From contig DSCO01000022.1 of assembly GCA_011049045.1 (NCBI GenBank), positions 1,260-65,259 of the forward strand: DNA of 64,000 nt. The letters run 5' to 3'. The notes below the pieces were generated by a model that worked only from the letters and a program-made list of their open reading frames with translations, had not been told where the DNA came from and did no database searches. This DNA is from Methanomicrobia archaeon. GTDB lineage: Archaea; Halobacteriota; Syntropharchaeia; Alkanophagales; Methanospirareceae. The position numbers and the translations under genes were made by a program. Shown here one piece after another: positions 1-64,000 of this stretch (positions are counted from its first letter, which is position 1; every line of letters begins with the position of its first letter).

Positions 1-1018
1 GCACTCAACGCGGCTTTCGCGCCCTCGCCGGCAGCCACAATGATCTGCTTCTCGGGCGCATTGGTCACGTCGCCGGCGGCAAAGATGCCCGGGACATTCG
101 TCTTACACTCACAGTCCACTTCTATCTCCTTACGCTCGTTAAGCCGCAGGATTGGTAATAATTGAAAATGGCATAAAGGCGGTGGTGGTCCACTTCTATC
201 TCCTTACGCTCGTTAAGCCGCAGGAGCTCCCGGGCGAAATCGCTATTGGGCATAGCGCCGATCTCGACGAAGACGCCGCCCAGCGGCAGATCAACCACCT
301 TACCTTCCGCCAAATGACGAAGCACGAGACCCTCCACACGATTCGTGCCTCTGATCTCATCGACCGCGTAGCCCGAGCAGAATTCAACCTTACCCGTTTT
401 TTTCGCCCGATCCACCAGCACCGGATCCGCCTTCACCCTGCCACGAACGATACTGTAAACCGTGTGTGCGTAGCTGGAGAGTTCATTAACTGCAGTGAGC
501 GCGGGATTGCCGCTACCGATCACGGCCACATCCTTATCACGAAAGAGTGGCGCATCACAGGTTGCACAGTAGCTCACGCCCCGTCCGATCAGCGTTTTTT
601 CCCCCGGCACGTTCAACGCACGTGCTCGACGACCCGATGCAATGATCACCGCTTTACTCGTGTATCGCTTACCACCTGAGGTGCGAATGGCGAACTGCAG
701 GTCCTCAGCAACCAGGTTCGTAACTTCATCACCGAGAGCGAAGGCGATCGGGAACTGTCGTACCTGCTCCTCAAATTTCTGCATCAATTCCGCACCGGAG
801 ACGTACTGAAACCCCATGTAGGTCTCCACGCCCGCAGCGAGCAGTGTCTGCCCTCCCACGTCCCTGCTAACTACCAGTGTCTCGAGCTTCTTCCGGGCTC
901 CATAAACCGCAGCAGTCAGTCCTGCGGGACCAGCACCGATAATGAGCAGGTCGTAGCACTGTTCCTCATCCACCTTTTTCTCTGCTCGCGGCTCAGGATC
1001 AAGTTCTTCAACTACCAT
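1..1018 (-). pseudogene. trxB: thioredoxin-disulfide reductase, frame broken by a 74-nt duplication/insertion; 3' end runs off the window
   Basis: ORF 122..1018 has the FAD GxGxxG motif (LLIIGAGPAGLTAA) and the CATC redox motif. Minus-strand translation of 1..113 gives [38 protein letters not shown], the expected TrxR C-terminal FAD motif, but it is out of frame with the upstream ORF. Confidence 0.8.
114..225. repeat. perfect 38-bp direct repeat (114..151 and 188..225) flanking a 36-bp unrelated insert (152..187) inside trxB
   Basis: Both copies read gtccacttctatctccttacgctcgttaagccgcagga. The insert is ttggtaataattgaaaatggcataaaggcggtggtg. The period is 74 nt, which is not a multiple of 3. 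Confidence 0.9.
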
Positions 1019-1025
1019 TTCATCG

Positions 1026-1667
1026 CTACACTCCCGCCTTCATGACGTGCGCTAGAAATTCTGCTTCCGACACCGCGCCCACAAAGGCTTCCCGCTCATT
1101 GATGATCACCTTGGGCACCACGAAGATCCGGTATTTCAGACTCAACTGCGGGAACTCCGCCGCTTCCACCACGTCGGTCGTAACAAGCTCGCTTTCTATC
1201 GCCATCTGCTGCGCCGTCTGCACCGCCTCGACACAGTACGGACAGGGCGGGGTGACGAAGACCTGCAGGTGAACCGGTTTGGTCAACGTTTTGAGTTGTT
1301 CACACGTCGAAGTCGTCAGCATCGAATCGCCCAGGGACACCAGCCGCAGTGCTTCGAGCAGTGCCGCGAATTCATAACCGCTTGGCAGGCCGAAGAATCG
1401 GATACCGTAGTCTTTCTGCCCTTCTACTACCGTCGCTGGCACCTTATCGATCCGGTAATCGTCTCGTTTCGCTGTGTCCACGGCCACATCGTAGAACTCG
1501 ACATATACCTGGTCAGAGGTTAGGGCAAGCTCCTCCATTAACGCACGAGTCTCTTCACCGGTCGGTGAACCGGAATCGTGCGTAAATACGACCAGATTCA
1601 CGGGCGCGGTCAGCCCCTGTAACTTCTCACGCACCCGCTGCGTGACCTCTCCGGATAATACTGGCAT
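1026..1667 (-). CDS. protein disulfide oxidoreductase / glutaredoxin-like protein (thioredoxin fold, CPYC site)
   Basis: 213-aa ORF with a CPYC active site (FVTPPCPYCVEAVQ) and a two-domain thioredoxin-like layout. It lies 7 nt downstream of the trxB start region on the same strand. Confidence 0.7.
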   Translation of the reverse strand: MPVLSGEVTQRVREKLQGLTAPVNLVVFTHDSGSPTGEETRALMEELALTSDQVYVEFYDVAVDTAKRDDYRIDKVPATVVEGQKDYGIRFFGLPSGYEFAALLEALRLVSLGDSMLTTSTCEQLKTLTKPVHLQVFVTPPCPYCVEAVQTAQQMAIESELVTTDVVEAAEFPQLSLKYRIFVVPKVIINEREAFVGAVSEAEFLAHVMKAGV

Positions 1668-1818
1668 CGTGCTATATACACCTCAGTGATTTCACGTGTC
1701 TTCGCCATAAAGGGGGCGTTTTATACTATAATCCGGTCAACCGTAAACCAGTTTTTTTCCTCGCTCCCTGCTCAATACGGTGGGCTGTCTTACCATTTTA
1801 GCGTCCTGAACGGTTTAT

Positions 1819-2925
1819 TCAGGCAGAAGGATCTCTAGTGCCACCTACCAGCGGACAGAGGGGATCCTCGCCCAGCACGTCACCGGTGAGCGCGTATGCA
1901 CGTGACCGACACCCGCCGCAGATGGTCTTATACCTGCAGCTCGCACACGCACCCTTCAAAGCGCGTGCCCGCATCGCCTTGAACATCTCGGCATGCTCGA
2001 TGATCTCCAAAAAGCTCCGCTCCTTTACGTTGCCCGCGGCGACGGGAAGATACGCACAGGGCGTAACATCACCATTGGGGAAGATATGGAACCGCGTGAT
2101 ACCCGCGGTGCAGCCGGTGAAGTGCAGACCGTCTCCACGCTCCATCAGCCCACGGTCCGTCAGGTACGCCCAGTATTGCGGGTTACAGATCGGTTTCAGC
2201 CAGGTCTTTGCATCCTTCTGGAGTGTGATCATGTCCTCGAAGAGCTGCCCGTTCTCCGCCGTGGTGAGGCACACGTCGGCAATCTGCTTGCCGCGGCCGA
2301 CGGCGACCAGATAAATGAGATAGACGCGCCACTGCTCCAACTCATCGGCGAGCTTGATGATCTTCGGGAGCTCGTGGTAATTCGTCCGTGAAACGGTGGT
2401 GAAGAACTGCGTGGCCACGCCTTCTGCTTCACAGGCCTTCATGCCCCGCATCGTCGCTTTGAACGCGCCTTCCACGCCCCGGAAATCATCATGCGTGCTC
2501 CCGATCGCATCGACGCTCATCGCTGCACGCTCCAGTCCCGCCTTACGCAACTTCCGGGCCACCGCCCTCGTGATCAGCGTCCCGTTCGTCGCCATCACGA
2601 TCTGCATATCGAATGATGATGCGTATTCGATGAGCTCGAAGATATCCTCGCGCAGCAGTGGCTCGCCACCGGTGAACCCGAACTTGACCGGCCCGAGCCT
2701 CGCAGCGTCCTCGATGAGCGCGAACCCCTGCTCGGTACTCAGCTCTTCAGGATCCTCCTCACTGATCGAGCAATGCTTGCACTTGAGATTGCACCGCTTC
2801 GTCACGGCCCAGATGATCTCGCCGGGTAAATAACTGAAACAGCCCGTGCCAACCGCGTCATTCGCGAAGATCTCGTTCTTATGGGCTTGTAGCCACGACT
2901 TCAGCTCCTCGTCTGACATGTACAT
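1819..2925 (-). CDS. radical SAM protein with C-terminal SPASM-type Cys cluster
   Basis: CxxxCxxC motif (CNLKCKHC) near the N-terminus and a C-terminal cluster CASCRYKTICGGCRSRAY. Confidence 0.7.
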   Translation of the reverse strand: MYMSDEELKSWLQAHKNEIFANDAVGTGCFSYLPGEIIWAVTKRCNLKCKHCSISEEDPEELSTEQGFALIEDAARLGPVKFGFTGGEPLLREDIFELIEYASSFDMQIVMATNGTLITRAVARKLRKAGLERAAMSVDAIGSTHDDFRGVEGAFKATMRGMKACEAEGVATQFFTTVSRTNYHELPKIIKLADELEQWRVYLIYLVAVGRGKQIADVCLTTAENGQLFEDMITLQKDAKTWLKPICNPQYWAYLTDRGLMERGDGLHFTGCTAGITRFHIFPNGDVTPCAYLPVAAGNVKERSFLEIIEHAEMFKAMRARALKGACASCRYKTICGGCRSRAYALTGDVLGEDPLCPLVGGTRDPSA

Positions 2926-3037
2926 CCATCCATTCCTTTCCGCTCAGGCAATAAAAAACCTGTTCGTATCTGTTCATATCAGCCCCTGTCTATGCATGCG
3001 CTCGTGCCGCTGAAGGTAGCTAGCCCGTCAAGCACCG

Positions 3038-3847
3038 TCACGGAAAAAGGATGTCCAGGGGCGGTGGCGTGAAAAAGCCGCGCAGCTCCGCCAGCCGGTA
3101 GAGTTCCGCGTGCGCCCGCACGACGGTTTCGGGCATGTCATAGGTGTATTCATTGACATACATCAAGGCGAACTGCTTCACGAGCGCCGCGTCCGCACCC
3201 CGTGCATACGTCATCGCGTGCTGCATCGCCTCCTCGACATGTTCCAGCGCGTATCGCACACTCGCACGCATGGCGGCCAGAAACGCCTGCTGGGTCTCTT
3301 CGGGGAGCTCCCGCTTGATGACGTTGATCCCGAGCGGCAGCGGCAGCCCTGTTCGCCCGTACCACCACGCCCACAGGTCAAGAACCTTCGCCAGCCCGTG
3401 CTGCGCATAGGTGATCTGCCCCTCATGGATCAGGAGGCCGGCATCGACCTCGCCCCGCGTTACTGCCGGTATGATCTGGTCAAATCGCATCTCCACTGGC
3501 TGGAACTCCGCGAGCGCTAACTTCAGTAACAGGTTCGCGGTGGTATACCGTCCGGGCACGGCTATACGCTTCCCCGCAAGAGCTTGCTCCGATCGTGCGA
3601 CCACTACCGGGCCGTAGCCATCACCCACGCTCGCGCCCGTTGCTAAGATCCGGTACTTCTTGTGCAGAAAGGCGTAGGCGTGCGATGAGAGCGCGGTGAC
3701 GTCCAGTTCACCCGCAAAAGCGCGCTTGTTCAGCGTTTCTATGTCCTCGACCAGCTGCTCTATCTCCAGTCTCGTCTGGATTCTCCCCTGGAAGAGTCCG
3801 TAAAACATGAATGCATCGTCTGCATCGGGCGTATGTGCAACGATCAT
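3038..3847 (-). CDS. mqnD: MqnD-like 1,4-dihydroxy-6-naphthoate synthase (MqnA/MqnD family)
   Basis: N-terminus MIVAHTPDADDAFMFYGL resembles the SPCPND..F.FY.L signature of MqnD. It is the last gene of the mqn operon. An alternative TTG start at 3922 overlaps the upstream stop. Confidence 0.6.
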   Translation of the reverse strand: MIVAHTPDADDAFMFYGLFQGRIQTRLEIEQLVEDIETLNKRAFAGELDVTALSSHAYAFLHKKYRILATGASVGDGYGPVVVARSEQALAGKRIAVPGRYTTANLLLKLALAEFQPVEMRFDQIIPAVTRGEVDAGLLIHEGQITYAQHGLAKVLDLWAWWYGRTGLPLPLGINVIKRELPEETQQAFLAAMRASVRYALEHVEEAMQHAMTYARGADAALVKQFALMYVNEYTYDMPETVVRAHAELYRLAELRGFFTPPPLDILFP

Positions 3848-3918
3848 GAATGAGAAATGAGGGAGCGAGCTAAAGAACGTTCTGAATACCGACGAAGCAC
3901 GCTGAGCTTGCTCAGCAG

Positions 3919-4998
3919 TCAAGCAACCAGCTCGTACAGCGTATTCCGCTGCGCTACGGGTCTGCCCACCGACGTCACCGCCCTCCGGATGGCCGCTACG
4001 GTCGCCGGTGTGTGTTCCTTTCCCGCTGCCGTGACCACGTTCTCCTCAAGGATCGTGCCCCCAAAGTCGTTCGCACCGAAGAAGAGCGCGAGCTTGTCGA
4101 CCTCAAAGTCCTGCGTGAGCCACGAAGCCTGGATATTTCGAATGGGATGGAGCACAATGCGCGAGATCGCCAGGACCTGCAAATAGCGCGTTACTGAAAC
4201 CGGCTGCTTCACCCGCTCGTAAAGGGCCGTGTGCTGTGGCTGGAAGGTCCAGGGAATGAATGCCGTGAAGCCGCCCGTTCTCGTCTGCAGATCCCGTATC
4301 GTGAAGAGGTGCTCAATGATCTCAGGGTCACGCTCTATGTGACCGAACATCATAGTTGCAGTTGTGCGCATGCCGATGCTATGCGCGCTCTCCATCACCG
4401 TGAGCCAGTCGTGCGCGCTGAGCTTACCCGGACTGAGTTCGTTACGTACACGGTCACAGAGGATCTCCGCGCCACCGCCCGGGAGCGAATCGAGTCCCGC
4501 AGCTCTGAGCCGTGCGAGCGTCTCCGTTATGCTCAATCCTTCATGCCGCGCGATGAAGGCGATCTCAGGCGGGGAAAGGCTGTGAAGTTGAACGCTCGGG
4601 AAATGCCGTTTTATTTCAGTGAACAACTCTTCGAACCATGCCATGCCGAGTTCCGGGTTGAGGCCGCCTTGCATCAGGATTTGTGTTCCGCCAGCGCGGA
4701 CGGTCTCGGCGACCTTCCGCAGTATTTCAGCGGTGCTCAAGACGTAGCTCTCTTCGTCATGTTTGGCGTAAAAGGCGCAGAATTTACACCGCGCCACGCA
4801 GCGATTGGTATAACTGATGTTCCGGTCAACCACGAACGTTACGAGCTCGCCGCAGCGCTCGTGCCTGATCCGGTCTGCTATGCCGCCCAGAACCGGCAAG
4901 GGCAGCTCAAAGAGCAGCTCCGCGTCCTCAAAGCTCAAATCCTCGCCTGCCAGGTTCCGTGCACCATAGCGCTCCCAGTCAGAGTATCCCGTATTCAT
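3919..4998 (-). CDS. radical SAM enzyme of the MqnC/MqnE (CofH-like) family
   Basis: YTNRCVARCKFCAFY radical SAM motif with a CofH/MqnC/MqnE-like C-terminal region. ATG at 4998 (MNTGYSDWER...); overlaps the mqnA stop. Confidence 0.7.
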   Translation of the reverse strand: MNTGYSDWERYGARNLAGEDLSFEDAELLFELPLPVLGGIADRIRHERCGELVTFVVDRNISYTNRCVARCKFCAFYAKHDEESYVLSTAEILRKVAETVRAGGTQILMQGGLNPELGMAWFEELFTEIKRHFPSVQLHSLSPPEIAFIARHEGLSITETLARLRAAGLDSLPGGGAEILCDRVRNELSPGKLSAHDWLTVMESAHSIGMRTTATMMFGHIERDPEIIEHLFTIRDLQTRTGGFTAFIPWTFQPQHTALYERVKQPVSVTRYLQVLAISRIVLHPIRNIQASWLTQDFEVDKLALFFGANDFGGTILEENVVTAAGKEHTPATVAAIRRAVTSVGRPVAQRNTLYELVA

Positions 4999-5740
4999 GG
5001 CACTTCTCCTCGAAGCGAGCAAGCCCCCGGCGCTCTCGCTCGCCCATCTGGTAGGTGAGCGCGTTAAAATAGCACTCGAGGAACTCTTCGGGCAACCCGA
5101 ACTGCTCATGCGCCGCTCCAATAATCACGTCCACGTGTTCCTTCCCCCACACGACGGATTCCTGAAGGGCTGCGCTCACCCCGGCCATATCACGCCCTTT
5201 CCGCGCTACCGCTATACCGAAGACCATGGGCAAGCCGGTTACATCCAGCCATGCCTCTCCCAGATCCATGACCACCCGGTATCGCTGCCGCGCCCTGATC
5301 GCAGCGTCACCAATGACGAGCGCGTACGGACAGTGCTCCAGTAATGCCGTGGCGGTACTTTCGTTCACGGGCACAATCTGGTGTCTGAGCCCGCGTTCTT
5401 GAAGAATGATCTCCAGCAGCTTGGCTGAGGTGGTGGTCTGGTTCGTCACCGCGATAGAGCCGCCATTCTCTCCTAATGGCGCGCCTTTCGAGACCAGAAT
5501 GACGCTCCAAACACTTCGCGCAGCCGCGATACAGAACTCATAGCGCTGCAGGGTCGCCTTGTTCTTGAGGTAGTAGACCGAAGGGACCGGGCTGAAATCA
5601 ATCTCCCCGCGTTCGAGCATACCAGCGAGCGTCTTCGGCATCGCTCGAATGACGCGGAACCCGTCCTGTTCAAGCCGGTAATAGGGTAAATAGCTGTTCA
5701 GAAGGCTAAACTTGCCGATTCGCTCGCTATCGCTCGTCAT
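4979..5740 (-). CDS. mqnA: MqnA-like chorismate dehydratase
   Basis: IGKFSLLNSYLPYY...LERGEIDFSPVPSVYY matches the MqnA pattern (IG.I.YLN..P...L..G.LD....SS..Y). ATG at 5740 overlaps the upstream gene end. Confidence 0.7.
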   Translation of the reverse strand: MTSDSERIGKFSLLNSYLPYYRLEQDGFRVIRAMPKTLAGMLERGEIDFSPVPSVYYLKNKATLQRYEFCIAAARSVWSVILVSKGAPLGENGGSIAVTNQTTTSAKLLEIILQERGLRHQIVPVNESTATALLEHCPYALVIGDAAIRARQRYRVVMDLGEAWLDVTGLPMVFGIAVARKGRDMAGVSAALQESVVWGKEHVDVIIGAAHEQFGLPEEFLECYFNALTYQMGERERRGLARFEEKCHEYGIL

Positions 5741-6797
5741 CTGAATGCACCTGTAGTATGTGATAATAAGTATCCCGTTCAGCGGGTATTTTATGTGCAC
5801 CGCGCACAAGGGCCAGAATGGTCTCCTTCGGAAGCCTGAGTGGCGTATGAGCGCCAGCTGCATGCGTAACCCGCTCCTCCATTATCGTGCCGTCCAGATC
5901 GTTCGCTCCATACTGCAATGCAACCTGGGCAAGCTTCTCGCCGAGCGCAACCCAGTACGCTCTGATACTCTTGAAATTCCGCAGCACGATACGGGCAATC
6001 GCAATGGTTCTCAGCACATCGATTGGATCCGTGCGGTCTTCGACGAGCCCCCGTGCCCTGAGTTCCGTGTTCTCCGGATGGAAGAGGAGCGGAACAAAGG
6101 AGATAAAACCGCCGGTCTTTTGTTGCAACGCCCAGAGTTTATAAAGATGAACTGCACGGTCTTTTGGCGTTTCCAGATGTCCAAAGAGCATGGTGGCATT
6201 ACTCCTGAGTCCGATGCGGTGCGCGCGCTCCATAATGCGGAGCCATTCGCCGGCCGCCACCTTCTCAGGGCAGATTGCTGCTCGCAGGGTGTCGTCAAGG
6301 ATCTCCGCGCCACCGCCGGGCAATGCGTCTAGGCCCGCGTCCCTGAGCCGATGGAGCACCTCGTCCACACTCATTCGCTCAAGCTGCGCCAGGTAGTAAA
6401 TCTCCGTCGCCGTCAGCGCCTTGATGACGACGCGGGGAAATCGCCTCTTTATGCGCGTGAACAGTTCCTCAAAGTACGCCACGTTCAGTTCCGGATTGAG
6501 CCCGCCCACGATATGAAGCTCCGTAGCGCCCAGTGTAACGGCTTCTGCTGCTTTCGCCAGTACCTCATCACCACTCATCTGATACGCGTCTGCATCACCT
6601 GCAGCGCGATAAAAGGCACAGAGCGGGCAGCGTGCTGTGCAGATATTCGTGTAGTTGATATGACGATTCACCACGTAGGTAACGAGGTTTCCGTTTCCGC
6701 GATTGATCGCATCAGCACGCGCTCCGAGCTCATGGAGATCACGGTCGAAGAGCGCCGCAATTGCAGCCGGGTTCCAGTCTTCGCTCGGAGCTATCAT
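5727..6797 (-). CDS. radical SAM enzyme of the MqnC/MqnE (CofH-like) family
   Basis: INYTNICTARCPLCAFYR motif. Paralogous to 3919..4998. First gene of the operon. Confidence 0.7.
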   Translation of the reverse strand: MIAPSEDWNPAAIAALFDRDLHELGARADAINRGNGNLVTYVVNRHINYTNICTARCPLCAFYRAAGDADAYQMSGDEVLAKAAEAVTLGATELHIVGGLNPELNVAYFEELFTRIKRRFPRVVIKALTATEIYYLAQLERMSVDEVLHRLRDAGLDALPGGGAEILDDTLRAAICPEKVAAGEWLRIMERAHRIGLRSNATMLFGHLETPKDRAVHLYKLWALQQKTGGFISFVPLLFHPENTELRARGLVEDRTDPIDVLRTIAIARIVLRNFKSIRAYWVALGEKLAQVALQYGANDLDGTIMEERVTHAAGAHTPLRLPKETILALVRGAHKIPAERDTYYHILQVHSDDER

Positions 6798-6842
6798 TTA
6801 ACCTCACTTTTGTTTGGATTACGCAGGTGGACTTTACTTTTC

Positions 6843-6856
6843 ACGTTTATAAACGT
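6843..6856 (-). promoter_or_regulatory. candidate TATA box within a perfect 14-bp palindrome upstream of the mqn operon
   Basis: acgtttataaacgt lies about 46-59 nt upstream of the 6797 start codon. Confidence 0.3.
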
Positions 6857-6957
6857 ATCCTTTTATGGTCCTATCCGGTTACGAATATGACCTGTCGTTC
6901 TGCAGGATCGCTCTGAATAGGTGGGTGATGACGGTCCACGGCCCGTTGAGGCGCTCA

Positions 6958-7710
6958 TTATACGTAGACCCACCGGCAGACCTTCTTCTCCACGCGGTCT
7001 ATCACCAGGTAAATACCAAATCCGAGCAGCGCCATGCTGACGATCGCCGCGTACAGGTCCGGGTAATTTGCACGACCCCACGCGTCCATAATCAGGTATC
7101 CCAGCCCCCTGGTCGTGGCAAACGATTCCACGAAGAAGAGCACGGCGATCGCCGTGCCCACACTGATCCGCGTGGCGGTAAGGATCTTGGGGATGCAGAT
7201 CGGGACGATGACGTGTCGATAAATCTCCTTCTTGCTCGCGCCTAGACTGAGCATGGGATAGATATAATTCCTGCTGATACTTCGGGATGCGTCCCGTGTG
7301 GTCACCAGGATCTGGAAGAAGACGATGATCTCGATCATGATGATCTTCGATAGATCGCCGATACCGAAGAAGAGGATGACCACTGGAAGCAGGACGATAT
7401 GCGGAATGGGATAGAGCATATAGATAAGAGGCGTGACGAGTGAATCCACCTGCTTCTCGTAGCTGAGGAGCCCGATCGGCACGGCAAGCGAGAACGCCAG
7501 AGCGATCCCGCAGGCAATCCTGTAGGTGCTGATGAGCAGATTCGAGAGCAAATCGGTTCTGAGGATCTTGAGGAAGGCGAAGAAGACCGTCAGCGGTGTT
7601 GGTAACGCGATCGAGTCCAGCATAACCGAGAGTAAATGCCAGATCCCGTAGATCACGGCCGCGATGACTAGATAGCTCCACCATCGAGGCTCTGCCGTAC
7701 TTCCTTGCAT
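6958..7710 (-). CDS. ABC transporter permease (NitT/TauT nitrate/sulfonate/bicarbonate type)
   Basis: 250-aa multi-TM ORF in an operon with the ATPase and binding protein. Confidence 0.75.
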   Translation of the reverse strand: MQGSTAEPRWWSYLVIAAVIYGIWHLLSVMLDSIALPTPLTVFFAFLKILRTDLLSNLLISTYRIACGIALAFSLAVPIGLLSYEKQVDSLVTPLIYMLYPIPHIVLLPVVILFFGIGDLSKIIMIEIIVFFQILVTTRDASRSISRNYIYPMLSLGASKKEIYRHVIVPICIPKILTATRISVGTAIAVLFFVESFATTRGLGYLIMDAWGRANYPDLYAAIVSMALLGFGIYLVIDRVEKKVCRWVYV

Positions 7711-8408
7711 TTCGCGAAGAATACCTCTTGTGTTCTGTACTCGATGCTTCCCTTCTGGGGATTCTCGATCGTTTTAACGATGGTGCCCGGTCGCGGGGAG
7801 AGTACGACGATCTTTTGCCCGAAAAACACCGCCTCCTCTATACTGTGGGTGACGAGCAGCATGGTCATTCGCTTCTGCTGCCAGAGCTGCAGGAGCACAT
7901 TCTGCATATTCTCACGCGTCAATGCGTCCAGCGAGGACAACGGCTCATCCATGAGCAGGATCTTCGGCTTCAAGGCCAGCATGCGCGCGAAGGCGACGCG
8001 TTGCTGCATCCCGCCCGACAATTGTTTGGGATAGTTCTTCTCGAACCCGTGCAATCCGAGGTCCTTGAGGAGCGATGAGACGATCTCCTGCTGCTCCTTC
8101 TTCTGCACACCACGGAGCTCCAGGCCCAGCGAAACGTTCTCGTGCACCGTCTTCCAGGGGAAGAGCCCGTAGTCCTGGAAGATAAGCGCCAGCTCCTTCG
8201 ATGGGCCGGTGACCTCATGGCTGTTTATCAGCGCCTTACCCGCACTTGGCCGCAGGATACCGGCGAAGATCAGCAGGAGCGTCGTTTTACCGCAGCCCGA
8301 GGGTCCAATGACCGAGCAGCACTCGCCGCAGGGTATATCGAAGGTGATCCTGTGCACCGCTTCCGTTCCGTCCGGGTAGATCTTGGTAAGTTCCTTCGCT
8401 GCAATCAT
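7668..8408 (-). CDS. ABC transporter ATP-binding protein (NitT/TauT type)
   Basis: Walker [10 protein letters not shown], signature LSGGMQQR, Walker B ILLMDEP. Confidence 0.85.
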   Translation of the reverse strand: MIAAKELTKIYPDGTEAVHRITFDIPCGECCSVIGPSGCGKTTLLLIFAGILRPSAGKALINSHEVTGPSKELALIFQDYGLFPWKTVHENVSLGLELRGVQKKEQQEIVSSLLKDLGLHGFEKNYPKQLSGGMQQRVAFARMLALKPKILLMDEPLSSLDALTRENMQNVLLQLWQQKRMTMLLVTHSIEEAVFFGQKIVVLSPRPGTIVKTIENPQKGSIEYRTQEVFFAKCKEVRQSLDGGAI

Positions 8409-8418
8409 CCACCGGTAG

Positions 8419-9366
8419 TTAATAAATTACCTCGTCGTAAGAAATAGCTTCAGTCACCAGGCCTTTGCTCCGCATCCAGCTCAGCACGTCCTCGAAATTA
8501 TCGCGTGGATAGGGTGCCGCCTGCATATAGGTGGCCATCTGGTAAGTCTCAGCAATCTCCTTGGGCACCTGAGCCGTTTTTACGAGCAGCTCACGGTAGT
8601 TCTCCGGATTTGCATTGATCCGGTCCACCGCTTCATCGAACGCAGCGAGGAATTGCACGACGCTCTCCGGGTGCTCGTCGATGAATGCGCCCCTGAACAC
8701 GATCACCGTGTAGCCGATCGTCTGGTCGTGCATCGCGTCCGAGATGACCAGGTGCGCACCCCGGTACAGGGCATAGCTCGCCAGCGGTTCTGCCAGGGTC
8801 GCCGCTTCATACTTGTTATCGAGCAGCAGCTGCATTCTGATCGGCACTTTCTTCTCCTCGATCTTGAGTGTCTGAACATCACCAAGCAAATTATCAGTTA
8901 TCCAATCAATAACGGTGTTGCTGGAAATGGCAACCTGCTTCCCGGCTAAATCTTCTACCGCGCGTATCTCCGAGTTAGGGCTGGCGAGGATAGCGAACCG
9001 CATCTTCCCGGGTGTCTCATGGAGCTCGCGACTGACGATCCGGGCGTCATAACCGGCGTTCCGCAGCACGAGCACACCCACCGGATCGTTCTGTCCCGCG
9101 TCGATTCTTCCGGCGATGAGTGCACTGTCACGCTCCAGTGCGCTCTGGAACGGCACAACTTCGACATCCAGGCCGTGCTCGCGAAAGATCCCTTCCTGCG
9201 CCGCGACGTAATAGGGCAGCGTTGCTTCGTCCGGCATGGCGCCCACTTTCAGGGCGAGCAGTGCATCACCCGCGCCCTCTTTCGGTTGCTCGAGGCAGCC
9301 AAGCGATCCAGCACCAGCGAGGAGCACAACAGCGATCAGTATCACGGTCCCTCTCTTTACTGGCAT
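8419..9366 (-). CDS. ABC transporter substrate-binding protein (NMT1/SsuA-like) with N-terminal signal/anchor
   Basis: N-terminal hydrophobic segment ending GSLGC. Size and operon position fit a binding protein. Confidence 0.65.
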   Translation of the reverse strand: MPVKRGTVILIAVVLLAGAGSLGCLEQPKEGAGDALLALKVGAMPDEATLPYYVAAQEGIFREHGLDVEVVPFQSALERDSALIAGRIDAGQNDPVGVLVLRNAGYDARIVSRELHETPGKMRFAILASPNSEIRAVEDLAGKQVAISSNTVIDWITDNLLGDVQTLKIEEKKVPIRMQLLLDNKYEAATLAEPLASYALYRGAHLVISDAMHDQTIGYTVIVFRGAFIDEHPESVVQFLAAFDEAVDRINANPENYRELLVKTAQVPKEIAETYQMATYMQAAPYPRDNFEDVLSWMRSKGLVTEAISYDEVIY

Positions 9367-9439
9367 GTTTCGGCCTTTCTTCTGGGGCTATATAAACATA
9401 TCCTTTTTTATTCATATCCATCCCTGACTATAACAGGTC

Positions 9440-10060
9440 ATGAAACCCGCCAAGCATGAATACGAACGCATCCTCGAATTTCTCATCAAAAACGGCTCAG
9501 CCAGCAAATATGGGATCGCAAAAGAGACCGCTATTCCCTATCCCACCGTGTTGCGGAAACTTCCCGTGATGGCGCGCGCGCATCTCGTCCAGAAGATCGG
9601 GGTGGGGAAGCGCGGCGCGGAGATCTATGTGGCAACGCCGAAAGGGACGCTCATCGCGTACTTCAGTGGCCGGGTAGCAATCGCAGAACTCTTTCTGGCA
9701 CTACCCGGGATCATGAGACACGTGCAGATCTCATTTGATGATCTCCCTGCGGTGAAGAACCCGCTGGGGTTTCTTATTGGTGGCTTGCCCTTCACGCTCG
9801 CGAATCTGGAGGACTTGAAGCCCGAGGAGGCCGTGAGTATCCTGGGCGCGATTCTGATCTGGCGGCACGACGAGTGGTATCACGAGATTGGCGAGCGCGA
9901 GCTGGTGCAGTTGCTGTCATGGGACGAGAACTACCAGCTCTTGCGGTTCCTCGTTGCGGGCTCCGTGAACACGCTCAGCAGGATGAGCGAGCAGGCGCAG
10001 CAATTGAGCGCGCGCGCAAGCGTTTTCTTGTCGAAGCTGGATGAGCTTGCGGATCAATAA
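9440..10060 (+). CDS. winged-helix DNA-binding protein, function unknown
   Basis: N-terminal YERILEFLIKNGSASKYGIAKETAIPYPTVLRKL looks like a wHTH. Confidence 0.5.
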   Translation: MKPAKHEYERILEFLIKNGSASKYGIAKETAIPYPTVLRKLPVMARAHLVQKIGVGKRGAEIYVATPKGTLIAYFSGRVAIAELFLALPGIMRHVQISFDDLPAVKNPLGFLIGGLPFTLANLEDLKPEEAVSILGAILIWRHDEWYHEIGERELVQLLSWDENYQLLRFLVAGSVNTLSRMSEQAQQLSARASVFLSKLDELADQ

Positions 10061-10077
10061 CCGCACGAACGAGCGCG

Positions 10078-10653
10078 CTACACGCCCAAATCATCACTGA
10101 GCGGGAGCAACGCGTCGAGTGCGAGCGCGAAGAAGTCGTTCCGCTCAAGACCCAGCTCCTGACAGATCAATATATGCGACCGGCTTACCGTGCGTGCGAA
10201 CGATTTATCCTTGAATTTCTTTGTCAGCGATTTCGGGCGCACGTCCACCAATTTGCGCGAGGGCATCATTAACGCGGTTGGCAGAATGAGTCCTGAGACG
10301 GCGTCCGCAGCAACCAGGGCCTTCGCCATCGCGCTCTCCGGTTCATAGCCCGTCATCTTATTGTGCGCCCTGATCGCGTCCAGACACGCATCCGGCAGTT
10401 TCCCGGTGAGCATCTCAGCGGTCATGAGCCCGTGCTGCTCGAACTCGTCTTTCGTGCGCTCGTAATCCAGATCGTGCAGCAAGCCAACAAGCGTCCATTG
10501 CTCTTTCTCTTCCTCCGTGACGCCCAGCTTTGCCGCGAGCGCCGACATGATCGCAGCAACGGCGAGCATGTGCTTCCGTAACGCATCGGTCTCCACTTCC
10601 TGTTCCAGTAACTCCTGAGCAGCTTCTACTGAAATCATGGTGCTTCTTCTCAC
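10078..10653 (-). CDS. HD-domain phosphohydrolase
   Basis: H...HD motif (LVGLLHDLDYERT) in a 191-aa protein. Confidence 0.65.
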   Translation of the reverse strand: MRRSTMISVEAAQELLEQEVETDALRKHMLAVAAIMSALAAKLGVTEEEKEQWTLVGLLHDLDYERTKDEFEQHGLMTAEMLTGKLPDACLDAIRAHNKMTGYEPESAMAKALVAADAVSGLILPTALMMPSRKLVDVRPKSLTKKFKDKSFARTVSRSHILICQELGLERNDFFALALDALLPLSDDLGV

Positions 10654-10703
10654 GGTCTTTAGTATGAGAATAGAAAGAAAACAGCTAAAAAAGAGTGGTG
10701 ATC

Positions 10704-11279
10704 ATGGCTAGAGAAGCGGAAATGAATCGTATCGCGGAGCGCATCCTGAACTGTACCCGCTGCGAGCTGTGGCGAACCCGTACCAGGCCGGTGGTCGGTG
10801 AGGGCTCGCTCGTCGCGCGAATCATGCTCGTCGGTGAGGCCCCCGGCTACTCTGAAGATCAGCAGGGCAGGCCCTTCGTCGGCAAGGCCGGGAAGGTGCT
10901 CGATGAGCTCCTTGACTCGATTGGTCTCACTCGCGACGACGTATACATCGCGAACATCCTGAAATGCCGCCCGCCACAGAACCGGAACCCGCAGCTCGAG
11001 GAGATACGGGCCTGCACACCATATCTGGATGCGCAGCTTGAGCTCGTTAATCCTGCGATCATCGCGACACTCGGCAATTTCTCGCTGGCGTATATCTTCG
11101 ACAAGTTCGGCCTGCCGAAGGAGCGCATAGGCAAGATCCACGGAACGGTCTTCACGGTGAGCACGATCGCCGGCGTTAAGCGGATCGTGCCCCTCTACCA
11201 TCCCGCGGTCGCGACCTACAATGCCAGCATGCTTGCCACGCTAAGAGCTGATTTTACCGTGCTGACCAGGTATCTTTGA
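10704..11279 (+). CDS. udg: uracil-DNA glycosylase, family 4
   Basis: CTRCELW Fe-S cysteines and GEAPGYSEDQQGRPFVGKAG motif. Confidence 0.8.
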   Translation: MAREAEMNRIAERILNCTRCELWRTRTRPVVGEGSLVARIMLVGEAPGYSEDQQGRPFVGKAGKVLDELLDSIGLTRDDVYIANILKCRPPQNRNPQLEEIRACTPYLDAQLELVNPAIIATLGNFSLAYIFDKFGLPKERIGKIHGTVFTVSTIAGVKRIVPLYHPAVATYNASMLATLRADFTVLTRYL

Positions 11280-11403
11280 GTGTGGTCAACAGTTTCATCG
11301 CTTCTGTATGATTTCTCGCAAACGATTCCGTCGAGGATCTCAATAAGGCGTTATAACCCTCTTTGCCCTTCGCTTCGCCTGCCGGGTTCTTCTACCCATC
11401 GAG

Positions 11404-12804
11404 CTACGCTTTCGCCCGGTAGTTCGGATGGTACTTCTTGATGATGTGCTCGTCGATTCGCTTCAGCTCGCCTTCGGGCAGTGTGGAAAGCAAGTCCCAG
11501 CCCAGGTCAAGCGTCTCTTCGATGCTCCGGTCCTCGTTCCTGCTCTGTGTCACGAACCGTTTCTCAAATTCGTCCGCGAACTCCAGGAACCGCCGATCAC
11601 GCGTCGTCAACGCTTCCTCACCGACGACCGCAACGAGATCTCGCATGTCTCGCCCTTCCGCATAGCCCGCGTAGAGCTGGTTAGACACGCCCGAGTGATC
11701 ATCACGCGTTCGCCCCTCGCCGATACCCTCGTTCATCAGCCTCGAGAGTGAGGGCAGCACATCCACGGGCGGATAAATACCGCGTCGGTGCAGGTTGCGC
11801 GAGAGCACGAACTGACCCTCAGTAATATACCCGGTCAGATCGGGGATCGGGTGCGTGATATCGTCATCCGGCATGCTCAGGATCGGGATCTGGGTGATCG
11901 AGCCCTTGCGACCTCTGATTCGCCCTGCGCGCTCGTAATTCGTTGAGAGGTCGGTGTACATGTAGCCCGGATACCCGCGCCGGCCCGGCACCTCCTCGCG
12001 TGCCGCAGAGATCTCGCGCAGCGCCTCACAGTAGTTCGTCATGTCCGTGAGAATAACGAGGATGTGCATGTCGTATTCATACGCGAGGAATTCCGCGGTG
12101 GTCAGGGCCATACGGGGTGTGATCGTCCGCTCGATTGCCGGGTCGTCTGCGAGGTTGAGGAACGCCACGATCCGCTCGATCGCACCGGTGCGCTCGAAAT
12201 CCTGCATGAAGAACGAGGCTTCCTCGTGCGTGATACCCATGGCGGCAAATACCACGGAGAACGGCTCGCTCGTCGTCAGCACCTTCGCCTGGCGCGCGAT
12301 CTGCGCAGCCAGTGCATTATGCGGCATGCCCGCGCCGGAGAAGATCGGCAGCTTCTGCCCGCGCACGAGCGTGTTCATCCCGTCGATCGTCGAGATCCCT
12401 GTCTGGATGAACTCACGCGGGTAATCTCGGGTCGTGGGATTGATGGAAGCGCCGATGACCGAGAGCCGCTCTTCAGGAATGACCTCCGGCCCGCCATCCC
12501 GTGGCCGGCCCAGCCCATCAAAGAACCGACCCACCATGTCTTGCGAGACGCTCACCCGCATGATGTCTCCGGTGAATCGTACCCGCGTCTTTGCGGTGTC
12601 GATCCCGGACGTGCCTTCGAAGACCTGCACCACGGCGAGCCCCGTGCTCGATTCCAGGACCTGTCCCATCTTCTCTTCACCGGTGGGCGTAACGATCCGC
12701 ACGACCTCGCCGTAGGAAACGCCCTCAACGTTCTCGACCACAATCAACGGCCCTGCCGCTTCTCGTATCGTTGTATATTCACGTGCAGAGGTATCTATCG
12801 CCAT
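11404..12804 (-). CDS. atpB: A-type (A1Ao) ATP synthase subunit B
   Basis: 466-aa ORF with typical A/V-type B subunit sequence (e.g. [22 protein letters not shown]). Confidence 0.95.
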
Positions 12805-12845
12805 GTCATTTCCTCCTTATTTATAGCCTGCTTCTGGCCGCTCGC

Positions 12846-14627
12846 TCACGCAGCCTCAGCCTCCCGCATCTTGACCGCTTCAAATTCACCCTTCATGTCG
12901 CGCATGAGCGTATCGTAGGTCGTCCGGAACTGGTCACTCGGGATATATTTCATGCGCGCTATCGCGTCCTTGATCTTCATCCCCTCGATCTTCTCGATCC
13001 CGATTCCGGCCTCGATCAGCTCGTTCGTGAAGCTGTACCAGCGCAGTACGATCTTGGCCATCAAATACTGCTTCTCAAGGGAGCAGAACGAATCGATATC
13101 ATGGTACGCGTTCTGCTGCAGGAAATCCTCACGGATCATTCGGGCGACCTCCAGCGTCCCCCGCTCGCGGGGCGGTAACGCGTCCGCACCGACGAGCTGC
13201 ACGATCTCCTGCAGCTCCGATTCCTTCTGCAGCAGCGCCATCATCTCCTCCTGCTGCTCCATGAAATCGGGTGTCTCCGGCTTGTTGTACCAGGTACGGA
13301 GTTCATTGAGATAGAGTGAATAGCTCCTGAGCCAGCTGATCGCCGGGAAGTGCCGCCGATCTGCCAGCGTGGAATCAAGCGCCCAGAAAACGCCGACCAC
13401 CCGCAGCGTGTTCTGCGTCACCGGCTCTGAGAAGTCACCACCCGGTGGCGAGACCGCACCGACAACAGTAACCGAGCCAATACGGTTCTCAGCACGCGAG
13501 CAGAGCGTCCTGACGCGGCCTGCGCGCTCGTAGAAATCGGCCAGGCGTGTCGCCAGATACGCAGGATACCCTTCCTCACCCGGCATCTCTTCCAACCGGC
13601 CAGAGATCTCGCGCAGTGCCTCTGCCCAGCGTGAGGTCGAATCAGCTTGAATCGCGGCATCATAGCCCATATCGCGATAGTACTCGGCGAGCGTAATGCC
13701 GGTATAAATCGACGCTTCGCGCGCAGCCACGGGCATGTTCGAGGTGTTCGCAATGAGCGTAGACCGCTCCATCAGCTTCTCACCGCTGTAAGGATCGATC
13801 AGCTTCGGGAAGTCCTCGAGTACCTCGGTCATCTCGTTCCCGCGCTCGCCGCAGCCGATATACACAATCACCTGCGCGTCTGCCCAGCGAGCCAGCTGAT
13901 GCTGCATAACCGTCTTGCCAGTCCCGAACCCGCCGGGAATCGCACCCGTGCCGCCCTTCGCGATCGGGAAGAAGGTATCATTGATCCGCTGCCCGGTCAA
14001 TAAGGGCACCTCGGGGTCCAGCTTCTCCTTATACGGTCGCCCCTTTCGCACCGGCCACTTCTGCAGCATGCTCAACTCCACGTCCTCACCCTCGGTCTGG
14101 ATTCGCGCAATCACCTGATCAACCGTGAACTCACCCGCTTTCAACTCCACCAATTTGCCCTTCACACGCGGCGGCACGAGTATCTTATGCGTGATGACCT
14201 TCGTCTCCGGCACCGCGCCCAGGATATCGCCACCAACGACTTCTGCGCCTTCCGCCATGCTCGGCGTGAACTGCCACTTCCGCTCGCGATCGAGTGAATC
14301 GACCGTGATACCGCGTGTGATGTAATCGCCCGCCTTCTTCGCTATTTCCTCCAACGGACGCTGCACGCCATCATAAAAATTCTTCAAAATACCCGGACCA
14401 AGTTCAACCGATAACGGTGACTTGGTCCTGATGACCGGTTCACCGGGCTTCAAACCCGTGGTATCCTCATAAACTTGAATATAAGCGCGGGCGCCATCCA
14501 AGCGAATCGTCTCGCCCATCAAGCCCTCCTCGCCCACCTTAATCACTTCGTACATCTCGCAGCCGCGCATCTTATCACCAATAACCAGCGGACCTGCAAT
14601 CCGATCTATCACTCCCTCTTCGCCCAT
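12846..14627 (-). CDS. atpA: A-type (A1Ao) ATP synthase catalytic subunit A
   Basis: 593-aa ORF with P-loop GGFGTGKTV and the A-subunit non-homologous insert region. Confidence 0.95.
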
Positions 14628-14915
14628 CTTCTCCTTCTCCTTTTCTGCGCTACACTACACTACTTCGGCTCGCCTCAACAAAAAGGGTTACTATAGTCTC
14701 TCCTTGTACCGCAGGGAACGGCAGGTAGAAAAAGGTACGCAGAAGTATTAATACTATACCGTGACTGACTGCGGAAGCTCGATCACCTGCGGTGCTCAGC
14801 AGGGTGCCTGGCATGTAGAAACTACTTTCCGCCGTTGGAGCGGGAAGGCACGGGTTATATAAAGCCCCTCGGCATGAGGTATGTATAAGTATAACGATAC
14901 GGAGGTCTGAAACAC

Positions 14916-15251
14916 ATGGTGAAAACATCTCTGGGGCTGGAAGAGAATGTCGCGGGCGCGCTCTGCTATATTCTGGGCTGGATCAGCGGTATTGTCTTCT
15001 TCCTGCTGGAGAAAGAGAACCGATTCGTGCGATTTCACGCGATGCAATCGGTTGCGACGTTTCTACCGCTGACCCTCATTATCTGGATTATACCGGCGCT
15101 CTTCTTATGGGTTCCCGTCGTCAGCTGGGCGCTCTTATCCCTTATCAGGATCCTGATCCTGATACTGTGGCTGGTCTTGATGATCAAGGCCTATCAGGGA
15201 GAGCGATACAAGTTACCGATCGTTGGCGATTTCGCAGAGAAGCAAATCTGA
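14916..15251 (+). CDS. DUF4870-like small membrane protein
   Basis: ENVAGALCYILGWISGIVFFLLEKENRFVRFHAMQS followed by further TM segments. Confidence 0.6.
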   Translation: MVKTSLGLEENVAGALCYILGWISGIVFFLLEKENRFVRFHAMQSVATFLPLTLIIWIIPALFLWVPVVSWALLSLIRILILILWLVLMIKAYQGERYKLPIVGDFAEKQI

Positions 15252-15613
15252 TTCACGGTGGCGCGCAAAGGGCATAATCAGTACGTGCTCTGTACGTCGT
15301 TGGTGTCAGCGATCCTTTTCATGGTCTTCATCAACGACGGCAGTGCTGACCCCGGCGGAGACGGTGGCGCGGCACGGCCAACCACTCCGGCTGAGACGAT
15401 AAGAGCTGCGGAAACAGGCGAAGAGGGAGAAACACCGGAGAGCGTAGTCACTGCTGCTCTCCCGCCCGTTTGGTTTTAGCTTCTTCTTTCTCTTTTCCCG
15501 CTCACTTCATACAGCTATTACAGGTACTGCCGAAGGCGCGGATCAAAAGTATTATTATGCCGCTCTTCTTTCTTGATATGGTAGCTTGCACTATCATTCA
15601 TTCGGAGTCCACT

Positions 15614-17242
15614 ATGCAGAACCCTCTGGAGCGACCGGTCCTGGTTACGTCCGCATTGCCCTATGTTAATGGCTACTGTCACATCGGGCATCTGAGGACC
15701 TATGTCCCCGCGGACATCTATGTACGCATGCTCAGGAAGTTGGGTGCAGACGTAACGTTTATCAGCGGGTCTGATACCCACGGTACGCCCATCGTTCTGA
15801 GCGCAGAGGCGCAGGGCATCACACCCGAGGAGGTCGTTGCGAAGTATCATGAGCATTTCCGGTCGGTCTTCACCGAGCTTCATATCGGGTTCGACTATTA
15901 CGGGCAGACGGATTCAGCCACGAACCATCAACGCACCCTGGACATCGTTACGCGGTTGATTGATAACGGGTACGTGTACCTGGAAACGGTCAAGCAGGCG
16001 TATTGCAGTAGCTGCGGGCGATTCTTGCCCGATCGTTATGTGGAAGGAACGTGCCCGTACTGCGGCGAGAGCGCACGCGGCGACGAGTGTGACCAGGGCT
16101 GTGGCAAGCATCTGGAGCCCGGTGAGATCTTAGAGCCGCATTGCAAGATCTGCGGCTGTGCAGCGGCTTTCAAGGATCAGGAGCATTACTACTTCAAGCT
16201 CTCATCCTTTAAGGCGTTTCTTCTCGGCTATCTGGAAAACCTGGATGGCACGCTGAACGCGCGGAACTATGCGCGTGAATGGGTGAAGAAGGAGCTGGCT
16301 GATTGGTGTATCACGCGGAACCTGGACTGGGGCGTGAAGTTCCCGGGCCGTGAGGATCTCGTGGTTTACGTCTGGGTCGACGCGCCGATCGGCTATATCG
16401 CCTTCACGGAAGAGCTGCTGAAGGCGCGTGATACGGGCGAGCACGCATGGGAACGGTACTGGAAGGAGCACGATGCGCGGATCGTGCATTTCATCGGCAC
16501 GGACATCGTGTATCATCACTGCATCTTCTGGCCCGCGATGCTGAAAGGCGCGGGCTATTCCCTACCCGCTGCGGTCGTCGCCTCGGGCATGGTGACGATC
16601 AACGGCAAAGCGTTCTCGAAGACGCGCGGTAATGTCGTCTGGGTCTCCGAGTTCCTGGAGCGGTTCCATCCTGACACGCTGCGGTACTTTCTGGTGGCGC
16701 AGTCGAGCCACACCAAGGAGCTGGATTTCTCCTGGGAGTCATTCGCCTTGCGTGTGAACAAGGAGCTGGTAGCGATCCTCGGTAATCTGGTGAACCGTAT
16801 TCTCTCATTTACGCACCGGAACTTCGGCGTTATACCCGCGGGCACTATCCGGGAAGAGGTCATCGAGGAGATCGAGAAGACGAAGCTGGAAGTGCTGCGT
16901 GCGCTGGAGGAGTACGAGTTCAAGAAGCTCGTAGACGCGGTAATGAAGCTCGCGGACTTTGGGAACAGCTATTTCCAGCGCGAGGAGCCCTGGCACTTGA
17001 TCAAGACGGGCGATCAGGGTAGGGCGCGTGTGGGTGAGATCATCAAGAACGTATTGCAGCTCGTAAAAGCGATCTGCATCTTACTGGAGCCGGTGATGCC
17101 GGCGAAGATGGACGAGGTGTGGCAGCAGCTCGGCATGGCCGGTGATCTGCATGCGGTGCAACTGGATGAATTGACCGTGCCCGTGGAGAGCGGGAAGCAG
17201 GTGGCGAAGCCGAGGATATTGTTCGAGAAGGTGGAAGTCTAG
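15614..17242 (+). CDS. metG: methionyl-tRNA synthetase
   Basis: [13 protein letters not shown] (HIGH motif), zinc knuckles CSSCGRF / CPYCG, and KFSKTRG (KMSKS-like). ATG at 15614 is preferred over the long ORF start at 15470. Confidence 0.9.
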
Positions 17243-17278
17243 CCTAGCCTAGCCTAGCCTAGCCTAGCCTAACCTAAC
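17239..17278. repeat. pentanucleotide microsatellite (CTAGC)x6 + (CTAAC)x2 that includes the metG stop codon
   Basis: ctagcctagcctagcctagcctagcctagcctaacctaac read directly; the metG TAG is at 17240..17242. Confidence 0.95.
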
Positions 17279-17482
17279 GAACGCTGATCTTATCTTATTG
17301 GCGGGCGGGTATACTGTCTGGGCCCGAAATGCAGAGCATAAGTGCTCATTGCGTTACCGGAGCTGCTACCGTTTGGCTGAGCGCGAGCGCCCCCGTCGGG
17401 TACCGCTTCACGAGCGCATAGCAGCCTTTTATTACCGCCGACCTTATCATTCAGTATCCGGGGTAGGTAGAGGTGCACGCTT

Positions 17483-17974
17483 ATGAAGATCTCCATGGAT
17501 ATTGAATTACAGGATATTCCGGGCCAGCTAGTCCGAGCCTTACAGCCCATTTCGGACTCCGGAGGGAATATCGTCAGCGTTGTGCATCACCATGATAAAA
17601 TGACCCCCTCCGGACGCATACCGGTGCAGCTCGTTGTTGAGCTGGACGAGCAGCGATTAGAGCGGCTCGTTACTGCGCTCGTGGACCGTGGCGTGACCGT
17701 CGTACGAACCGGTGAGGAGCGGTTGAAGGAGTCCATGGTCGTGCTCCTCATCGGGCATATTGTTCATTCTGACCTTCGGGAAACGATCGACAGGATTGAT
17801 CGCACGGGCTTTGCCGAGGTGGTCGCGCTCTCACTCTCTATGCCGAGTGTGCATGAGGAATCGTCCGCGTCCGTGACGATCAGCGCAATTGGAGAGCATG
17901 AGCTGCGGGAAGCATTGCACATTTTAGAGCGGACCGCGCGGGAGAAAGGGATCATGGTTATCGCACCTATTTAA
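17483..17974 (+). CDS. ACT-domain protein
   Basis: N-terminal ACT-like fold pattern (IELQDIPGQLVRALQPISDSGGNIVSV). Sits directly upstream of hom. Confidence 0.55.
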   Translation: MKISMDIELQDIPGQLVRALQPISDSGGNIVSVVHHHDKMTPSGRIPVQLVVELDEQRLERLVTALVDRGVTVVRTGEERLKESMVVLLIGHIVHSDLRETIDRIDRTGFAEVVALSLSMPSVHEESSASVTISAIGEHELREALHILERTAREKGIMVIAPI

Positions 17975-18008
17975 GGTGCGTGCGTGGTGAGATGAGGGAA
18001 TAGATGCT

Positions 18009-19028
18009 ATGAGCATGCAGAGTAACGTGAAAACGGTACGGATCTCGATCATCGGCTTTGGCTACGTCGGTGCTGGATTAGCGGAGGTGATTCGGCGGAA
18101 GCGAGCGGAGCTAACGGGCACCTACGGTCTGGATTTGAGGATTGTCGGAATTGCGGATTTAAACGGCATTTTTATCGATGAGCACGGCCTTGACGAGTCC
18201 GATTTATTAAAGCTGCGGAGCGGAGCGAAGGAGTGGGAGCGCCCGGCGGGGATGACGACGCTCAAGCTCATCAAGGAGCTGGATCATGAGGTGATGGTCG
18301 AGACTACACCCACGAACGTTGAAACCGGCCAGCCAGGCCTGTTGCATATCAGTACTGCACTGGAGTCTGGCAGGCACGTGGTCACCTCGAATAAGGGGCC
18401 GCTCGCGCTGGAATACTCACGCCTCACGGATCTTGCGGCAGCACAGGCTCGCGCACTCAAATATGAAGCGACGGTCGGCGGCGCGATGCCGCTTATCTCG
18501 CTGATACGGGATAATCTTGCGGGAAACGGCGTGCTTTCGATCCAGGGCATTCTGAACGGCACGTGCAACTATATTCTCACCCGAATGGCCGAGGAGGGGC
18601 TGCCGTACGAGCATGTGCTCAAAGAGGCGCAGGAGCTTGGGTACGCTGAAGCGGACCCGTCGAGCGATGTTAAAGGGGTCGATACCGCGGTTAAGCTCGT
18701 CATCCTCGCCAATTCCGTCTTTGGCATGAATGCGACCTATAAGGACGTGGAGGTAACCGGGATCACGGCAATCACACCTGACGCGCTGAAGCTCGCGGAT
18801 GATGCGGGCTATGTGATCAAACTGATTGGCGAGGTGGGACGAGCAGGTTGCTTGAAAGTGCGGCCGCGACTGGTGCCCAAGGACGATCCGCTCAACGTCA
18901 GTGGCACGCTGAACGTGGCTACGATCAAGACGGATCTCGCAGGCGATATCACGATCATTGGCAAAGGCGCGGGCCCGATAGAGGCAGCGAGTGCCATTCT
19001 CGCTGATATCATCAGCATCTACCGGTAA
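18009..19028 (+). CDS. hom: homoserine dehydrogenase
   Basis: IIGFGYVGAG NAD(P) motif, and NGTCNYILTRM / ELGYAEADPSSDVKGVD typical of Hom. Confidence 0.85.
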   Translation: MSMQSNVKTVRISIIGFGYVGAGLAEVIRRKRAELTGTYGLDLRIVGIADLNGIFIDEHGLDESDLLKLRSGAKEWERPAGMTTLKLIKELDHEVMVETTPTNVETGQPGLLHISTALESGRHVVTSNKGPLALEYSRLTDLAAAQARALKYEATVGGAMPLISLIRDNLAGNGVLSIQGILNGTCNYILTRMAEEGLPYEHVLKEAQELGYAEADPSSDVKGVDTAVKLVILANSVFGMNATYKDVEVTGITAITPDALKLADDAGYVIKLIGEVGRAGCLKVRPRLVPKDDPLNVSGTLNVATIKTDLAGDITIIGKGAGPIEAASAILADIISIYR

Positions 19029-19141
19029 GATAGATCGCGGGTGGGCGCATCGCATACATATATCCATCCCGATCACCGCGCGCGCCCGTCAAGGACACGT
19101 ACGTAGGTAGCATTGAGCAGTAAAGAGGAGTTGAGAGCCTC

Positions 19142-19939
19142 ATGGTAAACGAAAAGGGCAGCATCGTGATTTCCCTCACCCCGTCGGAGTCGCGGCGGCT
19201 CATTGCGAAAGGGGTTGCGAATCTGGACGTGGTGCAGCGTGCACTGGAGCATGGCACGATCGTTATCGGACTGGGAACAACCAATGCGTACGTCGCCGAG
19301 GAGCTTTTGCGTTACGCGTCTGGAGCAGAGGCGGTGCTCGAGAAGCAGCGCTATGCGGCCGGTGTGATCACGGCTGAGGGCCTGTGCGTCGTACCGAAAG
19401 AAGCGCGAATACAGGAGATCATCCTGCGAAACGGCACGGTAAGCGGGGAACGTATCAGCGACGCGATCGAGACGCTAAGGGCAGATGACGTCTTCATCAA
19501 GGGCGCCAATGCGCTGGATGCGACGGGCACGGCGGGCATACTCATGGCCAATCGGTTAGGGGGCACGATCGGCGCGGCGCTCGGGTCCGTGATGGCGCGT
19601 GGCGTGCAGTTTATCATTCCCGTAGGGCTCGAGAAGACGATCCCCTATTCCATTGCCGATGCGGCGAAGCGTGTCGGGATCGACCGGTGCGCGAGCGCAT
19701 TGGGCTGGCCGGTGGGCTTGATGCCCGTGCACGGCCGGGTGATCACCGAGCTGGATGCCTTGAAGATCCTGGGTGCGGACGATGCCTTTCCCATCGCTGC
19801 CGGTGGCATCAATGGTGGCGAAGGCTCCGTCGTTATCTGCTGCGAGGGTGATCCCGCAACACTGGACGCGGTGATGACGCTCGTGCGTCAACTCAAGGGT
19901 GAGGCACCGGTACGGGTGGTGAGCACGGACTGTCTGTAG
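19142..19939 (+). CDS. conserved hypothetical protein
   Basis: 265-aa ORF with normal codon structure. No motif recognised. Confidence 0.45.
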   Translation: MVNEKGSIVISLTPSESRRLIAKGVANLDVVQRALEHGTIVIGLGTTNAYVAEELLRYASGAEAVLEKQRYAAGVITAEGLCVVPKEARIQEIILRNGTVSGERISDAIETLRADDVFIKGANALDATGTAGILMANRLGGTIGAALGSVMARGVQFIIPVGLEKTIPYSIADAAKRVGIDRCASALGWPVGLMPVHGRVITELDALKILGADDAFPIAAGGINGGEGSVVICCEGDPATLDAVMTLVRQLKGEAPVRVVSTDCL

Positions 19940-19994
19940 CGGTAGACAGAGCGAGCTGAGAAATCTTATAAGCGCAAATACGCTACCATAAACT

Positions 19995-20606
19995 ATGGAT
20001 AAGCGGAATCGCCCTTCGATCTTCGACCTGGTCGAGCGGTATATGGAACGCGTGCTTGAGGAGATGAGCAAGCTGCCCGCGCCCACCGAAGAGGAGCTTG
20101 CGCGCATGATGAGACGGGGCCCACATGAGCTTGACGAGTGGTTCCGCGACCCCTTCGAAGAGATGCTGCGGGAGCTGGAGTCTGAGCGGCCGGAGGAGCT
20201 CCATAAACGTCACGGACCGTTCATTTACGGGTTCTCCTACACCCGGGAGCCGGGAAAGGAACCGGCCTTCAAGGAGTTTGGGAACAGTAAATCAGCTAAC
20301 GGACGCTTGGAGCCCGCGTTGAACGGTGAGCGTGAGCCGCTGGTGGACGTCATTGAAGAGGCTGATGCGTACGAAATCGTGGCGGAATTGCCCGGTGTTG
20401 AGCGGGGGGAAATCAAGTTACACGCCACCGAGGATGCGCTTGAGATCAGAACGGTGGGTGAGGTGCACTTCTATAAGGAAGTCCCCTTCGAGACCTGTGT
20501 CAAGCCAGAGACCGCCACGGCGACCTACCGGAACGGGGTGCTCAGCGTCCGGATAGCGAAACGCGGTGACGCGAGGAAGAAGAAGACGCCGATCCCGCTC
20601 GAATAA
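19995..20606 (+). CDS. small heat shock protein (Hsp20/alpha-crystallin) with long N-terminal extension
   Basis: C-terminal alpha-crystallin domain: PLVDVIEEADAYEIVAELPGVERGEIKL...YRNGVLSVRIAK. Confidence 0.8.
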   Translation: MDKRNRPSIFDLVERYMERVLEEMSKLPAPTEEELARMMRRGPHELDEWFRDPFEEMLRELESERPEELHKRHGPFIYGFSYTREPGKEPAFKEFGNSKSANGRLEPALNGEREPLVDVIEEADAYEIVAELPGVERGEIKLHATEDALEIRTVGEVHFYKEVPFETCVKPETATATYRNGVLSVRIAKRGDARKKKTPIPLE

Positions 20607-20671
20607 GCCGCACCGTAGCAGGGGCCGTGACCGTGTGGTAACCACTCAAGATCGGCGGTAAATCCATCTCC

Positions 20672-21427
20672 TCACTTTACGGGTGCCGGCGACCCGAGGA
20701 GCATGAGGAGCTGCTCACGTAACGCATTCACCTGCCAGCTCGTTCGCTTTCGCGGACGCTCGATATCAACAGCGAGTACGTCGAGGATGCGGCCCGGCCG
20801 CGAAGACAGTACCACCACGCGATCCGCGAGATAGACCGCTTCGTCCACGCTGTGGGTCACGAACAGTATCGTCTTCTTCGTCCGTTTCCAGATCTCGAGC
20901 AGCTCTACCTGGAGCAAGTTCCGGGTCTGTGCGTCCACGGAGCCGAAGGGCTCGTCCATCAGTAAGATCGCGGGCTCGGTCGCTAACGCGCGCGCGATCG
21001 CGACACGCTGCTTCATGCCGCCGGAGAGCTGGGAGGGGAAGCTGTGCTCGAAGCCCGTGAGCCCTACGAGCTCGATGTAGCGCTCTGCAGTCCTCTTTAT
21101 GTCGCGTTTGCCCTGTATCTTCAGCCCGAATTCCACATTCTTCAAGACCGTGCGCCAGGGAAAGAGCGAGAACTCCTGAAACACCATCCCCCTATCCGGC
21201 GAGGGGCCCAGCACCGGTTTTCCATCAAGAATGATCTCGCCGCTCGTCGGAGTGTCCAGACCCGCGATCATGCGCAGCAAGGTGGTTTTCCCGCAGCCTG
21301 AGGGCCCGACGATGCAGAGAAATTCGCTCGGCTTCACCTCGAGATTGATCTGCTCCAGTGCCTCGCGCGATCCGTTCTCCGCGTCAAAAGTCCGCGTTAC
21401 GTTGCGCAGTACGAGCTGATGACCCAT
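20672..21427 (-). CDS. ABC transporter ATP-binding protein (NitT/TauT type)
   Basis: [24 protein letters not shown]. Confidence 0.85.
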   Translation of the reverse strand: MGHQLVLRNVTRTFDAENGSREALEQINLEVKPSEFLCIVGPSGCGKTTLLRMIAGLDTPTSGEIILDGKPVLGPSPDRGMVFQEFSLFPWRTVLKNVEFGLKIQGKRDIKRTAERYIELVGLTGFEHSFPSQLSGGMKQRVAIARALATEPAILLMDEPFGSVDAQTRNLLQVELLEIWKRTKKTILFVTHSVDEAVYLADRVVVLSSRPGRILDVLAVDIERPRKRTSWQVNALREQLLMLLGSPAPVK

Positions 21428-21428
21428 C

Positions 21429-22208
21429 TTACTTCACTATCCCCTTCTTCCATCTGAAGAGCCGCTCCTCCACGAAGTACCTGAACATGCGGTCCAAAAC
21501 CAGTGCCAGGAGCCCCAGCACGAGCATGTATGCGATCACATAATCCATCTGGTGGAGGAAGTAAAATTTCTGGAATAGCCGGTAGCCCAGCCCGCTATCC
21601 CCCACACCGAACATCTCAGCCGCGACCACGCACATCCAGCCCACACCCATACCCACGCGGGTGCCGGTGGCGATCGAGGGAAGCGCGTAGGGCAAGGCGA
21701 CATGGCGTATCAGTTTCCTGTCCCCGATACAGCCCAGGACCATACCGGTCTCTACGAGGACACGGGGCACGTCCCGGAAGCCCGAGTAGCTGTCAATGAG
21801 GATCGGGAAGAAGGCGCCGATGAAGATGATAAAACCGGCCGCATAATCGTTCAGCCCGATCCACACGATGGCCAGCGGTATCCATGCAAGCGGTGGGATG
21901 GGCCGCACGATCTCGATAATGGGGTCCACGGCCTTGAATACCGGCCGGAACCAGCCCATCGCGATCGCCAGTGGCAGTGCCAGCGCAAAGGCTAACGTCA
22001 GCCCGATAGCGAAATGGTAGAGGCTGGTGAGCAGATCGGGAACCAGGAGATTTCGGAGCGTATAAATGGCGCTCATAACGGCTGAGAAGCGCGGTAAGAA
22101 TAACGGATCCTTGACGACGTATCCGGCGGTCACCTCCCAGAGGAGGAGAACCAGGATGAGCGGTAGCAGCGAGAGTCCGTTCTCGCGTATCACTGCCGTT
22201 AGCTTCAT
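21429..22208 (-). CDS. ABC transporter permease (NitT/TauT type)
   Basis: Multi-TM protein. Start placed at MKLTAVIRENG (22208); the longer ORF to 22439 is Arg/Gly-rich and non-protein-like. Confidence 0.75.
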   Translation of the reverse strand: MKLTAVIRENGLSLLPLILVLLLWEVTAGYVVKDPLFLPRFSAVMSAIYTLRNLLVPDLLTSLYHFAIGLTLAFALALPLAIAMGWFRPVFKAVDPIIEIVRPIPPLAWIPLAIVWIGLNDYAAGFIIFIGAFFPILIDSYSGFRDVPRVLVETGMVLGCIGDRKLIRHVALPYALPSIATGTRVGMGVGWMCVVAAEMFGVGDSGLGYRLFQKFYFLHQMDYVIAYMLVLGLLALVLDRMFRYFVEERLFRWKKGIVK

Positions 22209-22225
22209 GCTCCGTCTATCTATCT

Positions 22226-23242
22226 CTAACGAGTCAGTTCGTCGTACAAGCGGGTATCGAAGATATCGGTCTCTCCGAGCACCGTCAGTCCCATGCCCTC
22301 GTAGCGCGCCCGGTTCAAGTCGAAAATGATGTCCGCGTAGGCGAGTGTCGAGTCCACCAGGAGGTGCGGGTCGTGCGTCCAGTGCATATCGCTGACGGCC
22401 AGCGAGTCTTTGATCGTCGCCACGTTTGCTCCCATCCACTTCGCGTAGATCTCCGCAGCCTCTTCGGGATGCGCGATCTCGTAGTCCGTCGCCCGGATAT
22501 GCGTCGTGATGATCTGCGAGACGATCTCCGGATGATCGCGCAGCATCTTACCGCTCGCGACCAGGCAGCAGCAGGCGTGATCAGGCCACATCGTGCCGGA
22601 CCACTCGACGATCACGCCGTTGCCCTCTGCCACAATGATCGTCGGCGTTGGACTCGGCAGGAATACCGCATCGACCGTTCTGGCACCGATCGCCGTAGCC
22701 GCGTCGCTTGGCCCCATTGCCTTCAGATCCACTTCAGTATTTGGATCTATCCCGTTATCCAAGAGCCATCTCGAGAGCACGGTATGCTGAATTGAGCCGG
22801 GCGGGAACGTCCCGATCCTCAGTCCCCGCAGCGATTCCGGGCCGGTGTAACTGTCCGCAAGCTCGGGACGGAGCACCAGTGCGGAGCCCTGGGTCTGAAC
22901 GCCGGCGATGATCTTCGCATCCAGGCCCTCGTATATCGCTGAGATCGGCGGTGCGGCCCCGACATAGGCGAACTGGAGCTCGCCGGCGAGCATGGCGTGC
23001 ATCTCCGGAGGTCCCGACGGGAACTCCTTCAGGACAACCTTGGTGATACCGAACTGAGCCAGGTCCTCTTCCCACCAGCCCTGCTCAGCCGCAACTAACG
23101 CGGCGATCTGATGCGTGCTCGGCTGATAGCCGATCGTGATGGTCGTGAGCTCTCCAGCTCGCCGATCAAGACAGCCGAGTACCATCACCGCCATTACAAC
23201 CGCACCCAAGGCCAATAAGCATATCACAAATCTTCGTTCCAC
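22226..23242 (-). CDS. ABC transporter substrate-binding protein (nitrate/sulfonate/bicarbonate type)
   Basis: N-terminal signal/anchor ending LGC. Operon position fits. Confidence 0.65.
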   Translation of the reverse strand: MERRFVICLLALGAVVMAVMVLGCLDRRAGELTTITIGYQPSTHQIAALVAAEQGWWEEDLAQFGITKVVLKEFPSGPPEMHAMLAGELQFAYVGAAPPISAIYEGLDAKIIAGVQTQGSALVLRPELADSYTGPESLRGLRIGTFPPGSIQHTVLSRWLLDNGIDPNTEVDLKAMGPSDAATAIGARTVDAVFLPSPTPTIIVAEGNGVIVEWSGTMWPDHACCCLVASGKMLRDHPEIVSQIITTHIRATDYEIAHPEEAAEIYAKWMGANVATIKDSLAVSDMHWTHDPHLLVDSTLAYADIIFDLNRARYEGMGLTVLGETDIFDTRLYDELTR

Positions 23243-23402
23243 ATCACTTCACTCCTACTTTTTTAATCTATGCCTCACTAACTACGTTCTTGCCCTTGCT
23301 TGTTAAGTGGACGGTTGGGTATTAAAAGCATTACTTTTTTGGGTACAAATCTACCCGTTTGTAGAATTAACCAGTAACGGTCGCCGTACCTGCGGGTGGA
23401 AA

Positions 23403-24542
23403 TTACCTTAAACGGCACGACTGACTGAGCGCGGCCATGAAGCGCCGCTTCAGCGCCGGGGCCCCTAAGGGGATGTTTCCGACGTCGGCATTGCCGGGCT
23501 TAACGGTAACGTGGAGAAATCGCGGACCTCGAGTTTCGTATACCCCCTCCAGCAGGGATCGCAACTCTGCTTCTGTCGTTGCCCGCTGGACCGTCTCGAT
23601 GCCCGCGCTGAACGCCATCAGGTCCATATCCATGTACGGTGCAGGTTGGTCGCCGGTGCTACCCCAGGTGCCATTATCCAGACACACAACGGTCAGATTC
23701 TCCAGCCGCAACTCGGCGATGAGCGGCAAAATGGTGCTCATCTGGAGACTGCCATTGCCATCCAGCACCAGCGTCTCCCGTCGTGTCTTCAACGCGACAC
23801 CCAGCCCGATCGGAGAGGCCTGGCCCAGGCTGCCGAGCATGTAAAAATGCAACTCGCGATCTTTAGCAGCATACAGCTCCTTGCTCGGCACGCCTATGTT
23901 CGCAATCACCGCTTCTTCGCGCAGATACTCGGTGATTATGCGTATCGCCCCGTATCTGCTCAGCTCAGGCCTTCTCCGGTCGCGGGTATACTTAAGGACG
24001 CACGGCTTATCGTATTGCGGAACGGTAGTTACCGGTATCCGTTCATCAGGGTCCCAGGTCCGCGGCGAGATGAGCGCGATATGCGGGCGTTCATTCTCGA
24101 ACGCGTCTTGAATAACAGCCTCTACTGATCCCAGCTGTGTGGCATCCTCTATGATCGTGTGTTTCAGATCCAGCGCAGCCAATAGTTTCGGCAGTGCAGT
24201 TCCCAGGGGAACCTGCGCCTCGATGCGCTCGTTGTACACACCGCGCCAGCTGGCCAGTATCGGTAACGGCAGCTCATACGTAACCGTGAGCGACATGAGG
24301 GCATTGAGTACTGTACCCAGGCCCGTGCTCTGGATGATCATGAGCGGCTTGCCACCTGCGAGATACGCGCCTGCCGAGATCCCAACGCCGTTCTCTTCAC
24401 GGTTCAAGCCGACATGGCAGAGTGCTTGATCGTGCGCTACAAGCTGCAAAAGCGCACTGAATTTCTCACAGGGCAGCGTCGAGACCACGTCTATCTTGTT
24501 CCGCTTCACTATCTCCAGGACGGCGCGTGCGGGTTCGGGCAT
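23403..24542 (-). CDS. comDE: fused sulfopyruvate decarboxylase (ComD-ComE), TPP-dependent
   Basis: 379 aa with two TPP-enzyme halves (N-terminal IDVVSTLPC..., C-terminal GSLGQASPIGLG...DGNGS). Adjacent to the cysteate synthase-like gene. Phosphonopyruvate decarboxylase cannot be excluded by eye. Confidence 0.65.
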   Translation of the reverse strand: MPEPARAVLEIVKRNKIDVVSTLPCEKFSALLQLVAHDQALCHVGLNREENGVGISAGAYLAGGKPLMIIQSTGLGTVLNALMSLTVTYELPLPILASWRGVYNERIEAQVPLGTALPKLLAALDLKHTIIEDATQLGSVEAVIQDAFENERPHIALISPRTWDPDERIPVTTVPQYDKPCVLKYTRDRRRPELSRYGAIRIITEYLREEAVIANIGVPSKELYAAKDRELHFYMLGSLGQASPIGLGVALKTRRETLVLDGNGSLQMSTILPLIAELRLENLTVVCLDNGTWGSTGDQPAPYMDMDLMAFSAGIETVQRATTEAELRSLLEGVYETRGPRFLHVTVKPGNADVGNIPLGAPALKRRFMAALSQSCRLR

Positions 24543-24678
24543 GGGTGCTCTTAGCGGTAATGAAACCTATAAGCGTCACTGCTATTGAGGCTTATGGCGG
24601 TAGTAGTAGGTATCCTGAATTCGAGTGCGCTTAGCTTTTCCTGGCATGTACGACGCTGCGAGCGAAGGGTGTTATGTT

Positions 24679-25962
24679 CTACAAAGCCCGAACAAACTCC
24701 CGGAGCTCTCTTTCTACGTCATCCAACCTCCATTCAGCGGGCTGGAGCGCCATCCGCTTTTCTATGTGATAGAGCGTGCAATCCTGCTTCACCCGTTTAT
24801 AGCCGCCGCCGGTGATATTCAGCAAAATCCTGTCCTCCCGCTTGACCACACCCTCCGCAACAGCTTTCAGTAAGGATGCAACCGCCACGGCTGCTGCAGG
24901 ATCCAGATCGATCCCCTCCTCAGCCTCGAATAACCGTTCCGCTTCCCGTGCCTCGGCGTTCGTTATTCCGTACGTCATCCCCGCAGTGTTCGAGAGCATA
25001 TCATACACGCCACCGGTAATGGCATACGGCGGATTCCGCGTGGAGAGCACGTCCGCGTACAGCTGCCGAATCGCCTGCTCGGCATCTTTCATATCCAGTT
25101 CCGCGATGAGCTCCGCTCGACCAGCCTGCCAGGCACTGACCATAGGCGCGAACGGGAGATTCTGCGCGATCACGATCCTCGGCATTCGCGCACCAAAGCG
25201 GCCATCTACAATCAGCCGGTCGAACGCTTCCCACGCGGCGATCGCGCCCGCGCCACTGCCCACCGCCTGGAAATAAAACGCTGGCAGACCGCGCATCGCG
25301 AATGCGGCTTCGAGCTCGACCACGCCCATGCCGTCCCTTCGCGCTACGTTCTTCACACCGCCCTCCTCGACGAGTCCCTCCAACTTCGCTAGCTGCTTGC
25401 CGACGGCAATGGCATCTGAGTAATCGCCGTCCACCGCGATCAGGAAGATGTGCGCGTGGTTTCCTGTGGTCGTCCACATCCGCGTGAGGGAACTGCTTGG
25501 GACGACTGCGAGCACGGGCATGCCCGTTGCAGAAGAGACCGCAGCAAATGCTCGTGATGTATTCCCGGCTGAGGCCACAGTCACGATCTTCCCGCCCGCG
25601 CGCTCTTTCACACGCTGTACCGTCGGCAGCGCCTCCAACTCCTTGAACGTGCAGGTCTTCAGGTACGCCCCGCGCTCAGGCCAGTAGCCGCTGAAACTGA
25701 TATATAACTCGTTCAAGCCGAGCTCCTGTCCGAAGGCCCCGCTTTTGTACGTAATCGGACTCGCATTCGTCGGTACCGCCTCGTCCACGGGCAGCCAGTC
25801 GATATAGTTGAACATCCCCAGCCCGGACCGTTTACGTATCTGCTTCCTGCGGTAAACCGTACGTAACAGCGACTCGTGACCTTCCGGGCACGTATTCGTA
25901 TAGCGATCCACAACGACTTCGCCACCTGCCACACATTTCAACTGATATTTCTCTGCTTCCAT
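24679..25962 (-). CDS. threonine synthase homolog, probable cysteate synthase
   Basis: 427-aa PLP-fold protein with an N-terminal Cys-containing extension. Lies next to comDE, as in the Methanosarcinales CoM cluster. Confidence 0.55.
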   Translation of the reverse strand: MEAEKYQLKCVAGGEVVVDRYTNTCPEGHESLLRTVYRRKQIRKRSGLGMFNYIDWLPVDEAVPTNASPITYKSGAFGQELGLNELYISFSGYWPERGAYLKTCTFKELEALPTVQRVKERAGGKIVTVASAGNTSRAFAAVSSATGMPVLAVVPSSSLTRMWTTTGNHAHIFLIAVDGDYSDAIAVGKQLAKLEGLVEEGGVKNVARRDGMGVVELEAAFAMRGLPAFYFQAVGSGAGAIAAWEAFDRLIVDGRFGARMPRIVIAQNLPFAPMVSAWQAGRAELIAELDMKDAEQAIRQLYADVLSTRNPPYAITGGVYDMLSNTAGMTYGITNAEAREAERLFEAEEGIDLDPAAAVAVASLLKAVAEGVVKREDRILLNITGGGYKRVKQDCTLYHIEKRMALQPAEWRLDDVERELREFVRAL

Positions 25963-25974
25963 GTTCAGTTCATG

Positions 25975-27252
25975 TCACCTCGATTCGCAGTAACTACCCG
26001 GTAAGCGTGCCACCGGTTCAGTAAGCGTGAACGTCCCGTCAGTGATCTTTTGCTTCAGCAATACGGCCAATTTTACCGCCCGTTTTCGGTCCGACTGCCG
26101 CAAGGTAACGGGAATCTCCTTTCCAGCAACGGTAACAACGCCGAGATGACCGCGAAAAGCGCCCCCGGCGCATAGTTGCACGCATGCACCGCAGTTGCAA
26201 CAGACCCCCTCGTCTCGTTCTTTCGTCCGGGCATCAAACGCCTCGGTCGGGCACCGGTTCGCGACCTCGCACTGATCGCATTCGAGACAGCGCGATCGCT
26301 CGAACCGCACGGAACGGTCACGCCAGACGTCCGCATAGGTTATCTTACCGACCGGCAGTCTTGTGTGAACGTCCAGGACGTCAAGCGGTATCGCCTCATC
26401 GAGCGTCTTTACCCTCTCCAGCAGCTGCGGGTTCACGATCGGAATGGGCACGGCCCATGCGGTCCTTATCTCCGGCCCCGCGGCAGTGCGAAAGCCGCCG
26501 AGGTACTCAGGCAGCATCCCGTGCATATCCGCACTACCCATCAAATTCGGCTTCGCCGCAGTACTCCGGGTACCCTGACCGAGAACAAAACCCTCTGCAC
26601 CGTTCATCAAGATCTTCGTGCCCATACCGATGGTCTCCATGAGCGGATCCTTCTCCAGCGGGTTCAACTCGCCACAGCCCGAGAACGTCAGCTCTCGGAA
26701 CGGCCCTTTCAAGGCGCGCACTGAGAATATCGAAGCGACGGCGTCCGCCTGTGCATTGACAAATGCGAAATAGTTCTTAAAGGCATTCCGCGTGCTGCAG
26801 AGTCGTGCAACCGGTATTTGAGCAAGATCCGTTCTCGTTTCGAGCGTCCGGCCATCTGCGGTCTCTACCACAACCGCTATCTCCTCCTGTGCAACCAGTG
26901 CTCGGAACAGATGCCCACCACCGTAGCTGCTATCCCTTCGAGACGTCCCGTAGACGATAAGGTCAACGATACCAAGCCGTTCGTTGGGGCAAGGCCCGAC
27001 AAAGGCCGGTACACCATTCAGGGTAACCGTTGTGGCACGCTCGAATTCGCCGTGTGCTGCAACGGGGATCGAAAGAACCGCATACGTCCCGCTCATGACG
27101 CCACAGGTGGCCGAGGTAACAACGTCAACATCTTCGAACCGTATCTCCTCACCGCTCCGCACACGGCTGCAGAGCTCCTCAGCGGTCATCACGACCGCTT
27201 TGTCACGCTTTAGGTTCTCCCGTATTTCCGCTAGTGTCCTTCGCTTCTCCAT
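25975..27252 (-). CDS. DUF39 (COG1900) sulfur-insertion family protein with C-terminal 2x[4Fe-4S] ferredoxin domain
   Basis: C-terminal CLECDQCEVANRCP and CCNCGACVQLCAG motifs. Start placed at MEKRRTLAEIREN (27252). Confidence 0.6.
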   Translation of the reverse strand: MEKRRTLAEIRENLKRDKAVVMTAEELCSRVRSGEEIRFEDVDVVTSATCGVMSGTYAVLSIPVAAHGEFERATTVTLNGVPAFVGPCPNERLGIVDLIVYGTSRRDSSYGGGHLFRALVAQEEIAVVVETADGRTLETRTDLAQIPVARLCSTRNAFKNYFAFVNAQADAVASIFSVRALKGPFRELTFSGCGELNPLEKDPLMETIGMGTKILMNGAEGFVLGQGTRSTAAKPNLMGSADMHGMLPEYLGGFRTAAGPEIRTAWAVPIPIVNPQLLERVKTLDEAIPLDVLDVHTRLPVGKITYADVWRDRSVRFERSRCLECDQCEVANRCPTEAFDARTKERDEGVCCNCGACVQLCAGGAFRGHLGVVTVAGKEIPVTLRQSDRKRAVKLAVLLKQKITDGTFTLTEPVARLPGSYCESR

Positions 27253-27449
27253 ACGATCGTTTTTGGTCTGCGCCCGTTGTGCGCTCACCGTATATGCTAT
27301 TGCACCCGTCGCGCTAAAAATCACCGTGCGGCAGGCACGAGCGTACCGGCACCCGCGCGTTATCGTTTCGGACACGCAAATGCCCAGTTGTATCGTATCG
27401 TGGCAAGGATAGATATACGTGTGCCGTCAAGTTATACTATACGGCAGAC

Positions 27450-27980
27450 ATGACCGCTGCAGATGAGCTGCTTACCGAGCTCTTTGTCCAGGATCAGGCA
27501 CTCTCTACCGCATTGACCAGGGCGATCAAGCAGAAGCTGGGCCTGAGCGTCGGCGAATTCAGTGCGCACTCAGGCATTCCGGCCAGCACGCTCTACAAGA
27601 TCCTCTCCGGTGCGCGTGATCCGAACTTGCGTACCTTCCGCAGGATCCTGAACACGATCAGAGCGATCGAGGGCGTAGAAGCGAAGACGAAGCAGAAATT
27701 CATCGCGATCGTGGGTACCCGGAGCGTCCTGGACGAGATCGAGCAGATGAGCATCTCGGTGGACACCCGGACCATTGATATCAAGGAGTACGCTGTCACG
27801 GGCATCGAGGAGGCGATCATCAGTGCGATCCAGGCGGAACGCGACGGTGCGGCCGCGCTGGTCTGCGCACCGATCGTGAGCTCCACGATCGAGAAAGTGC
27901 TGACCATACCCGTGGCCACGATCAGGCCGAAATCCAGTATCACGCGTGCGCTCGAGCTGGTAGCGCGGAAGATCAGTTGA
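27450..27980 (+). CDS. XRE-type HTH transcriptional regulator with C-terminal domain
   Basis: LSVGEFSAHSGIPASTLYKILSGARDPNLRTFRRIL HTH region. Confidence 0.55.
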   Translation: MTAADELLTELFVQDQALSTALTRAIKQKLGLSVGEFSAHSGIPASTLYKILSGARDPNLRTFRRILNTIRAIEGVEAKTKQKFIAIVGTRSVLDEIEQMSISVDTRTIDIKEYAVTGIEEAIISAIQAERDGAAALVCAPIVSSTIEKVLTIPVATIRPKSSITRALELVARKIS

Positions 27981-28006
27981 CCGCGACGAACGGTGGTTGT
28001 ACTCCG

Positions 28007-28663
28007 TCACTCCAACTTTTTCCGCTCACCCGTCACCATATAAATGATGCGCGAAGCGATATTGCAGGCATGGTCCGCGATCCGCTCCTGGTGCAGTGCG
28101 ATGAAGATCAGATGGCTCGCGCTCGTTATCGCACGCGGGTTCTCGATCATGATCGCGACCAGCTCGCGCCGTATCTGACCAAAGAGCCCGTCGACCAGGT
28201 CATCGCGTTCCGAGAAATCCTGTAACTGCTCGATCTTCTGCGTTTCGAATGCCGCGAGGCAATCGGTGAGCATGCCCTGCGTGATCTCAGAGATCCGCGG
28301 GATATCGATCAGCGGTTTCGCATACGGCTCATCCGCGATTTGTACGACGATCTCGGCGATATCGCCCGCGAGGTCGCTGATCCGATCTAAGTCCGTGATG
28401 ATCTTCAGGCAGGTACCGATCAGTCTGAGATCACCAGCCATGGGCTGCTGCAGCGCCAGCAGCCGCATACACTGATTCTCAATCTCAAATTCTATTTTAT
28501 CAATGACGCTGTTCGCTTCGAGCAGGTTCGATGCCAGGGTCTTATCATGGTTGACCAGCGCGGCGATCGCGTTCTTTGCTGCGATCTGCGAGAGCTCGCC
28601 CATCTTGAGCGTATCTTTTTTGAGCTTCTCCAACGCATCCAGATACTCCTTTCTGACTTTCAT
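28007..28663 (-). CDS. phoU: phosphate uptake regulator PhoU
   Basis: 218-aa all-helical protein with duplicated PhoU repeats, last gene of the pst operon. Confidence 0.85.
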   Translation of the reverse strand: MKVRKEYLDALEKLKKDTLKMGELSQIAAKNAIAALVNHDKTLASNLLEANSVIDKIEFEIENQCMRLLALQQPMAGDLRLIGTCLKIITDLDRISDLAGDIAEIVVQIADEPYAKPLIDIPRISEITQGMLTDCLAAFETQKIEQLQDFSERDDLVDGLFGQIRRELVAIMIENPRAITSASHLIFIALHQERIADHACNIASRIIYMVTGERKKLE

Positions 28664-28671
28664 CTATCTAT

Positions 28672-29421
28672 CTAGCCATACCTCCCGGTAATATAATCCT
28701 CAGTGCGCTTATCATCCGGCCGCTCGAAGATCCGCGAGGTCTTTCCGCACTCGAGCAGCTCGCCCATATAGAAGAACGCGGTGTAATCAGAGACACGAGC
28801 GGCCTGCTGCATGTTGTGCGTGACGATCACAATGGTATATTCTTGCTTCAATTCTTGCAAGAGCTCTTCGATACGCGCGGTCGAGATCGGATCCAGAGCC
28901 GAGCAGGGCTCGTCCAGGAGGATGATCTCGGGGTTGACCGCCAGGGCGCGTGCGATACAGAGCCGCTGCTGCTGCCCGCCGGAGAAGCCCAATGCGTTCT
29001 CGTCCAACCGATCCGCGACCTCGTCCCAGAGCGCAGCCTTCTTCAGGCTCTCCTCCACCACGCTGTCCATGTTCCTCTTCTGGCCGTGGATCCGCGGGCC
29101 GTAGGCGATATTATCGTAGATGCTCATCGGAAACGGGTTGGGCTGCTGGAAGACCATGCCCACCTTCTTCCGCAACTGGATCACATCCTCCTTCGGATCA
29201 TAGATGTTCCGCCCGTCGACGAGGACCTTGCCCGTCGTCTTCGCGCCTTTCAGCTCGTTCATACGGTTCAGTGCTCTGAGGAACGTGGTCTTACCACAGC
29301 CCGAGGGGCCGATGAGCGCGGTGATCATGTTCGCCTCGATCTTCATCTGCACGTTCTTCAAACCGTGCACTGAGCCGTTCCGATAATAGACATTCAGGTC
29401 GATCGTCTCGATTTTGCTCAT
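28672..29421 (-). CDS. pstB: phosphate ABC transporter ATP-binding protein
   Basis: [23 protein letters not shown] and a typical PstB N-terminus. Confidence 0.9.
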
Positions 29422-29455
29422 TTCTCCCTTCTTCTTTTCCGTTCTTGCCTTCCTT

Positions 29456-30307
29456 CTACCTCCCCCCGCCCATCTTCTTCACGTACCGGTTCCTGAGCAC
29501 GAGCGCAAAGACACTGATCGCTAAAAAGAGCGCGATGAGCACGAGTGAGGCGCCGAATGCGCGCGAGAGCGCTTCCGACGTATGGCCCTGGGTGGCCAGC
29601 ATGTAGACATACACGGGTAGCGAGGCCACGGGATCGCGTAACGACCGGGGGAGGAATGATTCCAGGCCCGAGCCCGCGGTTAAGAGCACGACCGCAGTCT
29701 CCCCGATCGCCTTGCCCATGCCCAGGAGTATCCCCGTGATGATCCCGGGGTATGCGCTCTTCAGGACAACATGCCAAATGGTCTTCCATTTCGTCACGCC
29801 GAGCGCCAGTGACGCTTCTCGATACGCCTGCGGCACGGTCTTTATCGCTTCTTCGCTCGCGCGCACCGTCCACGGCAGGATCATGAACCCGAGTGCCAGC
29901 CCGCCGGCGAGCAGGGAAACGCCGATGCCCAGGTAGTAGACGAGGAACGCCAGCCCGAAGAGCCCGATCACGATAGAGGGTACACCGGCCAGGCATTCCA
30001 CAAAGAAGCGCACGCTGCTGGTGATCATGTTGTCAGGTGCGTACTCCGCGAGGTAGATCGCGGACGCTAAGCCCAGGGGTACGGCAAAGAGGAGGCAGAC
30101 CCCGACCAGGCAGAGTGAGCCGATGATCTGGGGAAAGATGCCGCCGTATTCAAACCGGTAAGGAGCTTCACGCAAGAACTCGGGACTGATTGCCCCGATC
30201 CCATTGAGGAAGATATAGAGCACGACGATGAAGAGCACGAAGACGGAGATAAGCGCCGTTGCGCTCAATCCGGCCTTCACCAGTTTTTCTTCCGTTTCTA
30301 TTCTCAT
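29456..30307 (-). CDS. pstA: phosphate ABC transporter permease PstA
   Basis: Multi-TM permease. Start at MRIETEEKL (30307) overlaps the pstC stop. Confidence 0.85.
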
Positions 30308-31215
30308 CTGGTCTTCCTCATACCTTTCCGGATGATCGCGGTGGTGATCAGATTGAGGATCGCGACGATGAAGAAGAGGACCGCGCCGAGCGCGAAGAGC
30401 GCATGCTGGTGCATCGAACCCCAATCAACATAGGCATGCTCGATCACGATCGTAGAGGTGAGCACGCGCACCGAGTCCAGCACGCTCGTGGGTATACCGG
30501 GGATATTCGGGTTACCGATCACCATGAGGACCGCCATGGTCTCGCCGATCGCGTTCCCCATGCCGAGCATCAGTGAGGCCAGGATGCCGGACTTCGCATG
30601 GGGCAGGATCACCTTTCTGATGGTCTGTAATTGGGTCGCGCCGAGCCCGAGCGAAGCTTCCTTATAAGCCTTCGGCACTGCACGGATCGCGTCCTCAGAG
30701 ATGCTGATAACGTGTGGGAGCGTCATCACCGCGAGGATCAACCAACCCGCGAGGATACACTCGCCGTAGCCTCCGAGGTTGTCCCTGATCGCGACCACGA
30801 GCACCATCAAGCCGAAGAACCCGAGCACGATCGAGGGTATGCCCACCAGCATCTCGACGCTCGGCTTGATGATATTCCGCATCCATTCAGGCGCGAATTC
30901 CGCCAGATAGATCGCGGTCGGTATCCCGATAAGCGCGGCGATGCCCAGAGCGCCGATACCCACGATGAAGGTGCTCACCACCGTCGGCACGATCCCAAAG
31001 AGGCCACGGGAAGGCCACCAGGTCATCCCGAAGAAGAACTCGGTGCCCAGCGCGAGGGCCGGAAAGCCCTCCTTAAAGATAAAAAAGATGATAAAAAGCA
31101 CGATAAGGATAGAAGAGAGCGCGCAGGCGAAGAGCACTTTCTCGATTAGCCACTCGAGCGCGCTCCCGTTGAGCGTCATAAATCTCCTGCGCGGGATCTG
31201 CTCCTGCGCACCCAT
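30304..31215 (-). CDS. pstC: phosphate ABC transporter permease PstC
   Basis: Multi-TM permease. ATG at 31215 lies 1 nt after the upstream stop; an alternative ATG is at 31179. Confidence 0.85.
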   Translation of the reverse strand: MGAQEQIPRRRFMTLNGSALEWLIEKVLFACALSSILIVLFIIFFIFKEGFPALALGTEFFFGMTWWPSRGLFGIVPTVVSTFIVGIGALGIAALIGIPTAIYLAEFAPEWMRNIIKPSVEMLVGIPSIVLGFFGLMVLVVAIRDNLGGYGECILAGWLILAVMTLPHVISISEDAIRAVPKAYKEASLGLGATQLQTIRKVILPHAKSGILASLMLGMGNAIGETMAVLMVIGNPNIPGIPTSVLDSVRVLTSTIVIEHAYVDWGSMHQHALFALGAVLFFIVAILNLITTAIIRKGMRKTR

Positions 31216-31216
31216 C

Positions 31217-31969
31217 TTACGTGCCCTCCTCCTTGTGTCGCGTCGAAAAGACCAGCTCCTGTTCGCCACGAGCAGAGATCCGGAAGATCTCGAGCACGCC
31301 CTTTTTCCGGTCGTCGTCCAGCTCGATGAGGTTGAATGATTGCGGGATCTGCCATTTCACCCGATTCGAGCATGCCGTGCCCGCATTGGCGATGACCATC
31401 CCGTTCAGGTTCCATACCCAGGGCACGTGCCGGTGCCCACAGAGGACAAGATCCACGTGACAGCGCATCAATATGTCGAGCATATCGCCCGCGTCAGTGA
31501 GGATGTTCCGTTCACGACCGGTCTTCGGCACGGGTAGCACGTGGTGATGGAGTGCAACCACGGTGAGGTCGTCCGGGTGGTGGGTGAGACACTGCTCGAG
31601 CCATTCGTACTTATCCCGGCCCACATGGCCATCATCGAGGTCCGGCTGGGTGGAATCGAGCCCTACAAGGGTCACACCACAGTGACGCTCGACCTTCGAC
31701 CGCGGTCCGAAGCTCGCTTCAAACCCCAGATAGCCCACGTTCCGCACGTCATGATTCCCGGGGATAACCACTGAGATGTCGCACGCAATACGCTCGATGA
31801 ACCTGCGCGCGCGCTCGAATTCGTGCGGATAGCCCGCATCGGTCAGATCACCGGTAACAACCAGGATTTCAGGCGCGAGTGCATGCAGCTTCGCGATCAC
31901 GTTCTCCGCCACTTCAGGCAGGAAATGGGCCTCCGCAGCATGGATATCCGAGATGTGCGCAATCTTCAT
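31217..31969 (-). CDS. calcineurin-like metallophosphoesterase
   Basis: MKIAHISDIHAAE, GDLTD, GNHD and GHRH motifs. Confidence 0.75.
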   Translation of the reverse strand: MKIAHISDIHAAEAHFLPEVAENVIAKLHALAPEILVVTGDLTDAGYPHEFERARRFIERIACDISVVIPGNHDVRNVGYLGFEASFGPRSKVERHCGVTLVGLDSTQPDLDDGHVGRDKYEWLEQCLTHHPDDLTVVALHHHVLPVPKTGRERNILTDAGDMLDILMRCHVDLVLCGHRHVPWVWNLNGMVIANAGTACSNRVKWQIPQSFNLIELDDDRKKGVLEIFRISARGEQELVFSTRHKEEGT

Positions 31970-32115
31970 GGTTCCATCTCCTCTTTCTCCGTTACTCGCT
32001 TCACTTACTCTACACGGTTATCAAAAAAATAGCAAAAATAGGGGGTGAAAAAAAAAGCACCTCTATCCTTCACGGCATCCTCTTTTTCGGTTTTCTTTCT
32101 CCAGTTCGGCACGCT

Positions 32116-33156
32116 TTACGCACGCTTCATACGGCGGTGTGCAAGATACGTTACGGCCAGCAGTCCCGCAACGGCGGCTATCGTCTCGAAGCCGGGCGCT
32201 TCCGGCGTCGGCGTTGGTGCCGCTGTTGCCGGTGCGAACGGTGTTGTGCTCGGAGCGGGCGTCGGTGTTGGCGTAGCAGCCCCACGCACCTTGATGTAGC
32301 CCATATCCTCGACGACCGCTTGCCCTTCACTGCTCAGCACGAACTCAAGAAACGCCTGCGCAAGCACGTCCGGCTCGCCCTTCGTGATGAGATACAGACT
32401 CCGCTGGATCGGATAGTCCCCCGCGACAACGTTCTCGACGGTTGCCGCAATGCCGCCGATGCCAAGCGCCTTCATTGAAGCGTCGACGTAACCGAGTGAG
32501 AGATACCCGATGCTCCTGGCGTCGCTTTTGAGGGTTGCCCGTACCTCGCCGTTCGAGGACTTCACCGATGCCCGAGCCGCAATGTCCAGGGCAAGGGGTG
32601 CCATCACATACGTCTCGAAGGTCTCGCGCGTCCCGGAACCTTCTTCCCGCGTGATCACCCGGATCTCAGCATCAGCGCCGCCCACGTCTTTCCAGTTCGT
32701 GATCTGACCGCTGAAGATCCGCGCCACCTGTTCCAGTGTCAGGTCGCTGACCGCGTTGCTGGGATGCACGACGACAGCCACGCTGTCCGTGCCGATGGCC
32801 ACCGGCTTCAGATCGGGATACTGCACCAGCTCCGCGGGCTTGATGTCTCGTGATGCCGCGCCGATATCGATCTCGCCCGCGCCGACGGCCTTAACGCCGT
32901 GACCGGATCCGCCGCCGGAGACGGAGATCCGCAGGTCACGATTCGCGTCCATGAGCAGCCGCGCACACTCCTGGTTGATGGGGAGCAGGGTGGTCGAGCC
33001 GGCGATGGTGAGCGAACCGGCGAGCCCGGTGGGGATCGCGGCGTCGATCGCGGGCATGAGCCCGGCACCCAGCGCCAGAAGGACGAGTGCCGCAAGTGCT
33101 ATCGCCTTCGTTTTTCTCATCTGCGTTATCACCTCTTTTTTCATTCTTTGTATCAC
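32116..33156 (-). CDS. pstS: phosphate-binding protein PstS with Thr/Pro-rich linker and PGF-CTERM anchor signal
   Basis: Signal peptide; TIAGSTTLLP and SGGGSGHG PstS-type motifs. C-terminus is ...TPTPTPAPSTTP...PEAPGFETIAAVAGLLAVTYLAHRRMKRA. Alternative start at 33120. Confidence 0.85.
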   Translation of the reverse strand: MIQRMKKEVITQMRKTKAIALAALVLLALGAGLMPAIDAAIPTGLAGSLTIAGSTTLLPINQECARLLMDANRDLRISVSGGGSGHGVKAVGAGEIDIGAASRDIKPAELVQYPDLKPVAIGTDSVAVVVHPSNAVSDLTLEQVARIFSGQITNWKDVGGADAEIRVITREEGSGTRETFETYVMAPLALDIAARASVKSSNGEVRATLKSDARSIGYLSLGYVDASMKALGIGGIAATVENVVAGDYPIQRSLYLITKGEPDVLAQAFLEFVLSSEGQAVVEDMGYIKVRGAATPTPTPAPSTTPFAPATAAPTPTPEAPGFETIAAVAGLLAVTYLAHRRMKRA

Positions 33157-33277
33157 CTGGATACATATTAAATCGCAGGGATATATAAATATCTCCTAAA
33201 GACTGTACAAAAAGTATAAATATAAATAGAAAAACGGGCACGAACCCCCGCCGCGCTTGTTCCTTCATTCCTCCCCG

Positions 33278-34312
33278 TTATAGAAGAGCATCAAGCAGCC
33301 CGTAGGCGAGGCCGCCGATGAGTGCAGCCAGGGGGAGGGTGATCACCCACGCGGTTACCATGCGGCCAACTTCGGGCCACCGGATCCGGCTCAGACTCTG
33401 GAAGAACGATCCCCCGATCACTGAGGAACCCATGACGTGCGTCGTGCTCACCGGCATGCCCGCTAAACTCACGGCGAACAGGGCGAGTCCGGCACCCGCT
33501 TCTGCCGAGAACCCGTGCCGCGGCTCCAGCTTCGTCAAGCGCATGCCCATTGTTTGGATCACCCGCGAGCCCATGAGCAGTGTGCCGAGCGCCATGATGA
33601 CGCCACAGGCGATTCGCACCCACCAGGGCACGGGAAACGGCTCTCCGGGCGGTGCGGCGAGGAACCCCGCGGCGATCAGAGCAGCACTGATCACGCCCAT
33701 CGCATTCTGCGTATCGTTCATGCCGTGGCTGAAGGACATGAAGGACGCGGAGATGGGCTGGAGCTTGCGAAAGAATCGCGCCACTACGGGTGTCGGAGTG
33801 CCTTTAAAGGCGAGAAAGAGCACCCAGCTGACCACCGCAAAGATCAGCGCCCCGGCAACAAAGCCCGCAAAGGGGCCGAGCGCGATCGCAAGGAAGACCT
33901 TCTCCGTGAGGATCTCCCATCTGATCACGCGCGTGCCACCCGCGACAAGGCCCGCACCCATGATCGCGCCGACCAGCGCATGCGTCACGCTGATCGGTAT
34001 CCCGCTCATGGTACAGAGATAGGTCCAGATGATCGCGCCGAGTAAGCCGCAGATGAGCACGAGGAAGAAGACCTCCGTGGCCAGGTCGGTGATCGAGACG
34101 ATCCCTTTCCCGATCGTCTGCGCCACCGCGGTGAACGCGAACGCGCCAATGAGGTTGAAGACACTCGCGAGCATTAACGCCTTGAGCGGGGTCAACGCTT
34201 TCGTTGCGATCACCGTGGCGATCGCATTCGCGCTGTCGTTCGCACCATTCAGGAAGTTGTAGAGCAGCGCAAGGAATATGATGATACTGACATACGCGAC
34301 TGCCGAGGCCAT
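33278..34312 (-). CDS. pit: inorganic phosphate transporter, PiT family
   Basis: 344-aa polytopic protein with GANDSANAIAT and HGMNDTQNAMG PiT signature repeats. Confidence 0.85.
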   Translation of the reverse strand: MASAVAYVSIIIFLALLYNFLNGANDSANAIATVIATKALTPLKALMLASVFNLIGAFAFTAVAQTIGKGIVSITDLATEVFFLVLICGLLGAIIWTYLCTMSGIPISVTHALVGAIMGAGLVAGGTRVIRWEILTEKVFLAIALGPFAGFVAGALIFAVVSWVLFLAFKGTPTPVVARFFRKLQPISASFMSFSHGMNDTQNAMGVISAALIAAGFLAAPPGEPFPVPWWVRIACGVIMALGTLLMGSRVIQTMGMRLTKLEPRHGFSAEAGAGLALFAVSLAGMPVSTTHVMGSSVIGGSFFQSLSRIRWPEVGRMVTAWVITLPLAALIGGLAYGLLDALL

Positions 34313-34316
34313 CAGA

Positions 34317-35003
34317 TCAGATGCCGCCTTTCAAGCGGAAGGTCTCCAGGATATTCGCCACGTCCTCGCAGTTATCCATAGTATCTTCCAGGATATCCAC
34401 GATCTCCTTGATCAGCAGCCGCTCGAGCACCTCGTTCGAACTCTCCGTCGGCGTGGTCATCAGGCGTTTGACCCATTTGCGATTTACCCGGTCCGCAATA
34501 TTCTCCAATTCATTGATGCGTATGCAGCACTCCTCCAGCGTTACTTCACTGCGTCGGATGGACCGTAAACAGCACACGGCCTTCTTTATCTCGTTCGCGG
34601 TCTTCAGAATGATGGGCGCGAACTCACTCACGGGTTCGGGAATGCTCGGGTGCGGTGTAAATGCCAATCGCGCAACGGCCTTCTCCACGCCGTCGATCAC
34701 GTTGTCAAGATTATGCGCGAAATAGCGGATGTCGCCCTTCTCCTCCGTGACCCGCGTGTGATCATGAAAGAGCCCCTGAATGATCTGGTGCACAATAGCG
34801 TCACCTTCCTGCTCAATGATCTTGAGCCGCTCGCGGACTTCCATGAGGTTGGACCTGCGCGCGTCATGGCTCAGTGAAAGGGATCCCTCCGGTTGAGCGT
34901 CAGCACTCAAATCCAGCATCAGTTGTGCGGCTTCCACCGCGGTATCCGCGAGCTCCTCGAAGAGTGAGAAGAATTTCTTCTCGTGCGGGAGGAAGACAGA
35001 CAT
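34317..35003 (-). CDS. DUF47 / PhoU-like Pit accessory protein
   Basis: MSVFLPHEKKFFSLFEELAD... is a typical DUF47 N-terminus. Sits immediately upstream of pit. Confidence 0.7.
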   Translation of the reverse strand: MSVFLPHEKKFFSLFEELADTAVEAAQLMLDLSADAQPEGSLSLSHDARRSNLMEVRERLKIIEQEGDAIVHQIIQGLFHDHTRVTEEKGDIRYFAHNLDNVIDGVEKAVARLAFTPHPSIPEPVSEFAPIILKTANEIKKAVCCLRSIRRSEVTLEECCIRINELENIADRVNRKWVKRLMTTPTESSNEVLERLLIKEIVDILEDTMDNCEDVANILETFRLKGGI

Positions 35004-35244
35004 GCTGTGCAAGACGGAACCGAGCAGCAAGTAGTGAGCCAGAAGGGTGGCGGCAGGGCTACGAGTTTCGGCTTGCCGGGCGATTAGTGCGGCAAACCGC
35101 TTCCGCGCTTCACCTCGTGTCATCCCTCGCAGTAACAAAAGCGTGGGGGGTATTTAAGCCTTTCGAAATTCCTATATATAGCGTATATAGAATACGTAAT
35201 ATATACCGCTTACTCCGTTTTTTCTCTGCGACCGGCTCACGGTG

Positions 35245-35820
35245 CTACGCGATATGGGCCAGGAACTTCATGAATGCGCGGCTCCGGTGCGAGCGCTCAT
35301 TCTTCTCTGCGCGGCTCATCTCGGCGAAGGTCTTACCGCTGATCTCGAAGAGCGGGTCATAGCCGAAGCCGTTCGTGCCTCTCGCCGTTTCCGCTATACG
35401 ACCGTTAACGGCACCGACGAAGAGCAGCGGCGTCGCGGTTCGTGATGCACAGTAAGCGACCACGGTCTTAAAGGTTGCGGTGCGGGCTTCACCCGTTTGG
35501 CCCGCCATCAACCGCACGATCCCCTCGTTCCCGATCGTCCGGAATACGAATGCGGAAAAAGGGCCGGGGAAGCCGTTCAAGACGGGTATGTGGAGTCCGG
35601 AATCTTCGAGGAAGAAGGGCCGCTTGATCGTGATCCGGTTCTGGATGTAGGTCGCACTCTCCCGCGCCACCTCCTCGAGGGTATCGAGCTGCAGCTCGGG
35701 ATAGTCGTAATCGAGATGCTCGATCGTGATCGCTCGCGATTCGGCTGCCGCCAGCTCCTGTATCTCCTGCACCTTGTGCGCATTGGCGGTAATGAAGAGC
35801 ACCTTTCTTCTCTTGCCCAT
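35245..35820 (-). CDS. non-canonical purine NTP pyrophosphatase (HAM1/RdgB family)
   Basis: FITANAHKVQE, FFLEDSGL and GFGYDPLF motifs. Confidence 0.8.
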   Translation of the reverse strand: MGKRRKVLFITANAHKVQEIQELAAAESRAITIEHLDYDYPELQLDTLEEVARESATYIQNRITIKRPFFLEDSGLHIPVLNGFPGPFSAFVFRTIGNEGIVRLMAGQTGEARTATFKTVVAYCASRTATPLLFVGAVNGRIAETARGTNGFGYDPLFEISGKTFAEMSRAEKNERSHRSRAFMKFLAHIA

Positions 35821-35892
35821 GGCTATTCACTGCTTTGCTTAATATGCTCCCGCGATAAAGATATACCCAGAGCAGCGCCCCCCAACGAGCAC

Positions 35893-36981
35893 ATGACCAT
35901 TGGCAGCAGTATCAAACTTGAGCACGGTGCAGGTGGCGAGGGGATGCACGAGTTGCTCAAGCTCGTGCTCAGCTATTTCAACTTCTCGTTCACGGCGAAC
36001 AGCGGTGACGGCGGTATAAGGAGCATGATCGAGGTGCCGTTACAGGCGCTGGACGATTCCGCAGTGGTTGCTGATATCGTCTTTACGACCGATTCGCACA
36101 CCGTGAAGCCGCTCTTCTTCCCGGGCGGTGATATCGGGTCTCTTGCGGTCGCCGGTACGGTGAACGACATCTCGGTCATGGGTGCGCAACCGCTTGGGCT
36201 CTCGGTCGCCTTCGTGATCGAGGAGGGGTTCCCGATGCACGACTTCGAGCGGGTGTTAGCGAGCATGAAGCATACGTGCGAGGCGGCTGAGGTCGCGGTC
36301 GTCACGGGCGATACGAAAGTAGTGGAGCGGGGGGCGGTGGAGCAGCTGGTGGTGAACACCTCCGCGATCGGCCGGCGAACGGCCGCGCTGGAGCGCAATC
36401 TCGCGGAGGTACGGAAGTACCGTGCGCTCAACAGCAACTGGTTACTCGATTCGAATCTGCGCGCGGGCGATAGGATAATCGTCTCCGGGTATGTCGGTGA
36501 TCATGGCGTCGCGCTGCTCTCGTTCCGTGAAGGTTTCGAGTTCGATACCGCGTTGGAATCTGATATCGCGCCCCTGAACAAGCCGATCCAGACGATCCTG
36601 GAGGTCGGGGGTATCGTAGCGATGAAGGATCCCACGCGCGGCGGGCTCGCGAATCTGCTCAACGAGTTCAGTGCGAAATCGAACGTCGGCATTCTGATCG
36701 AGGAGGCATCGATTCCCGTGCGGAAATCGGTGCGGAGCGCCTGCGAGCTCCTGGGAATCGATCCGCTGGAGGTTGGGAACGAGGGGAAGCTGGTGCTCGG
36801 CGTGGTCAAGGAGCAGGCGGAAGCGGTGCTGGCAGCACTGCGAGAAACAGAGCAAGGTCGAGATGCCGCGATCATCGGCACGGCGACCGCCGCTGTGAAG
36901 GGCGTGGTGATGAAGACCCGGGTGGGTGGTATGCGGATCGTGGAGACGCCCCTTGGTGATCCCGTGCCCCGGATCTGTTGA
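35893..36981 (+). CDS. hypE: [NiFe] hydrogenase maturation protein HypE
   Basis: N-terminal IKLEHGAGG, AIR-synthase-like fold, C-terminal PRIC. The ATG at 35893 is used because the 5' part of ORF 35497..36981 is antisense to the HAM1 gene. Confidence 0.85.
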   Translation: MTIGSSIKLEHGAGGEGMHELLKLVLSYFNFSFTANSGDGGIRSMIEVPLQALDDSAVVADIVFTTDSHTVKPLFFPGGDIGSLAVAGTVNDISVMGAQPLGLSVAFVIEEGFPMHDFERVLASMKHTCEAAEVAVVTGDTKVVERGAVEQLVVNTSAIGRRTAALERNLAEVRKYRALNSNWLLDSNLRAGDRIIVSGYVGDHGVALLSFREGFEFDTALESDIAPLNKPIQTILEVGGIVAMKDPTRGGLANLLNEFSAKSNVGILIEEASIPVRKSVRSACELLGIDPLEVGNEGKLVLGVVKEQAEAVLAALRETEQGRDAAIIGTATAAVKGVVMKTRVGGMRIVETPLGDPVPRIC

Positions 36982-37080
36982 GGGTACGCTCTACCGTGCT
37001 GCTTTTCGGTAATGAATGGTGCACAGGTAGATCCTCGTGCGTTGCTTCGTTGGCCTCAGGCCAGGCGAAACAAACAGAAC

Positions 37081-37830
37081 TCAGCTCTGGCTCAGTTTGA
37101 ACCGCGGATCGTGTATGACGATCTCGGTGAGTCGCGCGGCCATGGTGCTCTTACCTAACGCGTTCGCATCACCGATCATATCCTCGAGCTCCATATCGAA
37201 CTCGATCGCGCCCAGGAGCGGCACGTTGTATGCGCTCAGCTCGTCCCGCACGAGTGCGGACTCCCGCATCTTCATGTTCTCGATGACGCCGATGAGCGGC
37301 TTTTGCAGCTCCTGGAGCAGCTGAATGACCTTCTTCACCGTGACCAGGGCGACCTTCGAGCCGGTGGTGAGGATCAGGAACTCGGCGCGCTTCAGCCACC
37401 GGATGACGTCCATAGCAGCATCGCCGATGCCGGGTGGCATATCAACGATGAGAAAATCAAGGGCGCCCCACCGGGTAATGGCGAGCAATTCCAGCATCGC
37501 GTTCGTGATATCCTCACCACGCAGCGGTGCGGGCTCATCACCCGTGAAATAGCAGATGCTCATGAACGAGATGCCGTGCACCCGGGGCGGCATAATGCCG
37601 TACTCCTCCTCCGGGAAGACGCCGTCAATGCCCAGGATCACGTGTGCGGAAGGCGCGGACATGTCCAGATCGAGCAGTCCGACCTTGTAGCCCCGCTGAG
37701 CAAGGGTCAGTGCGAGCACCGATGAGGTCAGGCTCTTCCCAATACCGCCTTTGCCACCGGTTACCGCGATGATCCGCGCTATGCCCGCTAACCGCCGGTC
37801 AACCACGCTCACTCGCGGATCCATCGTCAT
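37081..37830 (-). CDS. Mrp/MinD-family P-loop ATPase (possible ATPase-type HypB)
   Basis: Deviant Walker A GGKGGIGKS. Lies directly downstream of hypA. Confidence 0.7.
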   Translation of the reverse strand: MTMDPRVSVVDRRLAGIARIIAVTGGKGGIGKSLTSSVLALTLAQRGYKVGLLDLDMSAPSAHVILGIDGVFPEEEYGIMPPRVHGISFMSICYFTGDEPAPLRGEDITNAMLELLAITRWGALDFLIVDMPPGIGDAAMDVIRWLKRAEFLILTTGSKVALVTVKKVIQLLQELQKPLIGVIENMKMRESALVRDELSAYNVPLLGAIEFDMELEDMIGDANALGKSTMAARLTEIVIHDPRFKLSQS

Positions 37831-37845
37831 GCCTCCTCGTTCAAC

Positions 37846-38253
37846 TTATTTCAGCCCTTTTATCCGCTGGATCGTTACACCGCGACCCTGCACGACCTCA
37901 AAGTCAGGGCTCTTACAGCTCGGGCAGCGCATATACGCGTGCGCCACTTCCGGTGCAAAATGGATCGCTTCGCCCTCTGCTTCGTTCAGGTCCGATCTCT
38001 GATAGTGCCATTCGGTACCGCAGACCCGGCAGGTGAAGATCGCCGGCTCGTCTTCCAGCTTCACCTGCGCGTTCTGCAGCAGCGTCCCGTGCAGTTTCAT
38101 GATCTCGTCCAGCGCAAAGGTGAACGGGTCGAGCTCTATCTGCTGCAGCTCACCGATCCGCACGGTGATCTCCGTGATCTCGGTCATCCCTTCTTTCCGT
38201 GCATCTGCAACGGCAGCCTCAATGACCGCCTCTGCCAGCGCCCATTCGTGCAT
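37846..38253 (-). CDS. hypA: hydrogenase nickel incorporation protein HypA
   Basis: MHEWALAEAVI N-terminus (MHE nickel site) with CRVCG...CPSC zinc site. Confidence 0.85.
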   Translation of the reverse strand: MHEWALAEAVIEAAVADARKEGMTEITEITVRIGELQQIELDPFTFALDEIMKLHGTLLQNAQVKLEDEPAIFTCRVCGTEWHYQRSDLNEAEGEAIHFAPEVAHAYMRCPSCKSPDFEVVQGRGVTIQRIKGLK

Positions 38254-38432
38254 CGTTCAGAGCCCTTCTGGTGGTTAGTACTGTAGCCCAGAGAGTTAAG
38301 TAGCTCGATTCTGTATCGCGGCGAGCGCACTGGTAGCAATAGCAATGCGGGATACCAGCTCCAGTAGTAGTTATACGGACGAACTCACGATCTATCCTGC
38401 GGTCTTCGCGAAGGCGGCCCCGGGAGCGAAAG

Positions 38433-38564
38433 TTAACCCTCGGGTTTATCTTTGTGCGGTGTCGGTCCACACTTGCAATCCTTGGGTGGTTTGTCGCAGG
38501 AGCTGCAATTACCCTTATTGTTCAAAGGCGCCCCGCAGGTGTAACAATAGTACCAAATTGCCAT
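38433..38564 (-). CDS. small Cys-rich protein (43 aa), hypothetical
   Basis: My own translation: MAIWYYCYTCGAPLNNKGNCSSCDKPPKDCKCGPTPHKDKPEG. It has 7 Cys and a CxxC...CxxC layout. Too short for the ORF track. Confidence 0.3.
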   Translation of the reverse strand: MAIWYYCYTCGAPLNNKGNCSSCDKPPKDCKCGPTPHKDKPEG

Positions 38565-38808
38565 GTTCTTTATCGGAAAGTGATTGGCGCACCTGCTATT
38601 TAAACGTTACGATCACGATCACGCCCGAGCAGCACTCTTCGGCGCTCTTCCGCGACCGGGCTATTCAAGCTCGGATCGAGAAGCGTCAAGCGATACCGCT
38701 TTCATCCCCAAAAGGTTGGATAAGCCGTCGAGTGTTTTTGAGCGCGTTTTATCTCCCGGGCAACGATAACACCTATTTCACTTGCGGTTGAATCTAACTA
38801 ACGATAAC

Positions 38809-40557
38809 ATGAGTCCCGGATACGGCTGGCAGGGCCGAATCATGCGCATTGACCTCTCAACCGGTGCAGTACAGACCGTCGTGCCCGACGATTCAGTGCT
38901 CACCGCGTTTCTCGGCGGTCGCGGGCTCGGTGCTAGATTCGTGTACGATGCGGGCCGTGCTGATGCGCTTTCGCCGGCGAATCCGCTGGTCTTTGCCGCG
39001 GGGCCGTTGACGGGCACCAGAACACCGGCCTCGGGTCGCGTCTCCCTCGCCACGAAATCGCCCTTAACCGGGACGATCTTCGATTCGAACTGTGGTGGCT
39101 CATTCGGACCTGCGTTGAAGCGCGCGGGGTATGATGCGGTTGTTATTACCGGGCGCTCGCCCGAGCCGGTGGTACTGGTGATAGAAGACGATCGCGTGGA
39201 CCTGCAGCCTGCGGGAGCGCTCTGGGGCACGAACGTGAAGGAGACCACGCGTCTGCTCTCGCTCCGGGGTAGTGTCGCCTGTATCGGTAAAGCGGGCGAG
39301 CGGCAGGTGCTCTTAGCAGCCATTATTGCGGATAAGAAACACGCGTTTGGTCGTGGCGGCGTGGGTGCGGTCATGGGCTCAAAGAACCTGAAAGCAGTCG
39401 TTGTTAACGGCACCGGCAGCGTGGACGTCTGTGACGCTGATGAATTCGAACGGCAGAAGCAAACGATCAACCGGCTCCTGGTGGCGAGCCCGACGATTAC
39501 CAAGGGCCTCGCGGTCTTCGGTACGCCCTTCCTGGTCAAGATCACGAGCTGGATGAAGATCCTGCCAGTGGCGAATTTCCGCGCGCTCGACCACCAGGCA
39601 TTCGATCCCCGCCCCTTCTTTGCCACGATGATCGAGCGGCGGTATTCGCCCCGCAGAGCCGCCTGCTATTCCTGCCCCATTGCCTGCAAGCGCGAAGATG
39701 GCACGGGTACTGAACTGCCGGAATACGAGACCATCGGGCTGATGGGCGCGAATATCCAGAATCCTGATTACGACGCGATCGTTGAGGCGAACCGGCTCTG
39801 TAATGACTACGGCCTGGATACCATCTCGGTCGCCGGCGTTCTGGGCTGTTACGCGGAGTTACGAAACGCAGGTATTGCAGGACACGAACTGGTAGCGCTC
39901 ACCGCGCAGATCGGTGAGCAAGCGGGTATAGGCGCGCGATTGGGGCGCGGTACGAAACGGTTCGCGGCCTCAGAAGGTCGTCCTGAGGCAGCGATGCAGG
40001 TAAAGGGGCTTGAGCTCCCTGCGTACGATCCGCGGGGCGTGAAAGGGCTGGGATTCAGCTACGCCACCTCTAATCGAGGCGGATGCCATACGCGAGCGTA
40101 CCTCGTCGCGCCGGAGATCCTGAGGAAGCCGAAAGCGATTGACCCGTATACGCTAGCGGGCAAGGCGGGGCACGCAAAGATCTTCCAGGACCGCTTCGCC
40201 GCGGTTGATTCGCTCGTGGTCTGCAAATTCGCGTTCTTCGGTGCCGGTGAGGAGGAGTACGCGAATATCGTGAGTGCTGTGACCGGCGTGAAGTTCACCT
40301 CGGAAGACCTCATGCAGATTGGCGAGCGGATCTGGAACCTGGAGCGGCTGTATAATCTGCGTGAAGGGTTTACCGATGCGGATGATACGCTGCCCGAGCG
40401 GTTCTTTACCGTACCGGCGAATGGGCGCATCGTTGATCGCGCGGAGTTCCTGAAGACACGCACCGAATACTATCGCCTGCGTGGCTGGGACGATAATGGC
40501 GTGCCCACTGAACGGACGCTGAACCGATTGGGACTGGCAGAGCTGGAACGCTCATGA
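38809..40557 (+). CDS. aor: aldehyde:ferredoxin oxidoreductase family (tungstopterin) enzyme
   Basis: N-terminal GYGWQGRIMRIDLSTG and internal AOR-family blocks (GGRGLG, CYSCPIAC, GLDTIS, NRGGCH). Confidence 0.85.
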   Translation: MSPGYGWQGRIMRIDLSTGAVQTVVPDDSVLTAFLGGRGLGARFVYDAGRADALSPANPLVFAAGPLTGTRTPASGRVSLATKSPLTGTIFDSNCGGSFGPALKRAGYDAVVITGRSPEPVVLVIEDDRVDLQPAGALWGTNVKETTRLLSLRGSVACIGKAGERQVLLAAIIADKKHAFGRGGVGAVMGSKNLKAVVVNGTGSVDVCDADEFERQKQTINRLLVASPTITKGLAVFGTPFLVKITSWMKILPVANFRALDHQAFDPRPFFATMIERRYSPRRAACYSCPIACKREDGTGTELPEYETIGLMGANIQNPDYDAIVEANRLCNDYGLDTISVAGVLGCYAELRNAGIAGHELVALTAQIGEQAGIGARLGRGTKRFAASEGRPEAAMQVKGLELPAYDPRGVKGLGFSYATSNRGGCHTRAYLVAPEILRKPKAIDPYTLAGKAGHAKIFQDRFAAVDSLVVCKFAFFGAGEEEYANIVSAVTGVKFTSEDLMQIGERIWNLERLYNLREGFTDADDTLPERFFTVPANGRIVDRAEFLKTRTEYYRLRGWDDNGVPTERTLNRLGLAELERS

Positions 40558-40608
40558 CGACTCAGCGCGCGGATCTGCGCACTCAATCAAGCACACCGAA
40601 GTTCAGCG

Positions 40609-41841
40609 CTACGGCGCGGGCACCTGCTCCGGCACGACCGTCTCAGAGTACGTGAATGTTCCGTTCATCACGGACACGATCGTCACGCCCTTTGTCGGTA
40701 TTCTACTCCCTGGCTCGTAGCTGATCGAGCCGGTAACGCCTTCCCAGTCCTTCGTTGCCGCGAGTGCCCCCAGGATCGCCGCGGGGTCGTCCGAGCCGGC
40801 GCGATCGATCGCGTCGGCCAGGAGCATCACGGTGTCGTACCCCAGTGCGGCGAATGCGTTTTCCGGCTCAACGCCGTATTCCGTACGGTACGCAGCGATA
40901 AACGCTCTGGCACGATCAGTGCCCGTGTCTTCGTCGAGCAGCGCGTGTGTCGTGAAATAAACCTCGCTCGTCTCCGCGCCCGCGATCCGCACCAGTTCCG
41001 GCGTATCGTACGCATCGCCACCGAAGATCGGCTGTGTGATCCCCGCGTCCCGGAACTGTTTCACAATCCTGCCGATCTCATCGGGCCCGGATGCGATATA
41101 GAGCAGCTCAGGCGCGGGGTTTAGCGCTTTTAATGCCGCGATCTGCGCTGAAAAGTTCAGGGTGCCGCCCGTGAAGGAATCTTCCCGCAGAATGGTACCA
41201 CCCAGTTCGGTATATCGTGCCCTGAAATACGCGGCTAAGAGGCGCGTGTATTCCCTGTCCTCGCCTACCAGCAGGTACGCGGTCTTCAAGCCCCGGTACT
41301 CACAGGCATATTCCGCACCCGCCGCGGCTTGCACATTATCACCGAAGCAGGCGAGGAAGAGATACTCCGGCACGGCCCCGGGCAGTTTCGGCGAGGTGGC
41401 GCCCGACGTGATGAAGACGGTTTTCGCGTCGGCCGCAATCGGCGCGGCGGCGAGCACCATGTCGGTATCGCTGAACCCGATGATCGCGCAGACCTGATCC
41501 GTGTCGATCAGGCGATGGGCGCACTCCGCAATGGTGCGGGGGTCAGTCTTTCCGTCATAGAGTACCAGCAGAAGCTCGCGGCCATGTATGCCACCCCGCG
41601 CATTCAGCTCCTTTACCGCGAGCTGCGCGCCATTGGCCGAGGGTGTATCAAGCGAGGATTGCGCGCCCGCCAGGTTGTAGATCGCGCCGATTTTTACGGG
41701 TATGTCTGCGTCTACTTCGCCGTCACGTGCAAATCGCTTGCCGATCAGCTCGATGCTGACGACCGCAACGACCATCAGTACGAGAAAGACCACAATCCCG
41801 AGCAGTAATTGGTTGCGATAGGTCTTCTCCATGGGACTCAC
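40609..41841 (-). CDS. periplasmic-binding-protein type 1 (LivJ-like) substrate-binding protein
   Basis: N-terminal TM anchor, then a type-1 PBP pattern (IKIGAIYNLAG...GAQLAVKELNARGGI). Confidence 0.65.
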   Translation of the reverse strand: MSPMEKTYRNQLLLGIVVFLVLMVVAVVSIELIGKRFARDGEVDADIPVKIGAIYNLAGAQSSLDTPSANGAQLAVKELNARGGIHGRELLLVLYDGKTDPRTIAECAHRLIDTDQVCAIIGFSDTDMVLAAAPIAADAKTVFITSGATSPKLPGAVPEYLFLACFGDNVQAAAGAEYACEYRGLKTAYLLVGEDREYTRLLAAYFRARYTELGGTILREDSFTGGTLNFSAQIAALKALNPAPELLYIASGPDEIGRIVKQFRDAGITQPIFGGDAYDTPELVRIAGAETSEVYFTTHALLDEDTGTDRARAFIAAYRTEYGVEPENAFAALGYDTVMLLADAIDRAGSDDPAAILGALAATKDWEGVTGSISYEPGSRIPTKGVTIVSVMNGTFTYSETVVPEQVPAP

Positions 41842-42728
41842 TCATCTTTTCCGTTACCTGCAGGTAGATAAATAGCCTTTGGCGTTGTGACCTCGGGTAT
41901 CTTGCCCTCGAGCGTGATCTCGAAGAGCTTCGGCCAGTACTTGCCGGTGACGAAGAGCCGATCGGTTGATTCGTCGTATGCAATCCCGTTGAGCACATCA
42001 ACGGGCTGCAATCGATCCTCCGCGCTCAGGAGCCCGGTGAGGTCTATCCAGCCTACTACCTGACCGCTTTCCGGCGCGATCATCACGATGCGATTGCTCG
42101 GCCACACGTTCGCGTAGATGGTGCCCCTGACGAATTCGAGCTCGTTGAGCTGCGGTACCGGTCTGTCGTCGTTATCACGGACCTCAAGCTGCTTGACCTC
42201 CCTGAAGGTCTCGGGATCCAGGAAATGGAGCGTCGCCGTGCCGTCACTCATGATCAGGTACCGGTCGTCGTGCGTGAGCCCCCAGCCCTCGGTGAGGTAG
42301 GAGAACGTGCGCCGGAGCTGAAACGTCTCTTTATCATAGACGAAGCCGATCCGTGATTGGTAGGTGAGCTGAATAAGAGTATCGTTCCAGAGGGTAATGC
42401 CCTCCCCGAAGTACTCCGCGGGCAGTTGATGTTCTTGAATGCTTTCCCCGGTTTCCGGAACGACCTTTCGCAGTCGCGATTCACCGCGCCTACCGGTACC
42501 TTCATAGAAGTACCCGTTCTCGTAAACGAGGCCTTCAGTGAAGGCTGCGGGATCGTGCGGGTAAATGCTAACGATCCGGTAGCCATACTGAACCGGTAAT
42601 TCCCGGGACGGTGCGGCGGGTGCAGGCGCCGATGAATCCAGCTCCACGCAGCCGCCCGCGAGCGCGACCGTCAGGCTGATGAGGCCAACTACCCCGAGTG
42701 CGTATCTCGTCTCGGTCTTCAGTTCCAC
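41838..42728 (-). CDS. glutamine cyclotransferase (beta-propeller glutaminyl cyclase)
   Basis: YPHDPAAFTEGLVYENGYFYEGTG...LTYQSRIGFVYD pattern with a signal/lipobox-like N-terminus. Confidence 0.7.
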   Translation of the reverse strand: MELKTETRYALGVVGLISLTVALAGGCVELDSSAPAPAAPSRELPVQYGYRIVSIYPHDPAAFTEGLVYENGYFYEGTGRRGESRLRKVVPETGESIQEHQLPAEYFGEGITLWNDTLIQLTYQSRIGFVYDKETFQLRRTFSYLTEGWGLTHDDRYLIMSDGTATLHFLDPETFREVKQLEVRDNDDRPVPQLNELEFVRGTIYANVWPSNRIVMIAPESGQVVGWIDLTGLLSAEDRLQPVDVLNGIAYDESTDRLFVTGKYWPKLFEITLEGKIPEVTTPKAIYLPAGNGKDE

Positions 42729-42859
42729 GGGACATCAATCAGGCTTATAGCCGTACGCAGTAGTAACGCTTTCGCTCTCCAGACGGACTATGCGAACAAT
42801 TATCAAGGACGATCGCACTAGTAATATTCGTAGTGATGAGTGTGAATCGGGCGTGAACT

Positions 42860-43282
42860 ATGCAGTCGCTCAGCATTGATCTTAACATGGCGGTACGCCG
42901 GAAATTGATCTGGTGCTTCTACTGGACGAGCCGAAAGGCGATACGGACTGAAGGATGTGCACCGTTTCTCATTAAAAGGATCCTCTCCGGTGAGACCACG
43001 ATCAATCCTGAGCCCGGGTACGCGCTTACGTTGACGGATGAGCTCTTACAGCGTGTTGAAGACGATTTAAAGGCTGGGAAGCGCGTTTCGTTCACCATCA
43101 AGCAGGGTGCGGAAATGTTCGAGCTCGTATTCCAGAACCACCTCTTTTCGGTTGCGGCACATCGAAATAGCGAGCTTGCGGAGGAGATCATCGAGAGCCT
43201 TCAGGATGATCTGATGCAGGGGCAGCCGAATTTCTGCACCGCCTTTGTTAAGCGGCTGCGCGTTGATCTGTATGTACGATGA
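42860..43282 (+). CDS. hypothetical protein
   Basis: 140-aa ORF with no recognised motif. Confidence 0.4.
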   Translation: MQSLSIDLNMAVRRKLIWCFYWTSRKAIRTEGCAPFLIKRILSGETTINPEPGYALTLTDELLQRVEDDLKAGKRVSFTIKQGAEMFELVFQNHLFSVAAHRNSELAEEIIESLQDDLMQGQPNFCTAFVKRLRVDLYVR

Positions 43283-43303
43283 TTGATGAACTAAGGAGGG
43301 GCA

Positions 43304-43882
43304 ATGGCTCAGAACGAGGAGAATAACCGTTTGGATGACGACTCGACGACCCGTAAAGGCACAAAAACGCGCGAGCAGCGTGTTGGCGAGCTGATGCGGG
43401 CCTTGACCGATGAGGACTGGGATGTGCGGCGGCGGGCGGCCTATGCGCTCGGCAACCTCGGCGAGGCCGCGGTCCGGCCACTCATTCGCGCGCTCACGAA
43501 CGACCGGTGGGACGTTCGTCGTAAAGCTGCATGGGCGCTCGGTAATATCGGCGATCCCCGGGCAGTTGCACCGCTACTGCACGCGCTAAAAGACGATTGT
43601 GGTGACGTGCGTGAGCAAGTTGCATGGGCGCTTGGCGCGCTCAGAGATTTAACGGCGCTCGAGCCGCTTATTCATGCGCTCTCCGACCCCGATTCGAGTG
43701 TACGACACCAGGCAGCGCGGTCGCTTGCCGTGTTCGCGGTCTTGAACGAGCATCGGGTGACTGCGGCACTGGAGGATTACGAATCACGCCTGACGGATGA
43801 CGGCCGTGAGCATTTCCGGCAGTATCGGGAACTGTATGAGCAGGCACGTCAAAAGGCACGGCTCAGCGAGCGTCAAGGCTGA
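43304..43882 (+). CDS. HEAT-repeat (PBS-lyase type) protein
   Basis: Repeated D.DW.VRR.AA.ALG..GD..AV.PL units, at least 4 copies. Confidence 0.75.
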   Translation: MAQNEENNRLDDDSTTRKGTKTREQRVGELMRALTDEDWDVRRRAAYALGNLGEAAVRPLIRALTNDRWDVRRKAAWALGNIGDPRAVAPLLHALKDDCGDVREQVAWALGALRDLTALEPLIHALSDPDSSVRHQAARSLAVFAVLNEHRVTAALEDYESRLTDDGREHFRQYRELYEQARQKARLSERQG

Positions 43883-43929
43883 AAAGGCTTTTCGATACGT
43901 CCATTGTAGCATAGAGCAAAGCAAGCGCG

Positions 43930-44493
43930 ATGGAGGAGCTGATCAAGTACGGGAAGAAGATCGTGGCAGCCGGGCTTGCGCACGCGCATTTCGGTAACGT
44001 GAGCAAACGCGTGGGCGACCAGATGCTCATCAGCACGACCGGGAGCATGCTCGACGAGCTGGACGGGCAGATTGTGACCGTCCCGGTGGATCCGGCGACA
44101 CCCGACGAGCTCGATGTTATCGCATCAACCGAGGTCAATGTCCACCGTGCGATTTACCGGACGACCTCTGCGCTCGCCATTCTTCACGGGCACTCGAATT
44201 ACGCGGTCGCGATCTCGATGCTGTTCGAGCCGGGCGAGCAGCTCGTGCCTGATGATTCCGAGAGCCTCTACGTGCTGCATGAGATTCCGATCGTGCGGGG
44301 CGGTGTTGGGTCCGCGGAATTGGCACGGAACGCTTCGGACGCGCTCCGCGATCACAAAGGGATCATTGTCCAGGGTCATGGCGTATTCGCACGCGGTGCC
44401 ACGGTCGATGAAGCGTTCGTTGTTCTCAGCTCGGTTGAGCACGCCTGTATGGTGATGTACCTGGTCTACCTGGCGAAGCGACTCCGGGGTTAG
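43930..44493 (+). CDS. class II aldolase/adducin-family protein
   Basis: GNVSKRVGD..LISTTGS and H.H.N metal-ligand pattern (ILHGHSNYAVA). Confidence 0.65.
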   Translation: MEELIKYGKKIVAAGLAHAHFGNVSKRVGDQMLISTTGSMLDELDGQIVTVPVDPATPDELDVIASTEVNVHRAIYRTTSALAILHGHSNYAVAISMLFEPGEQLVPDDSESLYVLHEIPIVRGGVGSAELARNASDALRDHKGIIVQGHGVFARGATVDEAFVVLSSVEHACMVMYLVYLAKRLRG

Positions 44494-44509
44494 GTCGTCG
44501 GTGAATTAC

Positions 44510-45073
44510 GGCCGTCGTTATTGAAGAGCACAGAGACCTGCTTCAGTTCCCGGCAGTTAGTTCGCGGACAATTCACGCACATCATCAGCGGTGCTGGTGT
44601 ACCGGTACCTCCGTTTCCCGGGTGGCCGGAACTAGGCGAATCCCGATCCCGCGGTAACGGGCGCTTCGGCGGGCTCCTGCACGAACGTGAGCTCGTCTCG
44701 ATCCCATCGGTCCAGAGCGCGGCAAAGCTCCGCAGTCTCGTTGGTTGAAGCGTGCAGGAGCTTGAAAGATGATCACGTCCGCGCACAGTGCCTTCCGGAT
44801 CTCGCTGGTCTTCGCCCCTGCTCTGAAGACCTGCTCCGCTGGCCGGAAGGACCCGTACCGGTCAAGAATGATCGCGCTCTGTCTGCAAGCTCAAGCCCTG
44901 CTTTCCGGTACGTGCGTGATCAGCGGCCAGGCCTTCACCGTGCATTCGAACGCGGGTGGCGTTTCGGTGGCCGGTAAGTGGTCTGCGGCACTTCGAGCAG
45001 CCGGAGCGAGGTACACACCGCCGCCTGCACGCGTGCGAACCCGCAGATTCATACCCGCCCGTATCTGAATCAT
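44510..45073 (-). pseudogene. decayed DUF72-family gene with multiple frameshifts
   Basis: DUF72 blocks appear in different minus-strand frames: MIQIRAG, LLEVPQTTYRPP (VE.N.TFYR.P), FECTVKAWPLITH (F.F.vK....iTH), IIFQAPARF (l.FQlPp.F), YRYTSTADDVRELS (Y.Y.Ys.eEL). Confidence 0.55.
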
Positions 45074-45181
45074 GGCACCATGAGCACCCGGGATCAATTC
45101 GATGAATTAATTAATACTTTATCAAGAACAGTTATACTAACTTTAAGCAGCAGTAAAGTACGAAGCGGAGATAGATGAAAG

Positions 45182-46900
45182 ATGGGGGCATTATTACGTG
45201 TTCAAGGGCTTTGTAAGCGATATACGCTATCCAATGTTGAAAAGGAGTTGGTAGCACTCGACAATGTCTCGTTCGAGCTCAAGAAAGGCGAGACAGTGGG
45301 CATCATCGGCCGGAGTGGCGCGGGCAAGACGACGCTGCTCCGCATGCTTCGCGGTTATGAACGATTCGACGAGGGGTTCATCGAGTTGAACGGCATCTGT
45401 GTAACGCCTGATTCTGAGTACGCCGATTTCCGGAAGCTTCGAGATAAGACCGCGTTCCATCTCCAGCGCTCGTTCGCACTCTACAACATCTCAGTGATCG
45501 ATAATGTGATCAAGCGGCTGCGCGCGAAGCAGACGGGTCTCGAGGAGGTCCCCTCGCTCGAGGACGAGTACGAGGAGCTGAAGCAGGAGGCGTTCAAGAT
45601 CCTTGATCTTGTCGGTCTCCGAGATAAATGGAATCACCTCTTCACCATCCTGAGTGGCGGTGACAAGCAGCGCGTGTTGCTTGCGCGTCAGCTGGCAAAA
45701 GAGCCTTCGTTATTACTGCTCGACGAGCCGGGCACGATGTCCGACCCCCTCACGCGCAAATATCTGCTCGATAGTGTGAAACGGGTGAAAGAACGGACAA
45801 ATCTGGGTATATTGCTCGTCTCGCATATGCCTGATGTGCACCGGTATCTCTGCGATCGTGTGCTCATGCTGGATCACGGCCACATCGTAGCTGATGGCGA
45901 GCCGGAACGGATCATCAGGAAGTTTCTGGAGTCGCTCGAGCCCGTCAAACCCCTGGCGCCCATCGCGGATGAACGACACACCATGGTCTGGCTCGACCAT
46001 GTCTGGAAACGGTACGATATGGTCACGAGCCATACGCTCATGCGCACCATTGAGATGCAGGATGTGTCCGTCAAGATCCCCCGAGGCGATATCGTCGGTA
46101 TAGTAGGGCCGTCGGCGATGGGGAAGACGGTATTCATGCGGCTCCTGGGCGGTTTTGAGAGCCCTGACCGGGGGCATATCCTTATACGGATCGGTCGCGT
46201 CGATTTTGCGAACATTGCGGAATACGGGAGGCGCTCGATCGAAGCCCGGAGCAAGCTGGGCATCGTCCATCAGGAGTTCGCCCTGCCGCCGCATCAGCTC
46301 GTGCAGGACCTCTTCGCGCAGCGGATCGGGCTGAAGAAGTTCGAGATGATCAAAGAGGCACTGGAGAAGGCGAAGGAGTACCAGATCAGCGATGTAACAC
46401 TCGATGTGCTCCTCCGACTGGCGGATATGCCGGAGGAGGAAGCGCGGGCGCGGCTCAAGGAGATCGGACTCGATGAGAACATTCTGGAGGCACTCTTCCC
46501 GAAATTGCCCGCGACCGAGGCGTTCACAGCCGCGCAGCAGTATCTGCAGGCGATGAACCTCCCGGACGAGATCTTTGGACGGTACATCTCAGAGACGAGC
46601 ATGGGTGAGGAGATACGGCTTGCCATCGCGTCGCTGCTGGCCTCGAACTGCGAGATCCTGCTTCTTGATGAGCCCTTTGGCGATATTGACCCGATATCGC
46701 TCCGGATCGTGACCAATGCGTTGAAGGATTTAAACCGTGAGTTCGCGACCACGATCCTCGTGGTGAGCCACCAGCTCGAGGTCATCCGCGAGTTGACGCA
46801 TGAAGCGATCCTCATCGATGAAGGCCGGGTGATCATGCGCGGCGATCCGAACGAGGTCTGCGATGCGTTCCTCGACCGCCGGTTCAAAGAGCTGGTCTGA
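45182..46900 (+). CDS. atwA: double ABC-ATPase, methyl-coenzyme M reductase component A2 (AtwA)-like
   Basis: Two ABC ATPase domains (GRSGAGKTT / LSGGDKQR and GPSAMGKT), no membrane domain, about 570 aa. The A2 versus other soluble ABC-F-like assignment needs a profile search. Confidence 0.5.
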   Translation: MGALLRVQGLCKRYTLSNVEKELVALDNVSFELKKGETVGIIGRSGAGKTTLLRMLRGYERFDEGFIELNGICVTPDSEYADFRKLRDKTAFHLQRSFALYNISVIDNVIKRLRAKQTGLEEVPSLEDEYEELKQEAFKILDLVGLRDKWNHLFTILSGGDKQRVLLARQLAKEPSLLLLDEPGTMSDPLTRKYLLDSVKRVKERTNLGILLVSHMPDVHRYLCDRVLMLDHGHIVADGEPERIIRKFLESLEPVKPLAPIADERHTMVWLDHVWKRYDMVTSHTLMRTIEMQDVSVKIPRGDIVGIVGPSAMGKTVFMRLLGGFESPDRGHILIRIGRVDFANIAEYGRRSIEARSKLGIVHQEFALPPHQLVQDLFAQRIGLKKFEMIKEALEKAKEYQISDVTLDVLLRLADMPEEEARARLKEIGLDENILEALFPKLPATEAFTAAQQYLQAMNLPDEIFGRYISETSMGEEIRLAIASLLASNCEILLLDEPFGDIDPISLRIVTNALKDLNREFATTILVVSHQLEVIRELTHEAILIDEGRVIMRGDPNEVCDAFLDRRFKELV

Positions 46901-47028
46901 GTGAGAACCGCGCGTTCCCGTCAGGATCCCGCACCCTGCGAACTCGAGACGATGACCGCCTGAAGGTGTAAAAGAACTATATCTTATATAACGTCAGGAC
47001 GGTTATCTTCTTGAAGATTGATGCAGCA

Positions 47029-47103
47029 GCTCCGCTGGTGTAGTTCGGCCAAGCATAAGGGCCTCTCGAGCCCTTGACCGGGGTTCAAATCCCCGGCGGA
47101 GCA
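47029..47103 (+). tRNA. tRNA-Glu (anticodon CUC)
   Basis: Hand-folded cloverleaf: acceptor GCTCCGC/GCGGAGC, anticodon stem AGGGC/GCCCT with loop CT-CTC-GA, T arm CGGGG-TTCAAAT-CCCCG, discriminator A. No encoded CCA. Confidence 0.9.
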
Positions 47104-47157
47104 TCTAACCAAAGGTTCAAAGCCCCCACTTTTAGACTGCTCCACAACCCGCACATT

Positions 47158-47520
47158 TCACTCGCGATTCAAATGTTCTTCCAGGCCCTGCCTCAGCCGC
47201 GTCCTGAATTCCGGCTTCTTCATCAGCGCCAACAAGACGGATACCATATCGAATCCCTCCTCCTCGGATCTTCTTATCTCATCGAGCAACAACAGCTGCC
47301 GATTCGCATATTCGCGCGCGTATTCTTCCGCCGCGAGTCCGCGATGGAGATAATAGCTGATCGCCTGCGAGCGACTGTCCCAGAGACCCTCTTCCACCTC
47401 TTTATCGAGCCGTTGCTTCGTCCGTGAAGTAAGGCAGATCGAAAACGTATCCTTAATGTCCCCAGCTTTTTTTCTCTTAGATTCGGCGCGTCCGCCCCGC
47501 GCCTCCCCGCCTTCTACCAT
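47158..47520 (-). CDS. hypothetical protein with possible ribbon-helix-helix region
   Basis: KDTFSICLTSRTKQRLDKEVEEGLWDSRSQAISYYLHRGL resembles a CopG/RHH pattern. Confidence 0.45.
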   Translation of the reverse strand: MVEGGEARGGRAESKRKKAGDIKDTFSICLTSRTKQRLDKEVEEGLWDSRSQAISYYLHRGLAAEEYAREYANRQLLLLDEIRRSEEEGFDMVSVLLALMKKPEFRTRLRQGLEEHLNRE

Positions 47521-47610
47521 TTGGTTTCACCTCACCGATACCATTCTTTATCTTTGTTTATAAATATTGCTATTCAACAGATAAAAAGTATTTCGTTCAT
47601 GTGTAACAAT

Positions 47611-47639
47611 ACCATTTGTCCATACAAACACCATTTGTC
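47611..47639. promoter_or_regulatory. two direct ACCATTTGTC repeats (19-bp period) between divergent TATA-like boxes
   Basis: ACCATTTGTC occurs at 47611..47620 and 47630..47639. TATA-like tttataaata lies near 47557 (for the minus gene) and ttttatatac near 47646 (for the plus genes). Confidence 0.35.
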
Positions 47640-47720
47640 TATTAGTTTTATATACTCGCCCCGCGCTAGATAATTCCTGTTGGGGTTCGGCTAACCCAAA
47701 CAAAAAGGAGGCATGTTGCC

Positions 47721-47993
47721 ATGGAAGACAAACCGAAAGAAACGGAAGTAATGGGACACCCTGGCATTGTAGGAATTGAGCTAGATGAGGGGCACATATC
47801 TCGTTCTACCCCAGAACACACCCACTCCCCGTCTAAGAAACCTCTAAGTCTGGAATCGCGGCAGGAATTGAAACAATTTGTTGAGAAATGGCGACTGTTC
47901 ATCGACGATCCTTCGCTTTTGGATCAGCCGATGCGCATGGTTGCAGAGTTCTTCAGAGAAGTTGCGATCGAGGAGGGGCTGATCGGTGAATGA
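47721..47993 (+). CDS. hypothetical protein
   Basis: 90-aa ORF preceded by aaaaaggagg; its stop overlaps the next start (ATGA). Confidence 0.45.
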   Translation: MEDKPKETEVMGHPGIVGIELDEGHISRSTPEHTHSPSKKPLSLESRQELKQFVEKWRLFIDDPSLLDQPMRMVAEFFREVAIEEGLIGE

Positions 47994-48280
47994 AAGACAT
48001 CGTCGTGCAAAAGTCGCTGCGGTGCTCGGTGATCAGGGACACGGTGACGACCAAAGACGGTGGGGTCACCGAAGAGCGCACCGTGAGGCTCGAGAACGAC
48101 ATTTTCGCCATCACACTAAGAGGGCAGCCCGACAAGCTGCCCTTCACCGAGGGCGAAGAGTACAGCGCCGAATTCCGCACGCCGCAGATGCAGCTACCCT
48201 TTCTTGACGAGACGACCGCCGAGAGCGTGCAGCCGGCGGACGCGAACGGCACGGACGGTGATATGGAAAGCGGTGAGTGA
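47990..48280 (+). CDS. hypothetical protein
   Basis: 96-aa ORF translationally coupled to the upstream ORF. Confidence 0.45.
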   Translation: MKDIVVQKSLRCSVIRDTVTTKDGGVTEERTVRLENDIFAITLRGQPDKLPFTEGEEYSAEFRTPQMQLPFLDETTAESVQPADANGTDGDMESGE

Positions 48281-48438
48281 CACGAACACGGCGGTGGGGT
48301 ACGGGCCTACTCCAAAGCGGACTCGTTTCACCTCCTCTTTTAGCTTCCCGCTGAGTTATCGCCCCCATAACTCCAGGGTTCTAAAGTCCGCGGAGAAATA
48401 GGTCCGGCCCCAGATTCCCGTTCGCATGGACCGGCGGT

Positions 48439-48786
48439 GTGATCACAGCCCTCAATGCCGATGAAGAACACGAGATCGCGGCACGCCGTCATCGCTGCGC
48501 GCTCTGCGGCGAATCAAAGCAGCTGACGCATAAGAGGATCTCCGGCGGCGTGCCCTCTTTTATTTGCAACGAGTGCGCGCAGGACTACGTGCAGCGCGCA
48601 CAACGCGTGCAAACGCGGCACGAGTCTCCTAAAAAGCTCCTCATCGAAGTCTCTGCTCGCGTCGCAACAGTAACGTTCAACGGTATCGTCGAGGACCTCA
48701 AACGCCTGGTCGATGAGTACCTGGACGAAGAGGGCTTCGCTGACGATATAGATATCCGGCTGATCAGGTCCGGGGTGAGTGAGTGA
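48439..48786 (+). CDS. ClpX-type C4 zinc-finger protein
   Basis: CALCGESKQ...SFICNECAQDY resembles the ClpX N-terminal zinc finger (C..CG......ICdeC). Confidence 0.5.
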   Translation: MITALNADEEHEIAARRHRCALCGESKQLTHKRISGGVPSFICNECAQDYVQRAQRVQTRHESPKKLLIEVSARVATVTFNGIVEDLKRLVDEYLDEEGFADDIDIRLIRSGVSE

Positions 48787-49103
48787 GTAACATGATCCTC
48801 ATAGCGTATTCTGCACTCACGCTGCGTGAGGCCTGTTATGTCTGTAAGACCGTCGGCGGTCATTTCGATGCCGACCGTCAAGCGGTCATGCTGCAGGAAG
48901 AGGACGAGAGCGATGTACGTCTATACCATGCGTCGGAGGCGTCTTGCGACGAAGCAGATAGAACGCTAACCTGCAAAATCTGCGGTCAGGTACTAAAGGG
49001 CGCATCCGAGCAGGCCGCAGTAAACGAACTCGGGTGGAAGAAGCGCGAACTCTCATGGATATGTCCGCACTGCGTATGGGAGCACAAGCTTCAAGAAGCA
49101 TGA
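48783..49103 (+). CDS. hypothetical zinc-ribbon protein
   Basis: CYVC...CKICG...CPHC cysteine pairs; overlaps the upstream stop. Confidence 0.45.
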   Translation: MSNMILIAYSALTLREACYVCKTVGGHFDADRQAVMLQEEDESDVRLYHASEASCDEADRTLTCKICGQVLKGASEQAAVNELGWKKRELSWICPHCVWEHKLQEA

Positions 49104-49131
49104 AAGACTCCCAACGAAGTCGGGCTGGCTG

Positions 49132-50403
49132 GTGAGTGGGAACGAAAATAGCTTAGCTGCTGCTTCCATGAGTGACGGTTTCGAACTCGCAAAAAAAGAA
49201 GTACAAAAACAAGACCCCTCTTCACCAGACCCTAGCTTGAATTTTAACTTGTTGTCAGTACAACGCCCGAGACCAGCTCTAATTGGTCCAGGGCCCTTTA
49301 GCTTCGATATCGCAGAAAAGAAGTTAAAAAACAAGACCCCCCTTTTTCCGCACAAGACCCCGAAGTTAAATTTTAACTTGTCCCTGCTACAGCAGCTCTC
49401 CCGCGGCCGACGCCCCGCTCAGATCGCACGTGAGCTCGGCATCTCGAAGCCCGCGCTGCAGTACCATCTGAACCAGCTCAAGGCCGCAGGGCTCATTTCA
49501 AAGCTCGGCTACGGGTGCTGGGAAGTTAACGATACAGCCCCGATTAACCCCCAGAAAAGAAGTACGAAAACAACCCAAGTCACTCTCGACAAGACCCACA
49601 AGTTAAAATTTTCGGAGATGCCTGATTCCGTCCGCGGGCACGCATTTGTGTTCGTACTGAAGGTGCCGCCGGGACTGCTGAACTGGAACAACCGGCGGCG
49701 TGAAGAATATCTCAAGAGGCACGGGATCGCATACCAGCCGCTCAGGATCGCAGGTGGCGGGCAACGCATCTGGGTGGGCGGCCGGAAGGTCTGGCTGACT
49801 ACCAGCTCGATCGTCATCTACGAGAAGAGTTCGTTCTTCGCGGCAACGGCGAAAGACGCGAAGCATCATGCGCTCTTCTCATTCATCGCAGTCGTGAAGA
49901 AACTCGAACGAACACTCCATGCGGACTTCACGTTCAAACTCGGGAAAGAATACCGGTTCAAGGTGTCAAGGCAGCACTATGCGCTCGTGCAGAACGCACT
50001 CGCAGAGCAGTACGACCACGAGGGCAAGCGACTGCAGGTGCGCGAGCCGGACGCTGGCAAGTTGTGGTTTGTGATTGATAACTCGTTCAACCTGCACGAG
50101 GCGGAGACGGTGCACCCGCGCACCGCGGACTCGGACAACGCGAAGGTGCAGAACTTCTTCAACTCACTGAAAGCGTGCCCGGTGACCACGGACGTGCTCG
50201 TCACCGCGATCGCGGGCGTCACGCAGAACCAGGTCCTCTTCGCGGAGAATATCACCAATCACATCCAGGCGGTTCGGGAGCTCGGGCAGGGTGTGCGGGA
50301 GATGAACCAGCTGCTCGCAAAGCTCGAGGTCACGCAACGCGACGCGCGCGCATCGCAGGCTGAGCGGATGCAGACGCGCGAGGTGAAGAAGAAGAAGTGG
50401 TAG
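49132..50403 (+). CDS. wHTH (ArsR-like) protein with triple N-terminal repeat and large unknown C-terminal domain
   Basis: RRPAQIARELGISKPALQYHLNQLKAAGLISK HTH. Three in-frame repeats of a K-rich ...LNFNL unit. Could be a plasmid/virus replication or regulatory protein. Confidence 0.6.
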   Translation: MSGNENSLAAASMSDGFELAKKEVQKQDPSSPDPSLNFNLLSVQRPRPALIGPGPFSFDIAEKKLKNKTPLFPHKTPKLNFNLSLLQQLSRGRRPAQIARELGISKPALQYHLNQLKAAGLISKLGYGCWEVNDTAPINPQKRSTKTTQVTLDKTHKLKFSEMPDSVRGHAFVFVLKVPPGLLNWNNRRREEYLKRHGIAYQPLRIAGGGQRIWVGGRKVWLTTSSIVIYEKSSFFAATAKDAKHHALFSFIAVVKKLERTLHADFTFKLGKEYRFKVSRQHYALVQNALAEQYDHEGKRLQVREPDAGKLWFVIDNSFNLHEAETVHPRTADSDNAKVQNFFNSLKACPVTTDVLVTAIAGVTQNQVLFAENITNHIQAVRELGQGVREMNQLLAKLEVTQRDARASQAERMQTREVKKKKW

Positions 50404-50612
50404 TGATCATCCCGCGTCGTAAAACCATTCGCATGATGCGAAACGCAAACCACGAAGCGTGCTGGCCCGAGATACAGAAGAAGGCACGGCGCGTCAGAAC
50501 GGTCGTTGACGACACAGGCGCGCGCTTCGTCGTTTACCGCATCTCAGGCAAAGAGCTCATGCAGGTGATGATCAAGCATCGCACCACAATACTCGCCCCG
50601 CGTGACGATTAA
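50397..50612 (+). CDS. hypothetical protein (weak)
   Basis: 71-aa ORF overlapping the upstream stop, with a non-ATG start. Confidence 0.25.
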   Translation: MVVIIPRRKTIRMMRNANHEACWPEIQKKARRVRTVVDDTGARFVVYRISGKELMQVMIKHRTTILAPRDD

Positions 50613-50691
50613 ACATTCCGCTACCACGCCCATTCCGAAGGTTGCGGTTTGCATGTGCAAGTTTTATATAGTATTCAAACTGTTCTCGTGA

Positions 50692-51288
50692 TTGGGGCAT
50701 GAATATGGTAAGAAAACCGATGAAGGTAAGCTTCTGGAAGACGCTCACATCTTCACACATCCTGTAAGGCACCGGATCGTGGAGCTGCTCGCGAAAAGGC
50801 CGATGCACATCGATGCGCTAAGCAGAGCGTTAGATGAAAAGAGGGGGCTCGTCGCCTATCATCTTGATACCTTGCAAGAGCACGGATTCGTGAAGAGCGA
50901 GTACGGTATCTTCCTTTTACAAGAGCTAGAGCAAATCGTAACGGCACTGAGGGTGTACAGGGTGACCGATAAGGTGGTGGAGGTGAAGGTGAAAAGAAAA
51001 AGGAGACAAAATTTAAAAGCCAGATCCATCCGGGACGCCATCACCAGCATTGGGTGCGGGACCTCTGGGTTCTCCAGGTTTGTCTTCATTTACCCAACCA
51101 CCATCCCAGCCAGGACCATCTTGCACGCCATCACCAGCATTGGGTGCGGGACCTCGTGTTTCACTAGCAATTACACCCGGAGAAAGGATGGTTGCCACAA
51201 CTATTGCAGTCAAAAATATAACCAGTATCTTTTTCATGTACTCATCACCGCCTATCTCGTTTTGCACCTACATGTGCAAAATGAATAG
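50692..51288 (+). CDS. ArsR-like wHTH regulator (paralog 1); true 3' end uncertain
   Basis: HPVRHRIVELLAKRPMHIDALSRALDEKRGLVAYHLDTLQEHGFV. Homologous at DNA and protein level to 55094..55399. The part beyond about 51000 is antisense to the peptide gene and probably not coding. Confidence 0.55.
   Translation: MGHEYGKKTDEGKLLEDAHIFTHPVRHRIVELLAKRPMHIDALSRALDEKRGLVAYHLDTLQEHGFVKSEYGIFLLQELEQIVTALRVYRVTDKVVEVKVKRKRRQNLKARSIRDAITSIGCGTSGFSRFVFIYPTTIPARTILHAITSIGCGTSCFTSNYTRRKDGCHNYCSQKYNQYLFHVLITAYLVLHLHVQNE
51013..51237 (-). CDS. small secreted protein with duplicated RGPAPNAGDGV.DG.G motif
   Basis: ATG at 51237 is preceded by ggcggtgatgag (SD-like). Signal peptide MKKILVIFLTAIVVATILSPGVIASE. 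Two copies of RGPAPNAGDGV(Q/P)DG(P/S)G arise from 31-nt perfect DNA repeats 90 bp apart. Confidence 0.6.
   Translation of the reverse strand: MKKILVIFLTAIVVATILSPGVIASETRGPAPNAGDGVQDGPGWDGGWVNEDKPGEPRGPAPNAGDGVPDGSGF
51261..51280. promoter_or_regulatory. inverted repeat TTTGCAC-N6-GTGCAAA upstream of the peptide gene (candidate ArsR-like operator)
   Basis: Read directly. The 9-mer CATGTGCAA recurs at 50652..50660, just upstream of the TATA-like box of the regulator gene. Confidence 0.35.
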
Positions 51289-51344
51289 GGGCAAACCACC
51301 TTAAAAGGTTTTAAGGTCTTATTCGGTTTAATCTTCCTCCTTTT

Positions 51345-51605
51345 TATGTACAACTCACAGAGCTGCTTGCGGAGCGGCCGATGCCTATCGATGCTCTGAG
51401 CCGTGCCTTAGATGAAAAGAGGATGCTCGTCGCGTACCATCTCTCTACGTTGCAAGAGCGCGGATTCGTGAAGAGCGAGTACGGTATCTTCCTTCTGCAA
51501 GAGCCAGAGCAGAGAGTCACGGCGCTGCGGGTGTACCGGGTGACCGATAAGGTGGTGGAGGTAAAAAGAAGCTATCCGCTTCCCCTGTTCCGCGCTCAGA
51601 TATGA
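51345..51605 (+). pseudogene. 5'-truncated ArsR-like wHTH gene (paralog 2)
   Basis: The frame reads YVQLTELLAERPMPIDALSRALDEKRMLVAYHLSTLQERGFVKSEYGIFLLQE..., colinear with paralog 1 from its helix 1 onward. There is no start codon at the homologous N-terminus. Confidence 0.5.
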
Positions 51606-51756
51606 AGAGCGATAAAAAAAGGTGTTACGAGGTGCTATTTGGTATAGGATATATCGAAGCGGTTTTAATGTTTATGGCGATCATATACATGAAATCCCGA
51701 TCAAAATAGGCAATTTGTAGGCTACTTATACCTATTTTTAGGTAAAGGAGATTAGC

Positions 51757-52134
51757 ATGATGAGCGAAGAAAAAGCTGAATACGTACTTGTATCGCTCTG
51801 TTTGTTGGGGGTACCATGCAGATTTCATGGCAAGCGGGAAGTTATGGGGCACCGGATCGGGCGCCCATCCCTTATCGCTAGGCTCGAAAAGCGGTATCGA
51901 CTGCTTCCACTTTGTCCGGAGCAGCTTGGGGGGCTTACTACACCGAGACCAGCGGCGGAAGTCATAAGCAGCGGACGGGTGCGAGCGAAGGACGGTGCGG
52001 ACGTCACCGAGCAGTACGAACGAGGCACCGAGATCGTACTTGAGATCGTGGAGCGGTACGGCATAAAGCGGGCGTGGCTACTCAAGGATAGCCCGGCATG
52101 TGGTCGCGGCTACGGGATCGTGCAGGAAAGATAA
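51757..52134 (+). CDS. DUF523-family protein (2-thiouracil desulfurase-like)
   Basis: SLCLLGVPCRFHG...CPEQLGGLTTPRPAAE matches the DUF523 Cys motif pattern. Confidence 0.65.
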   Translation: MMSEEKAEYVLVSLCLLGVPCRFHGKREVMGHRIGRPSLIARLEKRYRLLPLCPEQLGGLTTPRPAAEVISSGRVRAKDGADVTEQYERGTEIVLEIVERYGIKRAWLLKDSPACGRGYGIVQER

Positions 52135-52251
52135 GTACCTGCTAAAGAGGTACTTACCAGAAGTACACAACCTTTTATAAATGGAAATAGTATTCTCTTT
52201 TGTTGAGATGGGGGTGGAGTTAAAAAGGCAAGGAAGCTGACTGCATCATCG

Positions 52252-52560
52252 ATGAAGAAAGGGATGAAGGTGTGGGGTGTGGTGGCGGTTTTGATGGTTC
52301 TTGGGAGTTTGCTCGTTGGCGTTGTGAGCGCAGGCGAAGTCCCATTTTCGCCATATTATCCTGAACCAAGATCTAACAAACAGTGGTATCTTAATCAAAA
52401 TGATGGCTATCTTCCAGAAAGCACTACAACAAATTGTGGTCCTGCTGCAGCTGCGATGGTAATAAATTATTTTACAGGTAAGAAGCTGAGTCTCCAATAC
52501 CGGGATTTAAAGCACTACTCGCCATCGCAGGAGTATTCGGCGTGGCATTCTTCGTTTTGA
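52252..52560 (+). CDS. secreted papain-like (C39-like) cysteine peptidase, N-terminal fragment only
   Basis: Signal peptide plus the catalytic-Cys motif NCGPAAAAMVINYF. The ORF ends after about 100 aa without the His/Asp part. Confidence 0.4.
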   Translation: MKKGMKVWGVVAVLMVLGSLLVGVVSAGEVPFSPYYPEPRSNKQWYLNQNDGYLPESTTTNCGPAAAAMVINYFTGKKLSLQYRDLKHYSPSQEYSAWHSSF

Positions 52561-52570
52561 AAAGACGGAA

Positions 52571-53038
52571 ATGAATGAGAATGGGATAGGTGAAGAGGAA
52601 TACAGGGCTTTTATTGGAAAAAAAGCCGATTATTATACCAAAAAATGGTCAGCTATGGATGTTCGGCAAAGTAAGTGGTCTTGGAATTGGGGTGCTTTTA
52701 TCTTCAGAGAATTATGGTTTGCTTATAGGAAGATGTATATTTTTGCTTTGATCCTTTTTATTTTTCTTGGTTTAATAGTTGTTGTATCCTCAATATATTT
52801 ACAAATCGAAGATGAAGATATGGCTAACTTTGTGAAAGGTGTAAAAATATTATATTGGGCTATTGTTGCCGTCTATGCGAACTACTTGTATCACAAACAC
52901 GCAGACAAGAAGATTATTGATTTTAAAAGCACAAGTACCGGTGAATTGGCTACATCAGAATTAGCTAAACGCGGAGGGACCTCCTTAATTGCTCCCGTTA
53001 TTTTTATAGTTTTTGAAGGCATCCTATTTTTTATATAG
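52571..53038 (+). CDS. DUF2628-like membrane protein
   Basis: YYTKKWSAMD...WNWGAFIF.ELWFAYRKMY pattern and two TM segments, in an AT-rich block. Confidence 0.5.
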   Translation: MNENGIGEEEYRAFIGKKADYYTKKWSAMDVRQSKWSWNWGAFIFRELWFAYRKMYIFALILFIFLGLIVVVSSIYLQIEDEDMANFVKGVKILYWAIVAVYANYLYHKHADKKIIDFKSTSTGELATSELAKRGGTSLIAPVIFIVFEGILFFI

Positions 53039-53127
53039 AATGAAAGCCACAAAATTATTGATAAGAGTAATGCTTTGAGCGTTGAGGAAGTGCTAAAAAA
53101 GGCTCGTGCAAGACACAGCATGACCTG

Positions 53128-53619
53128 TTGGATCGCAGGATTCTCCGGCTCACTGGCGAGGCATTCGGTCAAGGAGCCTTACTGACGCAGGCAGACCTAG
53201 CGATCCTCTTGAACGAGAGCACGAAAACTGTTGCGCGGCATATCAAGGACCTGGAGACTCATGGCCACGTCGTGCCAACGAGAGGCAGCTGGAAGGACAT
53301 CGGTCCCGGGGTGAGTCACAAGAAACGCATACTGGAGCTTTACCTCAAAGGCGATGAATACACGGAGCTAGAGCGGAAGACCAAGCACAGTGGCGAAGCG
53401 ATAATGCGGTACGTGAAAGACTTCGCCCGGGTCCTGGTTCTTACCGAGGAAGAGTACTCAGCGGCAGAGCTCAGGATCGTAACCGGGCTATCGGACAGGA
53501 TAATTCGAGAGTACCAGGAGCTTATTGAGCAGTATTCAGGTCACGAGTACCGTGAGCGGTTAGAGCACCTGAGAGCGATCTTCAAAAAAAGGCGACGATC
53601 GGCGACCCCCGGGAGCTAG
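53128..53619 (+). CDS. DUF1670-like HTH protein (IS-associated family), probably N-terminally truncated
   Basis: LTQADLAILLNESTKTVARHIKDLE HTH. No ATG start; followed by an unrelated fragment ORF. Confidence 0.4.
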   Translation: MDRRILRLTGEAFGQGALLTQADLAILLNESTKTVARHIKDLETHGHVVPTRGSWKDIGPGVSHKKRILELYLKGDEYTELERKTKHSGEAIMRYVKDFARVLVLTEEEYSAAELRIVTGLSDRIIREYQELIEQYSGHEYRERLEHLRAIFKKRRRSATPGS

Positions 53620-53906
53620 GGGTCTCAGGCACCTCAGGGAGGTGGTCTCCATGAACGTTCCCGCGATGATCGAAGCGAAGGTGGCGAACTCCTTGAAAGG
53701 TGTGCTCATAGACCTCATCCAGCGCGAGTACCAGTTCATCGCCGGTGAGATAATATCCAGGAGATGTTCGCCAATGATGTCTTTTTCACTATTATGTACA
53801 GCTCACAGAGCTGCTTGCGGATCCGGTACATTTAAATATCGTCCGAACCTCATCTCTACGTGGTCTGATACAGACCGCCAACGCACCTGCCAAACCGCAA
53901 CCTACC

Positions 53907-54839
53907 ATGACCCTCAAGGAAAAAGCGATTGCGTGGTTCAGGCTCACTCGACTCCCCCTCTATTCCCTGGCCTTTATCGCCTATAGCATGGGTGCGGCCG
54001 CGGCGCACGCGACCTATCAGCAATTTGATGGGGCGGTCTATGCGCTCGGCGGTCTGGGGCTCATATTGATTATGCTGAATGCGGTGATCCTCAATGAGTA
54101 CGTGGATTACCCCTCCGATTGTCTCAATAAGAACCGAGGCGCGTTCAATGCGGGTTCAGGCGTGCTGGTAGAGGGTAAACTCGGATTTTCTGAGGTAAAG
54201 GCGGGTTTCGTCCTCATACTCTGTGCAATCCCCGTTTGTGCCTATGTGCTCATCCAGTTAGCAACGGAAGTCTCGGCAACTTCCGTTCTCGCATTGGTAT
54301 TTATTGGTATCTTCTTTGGCTGGGGATATTCCGCGCCACCGCTTAAATTCAGCTATCGCGGTCTCGGCGAACTTGTCAATAGTTTGATGCACGGCCCCGC
54401 GATTGTGCTTGCCGGGTTCGTACTTCAGACCGGAATGTGGACGAGCTCATTGCCCTGGCTCTTGGGCACCCCGCTCTTTTTCGCTACACTTGCTGCAGCG
54501 ATTTTGGCTGATCTTCCTGATTACCGATCCGATGCTGAGATCTCCCGAAAGACCGTTCCCGTCATCATTGGACCACGATTGACGGCACTACTCGCGTCCG
54601 GGTTCATTGCGCTTGCCGTTATTGCTGGTTTAGCGCTCTGGTATGTTGAACTCATTAAATATCCACTTGGACTGCTGATTCTTATTGTTGTCCCCAATGC
54701 AGTGATTCAAGAACGCGCAGTAATCACAATGATTAAAAAAGCTGATTATGATCGCCACATGACGGATATTATGAAATATGCGGATTTACAAATGCTTCTG
54801 TTTGGACTCTTACCATTACTAGCGTTCTTATTAAGATAA
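53907..54839 (+). CDS. UbiA-family prenyltransferase (MenA-like)
   Basis: 310 aa with about 8-9 TM segments, an N(D/E)Y.D...D motif (LNEYVDYPSD) and a second Asp-rich site (DLPDYRSD). Confidence 0.7.
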   Translation: MTLKEKAIAWFRLTRLPLYSLAFIAYSMGAAAAHATYQQFDGAVYALGGLGLILIMLNAVILNEYVDYPSDCLNKNRGAFNAGSGVLVEGKLGFSEVKAGFVLILCAIPVCAYVLIQLATEVSATSVLALVFIGIFFGWGYSAPPLKFSYRGLGELVNSLMHGPAIVLAGFVLQTGMWTSSLPWLLGTPLFFATLAAAILADLPDYRSDAEISRKTVPVIIGPRLTALLASGFIALAVIAGLALWYVELIKYPLGLLILIVVPNAVIQERAVITMIKKADYDRHMTDIMKYADLQMLLFGLLPLLAFLLR

Positions 54840-55093
54840 AATTCTGAACTAGGAGACGGAGTGGTCGACAGCGATCTTGCTGAGAATCTCGCGCTCAATG
54901 AAATCTTATATTCAGCTTTCTTCCCTCTCAAAGATGCAGATCAAGCCCAGCTGGCCGCACAGGGCGATCTCCTGCAACCGCCAGCCGCTCGCAGCCGGGT
55001 CCGAACTGTCTCGACTTGAGCATCCGGGTAGCTAAGGTTCATCTGTGTGCGTTCTATATACCGTAAAGTTACTAATGTGATTGGGGCAGAAAT

Positions 55094-55399
55094 ATGGAAA
55101 GAGAACCGTCAGAAGGTAAGCTTTCAGAAGACTTTTACGTCCTCATTCATCCCATACGTTACCGAATCGTCAAATTGCTTGCCGATAAGCCGCTGCACGT
55201 AAATGCAATTGCCCTCGCGATGGGTATTGAAAGGCGGCACATTACCTACCATTTACGGATCCTGGAGGACTCTGGATTCATAACGAGCAAGTACGGAGTC
55301 TCGGAAGAGAAAAAATTGAGGGGAAAGGCACTAAGGGTGTGTACGCTTACTGACAAGGTCGCGGAAGTGAAAGCGGCGTTGAAAAAGGATCTGGAGTAG
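55094..55399 (+). CDS. ArsR-like wHTH regulator (paralog 3)
   Basis: HPIRYRIVKLLADKPLHVNAIALAMGIERRHITYHLRILEDSGFI. The promoter/5' region is homologous to that of 50692. Confidence 0.7.
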   Translation: MEREPSEGKLSEDFYVLIHPIRYRIVKLLADKPLHVNAIALAMGIERRHITYHLRILEDSGFITSKYGVSEEKKLRGKALRVCTLTDKVAEVKAALKKDLE

Positions 55400-55476
55400 G
55401 ATCTAATTGCCTTCGTCTGGGGGCGGAGCCAGCTAGCTTCCGAGTTTAAGTTCATCTCGATCCTATTCGTACTTAT

Positions 55477-56268
55477 ATGGTGCCGTACGTATTGCGCGCA
55501 CCGCAGGGGCTGTTTACCGTGCCTTCAGTGAGCTCACATTCCGAGGAAGCGAAGCCGCCCGCGCATCGCGGACGCAGCGGGGCAGCACAGTCAAGAGCAC
55601 GCATATCCACCGGTCTGCCGCGGCTCGATCCGATCTTGGGCGGCTTCAAAGCGGGCACCGTGAGCCTGATTGAGGGCAACCATCCCCTCATCTCCGAGGC
55701 GCTCTCGCTGCTCGCCATCAATGCGGTCACGCACTTGGAAAAATCGGTCGTGTACGTGGACGGCGGTAATTCCATTGATCCTTACCTCATTGCGACGCTC
55801 GCCAAACGGTCAGGGGTAAAACCAGCTCAGGTGCTACAGCAGATCCTGGTTGCACGGGCGTTCACCGCGTATCAACTGGACACCATCATCTCTGATCGGC
55901 TCGAAGCGGTGCTCGATCAGGCAGAGCTAGGCCTGCTGATCGTTGCTCGCATTACAGATCTCTTCCTGGATCGGGCGGTGGCAGAGAAGGAGGCACTCGC
56001 CATGTTGAGCCGATGCGTTGCGCGCATCGAAACGAGCACTCACGATCGAGCGCTGATCACCGTGGTCACGAAGCGGCGACGAACGCCTTCATCGCGCGCG
56101 CTGGCGTTCGATGAGATCCTCGCGAAGCTCCCGGAAGACCGGATCAGCGTAGAACGCAGGAGGAAGGGCGTCAGGCTGCACCAGCACACGCGCGATATCA
56201 TCATGGACTACGTGCCGCTTTCGATCTATCAAACGACCCTGGATGAGTTCATAGGCGGTGGTACGTGA
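55477..56268 (+). CDS. RadB/RecA-fold protein lacking Walker A and Walker B residues
   Basis: ISTGLPRLDPILGGFKAGTVSLIEGNHPLISEAL...VVYVDGGNSIDP...LLIVARITDLF is colinear with RadB. The P-loop GxxGxGKT is replaced by GNHPLISE, and the Walker B Asp by Ala. Confidence 0.65.
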   Translation: MVPYVLRAPQGLFTVPSVSSHSEEAKPPAHRGRSGAAQSRARISTGLPRLDPILGGFKAGTVSLIEGNHPLISEALSLLAINAVTHLEKSVVYVDGGNSIDPYLIATLAKRSGVKPAQVLQQILVARAFTAYQLDTIISDRLEAVLDQAELGLLIVARITDLFLDRAVAEKEALAMLSRCVARIETSTHDRALITVVTKRRRTPSSRALAFDEILAKLPEDRISVERRRKGVRLHQHTRDIIMDYVPLSIYQTTLDEFIGGGT

Positions 56269-56548
56269 GATGGGTAGGACGGTCCGCACCTATCGGACGG
56301 TGCTGGAGGAGTTGATCGCCGACTGGGAACGGTTTCGGAAAGCGCTGCGGAAAGAGGATCGGGAAGCGTTCGATCGCCTGATGGCGAAAGCGCGCACACA
56401 TGCCAGTGCGGCCAGCTACGACGCACGCGTTGACCCCAGCGAATCGCTCTTCATGTCTATTCTGGTGGAGCTGGAACGCGAGCTCGAGGCGCTCAGAGCG
56501 AAGGTCGCGGAGCTTGAGCAGCAGCAGAAGGAGGAGCAAGAGCAGTGA
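56258..56548 (+). CDS. small helical/coiled-coil protein
   Basis: 96-aa ORF overlapping both neighbours, with a C-terminal ELERELEALRAKVAELEQQQKEEQEQ. Confidence 0.5.
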   Translation: MVREMGRTVRTYRTVLEELIADWERFRKALRKEDREAFDRLMAKARTHASAASYDARVDPSESLFMSILVELERELEALRAKVAELEQQQKEEQEQ

Positions 56549-58773
56549 ACGGCTGGGTACTCGATGTCGGTGCGGATTATGAGCAGAACTCGATCATGCT
56601 CTGGCTGAAGCAGGAGAGCGGTTTGGTCGAAGCGGTGGAATGCCCCTTCTTACCCTCGCTTTATGTGCACGCGGCGCCGGCGAACTTGCAGGTGCTGGAA
56701 GAGACCTTCGAGGACGAGCCGTTCGTCAATGCATGGGGGTACGAGGAGAAACGTCTGTGGCCGGGCGAGCCTGCGCAGGAGGTATTGCGAATCACGCTCG
56801 CGGAGTACCGGATGCTTATGAAGCTCGCGCGCGAGATCGACGAGATGGGTGATTACTCGCTCTACGAGCTCTTCAACGTGGATCTCAGCATCCCCACGGC
56901 GTTTATGCTGGAGAAGGGCATCGTCCCGATGGCGCAGATCGGACTCAAGAAACAATCAGAGTTCGAGCTGCTCGAAGATCTCACCGCGATTGATTATCCG
57001 GTACCAGAGCTCCGAAGCGTCAGCCTGGAGGGCAAGGTCAACGCTACAAGCACGCAGCACATGGCTGCATGTCCAATATCTGAGCTCTTGCTGGACGGCC
57101 AGCCGGTAGCGGGTCGCACTGAGCGGGATTTGCTCAGCGGACTCATTGAAGCCATCACTGCTAGGGATCCGGACATCATTTACACCCCTAACGGCGACGC
57201 GTTCCTCATCCCGTACCTCATGGAGCGTGCACGGGTCAACGAACTCGATGACTTCTGCCTCGGCCGCGGACGCGACCTTCGGCCGGTGGGGCAGCCGAAG
57301 TCCTATTTCAGCTACGGGCGCGTGATCTACCGGCCACCGAAATGCCGCTTCAACGGCCGGATACACATCGATCAGAGCAGCTCGTTCCTCTTCCGCGAGG
57401 GTGGCCTTCCCGGCCTGATCGAGCTCGCACGATTATCCCGGATTCCGCTGCAATCGGTATCCCGTGTGACACCCGGCACGGTGATCACCGCGATGCAGAT
57501 CGCAGAAGCGTCGCAGGAGAACGTCCTCATCCGCTGGAAGAAGAACGTGCCCGAGGCGTTTAAAGACGCGCAAACGCTCTTCCTCGCTGATCGCGGCGGC
57601 ATGATTTACGATCCCCGCGTGGGCGTCCATGAAGACGTGGTGGAGATCGACTTCACCTCGCTCTATCCAAGCATCATGGTCAAGCATAACATCTCGCCTG
57701 AGACCGTGCTCTGCTCGTGCTGCCCGGATAGCAGCCACCGCGTCCCGATCATTGATTACCCGATCTGCGAGCAGCGGGTGGGGCTGATCCCGCGCGTCCT
57801 GGAGCCGCTGATCGCGCGCAGGAGTGAATACAAGCGACGCGTGAAAGCGAAAAAATGGCAGGATAACTGGGCGATCTATGAGGCACGCAAGAACGTGCTG
57901 AAATGGATCCTCGTTACCTGTTTCGGCTATACCGGTTACAGAAATGCACGGTTCGGACGGATCGAATGCCACGAAGCGATCAATGCGTACGGCAGAGAGC
58001 TTTTGCTCCAGACTGCGCAGATCGCCGAAGAGCGCGGCTACGAGGTGCTCCACGGGATCATCGATTCGCTCTGGTTGAAGGGCGCCGCGCAGAATGCACG
58101 CGACCACGAGCTATTGCGGCAAGCGATCGAGCACGAAACGGGCATGCCGCTGGAGCTCGAAGGCGTGTACCGCTGGGTCGTCTTTCTGGCCCGGAAGTCC
58201 CAGAGCACGGGCGCGCTGAACCGCTATTACGGGCTCTTCGCGGACGGCACGATGAAGATCCGCGGCCTGGAGCTGAGGCGTAGCGATACGCCGCAACTGA
58301 TCAGGAACGCGCAACTGGATCTGCTGAAGGTGATGGCCCGAGCTGATAACGTCGCGGCGCTGTACGAGCTCATGCCTGACGTGATCGGGGTGCTCCGGAG
58401 GTACGCTGATCGCATCGTGAACGGCGAGTGCGCGTTGGAGGAGCTGGTCTTTACGCCCGTGGTCTCACGCGAGCTCGAGTTCTATTCGCACCTGACCAAC
58501 AGCGCCGCCTGCCTGCTCCAGTTGAAGCGGCGTGGACGTGCCGTGCACCCGGGCGAGCGGATACAGTACATCGTGACTGATGCCGGCTCAGCGCGCATCG
58601 CGAAGAAGGTAAAGGCCTGGGCGCTGGTTGACGGCACGGAACAGTATGATAAGAAGCGCTACGTCCGGCATTTGCTCAGGGCAGCCGAAAGCATCCTCTC
58701 ACCGTTTGGCTATACGGAGCGCAAACTGGCAGAGATCATTAAACCTACAAGACAATTGACGCTTCCGATCTAA
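56545..58773 (+). CDS. polB: family B DNA polymerase, divergent (exonuclease motifs degenerate, motif C variant)
   Basis: Motif A DFTSLYPSI; motif B K..L....FGYTGY; motif C HGIIDS (canonical DTDS); RGLELRRSD. ExoI reads SLE instead of DIE, ExoII reads NGDAFLIPYL (FD to FL), and the ExoIII segment is missing. Confidence 0.9.
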   Translation: MNGWVLDVGADYEQNSIMLWLKQESGLVEAVECPFLPSLYVHAAPANLQVLEETFEDEPFVNAWGYEEKRLWPGEPAQEVLRITLAEYRMLMKLAREIDEMGDYSLYELFNVDLSIPTAFMLEKGIVPMAQIGLKKQSEFELLEDLTAIDYPVPELRSVSLEGKVNATSTQHMAACPISELLLDGQPVAGRTERDLLSGLIEAITARDPDIIYTPNGDAFLIPYLMERARVNELDDFCLGRGRDLRPVGQPKSYFSYGRVIYRPPKCRFNGRIHIDQSSSFLFREGGLPGLIELARLSRIPLQSVSRVTPGTVITAMQIAEASQENVLIRWKKNVPEAFKDAQTLFLADRGGMIYDPRVGVHEDVVEIDFTSLYPSIMVKHNISPETVLCSCCPDSSHRVPIIDYPICEQRVGLIPRVLEPLIARRSEYKRRVKAKKWQDNWAIYEARKNVLKWILVTCFGYTGYRNARFGRIECHEAINAYGRELLLQTAQIAEERGYEVLHGIIDSLWLKGAAQNARDHELLRQAIEHETGMPLELEGVYRWVVFLARKSQSTGALNRYYGLFADGTMKIRGLELRRSDTPQLIRNAQLDLLKVMARADNVAALYELMPDVIGVLRRYADRIVNGECALEELVFTPVVSRELEFYSHLTNSAACLLQLKRRGRAVHPGERIQYIVTDAGSARIAKKVKAWALVDGTEQYDKKRYVRHLLRAAESILSPFGYTERKLAEIIKPTRQLTLPI

Positions 58774-58853
58774 CTCGCAAGCTCTGAAGAAACGACAAGC
58801 TCAGTAGTCACATCTGAAGAACTGAGTTCAGGATCTTTAACCTTGAGTTTCCT

Positions 58854-59117
58854 TTACTTTGCGACGAGCCCCTCAAAGGTCTTCGCTACGTCGCCCAGTA
58901 GCTTCTTCTCCTCTGTACTCAGGTTCGGTGATACCTGCAAACCCTTCAACACGCCGATTGCCTCAATGGTCTTAGTGATCTGCGCTGCAGGTGCTACCTT
59001 CTCAGCTGCTTTCTTTGCTCGCTTCGTTGCTCGCTTGTGATTCATCCTCACATGCCGTGCTAATTCCAGGGGTGTTCCAAACTTCTCACCACAATATTTG
59101 CATTTATATTCTGCCAT
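58854..59117 (-). CDS. C2H2 zinc-finger protein
   Basis: YKCKYCGEKFGTPLELARHVRMNH. A TATA-like atttatata lies upstream. Confidence 0.65.
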   Translation of the reverse strand: MAEYKCKYCGEKFGTPLELARHVRMNHKRATKRAKKAAEKVAPAAQITKTIEAIGVLKGLQVSPNLSTEEKKLLGDVAKTFEGLVAK

Positions 59118-59410
59118 AATAGCACTACATAAGTCAAGGCTATATAAATATTATTGACATTTATCTCACATCGATGTCTGTAACCACACGGGAGAGTTAA
59201 GTAAGAGATGCATATTGCATCCCGTGTTATGTGCACCTTAACAGTTCCCTTACTCACTTCGTTCGCCCCAACCTAACAGCATGAGTGCACGATCGTTATG
59301 GGCCTCATGGGCGTGGTGCCCGTGCTAATCCTCATGGGGTGGGTTCACAGGCGCTAACCTCGCTGCTACTGTGAAGAAAAATGCCGATTGCAAAAGGGGA
59401 ACACTGAGCC

Positions 59411-59521
59411 GCAAGAGCTGGTCGTTCTAAAATCCGAGATTTTACCCCTAAGAAGTTTCTGCCTGTGGTACGTGCTCCGAAGGGCAGAAACATCTTTAGC
59501 GGTCGCCCGACCAGCTCTTGC
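59411..59521. ncRNA. candidate structured RNA (or DNA cruciform): three-way junction closed by a perfect 14-bp helix
   Basis: gcaagagctggtcg (59411..59424) pairs with cgaccagctcttgc (59508..59521). Inner hairpins are 59428..59444 (7 bp, triloop) and 59451..59495 (9 bp + 3 bp around one A-A mismatch). No ORF of 60 aa or more on either strand. Confidence 0.3.
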
Positions 59522-59713
59522 TTTGATTTGAGCAGGGCATGTTCAATCCGTTTGATCGAGCGAAGGAGAAACCTTCACTCTTCCCGTTGAATTTAGGACG
59601 AGAGACTCCGCTCTCGTGCTCTCGGTAAAACAAAAAAATTAGAGGGGAAGAAGAAGGGGGGTGGAGGAGGCGGATAAGGCGGCGAAGAAGAAGAAAGAAG
59701 AGGAGAAGAAAAA

Positions 59714-60031
59714 ATGAGAAGAATGAAGTTTGTAGTAAGGAAAGTGAAGGAGTGTTTGGTGAGGGAAGGTGTGGTTTTTAGTGTGAGAAAGTGGGGTGGT
59801 ATTGGAAAGTGTAGTGAAGTGATAGTTGAAGATGTGGGAGTTTGTGAGAAGAGATGTGTAAGGTGGATTGAGAGTAAGGAGGAGTTAAAGGAGTTTGTGG
59901 GGTTGAGTGGGTTGAGAAGTGTGGATGAATGGTGGAGGTGGTGTGAGAAGTTTGGATGTAATAAAGGTGGATGGTTGTGGGAAGTGAAGGTTGTGAAGAG
60001 AATGAAAGGGGGTTTGGAGTTATGGATGTGA
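59714..60031 (+). CDS. 105-aa protein encoded entirely by cytosine-free codons, function unknown
   Basis: ATG preceded by a polypurine/GGAGG-rich leader. There are no in-frame stops although all three stop codons are C-free and are frequent in the other two frames. All Arg codons are AGA/AGG. No Ala, Pro, Thr, His or Gln. Confidence 0.7.
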   Translation: MRRMKFVVRKVKECLVREGVVFSVRKWGGIGKCSEVIVEDVGVCEKRCVRWIESKEELKEFVGLSGLRSVDEWWRWCEKFGCNKGGWLWEVKVVKRMKGGLELWM

Positions 60032-60056
60032 AAAAGGTCCTGCGACGGTGGAGAAT

Positions 60057-60075
60057 CCGACGGTGGGACCGTCGG
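60057..60075 (+). other. GC-rich hairpin 26 nt downstream of the cytosine-free ORF
   Basis: ccgacgg-tggga-ccgtcgg (7-bp stem). Preceded by a direct repeat of cgacggtgg at 60043. Confidence 0.4.
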
Positions 60076-60202
60076 AGGTTAATGATTCTGGAAGAGCTCC
60101 TGGGGGGAGTGAGGACCTGTGGAGGTGTGTAATATGATTTATGATCCCTGGCATAGGCCTGCAACCGGGATCGAATCCTGGAGGGATCACAGGAGGAATG
60201 AA

Positions 60203-60382
60203 ATGAAAACCCGAGAACATTTCCCCACCCTGGACCCCTCAGTTCGTGAATACGTGCTGAGGGTAAATAAAGCCGACGAGATGCGTGGCGAACTCATCGG
60301 ACAGGCCTTGATCTTCGAGGCCGAGTTAAACGCCTGGATCGACAGAATGGAAAAACAGGAGGATGCCGAAGATGGCTGCTGA
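60203..60382 (+). CDS. hypothetical protein (59 aa)
   Basis: ATG at 60203 preceded by aggagg; lies within ORF 60119..60382. Confidence 0.45.
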   Translation: MKTREHFPTLDPSVREYVLRVNKADEMRGELIGQALIFEAELNAWIDRMEKQEDAEDGC

Positions 60383-60845
60383 AGATCTTGCAACGAAAGC
60401 GCAGATAAAGCGCCTGTACGCTGTCATTTACGCGACCCACAACGATCCGAAGGACTGGAAGAAAGAGAAGAACGTATCCTCCTTCGAGCGTTTGAGCCGC
60501 GCCCAGGTATCCGAATATATCGAGGAGCTCGAAGAGCTTGAGAATGAGCTCAAAGGGCGGAACCATCGGGAACTGAGCGAAGGCACGCAGCGCCAGGTAA
60601 CAACTACGCTCATCGATGCGGATGCTGAGCCCGCGGCTGAGCCGAAGACGGACCTCGTGGTGGCGGACCGCGAGCGCGAAATAGCGGACTTAGCGAGCAT
60701 AATGCGAGAATGCGCGCGCGCAGCACGCACAATCGTCGAGGACGAGCTCGCGAACGGTGGCGGGCTCACAGAGACCACCAAGGCGACCCTGATCGAGCGC
60801 TTCTCGGTGACGTTGTTCATCGAGGCGCGAAAGCGAGGTTTCTAA
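60363..60845 (+). CDS. hypothetical virus-like protein
   Basis: 160-aa ORF overlapping the upstream stop. The KAQIKRLYAV...LSRAQVSEYIEELE pattern is reminiscent of phage regulatory proteins. Confidence 0.5.
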   Translation: MPKMAAEDLATKAQIKRLYAVIYATHNDPKDWKKEKNVSSFERLSRAQVSEYIEELEELENELKGRNHRELSEGTQRQVTTTLIDADAEPAAEPKTDLVVADREREIADLASIMRECARAARTIVEDELANGGGLTETTKATLIERFSVTLFIEARKRGF

Positions 60846-60847
60846 AG

Positions 60848-61021
60848 ATGACCATCTGCGAGCGTGCAGAGAAGATCGAGAAGGAGTTAAACACGTTAAA
60901 TGCGCAAGGGATAACCTCAAAACTCATACAAGATCTTGGAGCCGCTCCTTTTGCAGTTATGGATTCTGAAGCCTTTAAGAGGTATCTGAGAGGAGAATTG
61001 GAAAGGGTGCTAATCAAGTAA
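60848..61021 (+). CDS. hypothetical protein (57 aa)
   Basis: ATG 2 nt after the upstream stop (MTICERAEKIEKEL...). Confidence 0.35.
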   Translation: MTICERAEKIEKELNTLNAQGITSKLIQDLGAAPFAVMDSEAFKRYLRGELERVLIK

Positions 61022-61489
61022 GTGAAGAAAGTACAGTGCAGGCTTGCGCCGCAAGCTGGAACCGGCTCCGCGATCGACCGCAAGCGCAGAAAGGCAGCGC
61101 GCGCGAAATTTGCCGGAAATTTGGTGGCATTGGCGACGCCGCCCATCTCGCCGCACTCCCCGCGCCCGTGCGTTCGCAATCCTTCTGGCAACTTCGAGCT
61201 CGTGCTGCGTGAACGGCAACAGGCGGCTAAGGTCACCGTGCCCCACAAACTCGTCTGGCATAGCACGCCGAAGGTCGCCCGCATACAGGCGATCGAGCCC
61301 TATTATTCCAACGGGCAGCTGCTCTTCCTCGATACCTGGAACCGTGATTATCCCGAGCTCGTGGAGCAGCTGATCCCCTACCCGCTTGCAGCGCATGACG
61401 ACGGGCCTGATGCGCTCGCCGGCGCTATCGCGCTGATTCTTGCGAATGAGAAGGCGCAAAGGCAGGTGCTTATTCCGCGTGCGCGATAG
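61022..61489 (+). pseudogene. C-terminal fragment of a terminase large subunit (nuclease domain end)
   Basis: VARIQAIEPYYSNGQLLFLD...LIPYPLAAHDDGPDALAGAIALI matches the conserved terminase C-terminal block (..HDD..DAL..A). The ATPase and most of the nuclease domain are absent. Confidence 0.55.
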
Positions 61490-62219
61490 CCCCTCTCGCT
61501 GTCGCGCTAACACTACCCGTTATTCCATCGCACGCTTTGAGTCTGTTCCGCGCGCGGCACTGCTGTCTGTCTCTGCCATGCCCACCGGCGCGCATTTCCG
61601 CCACCCGCCGCTTCATTTCCTCCGCTTTATCGCTTCGTCCTTCCACTTCACTGTTTCTTCCCCCGTAGTTCGCTTTCTCACAATCTTTATTCACAATTTG
61701 TAAGAGCCACCGCACACCCCAGATTGATTCCTGATCGCCCGTTTGACTTTGCGATTTAATAGCGGGTTTATTTGTTTACTGTATTTTTTCAATCGCCAAA
61801 ACATAGGTATTTAAGTACAAAATGCTTTCTAATAAATAAGAGAGGAAAAAAAGATGGAAATAAAAGCGATTGATAAGATGGTGGAAAAATCTTTAATAAC
61901 CTGTATAGATACGGGACTGTCAACTTGTTGGGGGTTGAAAATAGAACCATCAAAGTTAAACCGTGTATTGTGGAAATACGGTCTGATTTTCAAACTCAAT
62001 GACGGACTTGAAGACTTTTCAAAAGCAGAGACCTAGCGTGTAATATCTAATCCCTAGCCTAGTTCTAGGTATAGAAGCGCGATACGGGACACCGTTGTGG
62101 TGTCCCAAATTATGAGCGCTTACTCTTTGAGTCTATCCGAAGACATAGTGGCAGTATTAACAGCATTCATGTGAATAATTAATAAGAGTATTATACTTTT
62201 TTAAAGAGTCATCAGGGAA

Positions 62220-62408
62220 ATGAAACTGAGGAAGCTAATTACGGAACTTGAAACAGGTGGAGATTACGAACAGGCAAGGCAGGTAAGAGAAACATACCGA
62301 GGGAGCAAAAGAATGGTGGCACATTTGGGGATCTGGGAACTAATAACAGAGCTTGAAACAGGTGGAGATTACGAACAGGCAATTAAGGTACGAGAAGCAC
62401 GCAGATGA
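62220..62408 (+). CDS. hypothetical small protein with internal tandem duplication
   Basis: LITELETGGDYEQA(R/I)(Q/K)VRE occurs twice, in an AT-rich block. Confidence 0.3.
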   Translation: MKLRKLITELETGGDYEQARQVRETYRGSKRMVAHLGIWELITELETGGDYEQAIKVREARR

Positions 62409-62724
62409 ACAAATAATGGTAACAAATTCGTAAACATTTGACGAATGGGTATATAGTTATTACTTATTAAATCACCTATTCATTTTATGTTAACTACATT
62501 TTTCTTACATTTTATTTTCATACCACCGTCATCCACTACTTCATATATATCTTATACTCATTAACGAAGGGCTGATGTAGTGCTGCACAGTACCGAGTGT
62601 TTAAACAGCTTACTGCGCACGTGACACATTTGATTATGTGTGCATAATACGGGGGCGCAATCACCCCAGCTAGCGCATCCGGCCCGTCAATGAATGCCCC
62701 CCAAAAAATCGCTCAGAGAGATCT

Positions 62725-63057
62725 TCAATCGTTTTTTCGTTCGTATTCCATATCCCGCCCAGCCAGAACATGGGGTATTATTCCCGCTACCTGGTTTACT
62801 GACAGAATCGGGTATGTCTTAAACTTTATGTATGGTAAGTACTTCCAATTCTCCAGAGTGATCTCTTGTTCAGTCCCTTCACAGATGGCGTAACCGCCGA
62901 GTTCGCCACCAGCAAACATTCCCCAATCCAGAGTTATCCCCCGCTTTAAGTCCTCTTTGACCATGTTCACCATCATCGTCTGACTACGGATTTGCTCTTC
63001 AGGACTCTCAGACATTCTGGTCGTATCTATTTCCCAAATTGTTAGAAACTTTGCCAT
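62725..63057 (-). CDS. hypothetical protein
   Basis: About 110-aa ORF (MAKFLTIWEIDTTRM...) with an upstream aaaaagggagg SD-like sequence. Confidence 0.5.
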   Translation of the reverse strand: MAKFLTIWEIDTTRMSESPEEQIRSQTMMVNMVKEDLKRGITLDWGMFAGGELGGYAICEGTEQEITLENWKYLPYIKFKTYPILSVNQVAGIIPHVLAGRDMEYERKND

Positions 63058-64000
63058 CTTTACCACCTCCCTTTTTGGATTTTATCCACTACGTTGTAGA
63101 TAGGTAGGAGTCAAATAAAAACGTTATCCAAGTTTGGCGTCACCAAAACTTTTACGGATATAAAAGATGCATGTAGCGGCATGCTCTCAAATTTCTATGT
63201 TCCCTCACCACCTGTAAAAACGGTATAGTCAGTGTGCTGTACTGTTCGGAGCGATGTGCAGGTGGCGTAAATCCCGCCCACTCTTGCGCCGCATCATGTG
63301 GCATTCGCGGTGCCTAGCGATGCTCCGCTCTCGCCTCCGTGTGGCAGAGCTCGCGCACAACATCGTCTACGCGGTCGCACACGACGCGCTCGCCGGCGAG
63401 TTCGCGGTCTGCAACGGCCCGCCGGGGTGCACGCTCCGAAGCTGCGCTCAAGGCTCGCGCTGCTCGTGAAAAACGGCATGGCGAACGCATAACACCGTGC
63501 GGCGTTCGCTGCTTGCGGTAAGGCATCCGCGCGTGCAGCTCAGCCACCACTGCGCGCTTCACGTGTGAAGAAAAAAAGAGAAGAAACCTAACGTTTGTAT
63601 CCTGAACACAGCCCTCAACAATACCGCGGGTCGCTTGCCCGCGAAGGCGCTAAGGCGGTTCGTCTTTGCACGCATGCACGCATAGTAACACAGCCCGCCC
63701 AATTGTACACGGCGGCGCCGCGCCGTCAATATATCCGTCGGCACGTACTAACATTTGCCGAAACTTTTATAGAGAATGTTAACGAAGTATTGAGCACAAG
63801 CAGTTTAATGATGGGAAAATTTAGATAACGGGGAGGTAACCCAATGCCCAAGGAAACAACCCGGAAGGTTTCCCGCTCCAAACGGGAAAAGATGAATTAC
63901 ATCAGGTCCTTTCTTACCTTGGTTGGTACCTTTATAACTTGATGAGAAGGGCATGTCAAGGGGGTTGCGCATCGCCTGCCGCTCACGCAGGGCGTTCGCC

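Follow-up and report, generated by a model that had tools for sequence, protein, structure and literature searches.

How did a conserved redox gene of an uncultured ANME-1-family archaeon come to hold a short stretch of unrelated DNA between two identical copies of its own coding sequence, and which process could have put it there? The gene lies at the very start of the window, by which we mean the whole 64,000-nt stretch of DNA that was analysed.

A split reductase gene and its neighbors

A TrxR/AhpF-like reductase gene on the minus strand of the window is divided into two parts. The larger part, at positions 122 to 1018, is a truncated ORF of 298 aa in which 277 native residues are followed by an out-of-frame tail of 21 aa, and which ends without the GxFAAGD FAD motif. 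The displaced 3′ end of the gene occupies positions 1 to 119 of the same strand, extends beyond the window start and stops 34 nt outside the window; the leftover ORF of 50 aa begins at a GTG at position 119 and is a separate gene in ENA and JGI records. Removal of 74 nt, corresponding to one repeat plus the insert described below, produces a single 325-aa ORF ending in HKD, and all 39 equivalent registers of this removal restore the frame. The repaired ORF aligns end to end with TrxR structures and with the C-terminal half of AhpF, and the junction of the inserted unit sits just ahead of the conserved GxFAAGD motif. A sequence-only reading of this DNA had stated that the ORF ends at position 122 with loss of the FAD motif and that a 74-nt deletion restores the reductase frame, and both statements hold. 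Since the insertion shifts the frame and severs the C-terminal FAD-binding motif, we consider the gene to be inactivated.

The same reading had named the gene trxB. In NCBIfam the reductase scored 304 bits against TIGR01292, less than the cut-off of 343, and was under both equivalog cut-offs. Its upstream partner is an intact gene for a protein disulfide oxidoreductase (positions 1026 to 1667, minus strand), which scored 236 bits against TIGR02187, above the cut-off of 185, and the exact oxidoreductase protein is also present in an NCBI MAG (HDS44839.1). With a TrxR/AhpF-like protein that scores under its cut-off and an oxidoreductase as neighbor, the name trxB is approximately right rather than exact. 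Two tandem futalosine-pathway-type gene pairs (CofH_C radical SAM plus PF02621 VitK2_biosynth) were observed at window positions 3038 to 7684 of the minus strand. Downstream of them lie a SPASM radical SAM gene and the oxidoreductase/reductase pair, and this gene order is kept in the sister lineage discussed below.

Geometry of the repeat-insert-repeat unit

The interruption consists of the 38-mer GTCCACTTCTATCTCCTTACGCTCGTTAAGCCGCAGGA, present at window positions 114 to 151 and again at 188 to 225 with 38/38 identity, and of an apparently foreign, spacer-sized insert of 36 nt, TTGGTAATAATTGAAAATGGCATAAAGGCGGTGGTG, that lies between the two copies at positions 152 to 187. The whole unit (38 + 36 + 38) measures 112 nt. 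In gene orientation, the copy at 188 to 225 is the first of the target duplication and closes the truncated ORF, while the copy at 114 to 151 is the second, and from it the original frame resumes into the C-terminal FAD motif. The two-match outcome for the 38-mer was obtained in 0 of 100 shuffles. The bases bordering the 38-mer copies differ at either end, so the identity cannot extend beyond 38 nt; the boundaries of the unit are sharp, and microhomology is absent at both junctions. The insert has a G+C content of 14/36 (38.9%) against a window average of about 57%, contains no ORF, and is predicted by DNA folding to be unstructured, with no significant fold. Its ends, TTGGTAAT... and ...CGGTGGTG, are not complementary, and no terminal inverted repeats were found in it. 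The paired identical 38-mers around 36 nt of this base composition, and the lack of terminal inverted repeats, had been described from the letters alone, and our analysis reproduced that geometry exactly.

A unit of this kind could in principle be functional, with the 74 nt being removed or skipped through a bulge-helix-bulge mRNA intron, ribosomal bypass, or a reversible ON/OFF deletion between the repeats. Such recoding would account for the finding that exact removal of 74 nt restores the frame in any of 39 registers, and slippage between direct repeats with a 36-nt spacing should cause occasional deletions. However, RNA folding of the transcript gave an energy no better than that of shuffles (z = +0.8), no bulge-helix-bulge motif was present in the minimum-free-energy or centroid fold, and an Rfam search of the region returned no family, including no CRISPR-DR match. 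The element also occurs in a single lineage among the 12 cluster members and the at least 120 homologues listed that are described in the next section, and the sister lineage is clearly in the course of losing this gene. Recoding in any of these forms is therefore highly improbable. Intron, ribozyme and structured-RNA readings were rejected on the folding and Rfam results, including the archaeal bulge-helix-bulge intron, whose motif is absent from the predicted folds. The ON/OFF switch suggested by the sequence-only reading likewise drew no support from the relatives, where a simple deletion has removed most of the gene from the sister lineage.

The insertion is derived

Three intact homologues with 86-90% identity (P0006, P0010 and P0134) carry one 38-mer and no insert. 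DNA alignment of the window with the intact loci L070 and L071 showed a single 38-mer region and a gap of exactly 74 nt. The uninterrupted, single-copy target in these relatives indicates that the insertion is the derived state. Clustering at 90% protein identity places the truncated product in a group of 12 members, 2 of which are intact homologues, and the intact member MGC9445064.1, from "Candidatus Methanospirareceae archaeon", is the closest named relative; Methanospirareceae corresponds to ANME-1c in the order Methanophagales. In a wider homologue search, which recovered the intact P0134 at 86%, the matches listed were overwhelmingly full length and a few were somewhat shorter, and truncation at the insertion position was seen in none of the homologues listed (at least 120). 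The 12-member cluster contained no second insertion allele and no longer "array", and the insert-bearing allele is confined to one lineage among the 12 cluster members and the homologues listed (at least 120). A database record of the exact repaired 325-aa protein, which would represent the pre-insertion allele of the same strain, was not found.

In a sister lineage, represented by more than 20 JGI, ENA and Logan contigs, the reductase has been cut to a 60-aa C-terminal remnant that directly follows the oxidoreductase gene. This deletion of about 795 nt (L003:5985-6183, also in L004-L022) matches window positions of about 226 to 1018. Its right-hand junction, ..GTGTAGCGA|GGGAGC-TCGTGCGG.., lies 6 nt upstream of the start of the window repeat, and the deletion endpoint falls inside or beside the palindrome GGAGCTCC (window positions 223 to 230). 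Because the sister lineage has lost most of the reductase, the gene looks dispensable in this clade, and a disruptive insertion could thus become the assembled allele. Two independent rearrangements within a few bases of each other would be expected by chance at an estimated frequency of about 4%, so that a local hotspot is still to be reckoned with. The stability of a local hairpin at the target does not exceed that of shuffled sequence.

Presence of the unit at the level of the reads

The DNA comes from a metagenome assembly, in which a chimeric contig or mis-joined strain variants might mimic an insertion. The corresponding ENA contig, ERZ27245514:k141_4001, was assembled with MEGAHIT and is 69,584 nt long, and position 1 of the window is its position 1,401. 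The unit is thus about 1.5 kb inside the contig, and a contig-end artefact was rejected. The JGI contig 3300022547|Ga0212126_1000123 (70,338 nt) is base-identical to the ENA contig over 4,505 nt that include the 112-nt unit, and the truncated 298-aa product and the 50-aa leftover ORF appear in JGI records as well. With a final MEGAHIT k-mer length of 141, which exceeds the 112 nt of the unit, the unit is spanned by single read-derived k-mers.

A further line of evidence comes from the Logan contig L074 (logan:SRR7787260_21), which is identical to the locus up to its own end; this end lies exactly 30 nt inside the first copy of the repeat. At the k=31 of Logan assemblies, a 38-mer bordered on the left by two different sequences in the reads forces a unitig to end after k-1 = 30 nt. 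The insert is not phiX sequence, and the 36 nt are presumably not adapter sequence either. While the ENA and JGI contigs may share reads, the base-identical results of two pipelines, the k-mer length of 141 and the Logan break point together make an assembly or sequencing artefact very unlikely. The unit is real at the level of the reads, and the assembly or chimeric-read artefact that the sequence-only reading had listed as an alternative can largely be set aside on the identical ENA and JGI contigs and on a Logan break that fits a graph branch. More generally, the points at which contigs break in k=31 assemblies can serve as markers of short exact duplications like that of the reductase 38-mer.

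Searches for the source of the 36 nt

No further copy of the 36-mer was detected in the window at up to 3 mismatches, and the 69.6-kb contig and about 290 kb of related loci contained chance 9-10-mers only. A local duplication was rejected as the source of the insert on this result, which also answers the concern that the 36-mer might be a local chromosomal duplication. The description of the insert as unrelated to trxB can be extended to the whole contig; the insert is foreign to it. In the roughly 294 kb of clade DNA, the only other nearby direct repeats were imperfect tandem coding repeats (mobile-element region).

Searches of IMG/VR with the full 36-mer and three 20-21-mers were negative or at chance level. 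The insert had no blastn match among GenBank phages, a set which should include the published complete ANME-1 virus genomes, or among PLSDB plasmids, and its central 22-mer had no match in JGI metagenome contigs and GTDB genomes. Similarly, 13-mers of the insert did not match the stored parts of the ANME-1 spacer and mobile-element supplementary files of Laso-Perez et al. The sequence-only reading had envisaged a source among viral or plasmid contigs or the spacers of the host, and neither a protospacer nor an identical spacer was recovered from the collections searched.

Within the insert, ATTGAAAA (window positions 161 to 168) resembles the ATTGAAAG/C motif that ends many archaeal CRISPR repeats and forms the crRNA 5′ handle, a match with an estimated chance of about 1% that was spotted after the fact. 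As the insert holds this archaeal repeat-end motif, ATTGAAA(A), the host's own array was considered as the donor. A GTDB scan for two TAATAATTGAAA copies at CRISPR spacing produced multi-copy runs in Bacteroidota-group MAGs and AT-rich tandem repeats at the 3 archaeal loci inspected, and no record titled ANME-1. An origin of the insert in a host array is unsupported.

Comparison with CRISPR spacers and adaptation genes of ANME-1

Laso-Perez et al. (2023, PMC9894754) reported that the CRISPR repeats of ANME-1 frequently adjoin cas operons of types I-B and III, and extracted 20,649 unique spacers. We measured 81 ANME-1 spacers from the supplementary file of that study (PMC9894754) and found lengths of 34-42 nt with a mode of 37, a length of 36 nt in 20/81, and a mean G+C of 39.4%. 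The insert, at 36 nt and 38.9% G+C, is within this ANME-1 spacer range, the comparison spacers being those of marine ANME-1 and not of this organism.

The sequence-only reading had predicted cas1/cas2 and CRISPR arrays elsewhere in the genome, with repeats of about 37-38 bp and spacers of about 36 bp. Neither the window nor the rest of the 69.6-kb contig, as far as annotated, contains a CRISPR array or any cas gene, a result to which Pfam scans contributed. Leader-like AT-rich sequence was also absent beside the insertion site. A protein search with Cas1b of Haloferax volcanii (pHV4) listed at least 120 matches, which were near-identical type I-B Cas1s and, where named, all haloarchaeal, and tblastn of Cas1 against plasmids returned no methanogen or ANME record. 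The published Guaymas IMG spacer PAA006 had 0 matches in JGI contigs.

Proposed off-target integration by Cas1-Cas2

The geometry of the unit, its derived state, the foreign insert with spacer-like length and G+C, and the CRISPR background of ANME-1 make off-target ("neo-CRISPR") spacer integration by Cas1-Cas2 the best explanation, to which we assign a probability of about one half. In the proposed course of events, the Cas1-Cas2 of an ancestor would have integrated a spacer-sized piece of DNA (about 36 nt) in the reductase gene rather than in a CRISPR array. Two strand transfers on opposite strands, one repeat length (37-38 nt) apart, would have been followed by gap filling that duplicates the intervening target and leaves a repeat-spacer-repeat. 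The frame would thereby have been shifted and the C-terminal FAD-binding motif cut off, which would inactivate the gene, and the insertion may have been tolerated because the gene is dispensable in the clade. To our knowledge, staggered two-site integration with gap repair is the only well-described mechanism for a repeat-sized duplication around a spacer-sized insert. We infer Cas1-Cas2 as the agent, a native repeat of 37-38 nt and the neutrality of the event; the unit would fit a native repeat of 37 nt just as well, given one spacer end base that matches the target by coincidence (37+37).

Off-target integration with target duplication has been established in E. coli and reported on circumstantial grounds in two other species, according to later papers that describe the work of Nivala, Shipman and Church (2018, Nat Microbiol 3:310). 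The reductase locus resembles those E. coli units in that a non-CRISPR target within a gene is duplicated at repeat length around an insert of spacer length, with neither leader nor cas genes adjacent. The E. coli work reportedly concerned a type I-E system with a 28-bp duplication and 33-nt spacers. There, Cas1-Cas2 was over-expressed, whereas the unit described here, with 38 + 36 nt, is natural and part of the assembled allele of a wild archaeon, with Cas1-Cas2 as its putative integrase. For archaea, the Cas1-Cas2 of Pyrococcus furiosus integrates at non-CRISPR sites in vitro with attacks one repeat length apart, and the off-target sites it uses resemble the native 30-nt repeat in some sequence features (Grainy et al. 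2019, NAR; PMC6698737). The present case would be similar in its archaeal adaptation complex, its non-CRISPR target and the spacing of the two attacks.

Other known structures match the unit in part. It shares the repeat-spacer-repeat order and lengths in the CRISPR range with a canonical CRISPR array or orphan mini-array. Unlike those of a canonical array, its repeats are reductase coding sequence that is single-copy in relatives, and it has one spacer, no leader and no cas neighbors; the canonical array was rejected on the coding-sequence repeat, the single spacer and the lack of an Rfam CRISPR-DR match. An insertion flanked by a target-site duplication is also what IS elements, MITEs and casposons produce. 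Their target duplications are about 2-15 bp long. These elements are larger than 36 nt and have terminal inverted repeats, whereas the insert here has none and the duplication is 38 bp, and an IS element or MITE was rejected for these reasons.

Several observations count against the Cas1-Cas2 reading. Besides the lack of arrays and cas genes in the window and annotated contig, of a protospacer in the collections searched and of a leader-like sequence at the site, and the marine origin of the spacers used for comparison, the duplication is, at 38 nt, about as long as CRISPR repeats usually get, and the endpoint of the sister deletion, 6 nt from the repeat boundary, could reflect a locally fragile site instead. 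The main rival is a Cas-independent accident of repair or replication, in which the fill-in of long overhangs or template switching, after a fork collapse or a staggered break at a fragile spot, duplicated 38 nt and captured a 36-nt filler from elsewhere. Such an accident, which we regard as unlikely though far from negligible, would be in keeping with the absence of CRISPR-Cas evidence for the genome in the window and annotated contig, with the absence of a protospacer from the collections searched, and with the independent deletion of about 795 nt ending beside GGAGCTCC, which hints at a hotspot. It accords less well with junctions that are free of microhomology, a filler that is absent from the 69.6-kb contig and a local hairpin that is no more stable than shuffles, and it does not predict that both lengths fall in the CRISPR range. 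No archaeal repair pathway known to us would leave a clean 38-nt duplication together with 36 nt of unrelated filler. Compared with this rival, the scar of an integrated element (considered below), a recoding element and an artefact are minor alternatives.

Off-target integration as first proposed from the letters was thus strengthened by the geometry, the derived state and the spacer-like length and G+C, and it gained nothing from the contig, which holds no cas gene or array, or from the search for a protospacer; we regard the locus as a well-documented candidate rather than a demonstrated case. Another possibility, which we consider improbable, is that micro-insertions with a long stagger arise from an integrase or repair pathway that has yet to be described, or that a mobile element, for instance the one integrated in this contig, supplied Cas1-Cas2 in trans. 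Should the genome prove to have no arrays with 37-38-nt repeats or no cas1, a 38-bp stagger with a 36-nt foreign insert would point to something new.

If Cas1-Cas2 did act off target here, the locus would add a natural case, from an uncultured archaeon of the ANME-1 family, to a phenomenon already known. Most demonstrations of off-target integration have relied on over-expression of Cas1-Cas2 in E. coli, and the few cases from nature are supported by circumstantial evidence. CRISPR adaptation would then have a real mutational cost in the wild and could seed repeat-spacer-repeat units in archaea, and an inactivated conserved redox gene would be the assembled allele of a wild population. The unit would also offer a natural off-target site from which the recognition properties of the integrase of an uncultured organism might be learned.

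A probable mobile-element region and other features of the window

From just after a tRNA-Glu(CTC) gene at window positions 47029-47103, the sequence has a lower G+C content and many small unannotated ORFs, and this region continues through 47029-64000 to the contig end (L023). It encodes ArsR/MarR-type regulators, a Rad51/RadA-like protein and a family-B DNA polymerase (56545-58773), with a phage-type integrase located just beyond the window end. The region has the appearance of an integrated mobile element; a clear att repeat was not identified, the best match being 12 nt. The part from UbiA to DUF3368 is a separate contig of 14.3 kb in another assembly (L024).

Direct repeats of 30-50 bp around an insert are the normal signature of integrase-mediated integration. 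The reductase unit could on this basis be the scar of a tyrosine-integrase element with a 38-bp attP, which formed attL and attR on entry and was then nearly all deleted so that 36 nt were left. In favor of this idea, the same contig harbors an integrated element beside tRNA-Glu that encodes a phage-type integrase. It nevertheless requires a second, near-perfect internal deletion, the 36 nt are unmatched in the resident element and in the virus and plasmid collections, and no relative examined has an element at the site. We consider such a scar very improbable, and off-target integration by Cas1-Cas2 is preferred over it.

Imperfect tandem repeats are present in the mobile-element region at window positions 51018-51167, 62230-62399 and 49194-49381. 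They comprise units of about 60-65 nt with 83-85% identity, 90 and 105 nt apart, and 29- and 23-nt pairs, 122 and 129 nt apart. These differ from the reductase unit in that the whole period is repeated. Elsewhere in the window, a pentanucleotide microsatellite, (CTAGC) x 7.6, is located at positions 17239-17276, at the 3′ end of the methionyl-tRNA synthetase ORF (15470-17242).

Follow-up and report, generated by a model that had tools for sequence, protein, structure and literature searches.

Three co-oriented genes of a Methanomicrobia archaeon, the last of which encodes a diverged family B DNA polymerase, raise the question of whether they form an uncharacterized system and what their products do together. 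The window analyzed here is a stretch of 64,000 nucleotides (GCA_011049045.1 DSCO01000022.1:1260-65259), in which three ORFs, all on the plus strand, occupy positions 55477-56268 (263 aa), 56258-56548 (96 aa) and 56545-58773 (742 aa), just as reported in the first-pass annotation. The latter described a RadB paralog, a coiled-coil protein and an exonuclease-dead polymerase, and did not recognize the trio as a characterized system. However, this is a known operon, that of the archaeal PolB2 mutasome (iRadA, PPB2 and PolB2), rather than a novel system: its first description, by Makarova, Krupovic and Koonin, dates from 2014 (PMC4104785), and a detailed model of a PolB2:iRadA:PPB2(x3) 'mutasome' has been presented by Timinskas et al. 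in 2025 (PMC11791011). The best explanation, to which we assign a probability of about 85%, is that the window carries an ANME-1 (Methanophagales-type) copy of this operon that belongs to group 1a and employs an extender mechanism.

The iRadA-PPB2-PolB2 operon and its conservation

The group 1a assignment reflects the arrangement of the genes, which are adjacent, co-oriented and in the order iRadA-PPB2-PolB2; 'group 1a (iRadA-PPB2-PolB2)' operons with a motif C of the form HGIVDS or HGIIDS are listed in supplementary file 1 of PMC11791011. A Methanomassiliicoccus operon, in which iRadA ends in QTTLEEFLRR and PPB2 starts with MGRTVPTYR, has been modelled as a 1:1:3 complex (PMC11791011). The features of the window operon are as follows.

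55427..55518 (+): conserved region preceding the operon, delineated by nucleotide homology with two ANME-1 relatives
55477..56268 (+): iRadA, ATPase-dead RadA/Rad51 paralogue; maximal ORF, 263 aa
55675..55698 (+): degenerate Walker A, GNHPLISE, iRadA residues 67-74, aligned with Pfu RadA (1pzn, 4a6p) by phmmer
55933..55950 (+): Walker B equivalent, LLIVAR, iRadA residues 153-158, Asp replaced by Ala157, opposite LLIVDS of Pfu RadA
56230..56253 (+): PCNA-box-like C-terminal motif QTTLDEFI, iRadA residues 252-259, from the homologue alignment and the structural model
56270..56548 (+): PPB2 (arCOG07300 / Pfam DUF8156), 92 aa by homologue alignment, with an N-terminal MGRT arm and a Glu/Gln-rich tail
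56545..58773 (+): PolB2, family B DNA polymerase whose exonuclease domain is inactivated; GTG start, 4-nt overlap with the PPB2 stop
57190..57219 (+): ExoII remnant NGDAFLIPYL, PolB2 residues 216-225, catalytic Asp replaced by Leu221 (KOD comparison, hhalign)
57535..57594 (+): PolB2 loop WKKNVPEAFKDAQTLFLADR, residues 331-350, with FxxA (F339-A342) and D349-R350, from the PolB2 alignment
57649..57672 (+): motif A, DFTSLYPS, D369 kept (comparison with KOD)
57901..57939 (+): motif B, KWILVTCFGYTGY, K453 kept, Asn of KxxxNSxYG replaced by Val (comparison with KOD)
58051..58068 (+): motif C, HGIIDS, Tyr replaced by His503 and the first Asp by Ile505, D507 kept (KOD comparison, hhalign)
58210..58227 (+): GALNRY, the PolB2 version of KKRY, preceded by an 8-residue insertion (KOD comparison, hhalign)

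Of 67 related genome loci whose upstream sequence was long enough to be counted, 53 have both partner genes directly upstream of the polymerase, and the linkage of the trio recurs on five further contigs. The survey of homolog neighborhoods that the first-pass annotation called for shows the three-gene linkage to be real, and bears out its view of a dedicated module of three proteins centered on a diverged PolB2-type polymerase. In the relatives, as in the window, PPB2 adjoins PolB2 with the same arrangement of the PPB2 stop and the PolB2 start; the GTGA overlap at 56545-56548 is genuine and conserved.

Sequence and structural hallmarks of the three proteins

The product of the first gene matches Pfam Rad51 (E=7e-8). 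Its AF2 model (pLDDT 84.7) has a core, residues 41-250, with values above 90, preceded by a disordered segment (residues 1-40), and the top Foldseek matches are RAD51/RadA/DMC1 cores (E~1e-13, TM 0.6-0.75); the model and these matches identify a RadA/Rad51 ATPase-core fold that lacks the N-terminal helical (HhH) domain. Opposite GEFGSGKT of Pfu RadA, the protein has GNHPL followed by a 4-residue gap, and the Asp of Walker B is gone, in agreement with the motif readings made by eye; both losses hold across the iRadA family alignment. Translation probably starts at GTG 55519, yielding a 249-aa protein, because ATG 55477 is missing in two close relatives, one of which (L001) has a 1-nt indel between the two codons, and because homologues begin with 'MPS' and residues 1-40 of the model are disordered. 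The family is represented in arCOG07763/04294/08101.

At the other end of iRadA, the QTTLDEFI motif is modelled as a short helix in the tail that follows the final strand, four residues from the C-terminus, and neither Q252 nor L255 varies among 25 homologues. In supplementary file 1 of PMC11791011, the equivalent C-terminal 'QLRLDHFG' is scored as the PCNA-binding motif of iRadA; such a motif is frequent in the family, although not universal. Given that QxxLxxF is kept even in operons whose PolB2 has its own full PCNA box, the motif might have a structural role instead of serving as a PCNA tether. The C-terminal box of the window PolB2 reads QLTLPI.

The second protein starts with MGRTVRTYR. 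Across 26 homologues, M1-G2-R3-T4-V5 and R9 show little or no variation, and it is by the MGRT arm that the PPB2 family is recognized (PMC11791011). Judging from this conserved N-terminus and from the NCBI gene call of 92 aa (HDS44902.1), the real start of PPB2 is ATG 56270, one base past the iRadA stop, so that the overlap of the first two genes (56258/56268) noted in the first-pass annotation is not real. Its description of a helical protein with a Glu/Gln-rich tail stands, but the length is 92 aa rather than 96 aa. A precomputed match to PF26485 is available for the database protein identical to PPB2 (P0121) and for 120 of the 120 homologues listed; the local Pfam copy, in which PPB2 remained unmatched, apparently does not include this model.

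The polymerase matches Pfam DNA_pol_B (PF00136) with E=1e-35 and was modelled by AF2 with pLDDT 83.2; the hhalign comparison with KOD PolB3 (a reference sequence identical to PDB 1wns) gives a probability of 100 over 670 columns, with 26% identity over those columns. The best full-length NCBIfam matches are NF004418 (476.5 bits, cut-off 692), confirmed as the haloarchaeal PolB2 model, and NF004416 (471 bits, cut-off 516), both scores falling short of the curated cut-offs, compared with 190 bits or less for the PolB1- and PolB3-type models; the score against Sso Dpo1 is 113 bits.

Comparison with KOD confirms that motif A and the motif B lysine are kept, that motif C reads HGIIDS and that KKRY has become LNRY, as well as the loss of the ExoII Asp. 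The segment carrying ExoIII, previously put at about 55 residues, is missing and corresponds to approximately 62 residues of KOD (261-322). With respect to ExoI, the hhalign alignment places D146-L-T148 opposite DIE, and not S159-L-E161, the SLE chosen in the first-pass annotation; the DxE pair is kept at neither candidate site, and the family alignment shows conservation at neither. The earlier placement of ExoI is probably wrong, but the motif is dead under both alignments. In the 72 related genome loci scored for motif C, the variants are IVD (58), IID (13) and VVD (1), with no DxD. D369, K453 and D507 are invariant across the PolB2 family alignment.

The loop at residues 331-350, which has no counterpart in KOD, conforms to the consensus WKKNxPExFKxAxxLxxxDRGG of the PolB2 alignment, with W331, K332, E337, F339, K340, A342, L345, D349 and R350 invariant in 17 PolB2s. 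It fits the 'beta-alpha motif preceding the conserved D(K/R)' of PMC11791011 and is the predicted binding site for iRadA and PPB2; in the PolB2 monomer model, its pLDDT is only 54-63. The genes themselves, with their sequence hallmarks, the folds of iRadA and PolB2 and the conserved linkage, are established for the window operon.

Genomic setting and competing explanations

Nucleotide homology to two ANME-1 loci, L001 and L008 (86-87% identity), starts at 55427, upstream of the first gene. The region 55427-55518 contains TATA-like boxes (TTTAAG at 55445-55450 and TTATAT at 55473-55478) and an 8-bp palindrome, TGCGCGCA, at 55493-55500, all conserved in the alignment with these relatives, in which ATG 55477 is not, and may be a promoter or operator. 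Genes for Orc1/Cdc6, SRAP and DUF72 proteins have been reported as enriched around PolB2 operons, which is an enrichment and not a requirement: DUF72 is found near the operon of a Thermoplasmata relative and Cdc6 beside that of Halalkalicoccus jeotgali. None of the three is present within 10 kb on either side of the window operon, and damage-inducible regulation is therefore unsupported at this locus.

The surroundings of the operon invite the view that it is cargo of a mobile element, dedicated to replication of the element or to defense-related DNA synthesis rather than to the host chromosome, and the first-pass annotation had indeed placed the genes inside accessory DNA and considered such roles. 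Part of that placement holds: only 55427-58775 is common to close relatives, all flanks being different and non-syntenic, and the flanks in the window have lower GC and are rich in ORFans, with fragments of a terminase (61022-61489; phrog_38, E=1e-15) and of an integrase downstream. Moreover, PPB2 matches two PHROG families and is encoded on 89 haloarchaeal megaplasmids. However, the operon has a GC content of 0.59, equal to that of the chromosome; no repeat of the nearby tRNA-Glu bounding an island, and no bounded island, was found at the locus; and the decayed provirus remnant lies downstream, beyond a convergent gene, and does not surround the operon. In relatives, the operon sits among housekeeping genes, the plasmid matches are non-mobilizable haloarchaeal secondary replicons, and neither a search of 2.9 million viral contigs nor one of 50,697 phage records detected relatives of PPB2 or PolB2. 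We consider the cargo reading, with a role in element replication or defense, very improbable.

Two further readings concern the proteins themselves. If the polymerase were catalytically dead, the complex would be a non-enzymatic regulator or scaffold involved, for instance, in stalled-fork sensing or in the control of replication initiation. This was the original view of Rogozin 2008 and Makarova 2014, and regulation or alternative initiation was proposed in PMC4104785 because of the link with Orc genes; the replacement of the first Asp of motif C, of the ExoI-III residues and of the KKRY lysines, together with the loss of the iRadA ATPase motifs, is compatible with it. Against it, S. islandicus and S. 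solfataricus Dpo2, which have the same IID, are robust polymerases in vitro (PMC8764526), the invariance of D369, K453 and D507 speaks for catalysis having been retained, inteins occur in some homologues, and there is no orc gene near the window locus; inactivity of the polymerase is very unlikely. The remaining reading makes the first gene product a RadB-type mediator of homologous recombination, with the polymerase performing D-loop repair synthesis. The RadA/RadB-like core without an N-terminal HhH domain and the presence of RAD51 paralogues among the PDB matches are in line with this view. Yet the protein scores 24.2 bits against the RadB equivalog TIGR02237 (cut-off 172.4) and 21.3 bits against NF006861 (cut-off 278), slightly less than against the RadA model. 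Bona fide RadB retains the P-loop, whereas the protein encoded here lacks both Walker A, through a deletion, and the Asp of Walker B. The identification as a RadB paralog was accordingly rejected in favor of the iRadA family. Furthermore, in the published models iRadA, rather than active RadA, is the specific partner of PolB2 (PMC11791011), and a RadB-type function appears extremely remote.

Related systems and the proposed mechanism

The preferred reading of the locus as a group 1a PolB2 mutasome operon can be set against known systems. The Dpo2 mutasome of Sulfolobus/Saccharolobus islandicus consists of the same three families and has the same motif C (401-IID-403), a dead exonuclease, a D(K/R) preceded by an iRadA-binding loop, and a PPB2 arm of the MGRT type (PMC11791011, PMC8764526, PMC7390963). 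The window PolB2 differs in being larger (742 aa), with a more complete although inactive exonuclease scaffold, and the window locus differs in having no nearby Orc1-2-type gene and a PPB2 with Arg9 where the S. islandicus protein has Thr9. Gene order is identical (group 1a) in the haloarchaeal operons, such as that of H. jeotgali B3 plasmid 1 (Cdc6-iRadA-PPB2-PolB2, the last annotated as 'type B DNA-directed DNA polymerase'). The H. jeotgali polymerase is 34% identical to the window protein and colinear with it over the full length, reaches 1241 bits with NF004418, the best model for the window protein as well, and shares with it LHGI(I/V)DSLW, GAL(N/T)(R/K)Y and FK..(x)..ADRGG. The haloarchaeal copies, many of them on megaplasmids, lie next to a Cdc6/Orc1 gene and often SRAP as well, whereas the upstream neighbor in the window is a non-conserved ArsR-type HTH gene.

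Beyond the archaea, the E. coli Pol V mutasome (UmuD'2C-RecA-ATP) likewise combines a proofreading-free translesion polymerase with a RecA-family subunit, a small oligomer and clamp binding, an analogy drawn in PMC11791011; nevertheless, Pol V is a Y-family enzyme, its RecA is active, ATP-bound and derived from a filament, and the accessory proteins are non-homologous, so that likeness does not imply membership. Eukaryotic DNA polymerase zeta (Rev3-Rev7), with which Dpo2 was compared in PMC8764526, is also a B-family extender of mismatches and lesions without proofreading, but its accessory subunits are different and include no RadA paralogue, and the likeness is functional only.

A more specific, and rather doubtful, scenario is that the ANME-1 operon is a self-contained relocating cassette (55427-58775) with TGCGCGCA as a lineage-specific operator in place of the Orc1-2 damage regulon, and with PCNA tethering moved wholly from PolB2 to iRadA. 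The segment concerned would comprise the promoter and the three genes, and the window copy now lies beside a decayed provirus.

With regard to mechanism, we propose that PolB2 would be an active two-metal polymerase that uses D369 of motif A and D507 of motif C and, its proofreading site being destroyed, would extend a mispaired 3' end that it cannot excise. The FxxA...DR loop would dock on the ATPase-dead iRadA in the manner of Rad51 subunit-subunit docking, and one of the N-terminal MGRT arms of a PPB2 trimer, presumably with the three-helix, coiled-coil fold of the family, would reach in between PolB2 and iRadA, beside the DNA. The C-terminal motif of iRadA may tether the complex to PCNA, the box of PolB2 itself having decayed. 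Formation of such a complex is inferred from AlphaFold models of orthologues, and the extender activity of PolB2 from the biochemistry and genetics of Sulfolobus Dpo2, the S. islandicus enzyme with the same IID being an active, exonuclease-free extender of mismatches and lesions in translesion synthesis (PMC8764526). Damage tolerance by translesion synthesis, one of the roles envisaged in the first-pass annotation, is the most likely job of the module: the complex would extend primer termini opposite lesions and mismatches, providing damage tolerance with mutagenesis as its cost.

The published iRadA-PPB2-PolB2 operon

Three co-oriented open reading frames, present as the first-pass annotation had reported them, make up the operon:

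55477-56268, + strand: iRadA, an ATPase-dead RadA paralogue (maximal ORF; probable start GTG 55519, giving 249 aa)
56270-56548, + strand: PPB2, 92 aa (the longest ORF, from a GTG, spans 56258-56548)
56545-58773, + strand: PolB2, a family B polymerase with inactivated exonuclease motifs (GTG start)

NCBI has identical proteins from a MAG contig of ~70 kb, entered as 'hypothetical protein ENN68_02195/02200/02205 [Methanomicrobia archaeon]' (HDS44901-44903), and the nearest relatives of the polymerase come from MAGs of ANME-1, 'Ca. Methanospirareceae' and Methanophagales (62-88% identity). The view that the trio is not a recognised system does not hold, as the trio is described in the literature. 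Across the archaea, and in some bacteria, PolB2 genes were found to share a predicted operon with two others, one for an inactivated RadA-family protein and one for a ~90-aa alpha-helical protein (arCOG07300) (Makarova, Krupovic and Koonin, 2014; PMC4104785). The partner names iRadA and PPB2 and the gene-order classes come from a later study, in which the order iRadA-PPB2-PolB2 is group 1a and the modelled assembly is a PolB2:iRadA:PPB2(x3) heteropentamer (Timinskas, Timinskas and Venclovas, 2025; PMC11791011). The hallmarks described there are an N-terminal 'MGRT' arm with Arg3 and Arg9 in PPB2, an iRadA-binding loop in PolB2 that acts like the Rad51/RadA oligomerisation motif and is followed by a conserved D(K/R), and a C-terminal PCNA-binding motif that is commoner on iRadA than on PolB2; moreover, the first Asp of DxD is replaced in most PolB2s (401-IID-403 in S. 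islandicus). The supplementary table of that study lists the motif C strings HGIVDS and HGIIDS and the iRadA PCNA motif QLRLDHFG, which occupies the same C-terminal position as QTTLDEFI of the window iRadA, and its modelled Methanomassiliicoccus complex has an iRadA C-terminus QTTLEEFLRR and a PPB2 N-terminus MGRTVPTYR. All of the published iRadA, PPB2 and PolB2 hallmarks are found in the window proteins. Thus, the system is already known and very little is new in the window operon; the first-pass description of the genes was itself accurate, with minor corrections.

The order Rad51-like, DUF8156, PolB recurs on five contigs with polymerases of 45-88% identity. Furthermore, a genome scan with one genome per species recovered at least 583 PolB2 relatives, the best 80 loci of which span ANME-1, Methanoperedens, Methanomassiliicoccales, other Thermoplasmatota, Theionarchaea and Hadarchaeota. 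The count was restricted to the 67 of these 80 whose upstream sequence reaches 1150 bp or more; both partner genes lie directly upstream of the polymerase in 53 of them and a few kb away in several others, which bears out the proposed three-gene linkage. Plasmid 1 of H. jeotgali carries Cdc6, iRadA, PPB2 and a 'type B DNA-directed DNA polymerase' in that order; the plasmid enzyme reaches 1241 bits on NF004418, which is the best NCBIfam model of the window PolB2, and is 34% identical to the latter over its full length.

Sequence features of the three proteins

PolB2 was compared with KOD PolB (PDB 1wns, identical over all 774 residues) by phmmer, MAFFT and hhalign; MAFFT misplaced both GRIHID and the ExoIII region, whose placement was taken from phmmer and hhalign.

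Polymerase and exonuclease motifs of PolB2 relative to KOD PolB
Motif A: D369 FTSLYPS, intact
Motif B: K453 retained; Asn of KxxxNSxYG replaced by Val
Motif C: H503-G-I505-I-D507-S; Tyr to His, first Asp to Ile, second Asp retained
KKRY: GALNRY, with an 8-residue insertion before it
ExoI: D146-L-T148 opposite KOD D141-I-E143 (hhalign); alternatively S159-L-E161 (strand position in the model)
ExoII: NGDAFL, Asp to Leu
ExoIII: KOD residues ~261-322, which bear ExoIII, without counterpart

The comparison upholds the earlier readings of motif A, the motif B lysine, HGIIDS, the altered KKRY, ExoII and ExoIII. For ExoI, the loss of function stands, in that the DxE pair is lost under both placements and neither site is conserved among relatives, whereas the originally proposed S159-L-E161 is now only the alternative to D146-L-T148. 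The PolB2 loop at 331-350 (WKKNVPEAFKDAQTLFLADR), in which W331, K332, E337, F339, K340, A342, L345, D349 and R350 are invariant among 17 PolB2s, has no KOD counterpart and reaches only moderate confidence in the monomer AF2 model (pLDDT 83.2 for the whole model). We infer that F339-x-x-A342 within it matches the Rad51 oligomerisation motif, of which we take it to be the FxxA form. Several Thermoplasmata homologues of PolB2 (P0050, P0061, P0062, P0085, P0087, P0107 and P0119) are 1190-1274 aa long and contain intein and LAGLIDADG domains (PF14890, PF14528), which is noteworthy in a polymerase long thought inactive.

In iRadA, the Pfam Rad51 match (E=7e-8) is limited to residues 42-163, and the NCBIfam RadA, RadB, Rad51 and Dmc1 models all score far under cut-off (RadA 35 bits; RadB 24 bits, where the cut-off is 172). 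Alignment with Pfu RadA confirms the reported loss of the P-loop and of the Walker B Asp: GEFGSGKT is replaced by GNHPL with a 4-residue deletion, and LLIVDS by LLIVAR. The AF2 model, built with 25 homologues (pLDDT 84.7, pTM 0.80), shows a disordered N-terminus followed by a core predicted with confidence (41-250), and its top PDB matches are the ATPase cores of RAD51, RadA and DMC1 (E~1e-13, ~210-235 aligned columns). The C-terminus reads QTTLDEFI-GGGT, with Q252 and L255 invariant across the family alignment, and in the model QTTLDEFI is a short helix borne by a tail. Translation probably begins at GTG 55519 rather than at ATG 55477, because two relatives (86-87% nucleotide identity) have ATA or AGC in place of this ATG, one of them also with a 1-nt indel between the two codons, and because most homologues begin with 'MPS...' at the position of 55519.

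The N-terminus MGRTV...R9 of PPB2 is invariant in 26 sequences and the 92-aa form is used by NCBI and other callers; therefore, the gene starts at ATG 56270, one base past the iRadA stop codon (56266-56268), and the overlap originally read at 56258/56268 is not real. The second overlap (56545/56548) is genuine: the GTG of PolB2 overlaps the PPB2 stop (GTGA), as it does in the relatives checked. Family membership of PPB2 was assigned from precomputed PF26485 (DUF8156) matches, found on all 120 listed homologues, together with the MGRT motif; the small protein itself had no match in the local Pfam and NCBIfam scans. These sequence features, like the gene linkage, are direct observations. PPB2 also has hits in two PHROG families without an assigned function, phrog_30126 (E=4e-11) and phrog_26583 (E=1e-5), and by tblastn on 89 non-mobilizable haloarchaeal megaplasmids, with no match on IMG/VR viral contigs or GenBank phages.

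Genomic setting

The operon had been placed inside accessory DNA, a claim on which the following features of the contig bear:

47029-47103: tRNA-Glu(CTC), at the border between housekeeping genes (1-47 kb) and ORFan-rich DNA of patchy GC
58854-59117, - strand: C2H2 zinc-finger protein, 87 aa (PF00096, E=8e-6), convergent, 80 bp past the PolB2 stop
61022-61489: terminase large-subunit C-terminal fragment (phrog_38, E=1e-15; last ~90 of 760 profile positions only)
just past the window end: Phage_integrase fragment, 165 aa

The first 47 kb are ordinary chromosome, with A-type ATPase A and B subunits, MetRS, a homocysteine-synthesis enzyme, aldehyde:ferredoxin oxidoreductase and ABC transporters. 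The loci of the two closest relatives align with the window only over 55427/55436-58775 (86-87% nucleotide identity), and their flanks share nothing else with the 64 kb except a displaced block, 50380-50989, which matches the DNA directly upstream of the operon in one of them (L001, 4241-4858) and thus indicates a ~4.4-kb insertion in the window. This insertion (50990-55426) is of lower GC and encodes a PF04463 (2-thiouracil desulfurase family) protein, DUF2628, DUF1670, a UbiA prenyltransferase and an ArsR-type HTH protein. The zinc-finger gene is present in identical contigs and absent beside the operon in relatives. Downstream, from 59714 to 64000 and on to ~64803 of the same contig (locus L006, 14238-19327), small ORFans accompany the terminase and integrase fragments; this region is a decayed provirus or integrated-element remnant. 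The variable flanks and this remnant speak for accessory DNA; against it, the GC of the operon is that of the chromosome (0.59, with 0.42-0.54 in the flanks), no tRNA-Glu-derived direct repeat of at least 13 bp bounds an island out to 66.3 kb, and the operon lies among housekeeping genes in relatives. Moreover, no relatives of PPB2 and PolB2 were found on viral contigs by profile scans or in phage genomes by tblastn. Thus, the region around the operon is variable and the operon may travel as a cassette. The operon is not a mobile-element signature.

The conserved block 55427-55518 includes an 8-bp palindrome, TGCGCGCA (55493-55500), which is itself conserved and reaches 10 bp (GTGCGCGCAC) in two relatives. 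This palindrome follows TATA-like boxes (TTTAAG, 55445-55450; TTATAT, 55473-55478), precedes the probable iRadA start and could be an operator for the operon. Four ArsR/HTH_20-type paralogues occur within 6 kb upstream (49132-50403, ~50779-51288, ~51381-51605 and 55094-55399). The iRadA-adjacent one (55094-55399) was rejected as a conserved partner: it recurs in just one close relative, where it resembles another window paralogue, and is not kept beside the operon in other lineages.

A predicted translesion extender complex

The Dpo2 enzymes of S. islandicus and S. solfataricus, which have the same motif C substitution as the window PolB2, are robust polymerases with undetectable 3'-5' exonuclease activity that insert poorly opposite lesions and efficiently extend mismatched and lesion-opposed termini (PMC8764526). 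The same paper states that, in earlier work, dpo2 alone among the polymerase genes proved essential for damage-induced mutagenesis. Homology thus makes a translesion 'extender' complex the most likely product of the window operon, in line with the initial guess of translesion synthesis or repair, its assembly and polymerase activity being extrapolated from orthologues. PolB2 would be the catalyst, via D369 and D507; iRadA would serve as an adaptor without ATPase activity, docking on the PolB2 FxxA loop and supplying a PCNA box; and a PPB2 trimer would clamp the assembly by its MGRT arm.

With respect to PCNA tethering, the published pattern is that either iRadA or PolB2 bears the box and that both seldom do. 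The C-terminal box of PolB2 is shortened to QLTLPI in the window clade (a close relative keeps QVTLPVYL and distant ones are full), which, together with the iRadA motif, fits and illustrates this pattern, although QxxLxx(F/Y) of iRadA is kept even where the PolB2 box is full.

The entries HDS44901-44903 can now be named iRadA, PPB2 and PolB2, and the start codons of the first two can be corrected. The operon is one more uncharacterised instance, in the uncultured ANME-1 lineage, of a published and widely distributed archaeal damage-tolerance module.

Follow-up and report, generated by a model that had tools for sequence, protein, structure and literature searches.

The longest gap between open reading frames in the window, by which we mean the whole 64-kb stretch of DNA that was analysed, lies between a divergent C2H2 zinc-finger gene and a gene on the plus strand that contains no cytosine at all (hereafter the C-free gene). 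The original prediction had placed about 440 bp without ORFs at 59260-59700, and we found that 59258-59713, a gap of 456 nt, is free of ORFs of at least 60 aa on both strands; ORFs of this size cover 94.7% of the window, and the runner-up among the gaps measures 281 nt. To the left of the zinc-finger gene lie genes for a family B DNA polymerase, a DUF8156 protein, a Rad51-like protein, and an ArsR-type HTH protein. To the right of the tract, the C-free gene is followed by small ORFs and a C-terminal fragment of TerL, with a truncated phage-type integrase beyond the window. The TerL ORF matches only the C-terminal nuclease part of the terminase (positions 625-713 of the 760 in the phrog_38 profile), and this gene fragment indicates that the block is degraded. 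The GC content drops from a tRNA-Glu at 47029 onward, the only RNA that ARAGORN found, and a search for a tRNA-derived att repeat bounding the block returned no convincing direct repeat. Database names of the zinc-finger protein point to a host of the Methanomicrobia/Methanospirareceae/Methanophagales (ANME-1-like), and the block itself consists of degraded, mosaic DNA that derives from viruses or plasmids. Within it, the tract appears to be the control region between the zinc-finger and C-free genes of a decaying integrated archaeal virus or mobile element (Table 1).

In the lineage of the window, the Rad51-like ATPase, the DUF8156 protein, and the 742-aa family B DNA polymerase form a cluster at 55477-58773. 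The sister element L005 has only the DUF8156 counterpart of this cluster, and the HTH, DUF8156, and zinc-finger genes are adjacent there. Since most of the cluster is missing from L005, the polymerase and the Rad51-like gene look like a cassette that was gained or lost. The left border of the intergenic control region is formed by the TTTATATA box, which we assign as a putative TATA element of the zinc-finger gene from the archaeal promoter consensus, and the promoter block of this gene is conserved beside its homologues in L005, L155, and L156-L163.

Table 1. Coordinates of the features in and around the gene-free tract, and of related modules in other loci (roles called putative are predictions).
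Feature	Position	Strand	Details
Divergent C2H2 zinc-finger gene	58854-59117	minus	zf-C2H2 match
TTTATATA box, putative TATA of the zinc-finger gene	59141-59148	minus	perfect; 24 nt from the ATG
Element R, left part	59196-59304	plus	88% identical to L005 2801-2909; cut off at 59304 in the window
Filler	59305-59392	none	holds the 19-codon mini-ORF and two CCTCATGGG repeats; non-conserved
Three-way-junction module	59393-59524	none	18-nt single-stranded 5' flank AAAGGGGAACACTGAGCC plus nested P1, P2, and P3
P1	59411-59424/59508-59521		14 bp, perfect pairing
P2	59428-59434/59438-59444		3-nt loop
P3	59445-59503		core 59455-59464/59482-59491
AGCAGNGCAT(CC) motif copy	59531-59540	plus	AGCAGGGCAT; single intergenic copy in the window, by motif scan
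Invariant block, putative operator	59595-59624	plus	AGGACGAGAGAC-N2-3-CGCTCTCGTGCTCTCG; 7-bp palindrome, variable centre, third CTCTCG half-site
A-rich box, putative BRE/TATA of the C-free gene	59626-59641	plus	TAAAACAAAAAAATTA; C-poor tract starts here
Leader	59642-59713	plus	purine-rich, nearly C-free (3 C), GGAGG repeats, ahead of the ATG
Cytosine-free gene	59714-60031	plus	105 aa; 0 C in 318 nt
TerL C-terminal fragment	61022-61489		155-aa ORF; phrog_38, 9.5e-16
Element R copies in relatives	L005 2801-2990, 7720-7852; L009 1535-1701, 2846-2991; L010 1910-2023; L012 4884-5005; L125 2574-2641		
Second hairpin family in relatives	L155 (minus) ~1990-2250; L005 3505-3560; L123 85-170; L124 135-220; L009 3578-3640, 3749-3811		

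We compared the tract with about 30 related loci, which were reached through relatives of the C-free protein and homologues of the zinc-finger protein. The tract is a composite of six parts, and element R, the filler, the junction, the AGCAG motif, and the palindrome are each distributed differently among the loci. Judged by this comparison, the tract is a mosaic of modules and not a single RNA. The 454-nt tract as a whole folds moderately better than its shuffles (z -2.8). An Rfam search of the whole window at the gathering threshold returned the tRNA-Glu alone, the same search of eight related loci at E<=0.1 gave no match, and no phage or plasmid record matched the tract by BLAST.

The leftmost module belongs to element R, which is non-coding, spans about 190 nt when complete in the relatives, is conserved in all lineages, and has little consensus structure. 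Two copies each were found in L005 and L009, and further copies in L007, L155, L164, L166, L167, L010, L012, and L125-127. Relative to the C-free gene, element R is found upstream in some lineages and 1-1.4 kb downstream in others, and two copies bracket a 4.9-kb gene block in L005. It looks like a recombination or boundary site. The filler that follows it gave no BLAST match in any related locus, and at its position L005 carries about 750 nt of other hairpin modules (L005 2909-3659). Two features had been pointed out in this part of the tract, the CCTCATGGG direct repeats and a 19-codon mini-ORF (59298-59357); both exist, but the stretch around them has no counterpart in the closest relative, L005.

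Other small modules recur around the C-free gene in the related loci. A second family of hairpin modules, built as GCGGTCGTAGTTTTAAT-ACC...GGT-TTAAAACCACGAGTTTTn, is present in one or two copies per locus; it has a conserved base with an A-C mismatch (G-U on the minus strand), a distal stem that varies with compensatory changes, and an apical insert of 4-27 nt. The AGCAGNGCAT(CC) motif occurs three times in L005, three times in L155, twice in L123/L124, and once in the intergenic part of the window, and the copies of the relatives each precede a hairpin module (L005 3799-3833; L155 intergenic positions 497, 639, and 856). The array is iteron-like or resembles repeated binding sites. Eleven independent metagenome contigs (L004, L006, L008, L010, L011, and L122-L127) have their ends 130-850 nt ahead of the C-free gene, at positions that differ even within one lineage. 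These ends suggest assembly breaks in a hypervariable, hairpin-rich region and not a fixed genome end; a fixed genome terminus upstream of the C-free gene was rejected, the contigs of one lineage starting 467, 793, and 851 nt away from it.

For the three-way-junction module, the fold that had been predicted is borne out. P1, whose arms are GCAAGAGCTGGTCG and CGACCAGCTCTTGC, had been described as a perfect 14-bp helix and pairs without a mismatch; among perfect inverted repeats with a loop of at most 120 nt, no other in the 64 kb reaches 12 bp. Folding 59400-59530 to its MFE gives the proposed three-way junction, in which a triloop hairpin and a second hairpin lie inside this helix. With RNA parameters, this segment reaches -54.3 kcal/mol on the plus strand (z -6.2) and -56.1 kcal/mol on the minus strand (z -6.0), and with DNA parameters it reaches -30.6 kcal/mol (z -6.7). 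None of 200 shuffles was as stable, and the junction ranks as the most stable among 3194 GC-corrected windows of 131 nt. Watson-Crick pairs make up 38 of the 39 predicted pairs, and the single U-G pair is a wobble on the plus strand alone. A covariance-model scan of 58900-60200 against Rfam (E<=10) found no family that matches the junction, the best score being 14.6 bits, against a threshold of 43, for an unrelated Burkholderia sRNA; the junction thus falls into none of the Rfam families, hammerhead, twister, pRNA, riboswitches, and archaeal sRNAs included.

Elsewhere in the window, the 14-nt P1 arm has five near-matches with at most two mismatches, where 0.73 would be expected. They lie at 9927-9949 (minus strand), 28156, 28857, 33970, and 44235, and the first extends to a match of 21/23 nt within a 206-aa host ORF. 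These near-matches probably reflect codon-usage bias (QELV-type words) or chance, the other reading being an antisense target.

The junction module recurs in one other lineage only, L005/L014, in which the C-free protein is 95% identical to that of the window. Over 152 nt, the L005 module shares 85% identity with that of the window, the non-coding DNA that flanks it cannot be aligned on either side, and the homologue (L005 3659-3806) folds alone into the same architecture with a z-score of -4.0. Between the two copies, 2 of the 74 paired columns have changed compared with 17 of 40 unpaired ones (Fisher p 1.2e-7), the unpaired class also including unmodelled P1 columns and the L005 mismatch. 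Both changed paired columns belong to one compensatory change in P1, from T-A to G-C, and P1 also differs by one inserted pair, with a G added to its 5' arm and a C to its 3' arm; the L005 junction contains one C-C mismatch. The stems of the internal hairpins are 100% conserved and their loops about 50% diverged, and the two copies also share the single-stranded junction nucleotides TTC and TCGCC and the 18-nt 5' flank. Conservation and covariation of the paired positions, by which the original prediction was to be judged, therefore both exist, but they come from one other lineage, as one compensatory pair and one paired insertion, and the covariation rests on two independent junction sequences. 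That complementarity has been kept between arms 83 nt apart speaks for a real intramolecular pairing and against two protein half-sites.

A coding role for the junction was rejected, as the two copies are separated by frame-breaking indels of +1, +1, -1, and +1. To find spurious ORF calls over other copies, the translated junction was searched twice against protein databases; the first search gave nothing, and a 779-aa tandem-repeat protein that came up in the second, with weak matches summed over 10 stretches at 34% identity, was judged spurious.

The search for the junction in other contigs yielded the second copy in L005/L014 and none in the remaining loci or in scans of IMG/VR. A covariance model built from the two copies found no further copy in 30 loci and the window, and pattern scans of IMG/VR with the P3 hairpin and two conserved 16-mers gave chance matches of at most 21 nt, none of which extended. 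L155, L123, L124, L006-9, and more distant lineages have no junction at the orthologous place. In its place, L155, L123, L124, and L006-9 carry different long hairpins with compensatory changes of their own, and relative to L155 and L124 the junction is a clean indel. Among the loci reached through zinc-finger homologues, the chromosomal ones (L156-163) contain neither element R nor the junction, and the element loci (L155 and L164-167) contain element R and no junction. On these alignments, the junction is an accessory unit that appears to have been gained or lost whole between related elements. The element is real, narrowly distributed, of unusual stability, and maintained by selection, and the putative promoter region around it, though a mosaic, is otherwise ordinary.

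Between the junction and the C-free gene, we found both of the features that had been predicted downstream, namely the CGAGAG-ACTCCG-CTCTCG arrangement with an extra CTCTCGG and the A-rich tract that follows the CTCTCG copies. The arrangement takes the form of a palindrome, ACGAGAG-N6-CTCTCGT, at 59598-59617 with a third CTCTCG at 59619-59624. The block that contains it has 31 invariant columns in the window, L122, L123, L124, L155, L006, and L007, with variable flanks; the palindrome occurs once in the window against 0.02 occurrences expected, and its centre varies, being 6-7 nt long among the loci. An invariant palindrome with an extra half-site beside a promoter box is the classic layout of an operator. 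Similar A/T boxes stand at the same place in L122, L124, L125-127, and L011/L012, and in L122 and L124, as in the window, the palindrome directly adjoins the box. In archaeal promoters, the TATA/BRE stands about 25 nt ahead of the transcription start. The segment 59595-59641 shares with an archaeal BRE/TATA promoter and operator the invariant 7-bp inverted repeat, the extra half-site, and the adjoining A/T-rich box, and divergent regulator-type genes (C2H2 zinc finger and ArsR-type HTH) lie nearby. It is unlike such a promoter in that some lineages keep the palindrome without an obvious A/T-rich box. Because of these lineages, and because L005 keeps the junction but lacks the ACGAGAG palindrome, with a different palindrome (CGGAA-N9-TTCCG) instead, the promoter model is not uniform.

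The absence of cytosine reaches beyond the coding sequence. The C-free run extends over 59684-60038, and only three C occur from 59632 onward. Homologues of the C-free protein at 70-95% identity are all encoded with 0-3 cytosines, and the protein has an ASCH-like fold. In every lineage, an A/T-rich box or hairpin immediately precedes the C-free tract, which starts 40-80 nt ahead of the ATG and runs on for 5-25 nt past the stop codon. With such bounds in all lineages, the cytosine-lacking unit looks like a transcript, and the start of the tract points to an mRNA that would begin downstream of about 59626, leaving the junction and the CGAGAG/CTCTCG elements outside it. We infer that the C-free gene has its promoter, operator, and leader in 59595-59713, all three roles being predicted from the sequence. 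Three half-sites of the CTCTCG type would be bound by a dimeric or tetrameric regulator, an A-rich BRE/TATA-like box would stand next to this operator with a purine-only leader after it, and transcription would start downstream of the A-rich box, which would be why the C-free tract begins there. Searches with the C-free protein gave no match in phage and plasmid collections and no relatives in IMG/VR, and a literature search on cytosine-free viral genes found nothing relevant.

Our preferred reading of the tract, to which we assign a probability of roughly 45%, is that it consists of this promoter, operator, and leader side together with a separate accessory junction that acts as a folded single-stranded nucleic acid. 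In this proposal, the junction would be an accessory module outside the mRNA of the C-free gene and would work as an intramolecularly folded single strand. Its nested palindrome would extrude or fold when the element becomes single-stranded, during replication, transfer, or packaging, and would be held perfect by selection, by hairpin-templated correction, or by both. We slightly favour action at the DNA level over an untranslated RNA because 38 of the 39 pairs are Watson-Crick, because both strands fold equally well and the DNA parameters give a z-score as low as -6.7, because the module is neither flanked by an A/T-rich promoter box common to both lineages nor followed by oligo-T, and because no Rfam family comes near it. 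Hairpin-templated repair, known as quasipalindrome correction, can keep palindromes perfect without selection at the RNA level. On the other hand, the conserved TTC and TCGCC, the conserved 18-nt flank, and a U-G wobble that is confined to the plus strand are just as typical of a folded RNA and favour that form. The copy in the window sits in a degraded element and may have lost its function.

By analogy, the junction would be most like the folded single-stranded DNA sites or the structured small RNAs of phage and plasmid control regions. Folded single-stranded DNA sites include origins of the ssi/sso type, primosome assembly hairpins, and the single-strand promoters of plasmid leading regions; no such sites are known from archaea. 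The junction shares with them nested near-perfect hairpins, a gene-free tract, a position at a module boundary of a mobile element, and equal folding of both strands, and the sister element L005 encodes the ssDNA-binding anti-restriction protein ArdC. It differs from them in that its loops are variable and contain no conserved motif such as a nick site or a CS-6-type box, in that no rolling-circle Rep or relaxase was seen nearby, and in that it has no sequence similarity to phage and plasmid records.

That the junction is instead a stand-alone structured ncRNA, for example a protein-binding scaffold with the plus strand slightly favoured, is possible, but we consider it somewhat unlikely. Such an RNA would account for the very stable three-way fold (z about -6 in the window and -4 in L005), for stems and junction nucleotides that are conserved while the loops vary, for the compensatory pair and the paired insertion, and for indels that exclude coding, and the sole U-G pair is a wobble on the plus strand alone. 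An A-rich GAAGAAAAATG also stands about 30 nt before P1 in the window. The RNA would come from a weak or non-canonical promoter or from processing of a longer transcript. The lack of a conserved promoter box or oligo-T terminator on either strand in the two lineages, the near-absence of G-U among the 39 pairs, the lack of an Rfam relative, the restriction to two lineages while most relatives have no junction, and loop-loop complementarity that is not conserved all argue against it.

One specific RNA, the phi29-type pRNA, was tried and rejected. The likeness lies in a three-way junction of about 115 nt in a viral block with a family B DNA polymerase and packaging genes, and a pRNA-like RNA has been predicted in Acidianus bottle-shaped virus. 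A pRNA of this type depends on conserved or covarying intermolecular complementarity of two loops, and its genomic partners are a PolB that is protein-primed and a packaging ATPase of the phi29 type. Here, by contrast, no Rfam model matches, packaging is of the terminase type, L005 keeps the junction without PolB, L2 reads CGA in one lineage and UCAC in the other, and the L3 loops have no consistent complement in both lineages.

We regard as doubtful, and as less probable than the stand-alone RNA, that the junction arose as a palindromic insertion, selfish or neutral, which would be either MITE-like or a palindrome kept perfect by template-switch repair and would serve no function for the element. 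Like MITEs and palindromic repeats of the Correia, ERIC, and RUP types and the MITEs of archaea, it is about 110 nt long, folds over its whole length, and is polymorphic for insertion or deletion between relatives at the same place, and a perfect 14-bp repeat lies at the ends of its 111-nt unit. L155 and L124 are empty at this place, and the ends of the indel can be aligned either at GC|...|GC, which coincides with the ends of the 12-14-bp terminal inverted repeat and leaves GC flanking both, or 18 nt further to the left. The virtually pure Watson-Crick pairing is also as expected of an insertion, as are the patchwork surroundings in which other hairpin modules come, go, and duplicate in tandem and the many metagenome contigs that break in this region. 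The 2-bp GC "duplication" is ambiguous, however, GC being self-complementary, and the conserved block extends 18 nt beyond the repeat. The internal stems are as conserved as the termini, which a transposase-recognised MITE would not need. A MITE would also be expected in multiple copies in unrelated contexts; the module is single-copy in the 64 kb, and neither the related loci (about 30, with some 200 kb) nor the IMG/VR pattern scans gave a copy in such a context. An integron attC site was rejected as well. Such sites are imperfect palindromes bounded by RYYYAAC ... GTTRRRY core sites and occur in cassette arrays next to IntI; the P1 arms match no core site, there is no cassette array, and the integrase is a truncated one of phage type.

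An improbable further suggestion is that the junction represents a new structured RNA or folded-DNA site of an ANME-1/Methanomicrobia virus clade that partners the cytosine-free, ASCH-like gene. The structural relatives of the ASCH-like protein act on N4-acetylcytidine. If the suggestion were true, the junction would be a cytidine-bearing substrate, decoy, or assembly scaffold for this protein, and the protein's own mRNA, being free of cytidine, would escape.

Less credible still is the idea that the C-free gene has a long structured 5' leader made up of the junction and the hairpins downstream and acting as a riboregulator or two-state switch; a regulatory leader, as had been proposed, is unlikely for the junction. 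The junction does lie on the same strand, directly upstream and 190 nt from the ATG, the CGAGAG can pair alternatively with two CTCTCG copies, and the pyrimidine-rich palindrome pairs weakly with the purine-rich leader (z -2.3). But the C-free tract is sharply bounded, beginning at 59632/59684 in the window and at the equivalent point, past the A-rich box or hairpin, in all homologues, and a 300-nt leader that contains C would not be expected on a transcript under selection to be free of it. A cis-acting leader or riboswitch would be conserved with the gene that it regulates, whereas most homologues of the C-free gene have no junction ahead of them, and no riboswitch or leader family matches. 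Of the supposed two-state arrangement, the complementary elements themselves are real, with their 31 invariant positions in seven loci, but they lie upstream of the C-free tract and are better read as a DNA operator.

We give hardly any credence to the mini-ORF as a type-I-toxin-like hydrophobic peptide controlled by the adjoining structured RNA, as had also been proposed: a 19-codon hydrophobic ORF does sit beside a stable structure, but it lies in the sole stretch without homology to any related locus, the corresponding ATG in L005 opens an unrelated frame of 12 codons, no ribosome-binding motif or antisense partner is evident, and the conserved hydrophobic ORF with antisense RNA that defines a type I toxin-antitoxin system is missing.

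For the preferred reading, the dissection of the tract shows where the cytosine-free transcript probably has its promoter, its operator, and its 5' boundary. The absence of C would then be a property of the whole transcription unit and extend beyond the ORF, and 59595-59641 would offer concrete sites for the control of this unusual gene. By itself, the junction adds to the unannotated structured elements that selection maintains in archaeal mobile elements; narrowly distributed as it is, it could be used as the seed of a new RNA or DNA-structure family. More broadly, the comparison points to a class of elements with a hypervariable, hairpin-rich non-coding region that exchanges modules, which is probably why metagenome assemblies break there.

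Follow-up and report, generated by a model that had tools for sequence, protein, structure and literature searches.

Why would a gene be written without a single cytosine, and what kind of pressure could keep it that way? This question is raised by a locus near the right end of the DNA analyzed here, a stretch of 64,000 nucleotides from a Methanomicrobia archaeon that we refer to as the window. A base-run count over the full 64 kb revealed 355 consecutive nucleotides without C on the plus strand (59684-60038), an event with a chance of around 10^-52 at the 28.5% C content of the window. The second-longest C-free run spans merely 39 nt (59632-59670) and is located immediately upstream of the tract, and all runs free of A, G, or T are at most 46 nt long. 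The strictly C-free tract comprises a purine-rich leader of 30 nt with a Shine-Dalgarno-like GAGGAG, a complete open reading frame (ORF), and 7 nt past the stop codon.

A cytosine-free gene and its immediate surroundings

The gene at 59714-60031 (plus strand) encodes a protein of 105 amino acids with a predicted ASCH (PUA-like) fold (see below) that is composed of only 15 kinds of amino acids and is identical to NCBI entry HDS44905.1 from a Methanomicrobia archaeon metagenome-assembled genome (MAG). It contains 10 Arg (all encoded by AGR), 8 Trp, and 6 Cys, but Ala, Pro, Thr, His, and Gln are missing altogether. The remaining two plus-strand frames are interrupted by 16 and 11 stop codons, respectively, and an open frame of 105 codons has a probability of p = 2.5e-5 given the tract's own composition. 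A first-pass annotation of this DNA had already pointed out the C-free run with its flanking C positions and three C further upstream, the intact ORF next to stop-littered frames, and the peculiar composition of the protein, all of which we recovered in our base counts and translations. Its view that the gene is real is equally borne out, as differences between homologues fall mostly at third codon positions and indicate purifying selection (see below). An antisense ORF of 128 codons (59778-60164, minus strand) was rejected as a gene, with no minus-strand gene being called in any homologous locus; this ORF is long because the G-free minus strand admits only TAA stops.

Upstream of the tract, a C-poor polypurine leader (59632-59683, plus strand) contains just three C (59671, 59680, and 59683; 31-43 nt before the ATG) as well as a stretch of A/T, AAAAAAATTA, which is a candidate TATA box for the gene. 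A structured region is located still further upstream (59411-59521). On the other side, the first C past the tract fall in nested inverted repeats (60039-60078), and a perfect 9-bp stem-loop (TCCGACGGT GGG ACCGTCGGA; 60056-60076, plus strand), 25 nt past the stop codon, is among the earliest C-containing bases and would be a possible 3′ stabilizer or processing signal. Normal C levels are regained within 150-200 nt downstream. At ATGGATGTGA, the stop codon of the C-free gene is overlapped by a small Arg/Trp-rich ORF of 36 amino acids (60022-60132, plus strand; MDVKKVLRRWRIRRWDRRRL...) that is C-poor, yet contains C. This ORF is kept in homologous loci (L006, L001, L004, and L013), where gene callers give a gene of 32 amino acids, and it is probably translationally coupled to the C-free gene.

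Close homologues share the cytosine-free tract

A search of 5.8 billion proteins returned ten clusters with 70-86% identity to the window protein, and we collected 13 homologous loci (69-95% amino acid identity) from JGI, ENA, Logan, and NCBI assemblies. All 13 display a C-free tract over the gene (292-378 nt), with 0-3 C per gene compared to 18-30% C for the whole contigs. The check called for by the first-pass annotation, whether homologues are C-free as well, was therefore positive for these close loci, and it was positive again for diverged lineages (see below). Throughout this close clade, the tract begins 14-60 nt before the ATG with a purine-rich leader that bears a Shine-Dalgarno sequence, and it extends 7-17 nt past the stop codon. 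No match to the protein or to two distant relatives was found by tblastn among 50,697 phage records, and in scans of IMG/VR, the close clade was not represented and distant members were represented by a single weak locus (L017).

Selection on nucleotides rather than amino acids

Wherever a synonym was available, C-ending codons were used at none of 50 sites in the C-free gene but at 301 of 535 sites in neighboring genes of the same element. Similarly, none of the 10 Arg are encoded by CGN (104/125 in neighbor genes) and none of the 7 Leu by CTN (139/169), so that Arg, Leu, and Ser are exclusively drawn from C-free codon families. The joint probability of this synonymous-codon bias is around 10^-31. 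At the level of the protein, Ala, Pro, Thr, His, and Gln together account for 25% of residues in neighbor genes and for none in the C-free gene.

The window gene differs from its counterpart in L001 at 19, 14, and 38 sites of codon positions 1, 2, and 3, respectively, and 10 synonymous plus 5 non-synonymous codon differences separate it from its closest relative; this third-position bias and the synonymous excess argue that the frame is translated and under purifying selection. Among four close ungapped homologues, 98 of 315 sites are variable, and C occurs at none of them. Pairwise comparison of the same four sequences gave 205 A<->G differences and not one between C and T, with all changes involving T being transversions. 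Purifying selection at the nucleotide level holds the transcribed unit C-free, just as the first-pass annotation had proposed in placing the constraint on nucleotides, and both the synonymous-codon test and the 98 variable sites without C confirm it.

Amino acid composition as the cause is rejected by the synonymous-site test. Explanations based on tRNAs were dismissed as well, given that NNC codons are avoided though NNC and NNU codons are read by the same tRNAs. We also rejected an avoidance of restriction sites or PAMs, since the effect concerns one gene, is strand-specific, and leaves non-palindromic sites still present. The selection against C is itself evident, and the mechanisms proposed below are what we infer from it.

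Genomic setting

The left 47 kb of the window, which is all of the host DNA that is visible, contains methanogen housekeeping genes such as those for A-type ATP synthase, methanogenesis marker 16, and cysteate synthase. A tRNA-Glu gene (47029-47103), the only Rfam hit in the whole window, forms the left border of a region that is syntenic with a viral contig (L006) up to at least 61.5 kb. In L006, the C-free gene is followed by small ORFs, an ArdC-like anti-restriction gene (PF08401 and PF18818; phrog_7245) at 2 kb distance, a TBP-like gene, and the terminase large subunit (TerL; phrog_38, E 7e-75), which is also present in L001. In L002 and L004, an HNH endonuclease directly follows the C-free gene. 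Compared to L006, around 7.5 kb are missing from the window and the terminase is reduced to its last ~100 codons (61190-61489), which marks the provirus as decaying. Given the terminase, integration beside a tRNA gene, and synteny with viral contigs, we classify the element as a head-tailed (Caudoviricetes-like) archaeal provirus in decay with an intact C-free gene.

The first-pass annotation had described the gene as opening a block of virus-derived genes. This holds insofar as it is the first gene of a rightward block that runs to the terminase, but the provirus already begins at ~47.1 kb, which places the gene inside the viral region and not at its border. The gene lies between the replication and packaging modules, and the long intergenic region next to it contains a strongly structured element. 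All other viral genes have a normal C content.

Cytosine avoidance across a diverged protein family

When a profile was run against 1.84 billion cluster representatives, it returned 146 relatives at E<=1e-3, most of them proteins of 90-130 amino acids and most with ordinary amino acid alphabets, and the DNA of a sample of these relatives was examined. At least 4 further lineages, 37-46% identical to the window protein, turned out to have C-free tracts of 194-830 nt, and the same C-free rule holds for five or more lineages of the family despite their deep divergence. The longest tract (L028; protein P0034) is an 830-nt C-free run in between flanks with 35% C, for which the chance is around 10^-154. 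P0034 is a protein of 274 amino acids in which the domain is fused to a Cys-rich C-terminal extension, and the C-free rule spans both. The loci L023, L024, and L025 (P0085) have a C-free run of 400 nt next to flanks or neighbors with 25-33% C, and this tract is rich in T (44% T and 33% G in L023). L016 (P0014) contains 1 C in 286 nt (27% C in flanks or neighbors) within an ORF that extends ~20 C-rich codons past the domain, L026 (P0131) contains 2 C in 291 nt (23%), and L027 (P0102) contains 12 C in 306 nt (22%), while the gene of L015 (P0012) has 4% C (19%).

The C-free lineages (37-46% identity) are no closer to the window protein than C-normal relatives P0011 (44%) and P0017 (47%). Unconstrained members readily use C at synonymous sites (19/48 in L018, 16/41 in L019, and 16/43 in L021), and 11 of 12 Arg codons in L021 are CGN. 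A mild C deficit of these three C-normal members is accounted for by their amino acid composition. Mild C depletion was also seen for L022 (protein cluster from a Bacteroidota MAG). With at most 4 Ala, Pro, Thr, His, or Gln per 95 residues as a proxy, approximately 28 of 142 representatives avoid C, and these are scattered over one half of a neighbor-joining tree; C avoidance could either be ancient with losses or have been repeatedly gained. Because C-normal members exist, avoiding C is, as far as these sequences tell, not an intrinsic requirement of the protein, and its driver would depend on the host or virus lineage.

The domain is also present within giant multidomain phage proteins, and LysM is the sole recognized domain of the giant fusion proteins P0084 and P0122. 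A viral protein group without assigned function (phrog_17595) was matched by 30 of 65 aligned members with a best E of 3e-8. The window protein itself had no match among PHROG profiles at E<=0.01, but it is tied to the phrog_17595 members through the profile search that returned the 146 relatives.

Promoter- and terminator-like geometry around the tract

Archaeal promoters have a TATA box near position -26 and a pyrimidine/purine initiator, and archaeal terminators are oligo-T stretches. At L023, L028, and L026, the C-free tracts start 25.5-29.5 nt downstream of the center of an A/T run, their first base is a purine that directly follows a C, and they end at or within ~20 nt of oligo-T runs. 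By this geometry, the tracts of these three loci, which represent separate lineages, would reach from +1 to the stop codon, and the A/T-run spacing together with the oligo-T ends makes the tract look like a whole archaeal transcription unit. The window and its L006 sub-clade differ in having an extra leader segment that is confined to them and contains 3-7 C, which would matter as a problem for the model of a C-free transcript if this segment were transcribed.

An ASCH-like fold with a recoded Thr/Ser motif

AlphaFold2 modeling with an alignment of 65 sequences yielded a confident structure (pLDDT 93, pTM 0.85), for which Foldseek against viral models identified the ASCH protein of the archaeal Sulfolobus virus SIRV2 as having the same fold (probability 1.0). 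The model is a beta-barrel of around 100 residues that is superposable on solved ASCH structures, and the earlier tentative guess of an ASCH- or PUA-like domain thus proved right at the level of the predicted fold. Sequence comparisons were negative: The window protein matched no Pfam family at E<=0.1 including ASCH (PF04266), six distant relatives matched none at E<=0.01, and the profile found nothing below E 0.9 among PDB sequences. PADLOC detected no family common to the members and had no match to the window protein.

The family is characterized by an invariant Thr-Val-Arg motif that, in the window protein, reads Ser23-Val24-Arg25 (codons at 59780-59788, plus strand) with Ser encoded by AGT. 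In hhalign, this motif is the only stretch that pairs with E. coli YqfB (T24-I25-R26), an N4-acetylcytidine amidohydrolase whose Thr24 and Arg26 are placed like the Thr/Ser-x-Arg motif of the family, though the match is not significant. The catalytic residues of YqfB are a triad of Lys21, Thr24, and Glu74 plus Arg26 within a conserved octapeptide (PMC9599836). However, the residue that we take as the family counterpart of Lys21, three positions before the Thr/Ser, is variable (V/R/K/M/E), as is an acidic position before the WW, and the catalytic set of Lys21-Thr24-Glu74 plus Arg26 is not retained. Since the Lys21 equivalent is not conserved and there is no significant sequence match, we file the modeled protein under the ASCH fold and not under YqfB-type enzymes. 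A cytosine ligand is suggested by analogy, and we put it as a suggestion because both the catalytic Lys of YqfB and a Pfam ASCH match are missing.

How the motif is written depends on C avoidance. The motif residue is Thr in 35 of 35 C-normal members but Ser in 9 of 13 C-avoiding ones, a recoding that keeps the gene C-free. The sole C of the domain in L016 sits in the invariant Thr codon, and P0009 and P0010, two members of the C-free clade, have regained C precisely at the Thr codon of the motif. Read this way, the sequences show that a functional preference for Thr is weighed against an apparent penalty that every single C incurs.

What could drive the loss of cytosine

We see an even chance that the transcript survives a cytosine-directed attack and encodes a counter-defense factor that handles cytosine nucleotides. 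An RNA without any cytidine could be made without CTP and would escape any context-independent attack on C, whether CTP runs short, chain-terminating analogues (for example viperin-type ddhCTP) take its place, or the RNA faces a cytidine-specific RNase or a C deaminase, so that the protein would still be made while ordinary transcripts fail. The product would then most likely bind or process a cytosine nucleoside or nucleotide and thereby counter the host defense, because the nearest solved relative hydrolyzes cytidine derivatives and anti-restriction genes are neighbors near the packaging end. As a general rule, a counter-measure would have to be expressible under the very attack that it counters. 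The confinement of C to the invariant Thr codon in L016, P0009, and P0010 fits a penalty on each single C independent of context, as we infer it, and such a penalty would point to a process that reads single cytosines, with motif recognition or bulk folding fitting less well. Since the other viral genes are C-normal, the model needs the product of the C-free gene to restore their expression. Further points against it are the C-rich codons past the domain in L016 and the host side, where no viperin, C-specific RNase, or deaminase came to light within the 47 kb of visible DNA.

A more specific version, which we regard as rather unlikely, casts the locus as a "bootstrap" gene: The C-free unit would be completed under ddhCTP or CTP depletion, and its ASCH-fold product would remove the cytidine analogue by binding or destroying it or would inhibit its source, which would allow the remaining viral genes to be expressed again. 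Those archaeal (Asgard) viperins that have been tested produce ddhCTP together with ddhUTP and ddhGTP (bioRxiv 10.1101/2023.09.13.557418), and this promiscuity weakens a version that depends specifically on ddhCTP.

It is conceivable, though doubtful, that the threat is the protein itself and that an ASCH-fold protein that binds, cleaves, or modifies cytidine in RNA has led to its own mRNA being purged of C, in the way that toxin or restriction genes are devoid of the sites targeted by their own products. The Zymomonas ASCH protein ZmASCH is reportedly a ribonuclease, and such self-avoidance would agree with a trait that is bound to one protein family over very different sequence backgrounds, with a tract that coincides with the mRNA, and, if the action on C were independent of context, with a total purge. 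Yet the family members L018, L019, and L021 use C normally, and the remaining genes of the virus, which are normal in C, would suffer as well. Furthermore, YqfB-type ASCH enzymes show neither RNA binding nor RNase activity (PMC9599836). A different proposal, improbable in our view, is that selection favors a physical property, either an mRNA that cannot fold for want of G-C pairs or a G-rich non-template strand that is prone to form R-loops or G-quadruplexes, in which case a replication origin or a recombination or packaging site could overlap the gene. The tract RNA is near-unfolded indeed (-9.9 kcal/mol per 355 nt or -0.028 per nt, compared to a mean of -0.335 kcal/mol per nt for other 355-nt segments), the window copy has 42% G, and the position between replication and packaging modules near a strongly structured intergenic element would suit such a site. 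But a few C should be tolerable for any such property, while we counted 0-3 per lineage with the rare C located in the invariant Thr codon. What is conserved is the absence of C and not G-richness, as the T-rich tract of L023 illustrates, and the trait tracks the protein family and even the fused domain of L028 instead of a genome position.

A purely mutational origin would invoke intense transcription and C-to-U deamination of the exposed non-template strand, either spontaneous or by a host, viral, or self-encoded deaminase, without selection. This would account for an effect that is strand-specific and limited to the transcribed unit, for T-rich versions like L023, and for the enrichment of Trp and Cys in the window clade that is predicted by CGG->TGG and CGY->TGY changes. 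We nevertheless consider it quite improbable, because the recoding preserves function through transversions (Thr->Ser by ACN->AGT and Arg AGR by C->A), where deamination would have given Thr->Ile/Met and Arg->Cys/Trp/stop. Likewise, T does not dominate the third bases of four-fold Val/Gly sites (G13, T9, and A7), normal C levels return within 150-200 nt in co-transcribed downstream sequence, and the C-free state persists down to 37% protein identity. The chance that we are looking at an artefact is vanishingly small, whether one thinks of a chimeric assembly, of damage resembling bisulfite treatment, or of a contaminating laboratory C-less/G-less cassette, even though assays of archaeal transcription do employ C-less cassettes (for example PMC4495717). 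The exact protein has been recorded from NCBI, JGI/IMG, ENA, and Logan assemblies, homologues that have diverged and are still C-free occur in syntenic viral contexts on more than 20 independent contigs, and substitutions follow the pattern of a coding gene. Independent assemblies and diverged homologues effectively refute an artefact in general, and environmental homologues from four sources together with the coding bias speak against a laboratory cassette or synthetic DNA in particular.

A selection of this kind would have broader consequences. If it truly removes all C, archaea should harbor a selective agent that targets C irrespective of sequence context, and the viral bypass of this agent would be readable straight from the sequence. 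ORFs that are free of one mononucleotide could then serve as a genomic signature for counter-defense genes and for the chemistry of unknown defenses. If the bootstrap version were true, the gene would represent the first anti-viperin-type counter-defense as well as the first three-letter transcript known to be used in nature. The locus could also be viewed as a natural reduced-alphabet experiment in which a folded domain (pLDDT 93) is predicted to arise from 15 amino acids with Thr swapped for Ser, and C-free units would be natural C-less templates for studies of archaeal transcription.

Comparison with known systems

Full-text literature searches for genes or transcripts that are naturally devoid of one nucleotide turned up none, nor did searches on ASCH domains in phages and on anti-viperin factors reveal a precedent, in line with the first-pass annotation that knew of none. 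One methods paper states that, repeats apart, long stretches without one of the nucleotides do not occur in natural DNA and RNA (PMC6526412). Artificial three-letter nucleic acids include C-less and G-less cassettes as well as a cytidine-free evolved ribozyme of the R3C lineage (PMC4192621 and PMC4495717). Both the cassettes and the ribozyme share with the C-free gene a three-letter alphabet, transcription from three NTPs, and low secondary structure, but they are artificial and non-coding, whereas the C-free gene is natural, protein-coding, conserved, and recurrent. It also differs from known ASCH genes, none of which has been reported to be C-free.

Early-expressed phage anti-defense genes include T7 Ocr, the T5 pre-early genes, and those for ArdC and polyvalent proteins. 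The C-free gene resembles them in being small, in having what appears to be its own promoter in L023 and L028, and in belonging to a block with ArdC-like and HNH genes beside the packaging module. It differs from them in that it has no homology to any known anti-defense protein and no PADLOC or anti-defense annotation here.

Avoidance of motifs is well known from ACA-less mRNAs in the face of MazF, from phages that avoid restriction sites, from CpG depletion against ZAP, and from the depletion of APOBEC motifs. These systems share with the C-free gene the logic that an element recognized by a hostile factor is purged at synonymous or conservative sites. In contrast to them, a whole letter is gone here from a single unit of transcription, up to 830 nt in length, while the rest of the genome is untouched, and to our knowledge such a loss from conserved coding units of 350-830 nt has not been described. 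The cost is of a different kind, too, because it comprises five amino acids and the Thr at a position equivalent to that of an active site.

Modular differences between the provirus and its viral relatives

At positions 47029-61500 of the window, the provirus is integrated beside a tRNA-Glu gene (47029-47103); it is syntenic with L006, an intact viral relative, and compared with L006 it both lacks some sequence and carries some extra. Around 7.5 kb of L006 (8874-16393) are missing from the provirus between 60893 and 61188, so that all that is left of the terminase large subunit is its C-terminal end, encoded by the ORF at 61022-61489. Conversely, two segments of the provirus (ca. 51.6-55.1 kb and 55477-56268) have no syntenic counterpart in L006, and their genes include those for a 2-thiouracil desulfurase-like protein, a DUF1670 protein, a UbiA prenyltransferase, and a RadA-like protein. 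The proviral region also contains a family B DNA polymerase gene (56545-58773, + strand) that L006 lacks at the syntenic position, where window position 56467 joins 58842. Because L006 lacks the gene there and contig L010 carries its C-terminal part, the polymerase gene looks like a module that varies among these elements.

A TATA-binding-protein-like gene (PF00352, E 4e-13) is encoded by the related viruses themselves, and L006 additionally codes for an ArdC-like anti-restriction protein that includes a zincin peptidase domain; taken together, the loci of these two genes are L006 13745-14446 and 10079-10936, L001 4333-5049, and L002 3806-4522.

Sequence elements in the vicinity of C-free genes

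About 190 nt upstream of the C-free tract in the window lies a highly structured element of 111 nt (59411-59521, + strand), in which a perfect closing stem of 14 bp (59411-59424 / 59508-59521) encloses two hairpins (minimum free energy -56 kcal/mol; z = -5.0 versus shuffled sequences). L006 also keeps this element, and contigs L007-L010 carry a related one in whose small hairpin a compensatory substitution is seen (AAAAT/ATTTT versus AAAAC/GTTTT). No match for it was found in Rfam; the element could be a noncoding RNA or an origin, or a site for packaging or regulation.

On L023 and L024, contigs of a diverged lineage, the C-free gene is flanked by G-free polypyrimidine tracts of around 100 nt (L023 1907-2006 and 2460-2509; L024 165-264 and 1940-2036) alongside C-rich motifs (CCCGCCCACCCCTCAACA) that are repeated on both sides. 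The beginning of the C-free tract falls within a perfect palindrome of 15 bp (CCAAATTTTTTACCC / GGGTAAAAAATTTGG) that includes the TATA-like run and could represent an operator or a face-to-face pair of promoters.

Associated small ORFs and distant relatives of the domain

On contig L018, whose family gene (140-496) shows normal cytosine use, there is a further C-free stretch, 147 nt long (2460-2606). This stretch spans a 47-codon ORF (MKRKMKFKEYVKEYIKNELKIDIVRF...) with an N-terminus like that of the family, followed by a hydrophobic segment.

A conserved small ORF (60022-60132, + strand) overlaps the stop codon of the window's C-free gene and has counterparts in L006 (8009-8122), L001 (1159-1257), L004 (956-1054), and L013 (4232-4330), with lengths of 32-37 amino acids across all five. 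It is low in cytosine, yet uses some synonymous codons that contain it. The core is rich in arginine and tryptophan (...RRW[RK]IRRW.. / ..WR.KRWERRRR..) and resembles arginine-rich RNA-binding peptides.

The ASCH-fold domain itself is also embedded in giant proteins of 1407-4674 amino acids (P0042, P0084, P0114, and P0122; no locus is assigned to these), one of which contains DprA-like and Pam3 gp33-like domains while two have an N-terminal LysM domain. These giant proteins are similar to phage polyvalent or virion-associated proteins.
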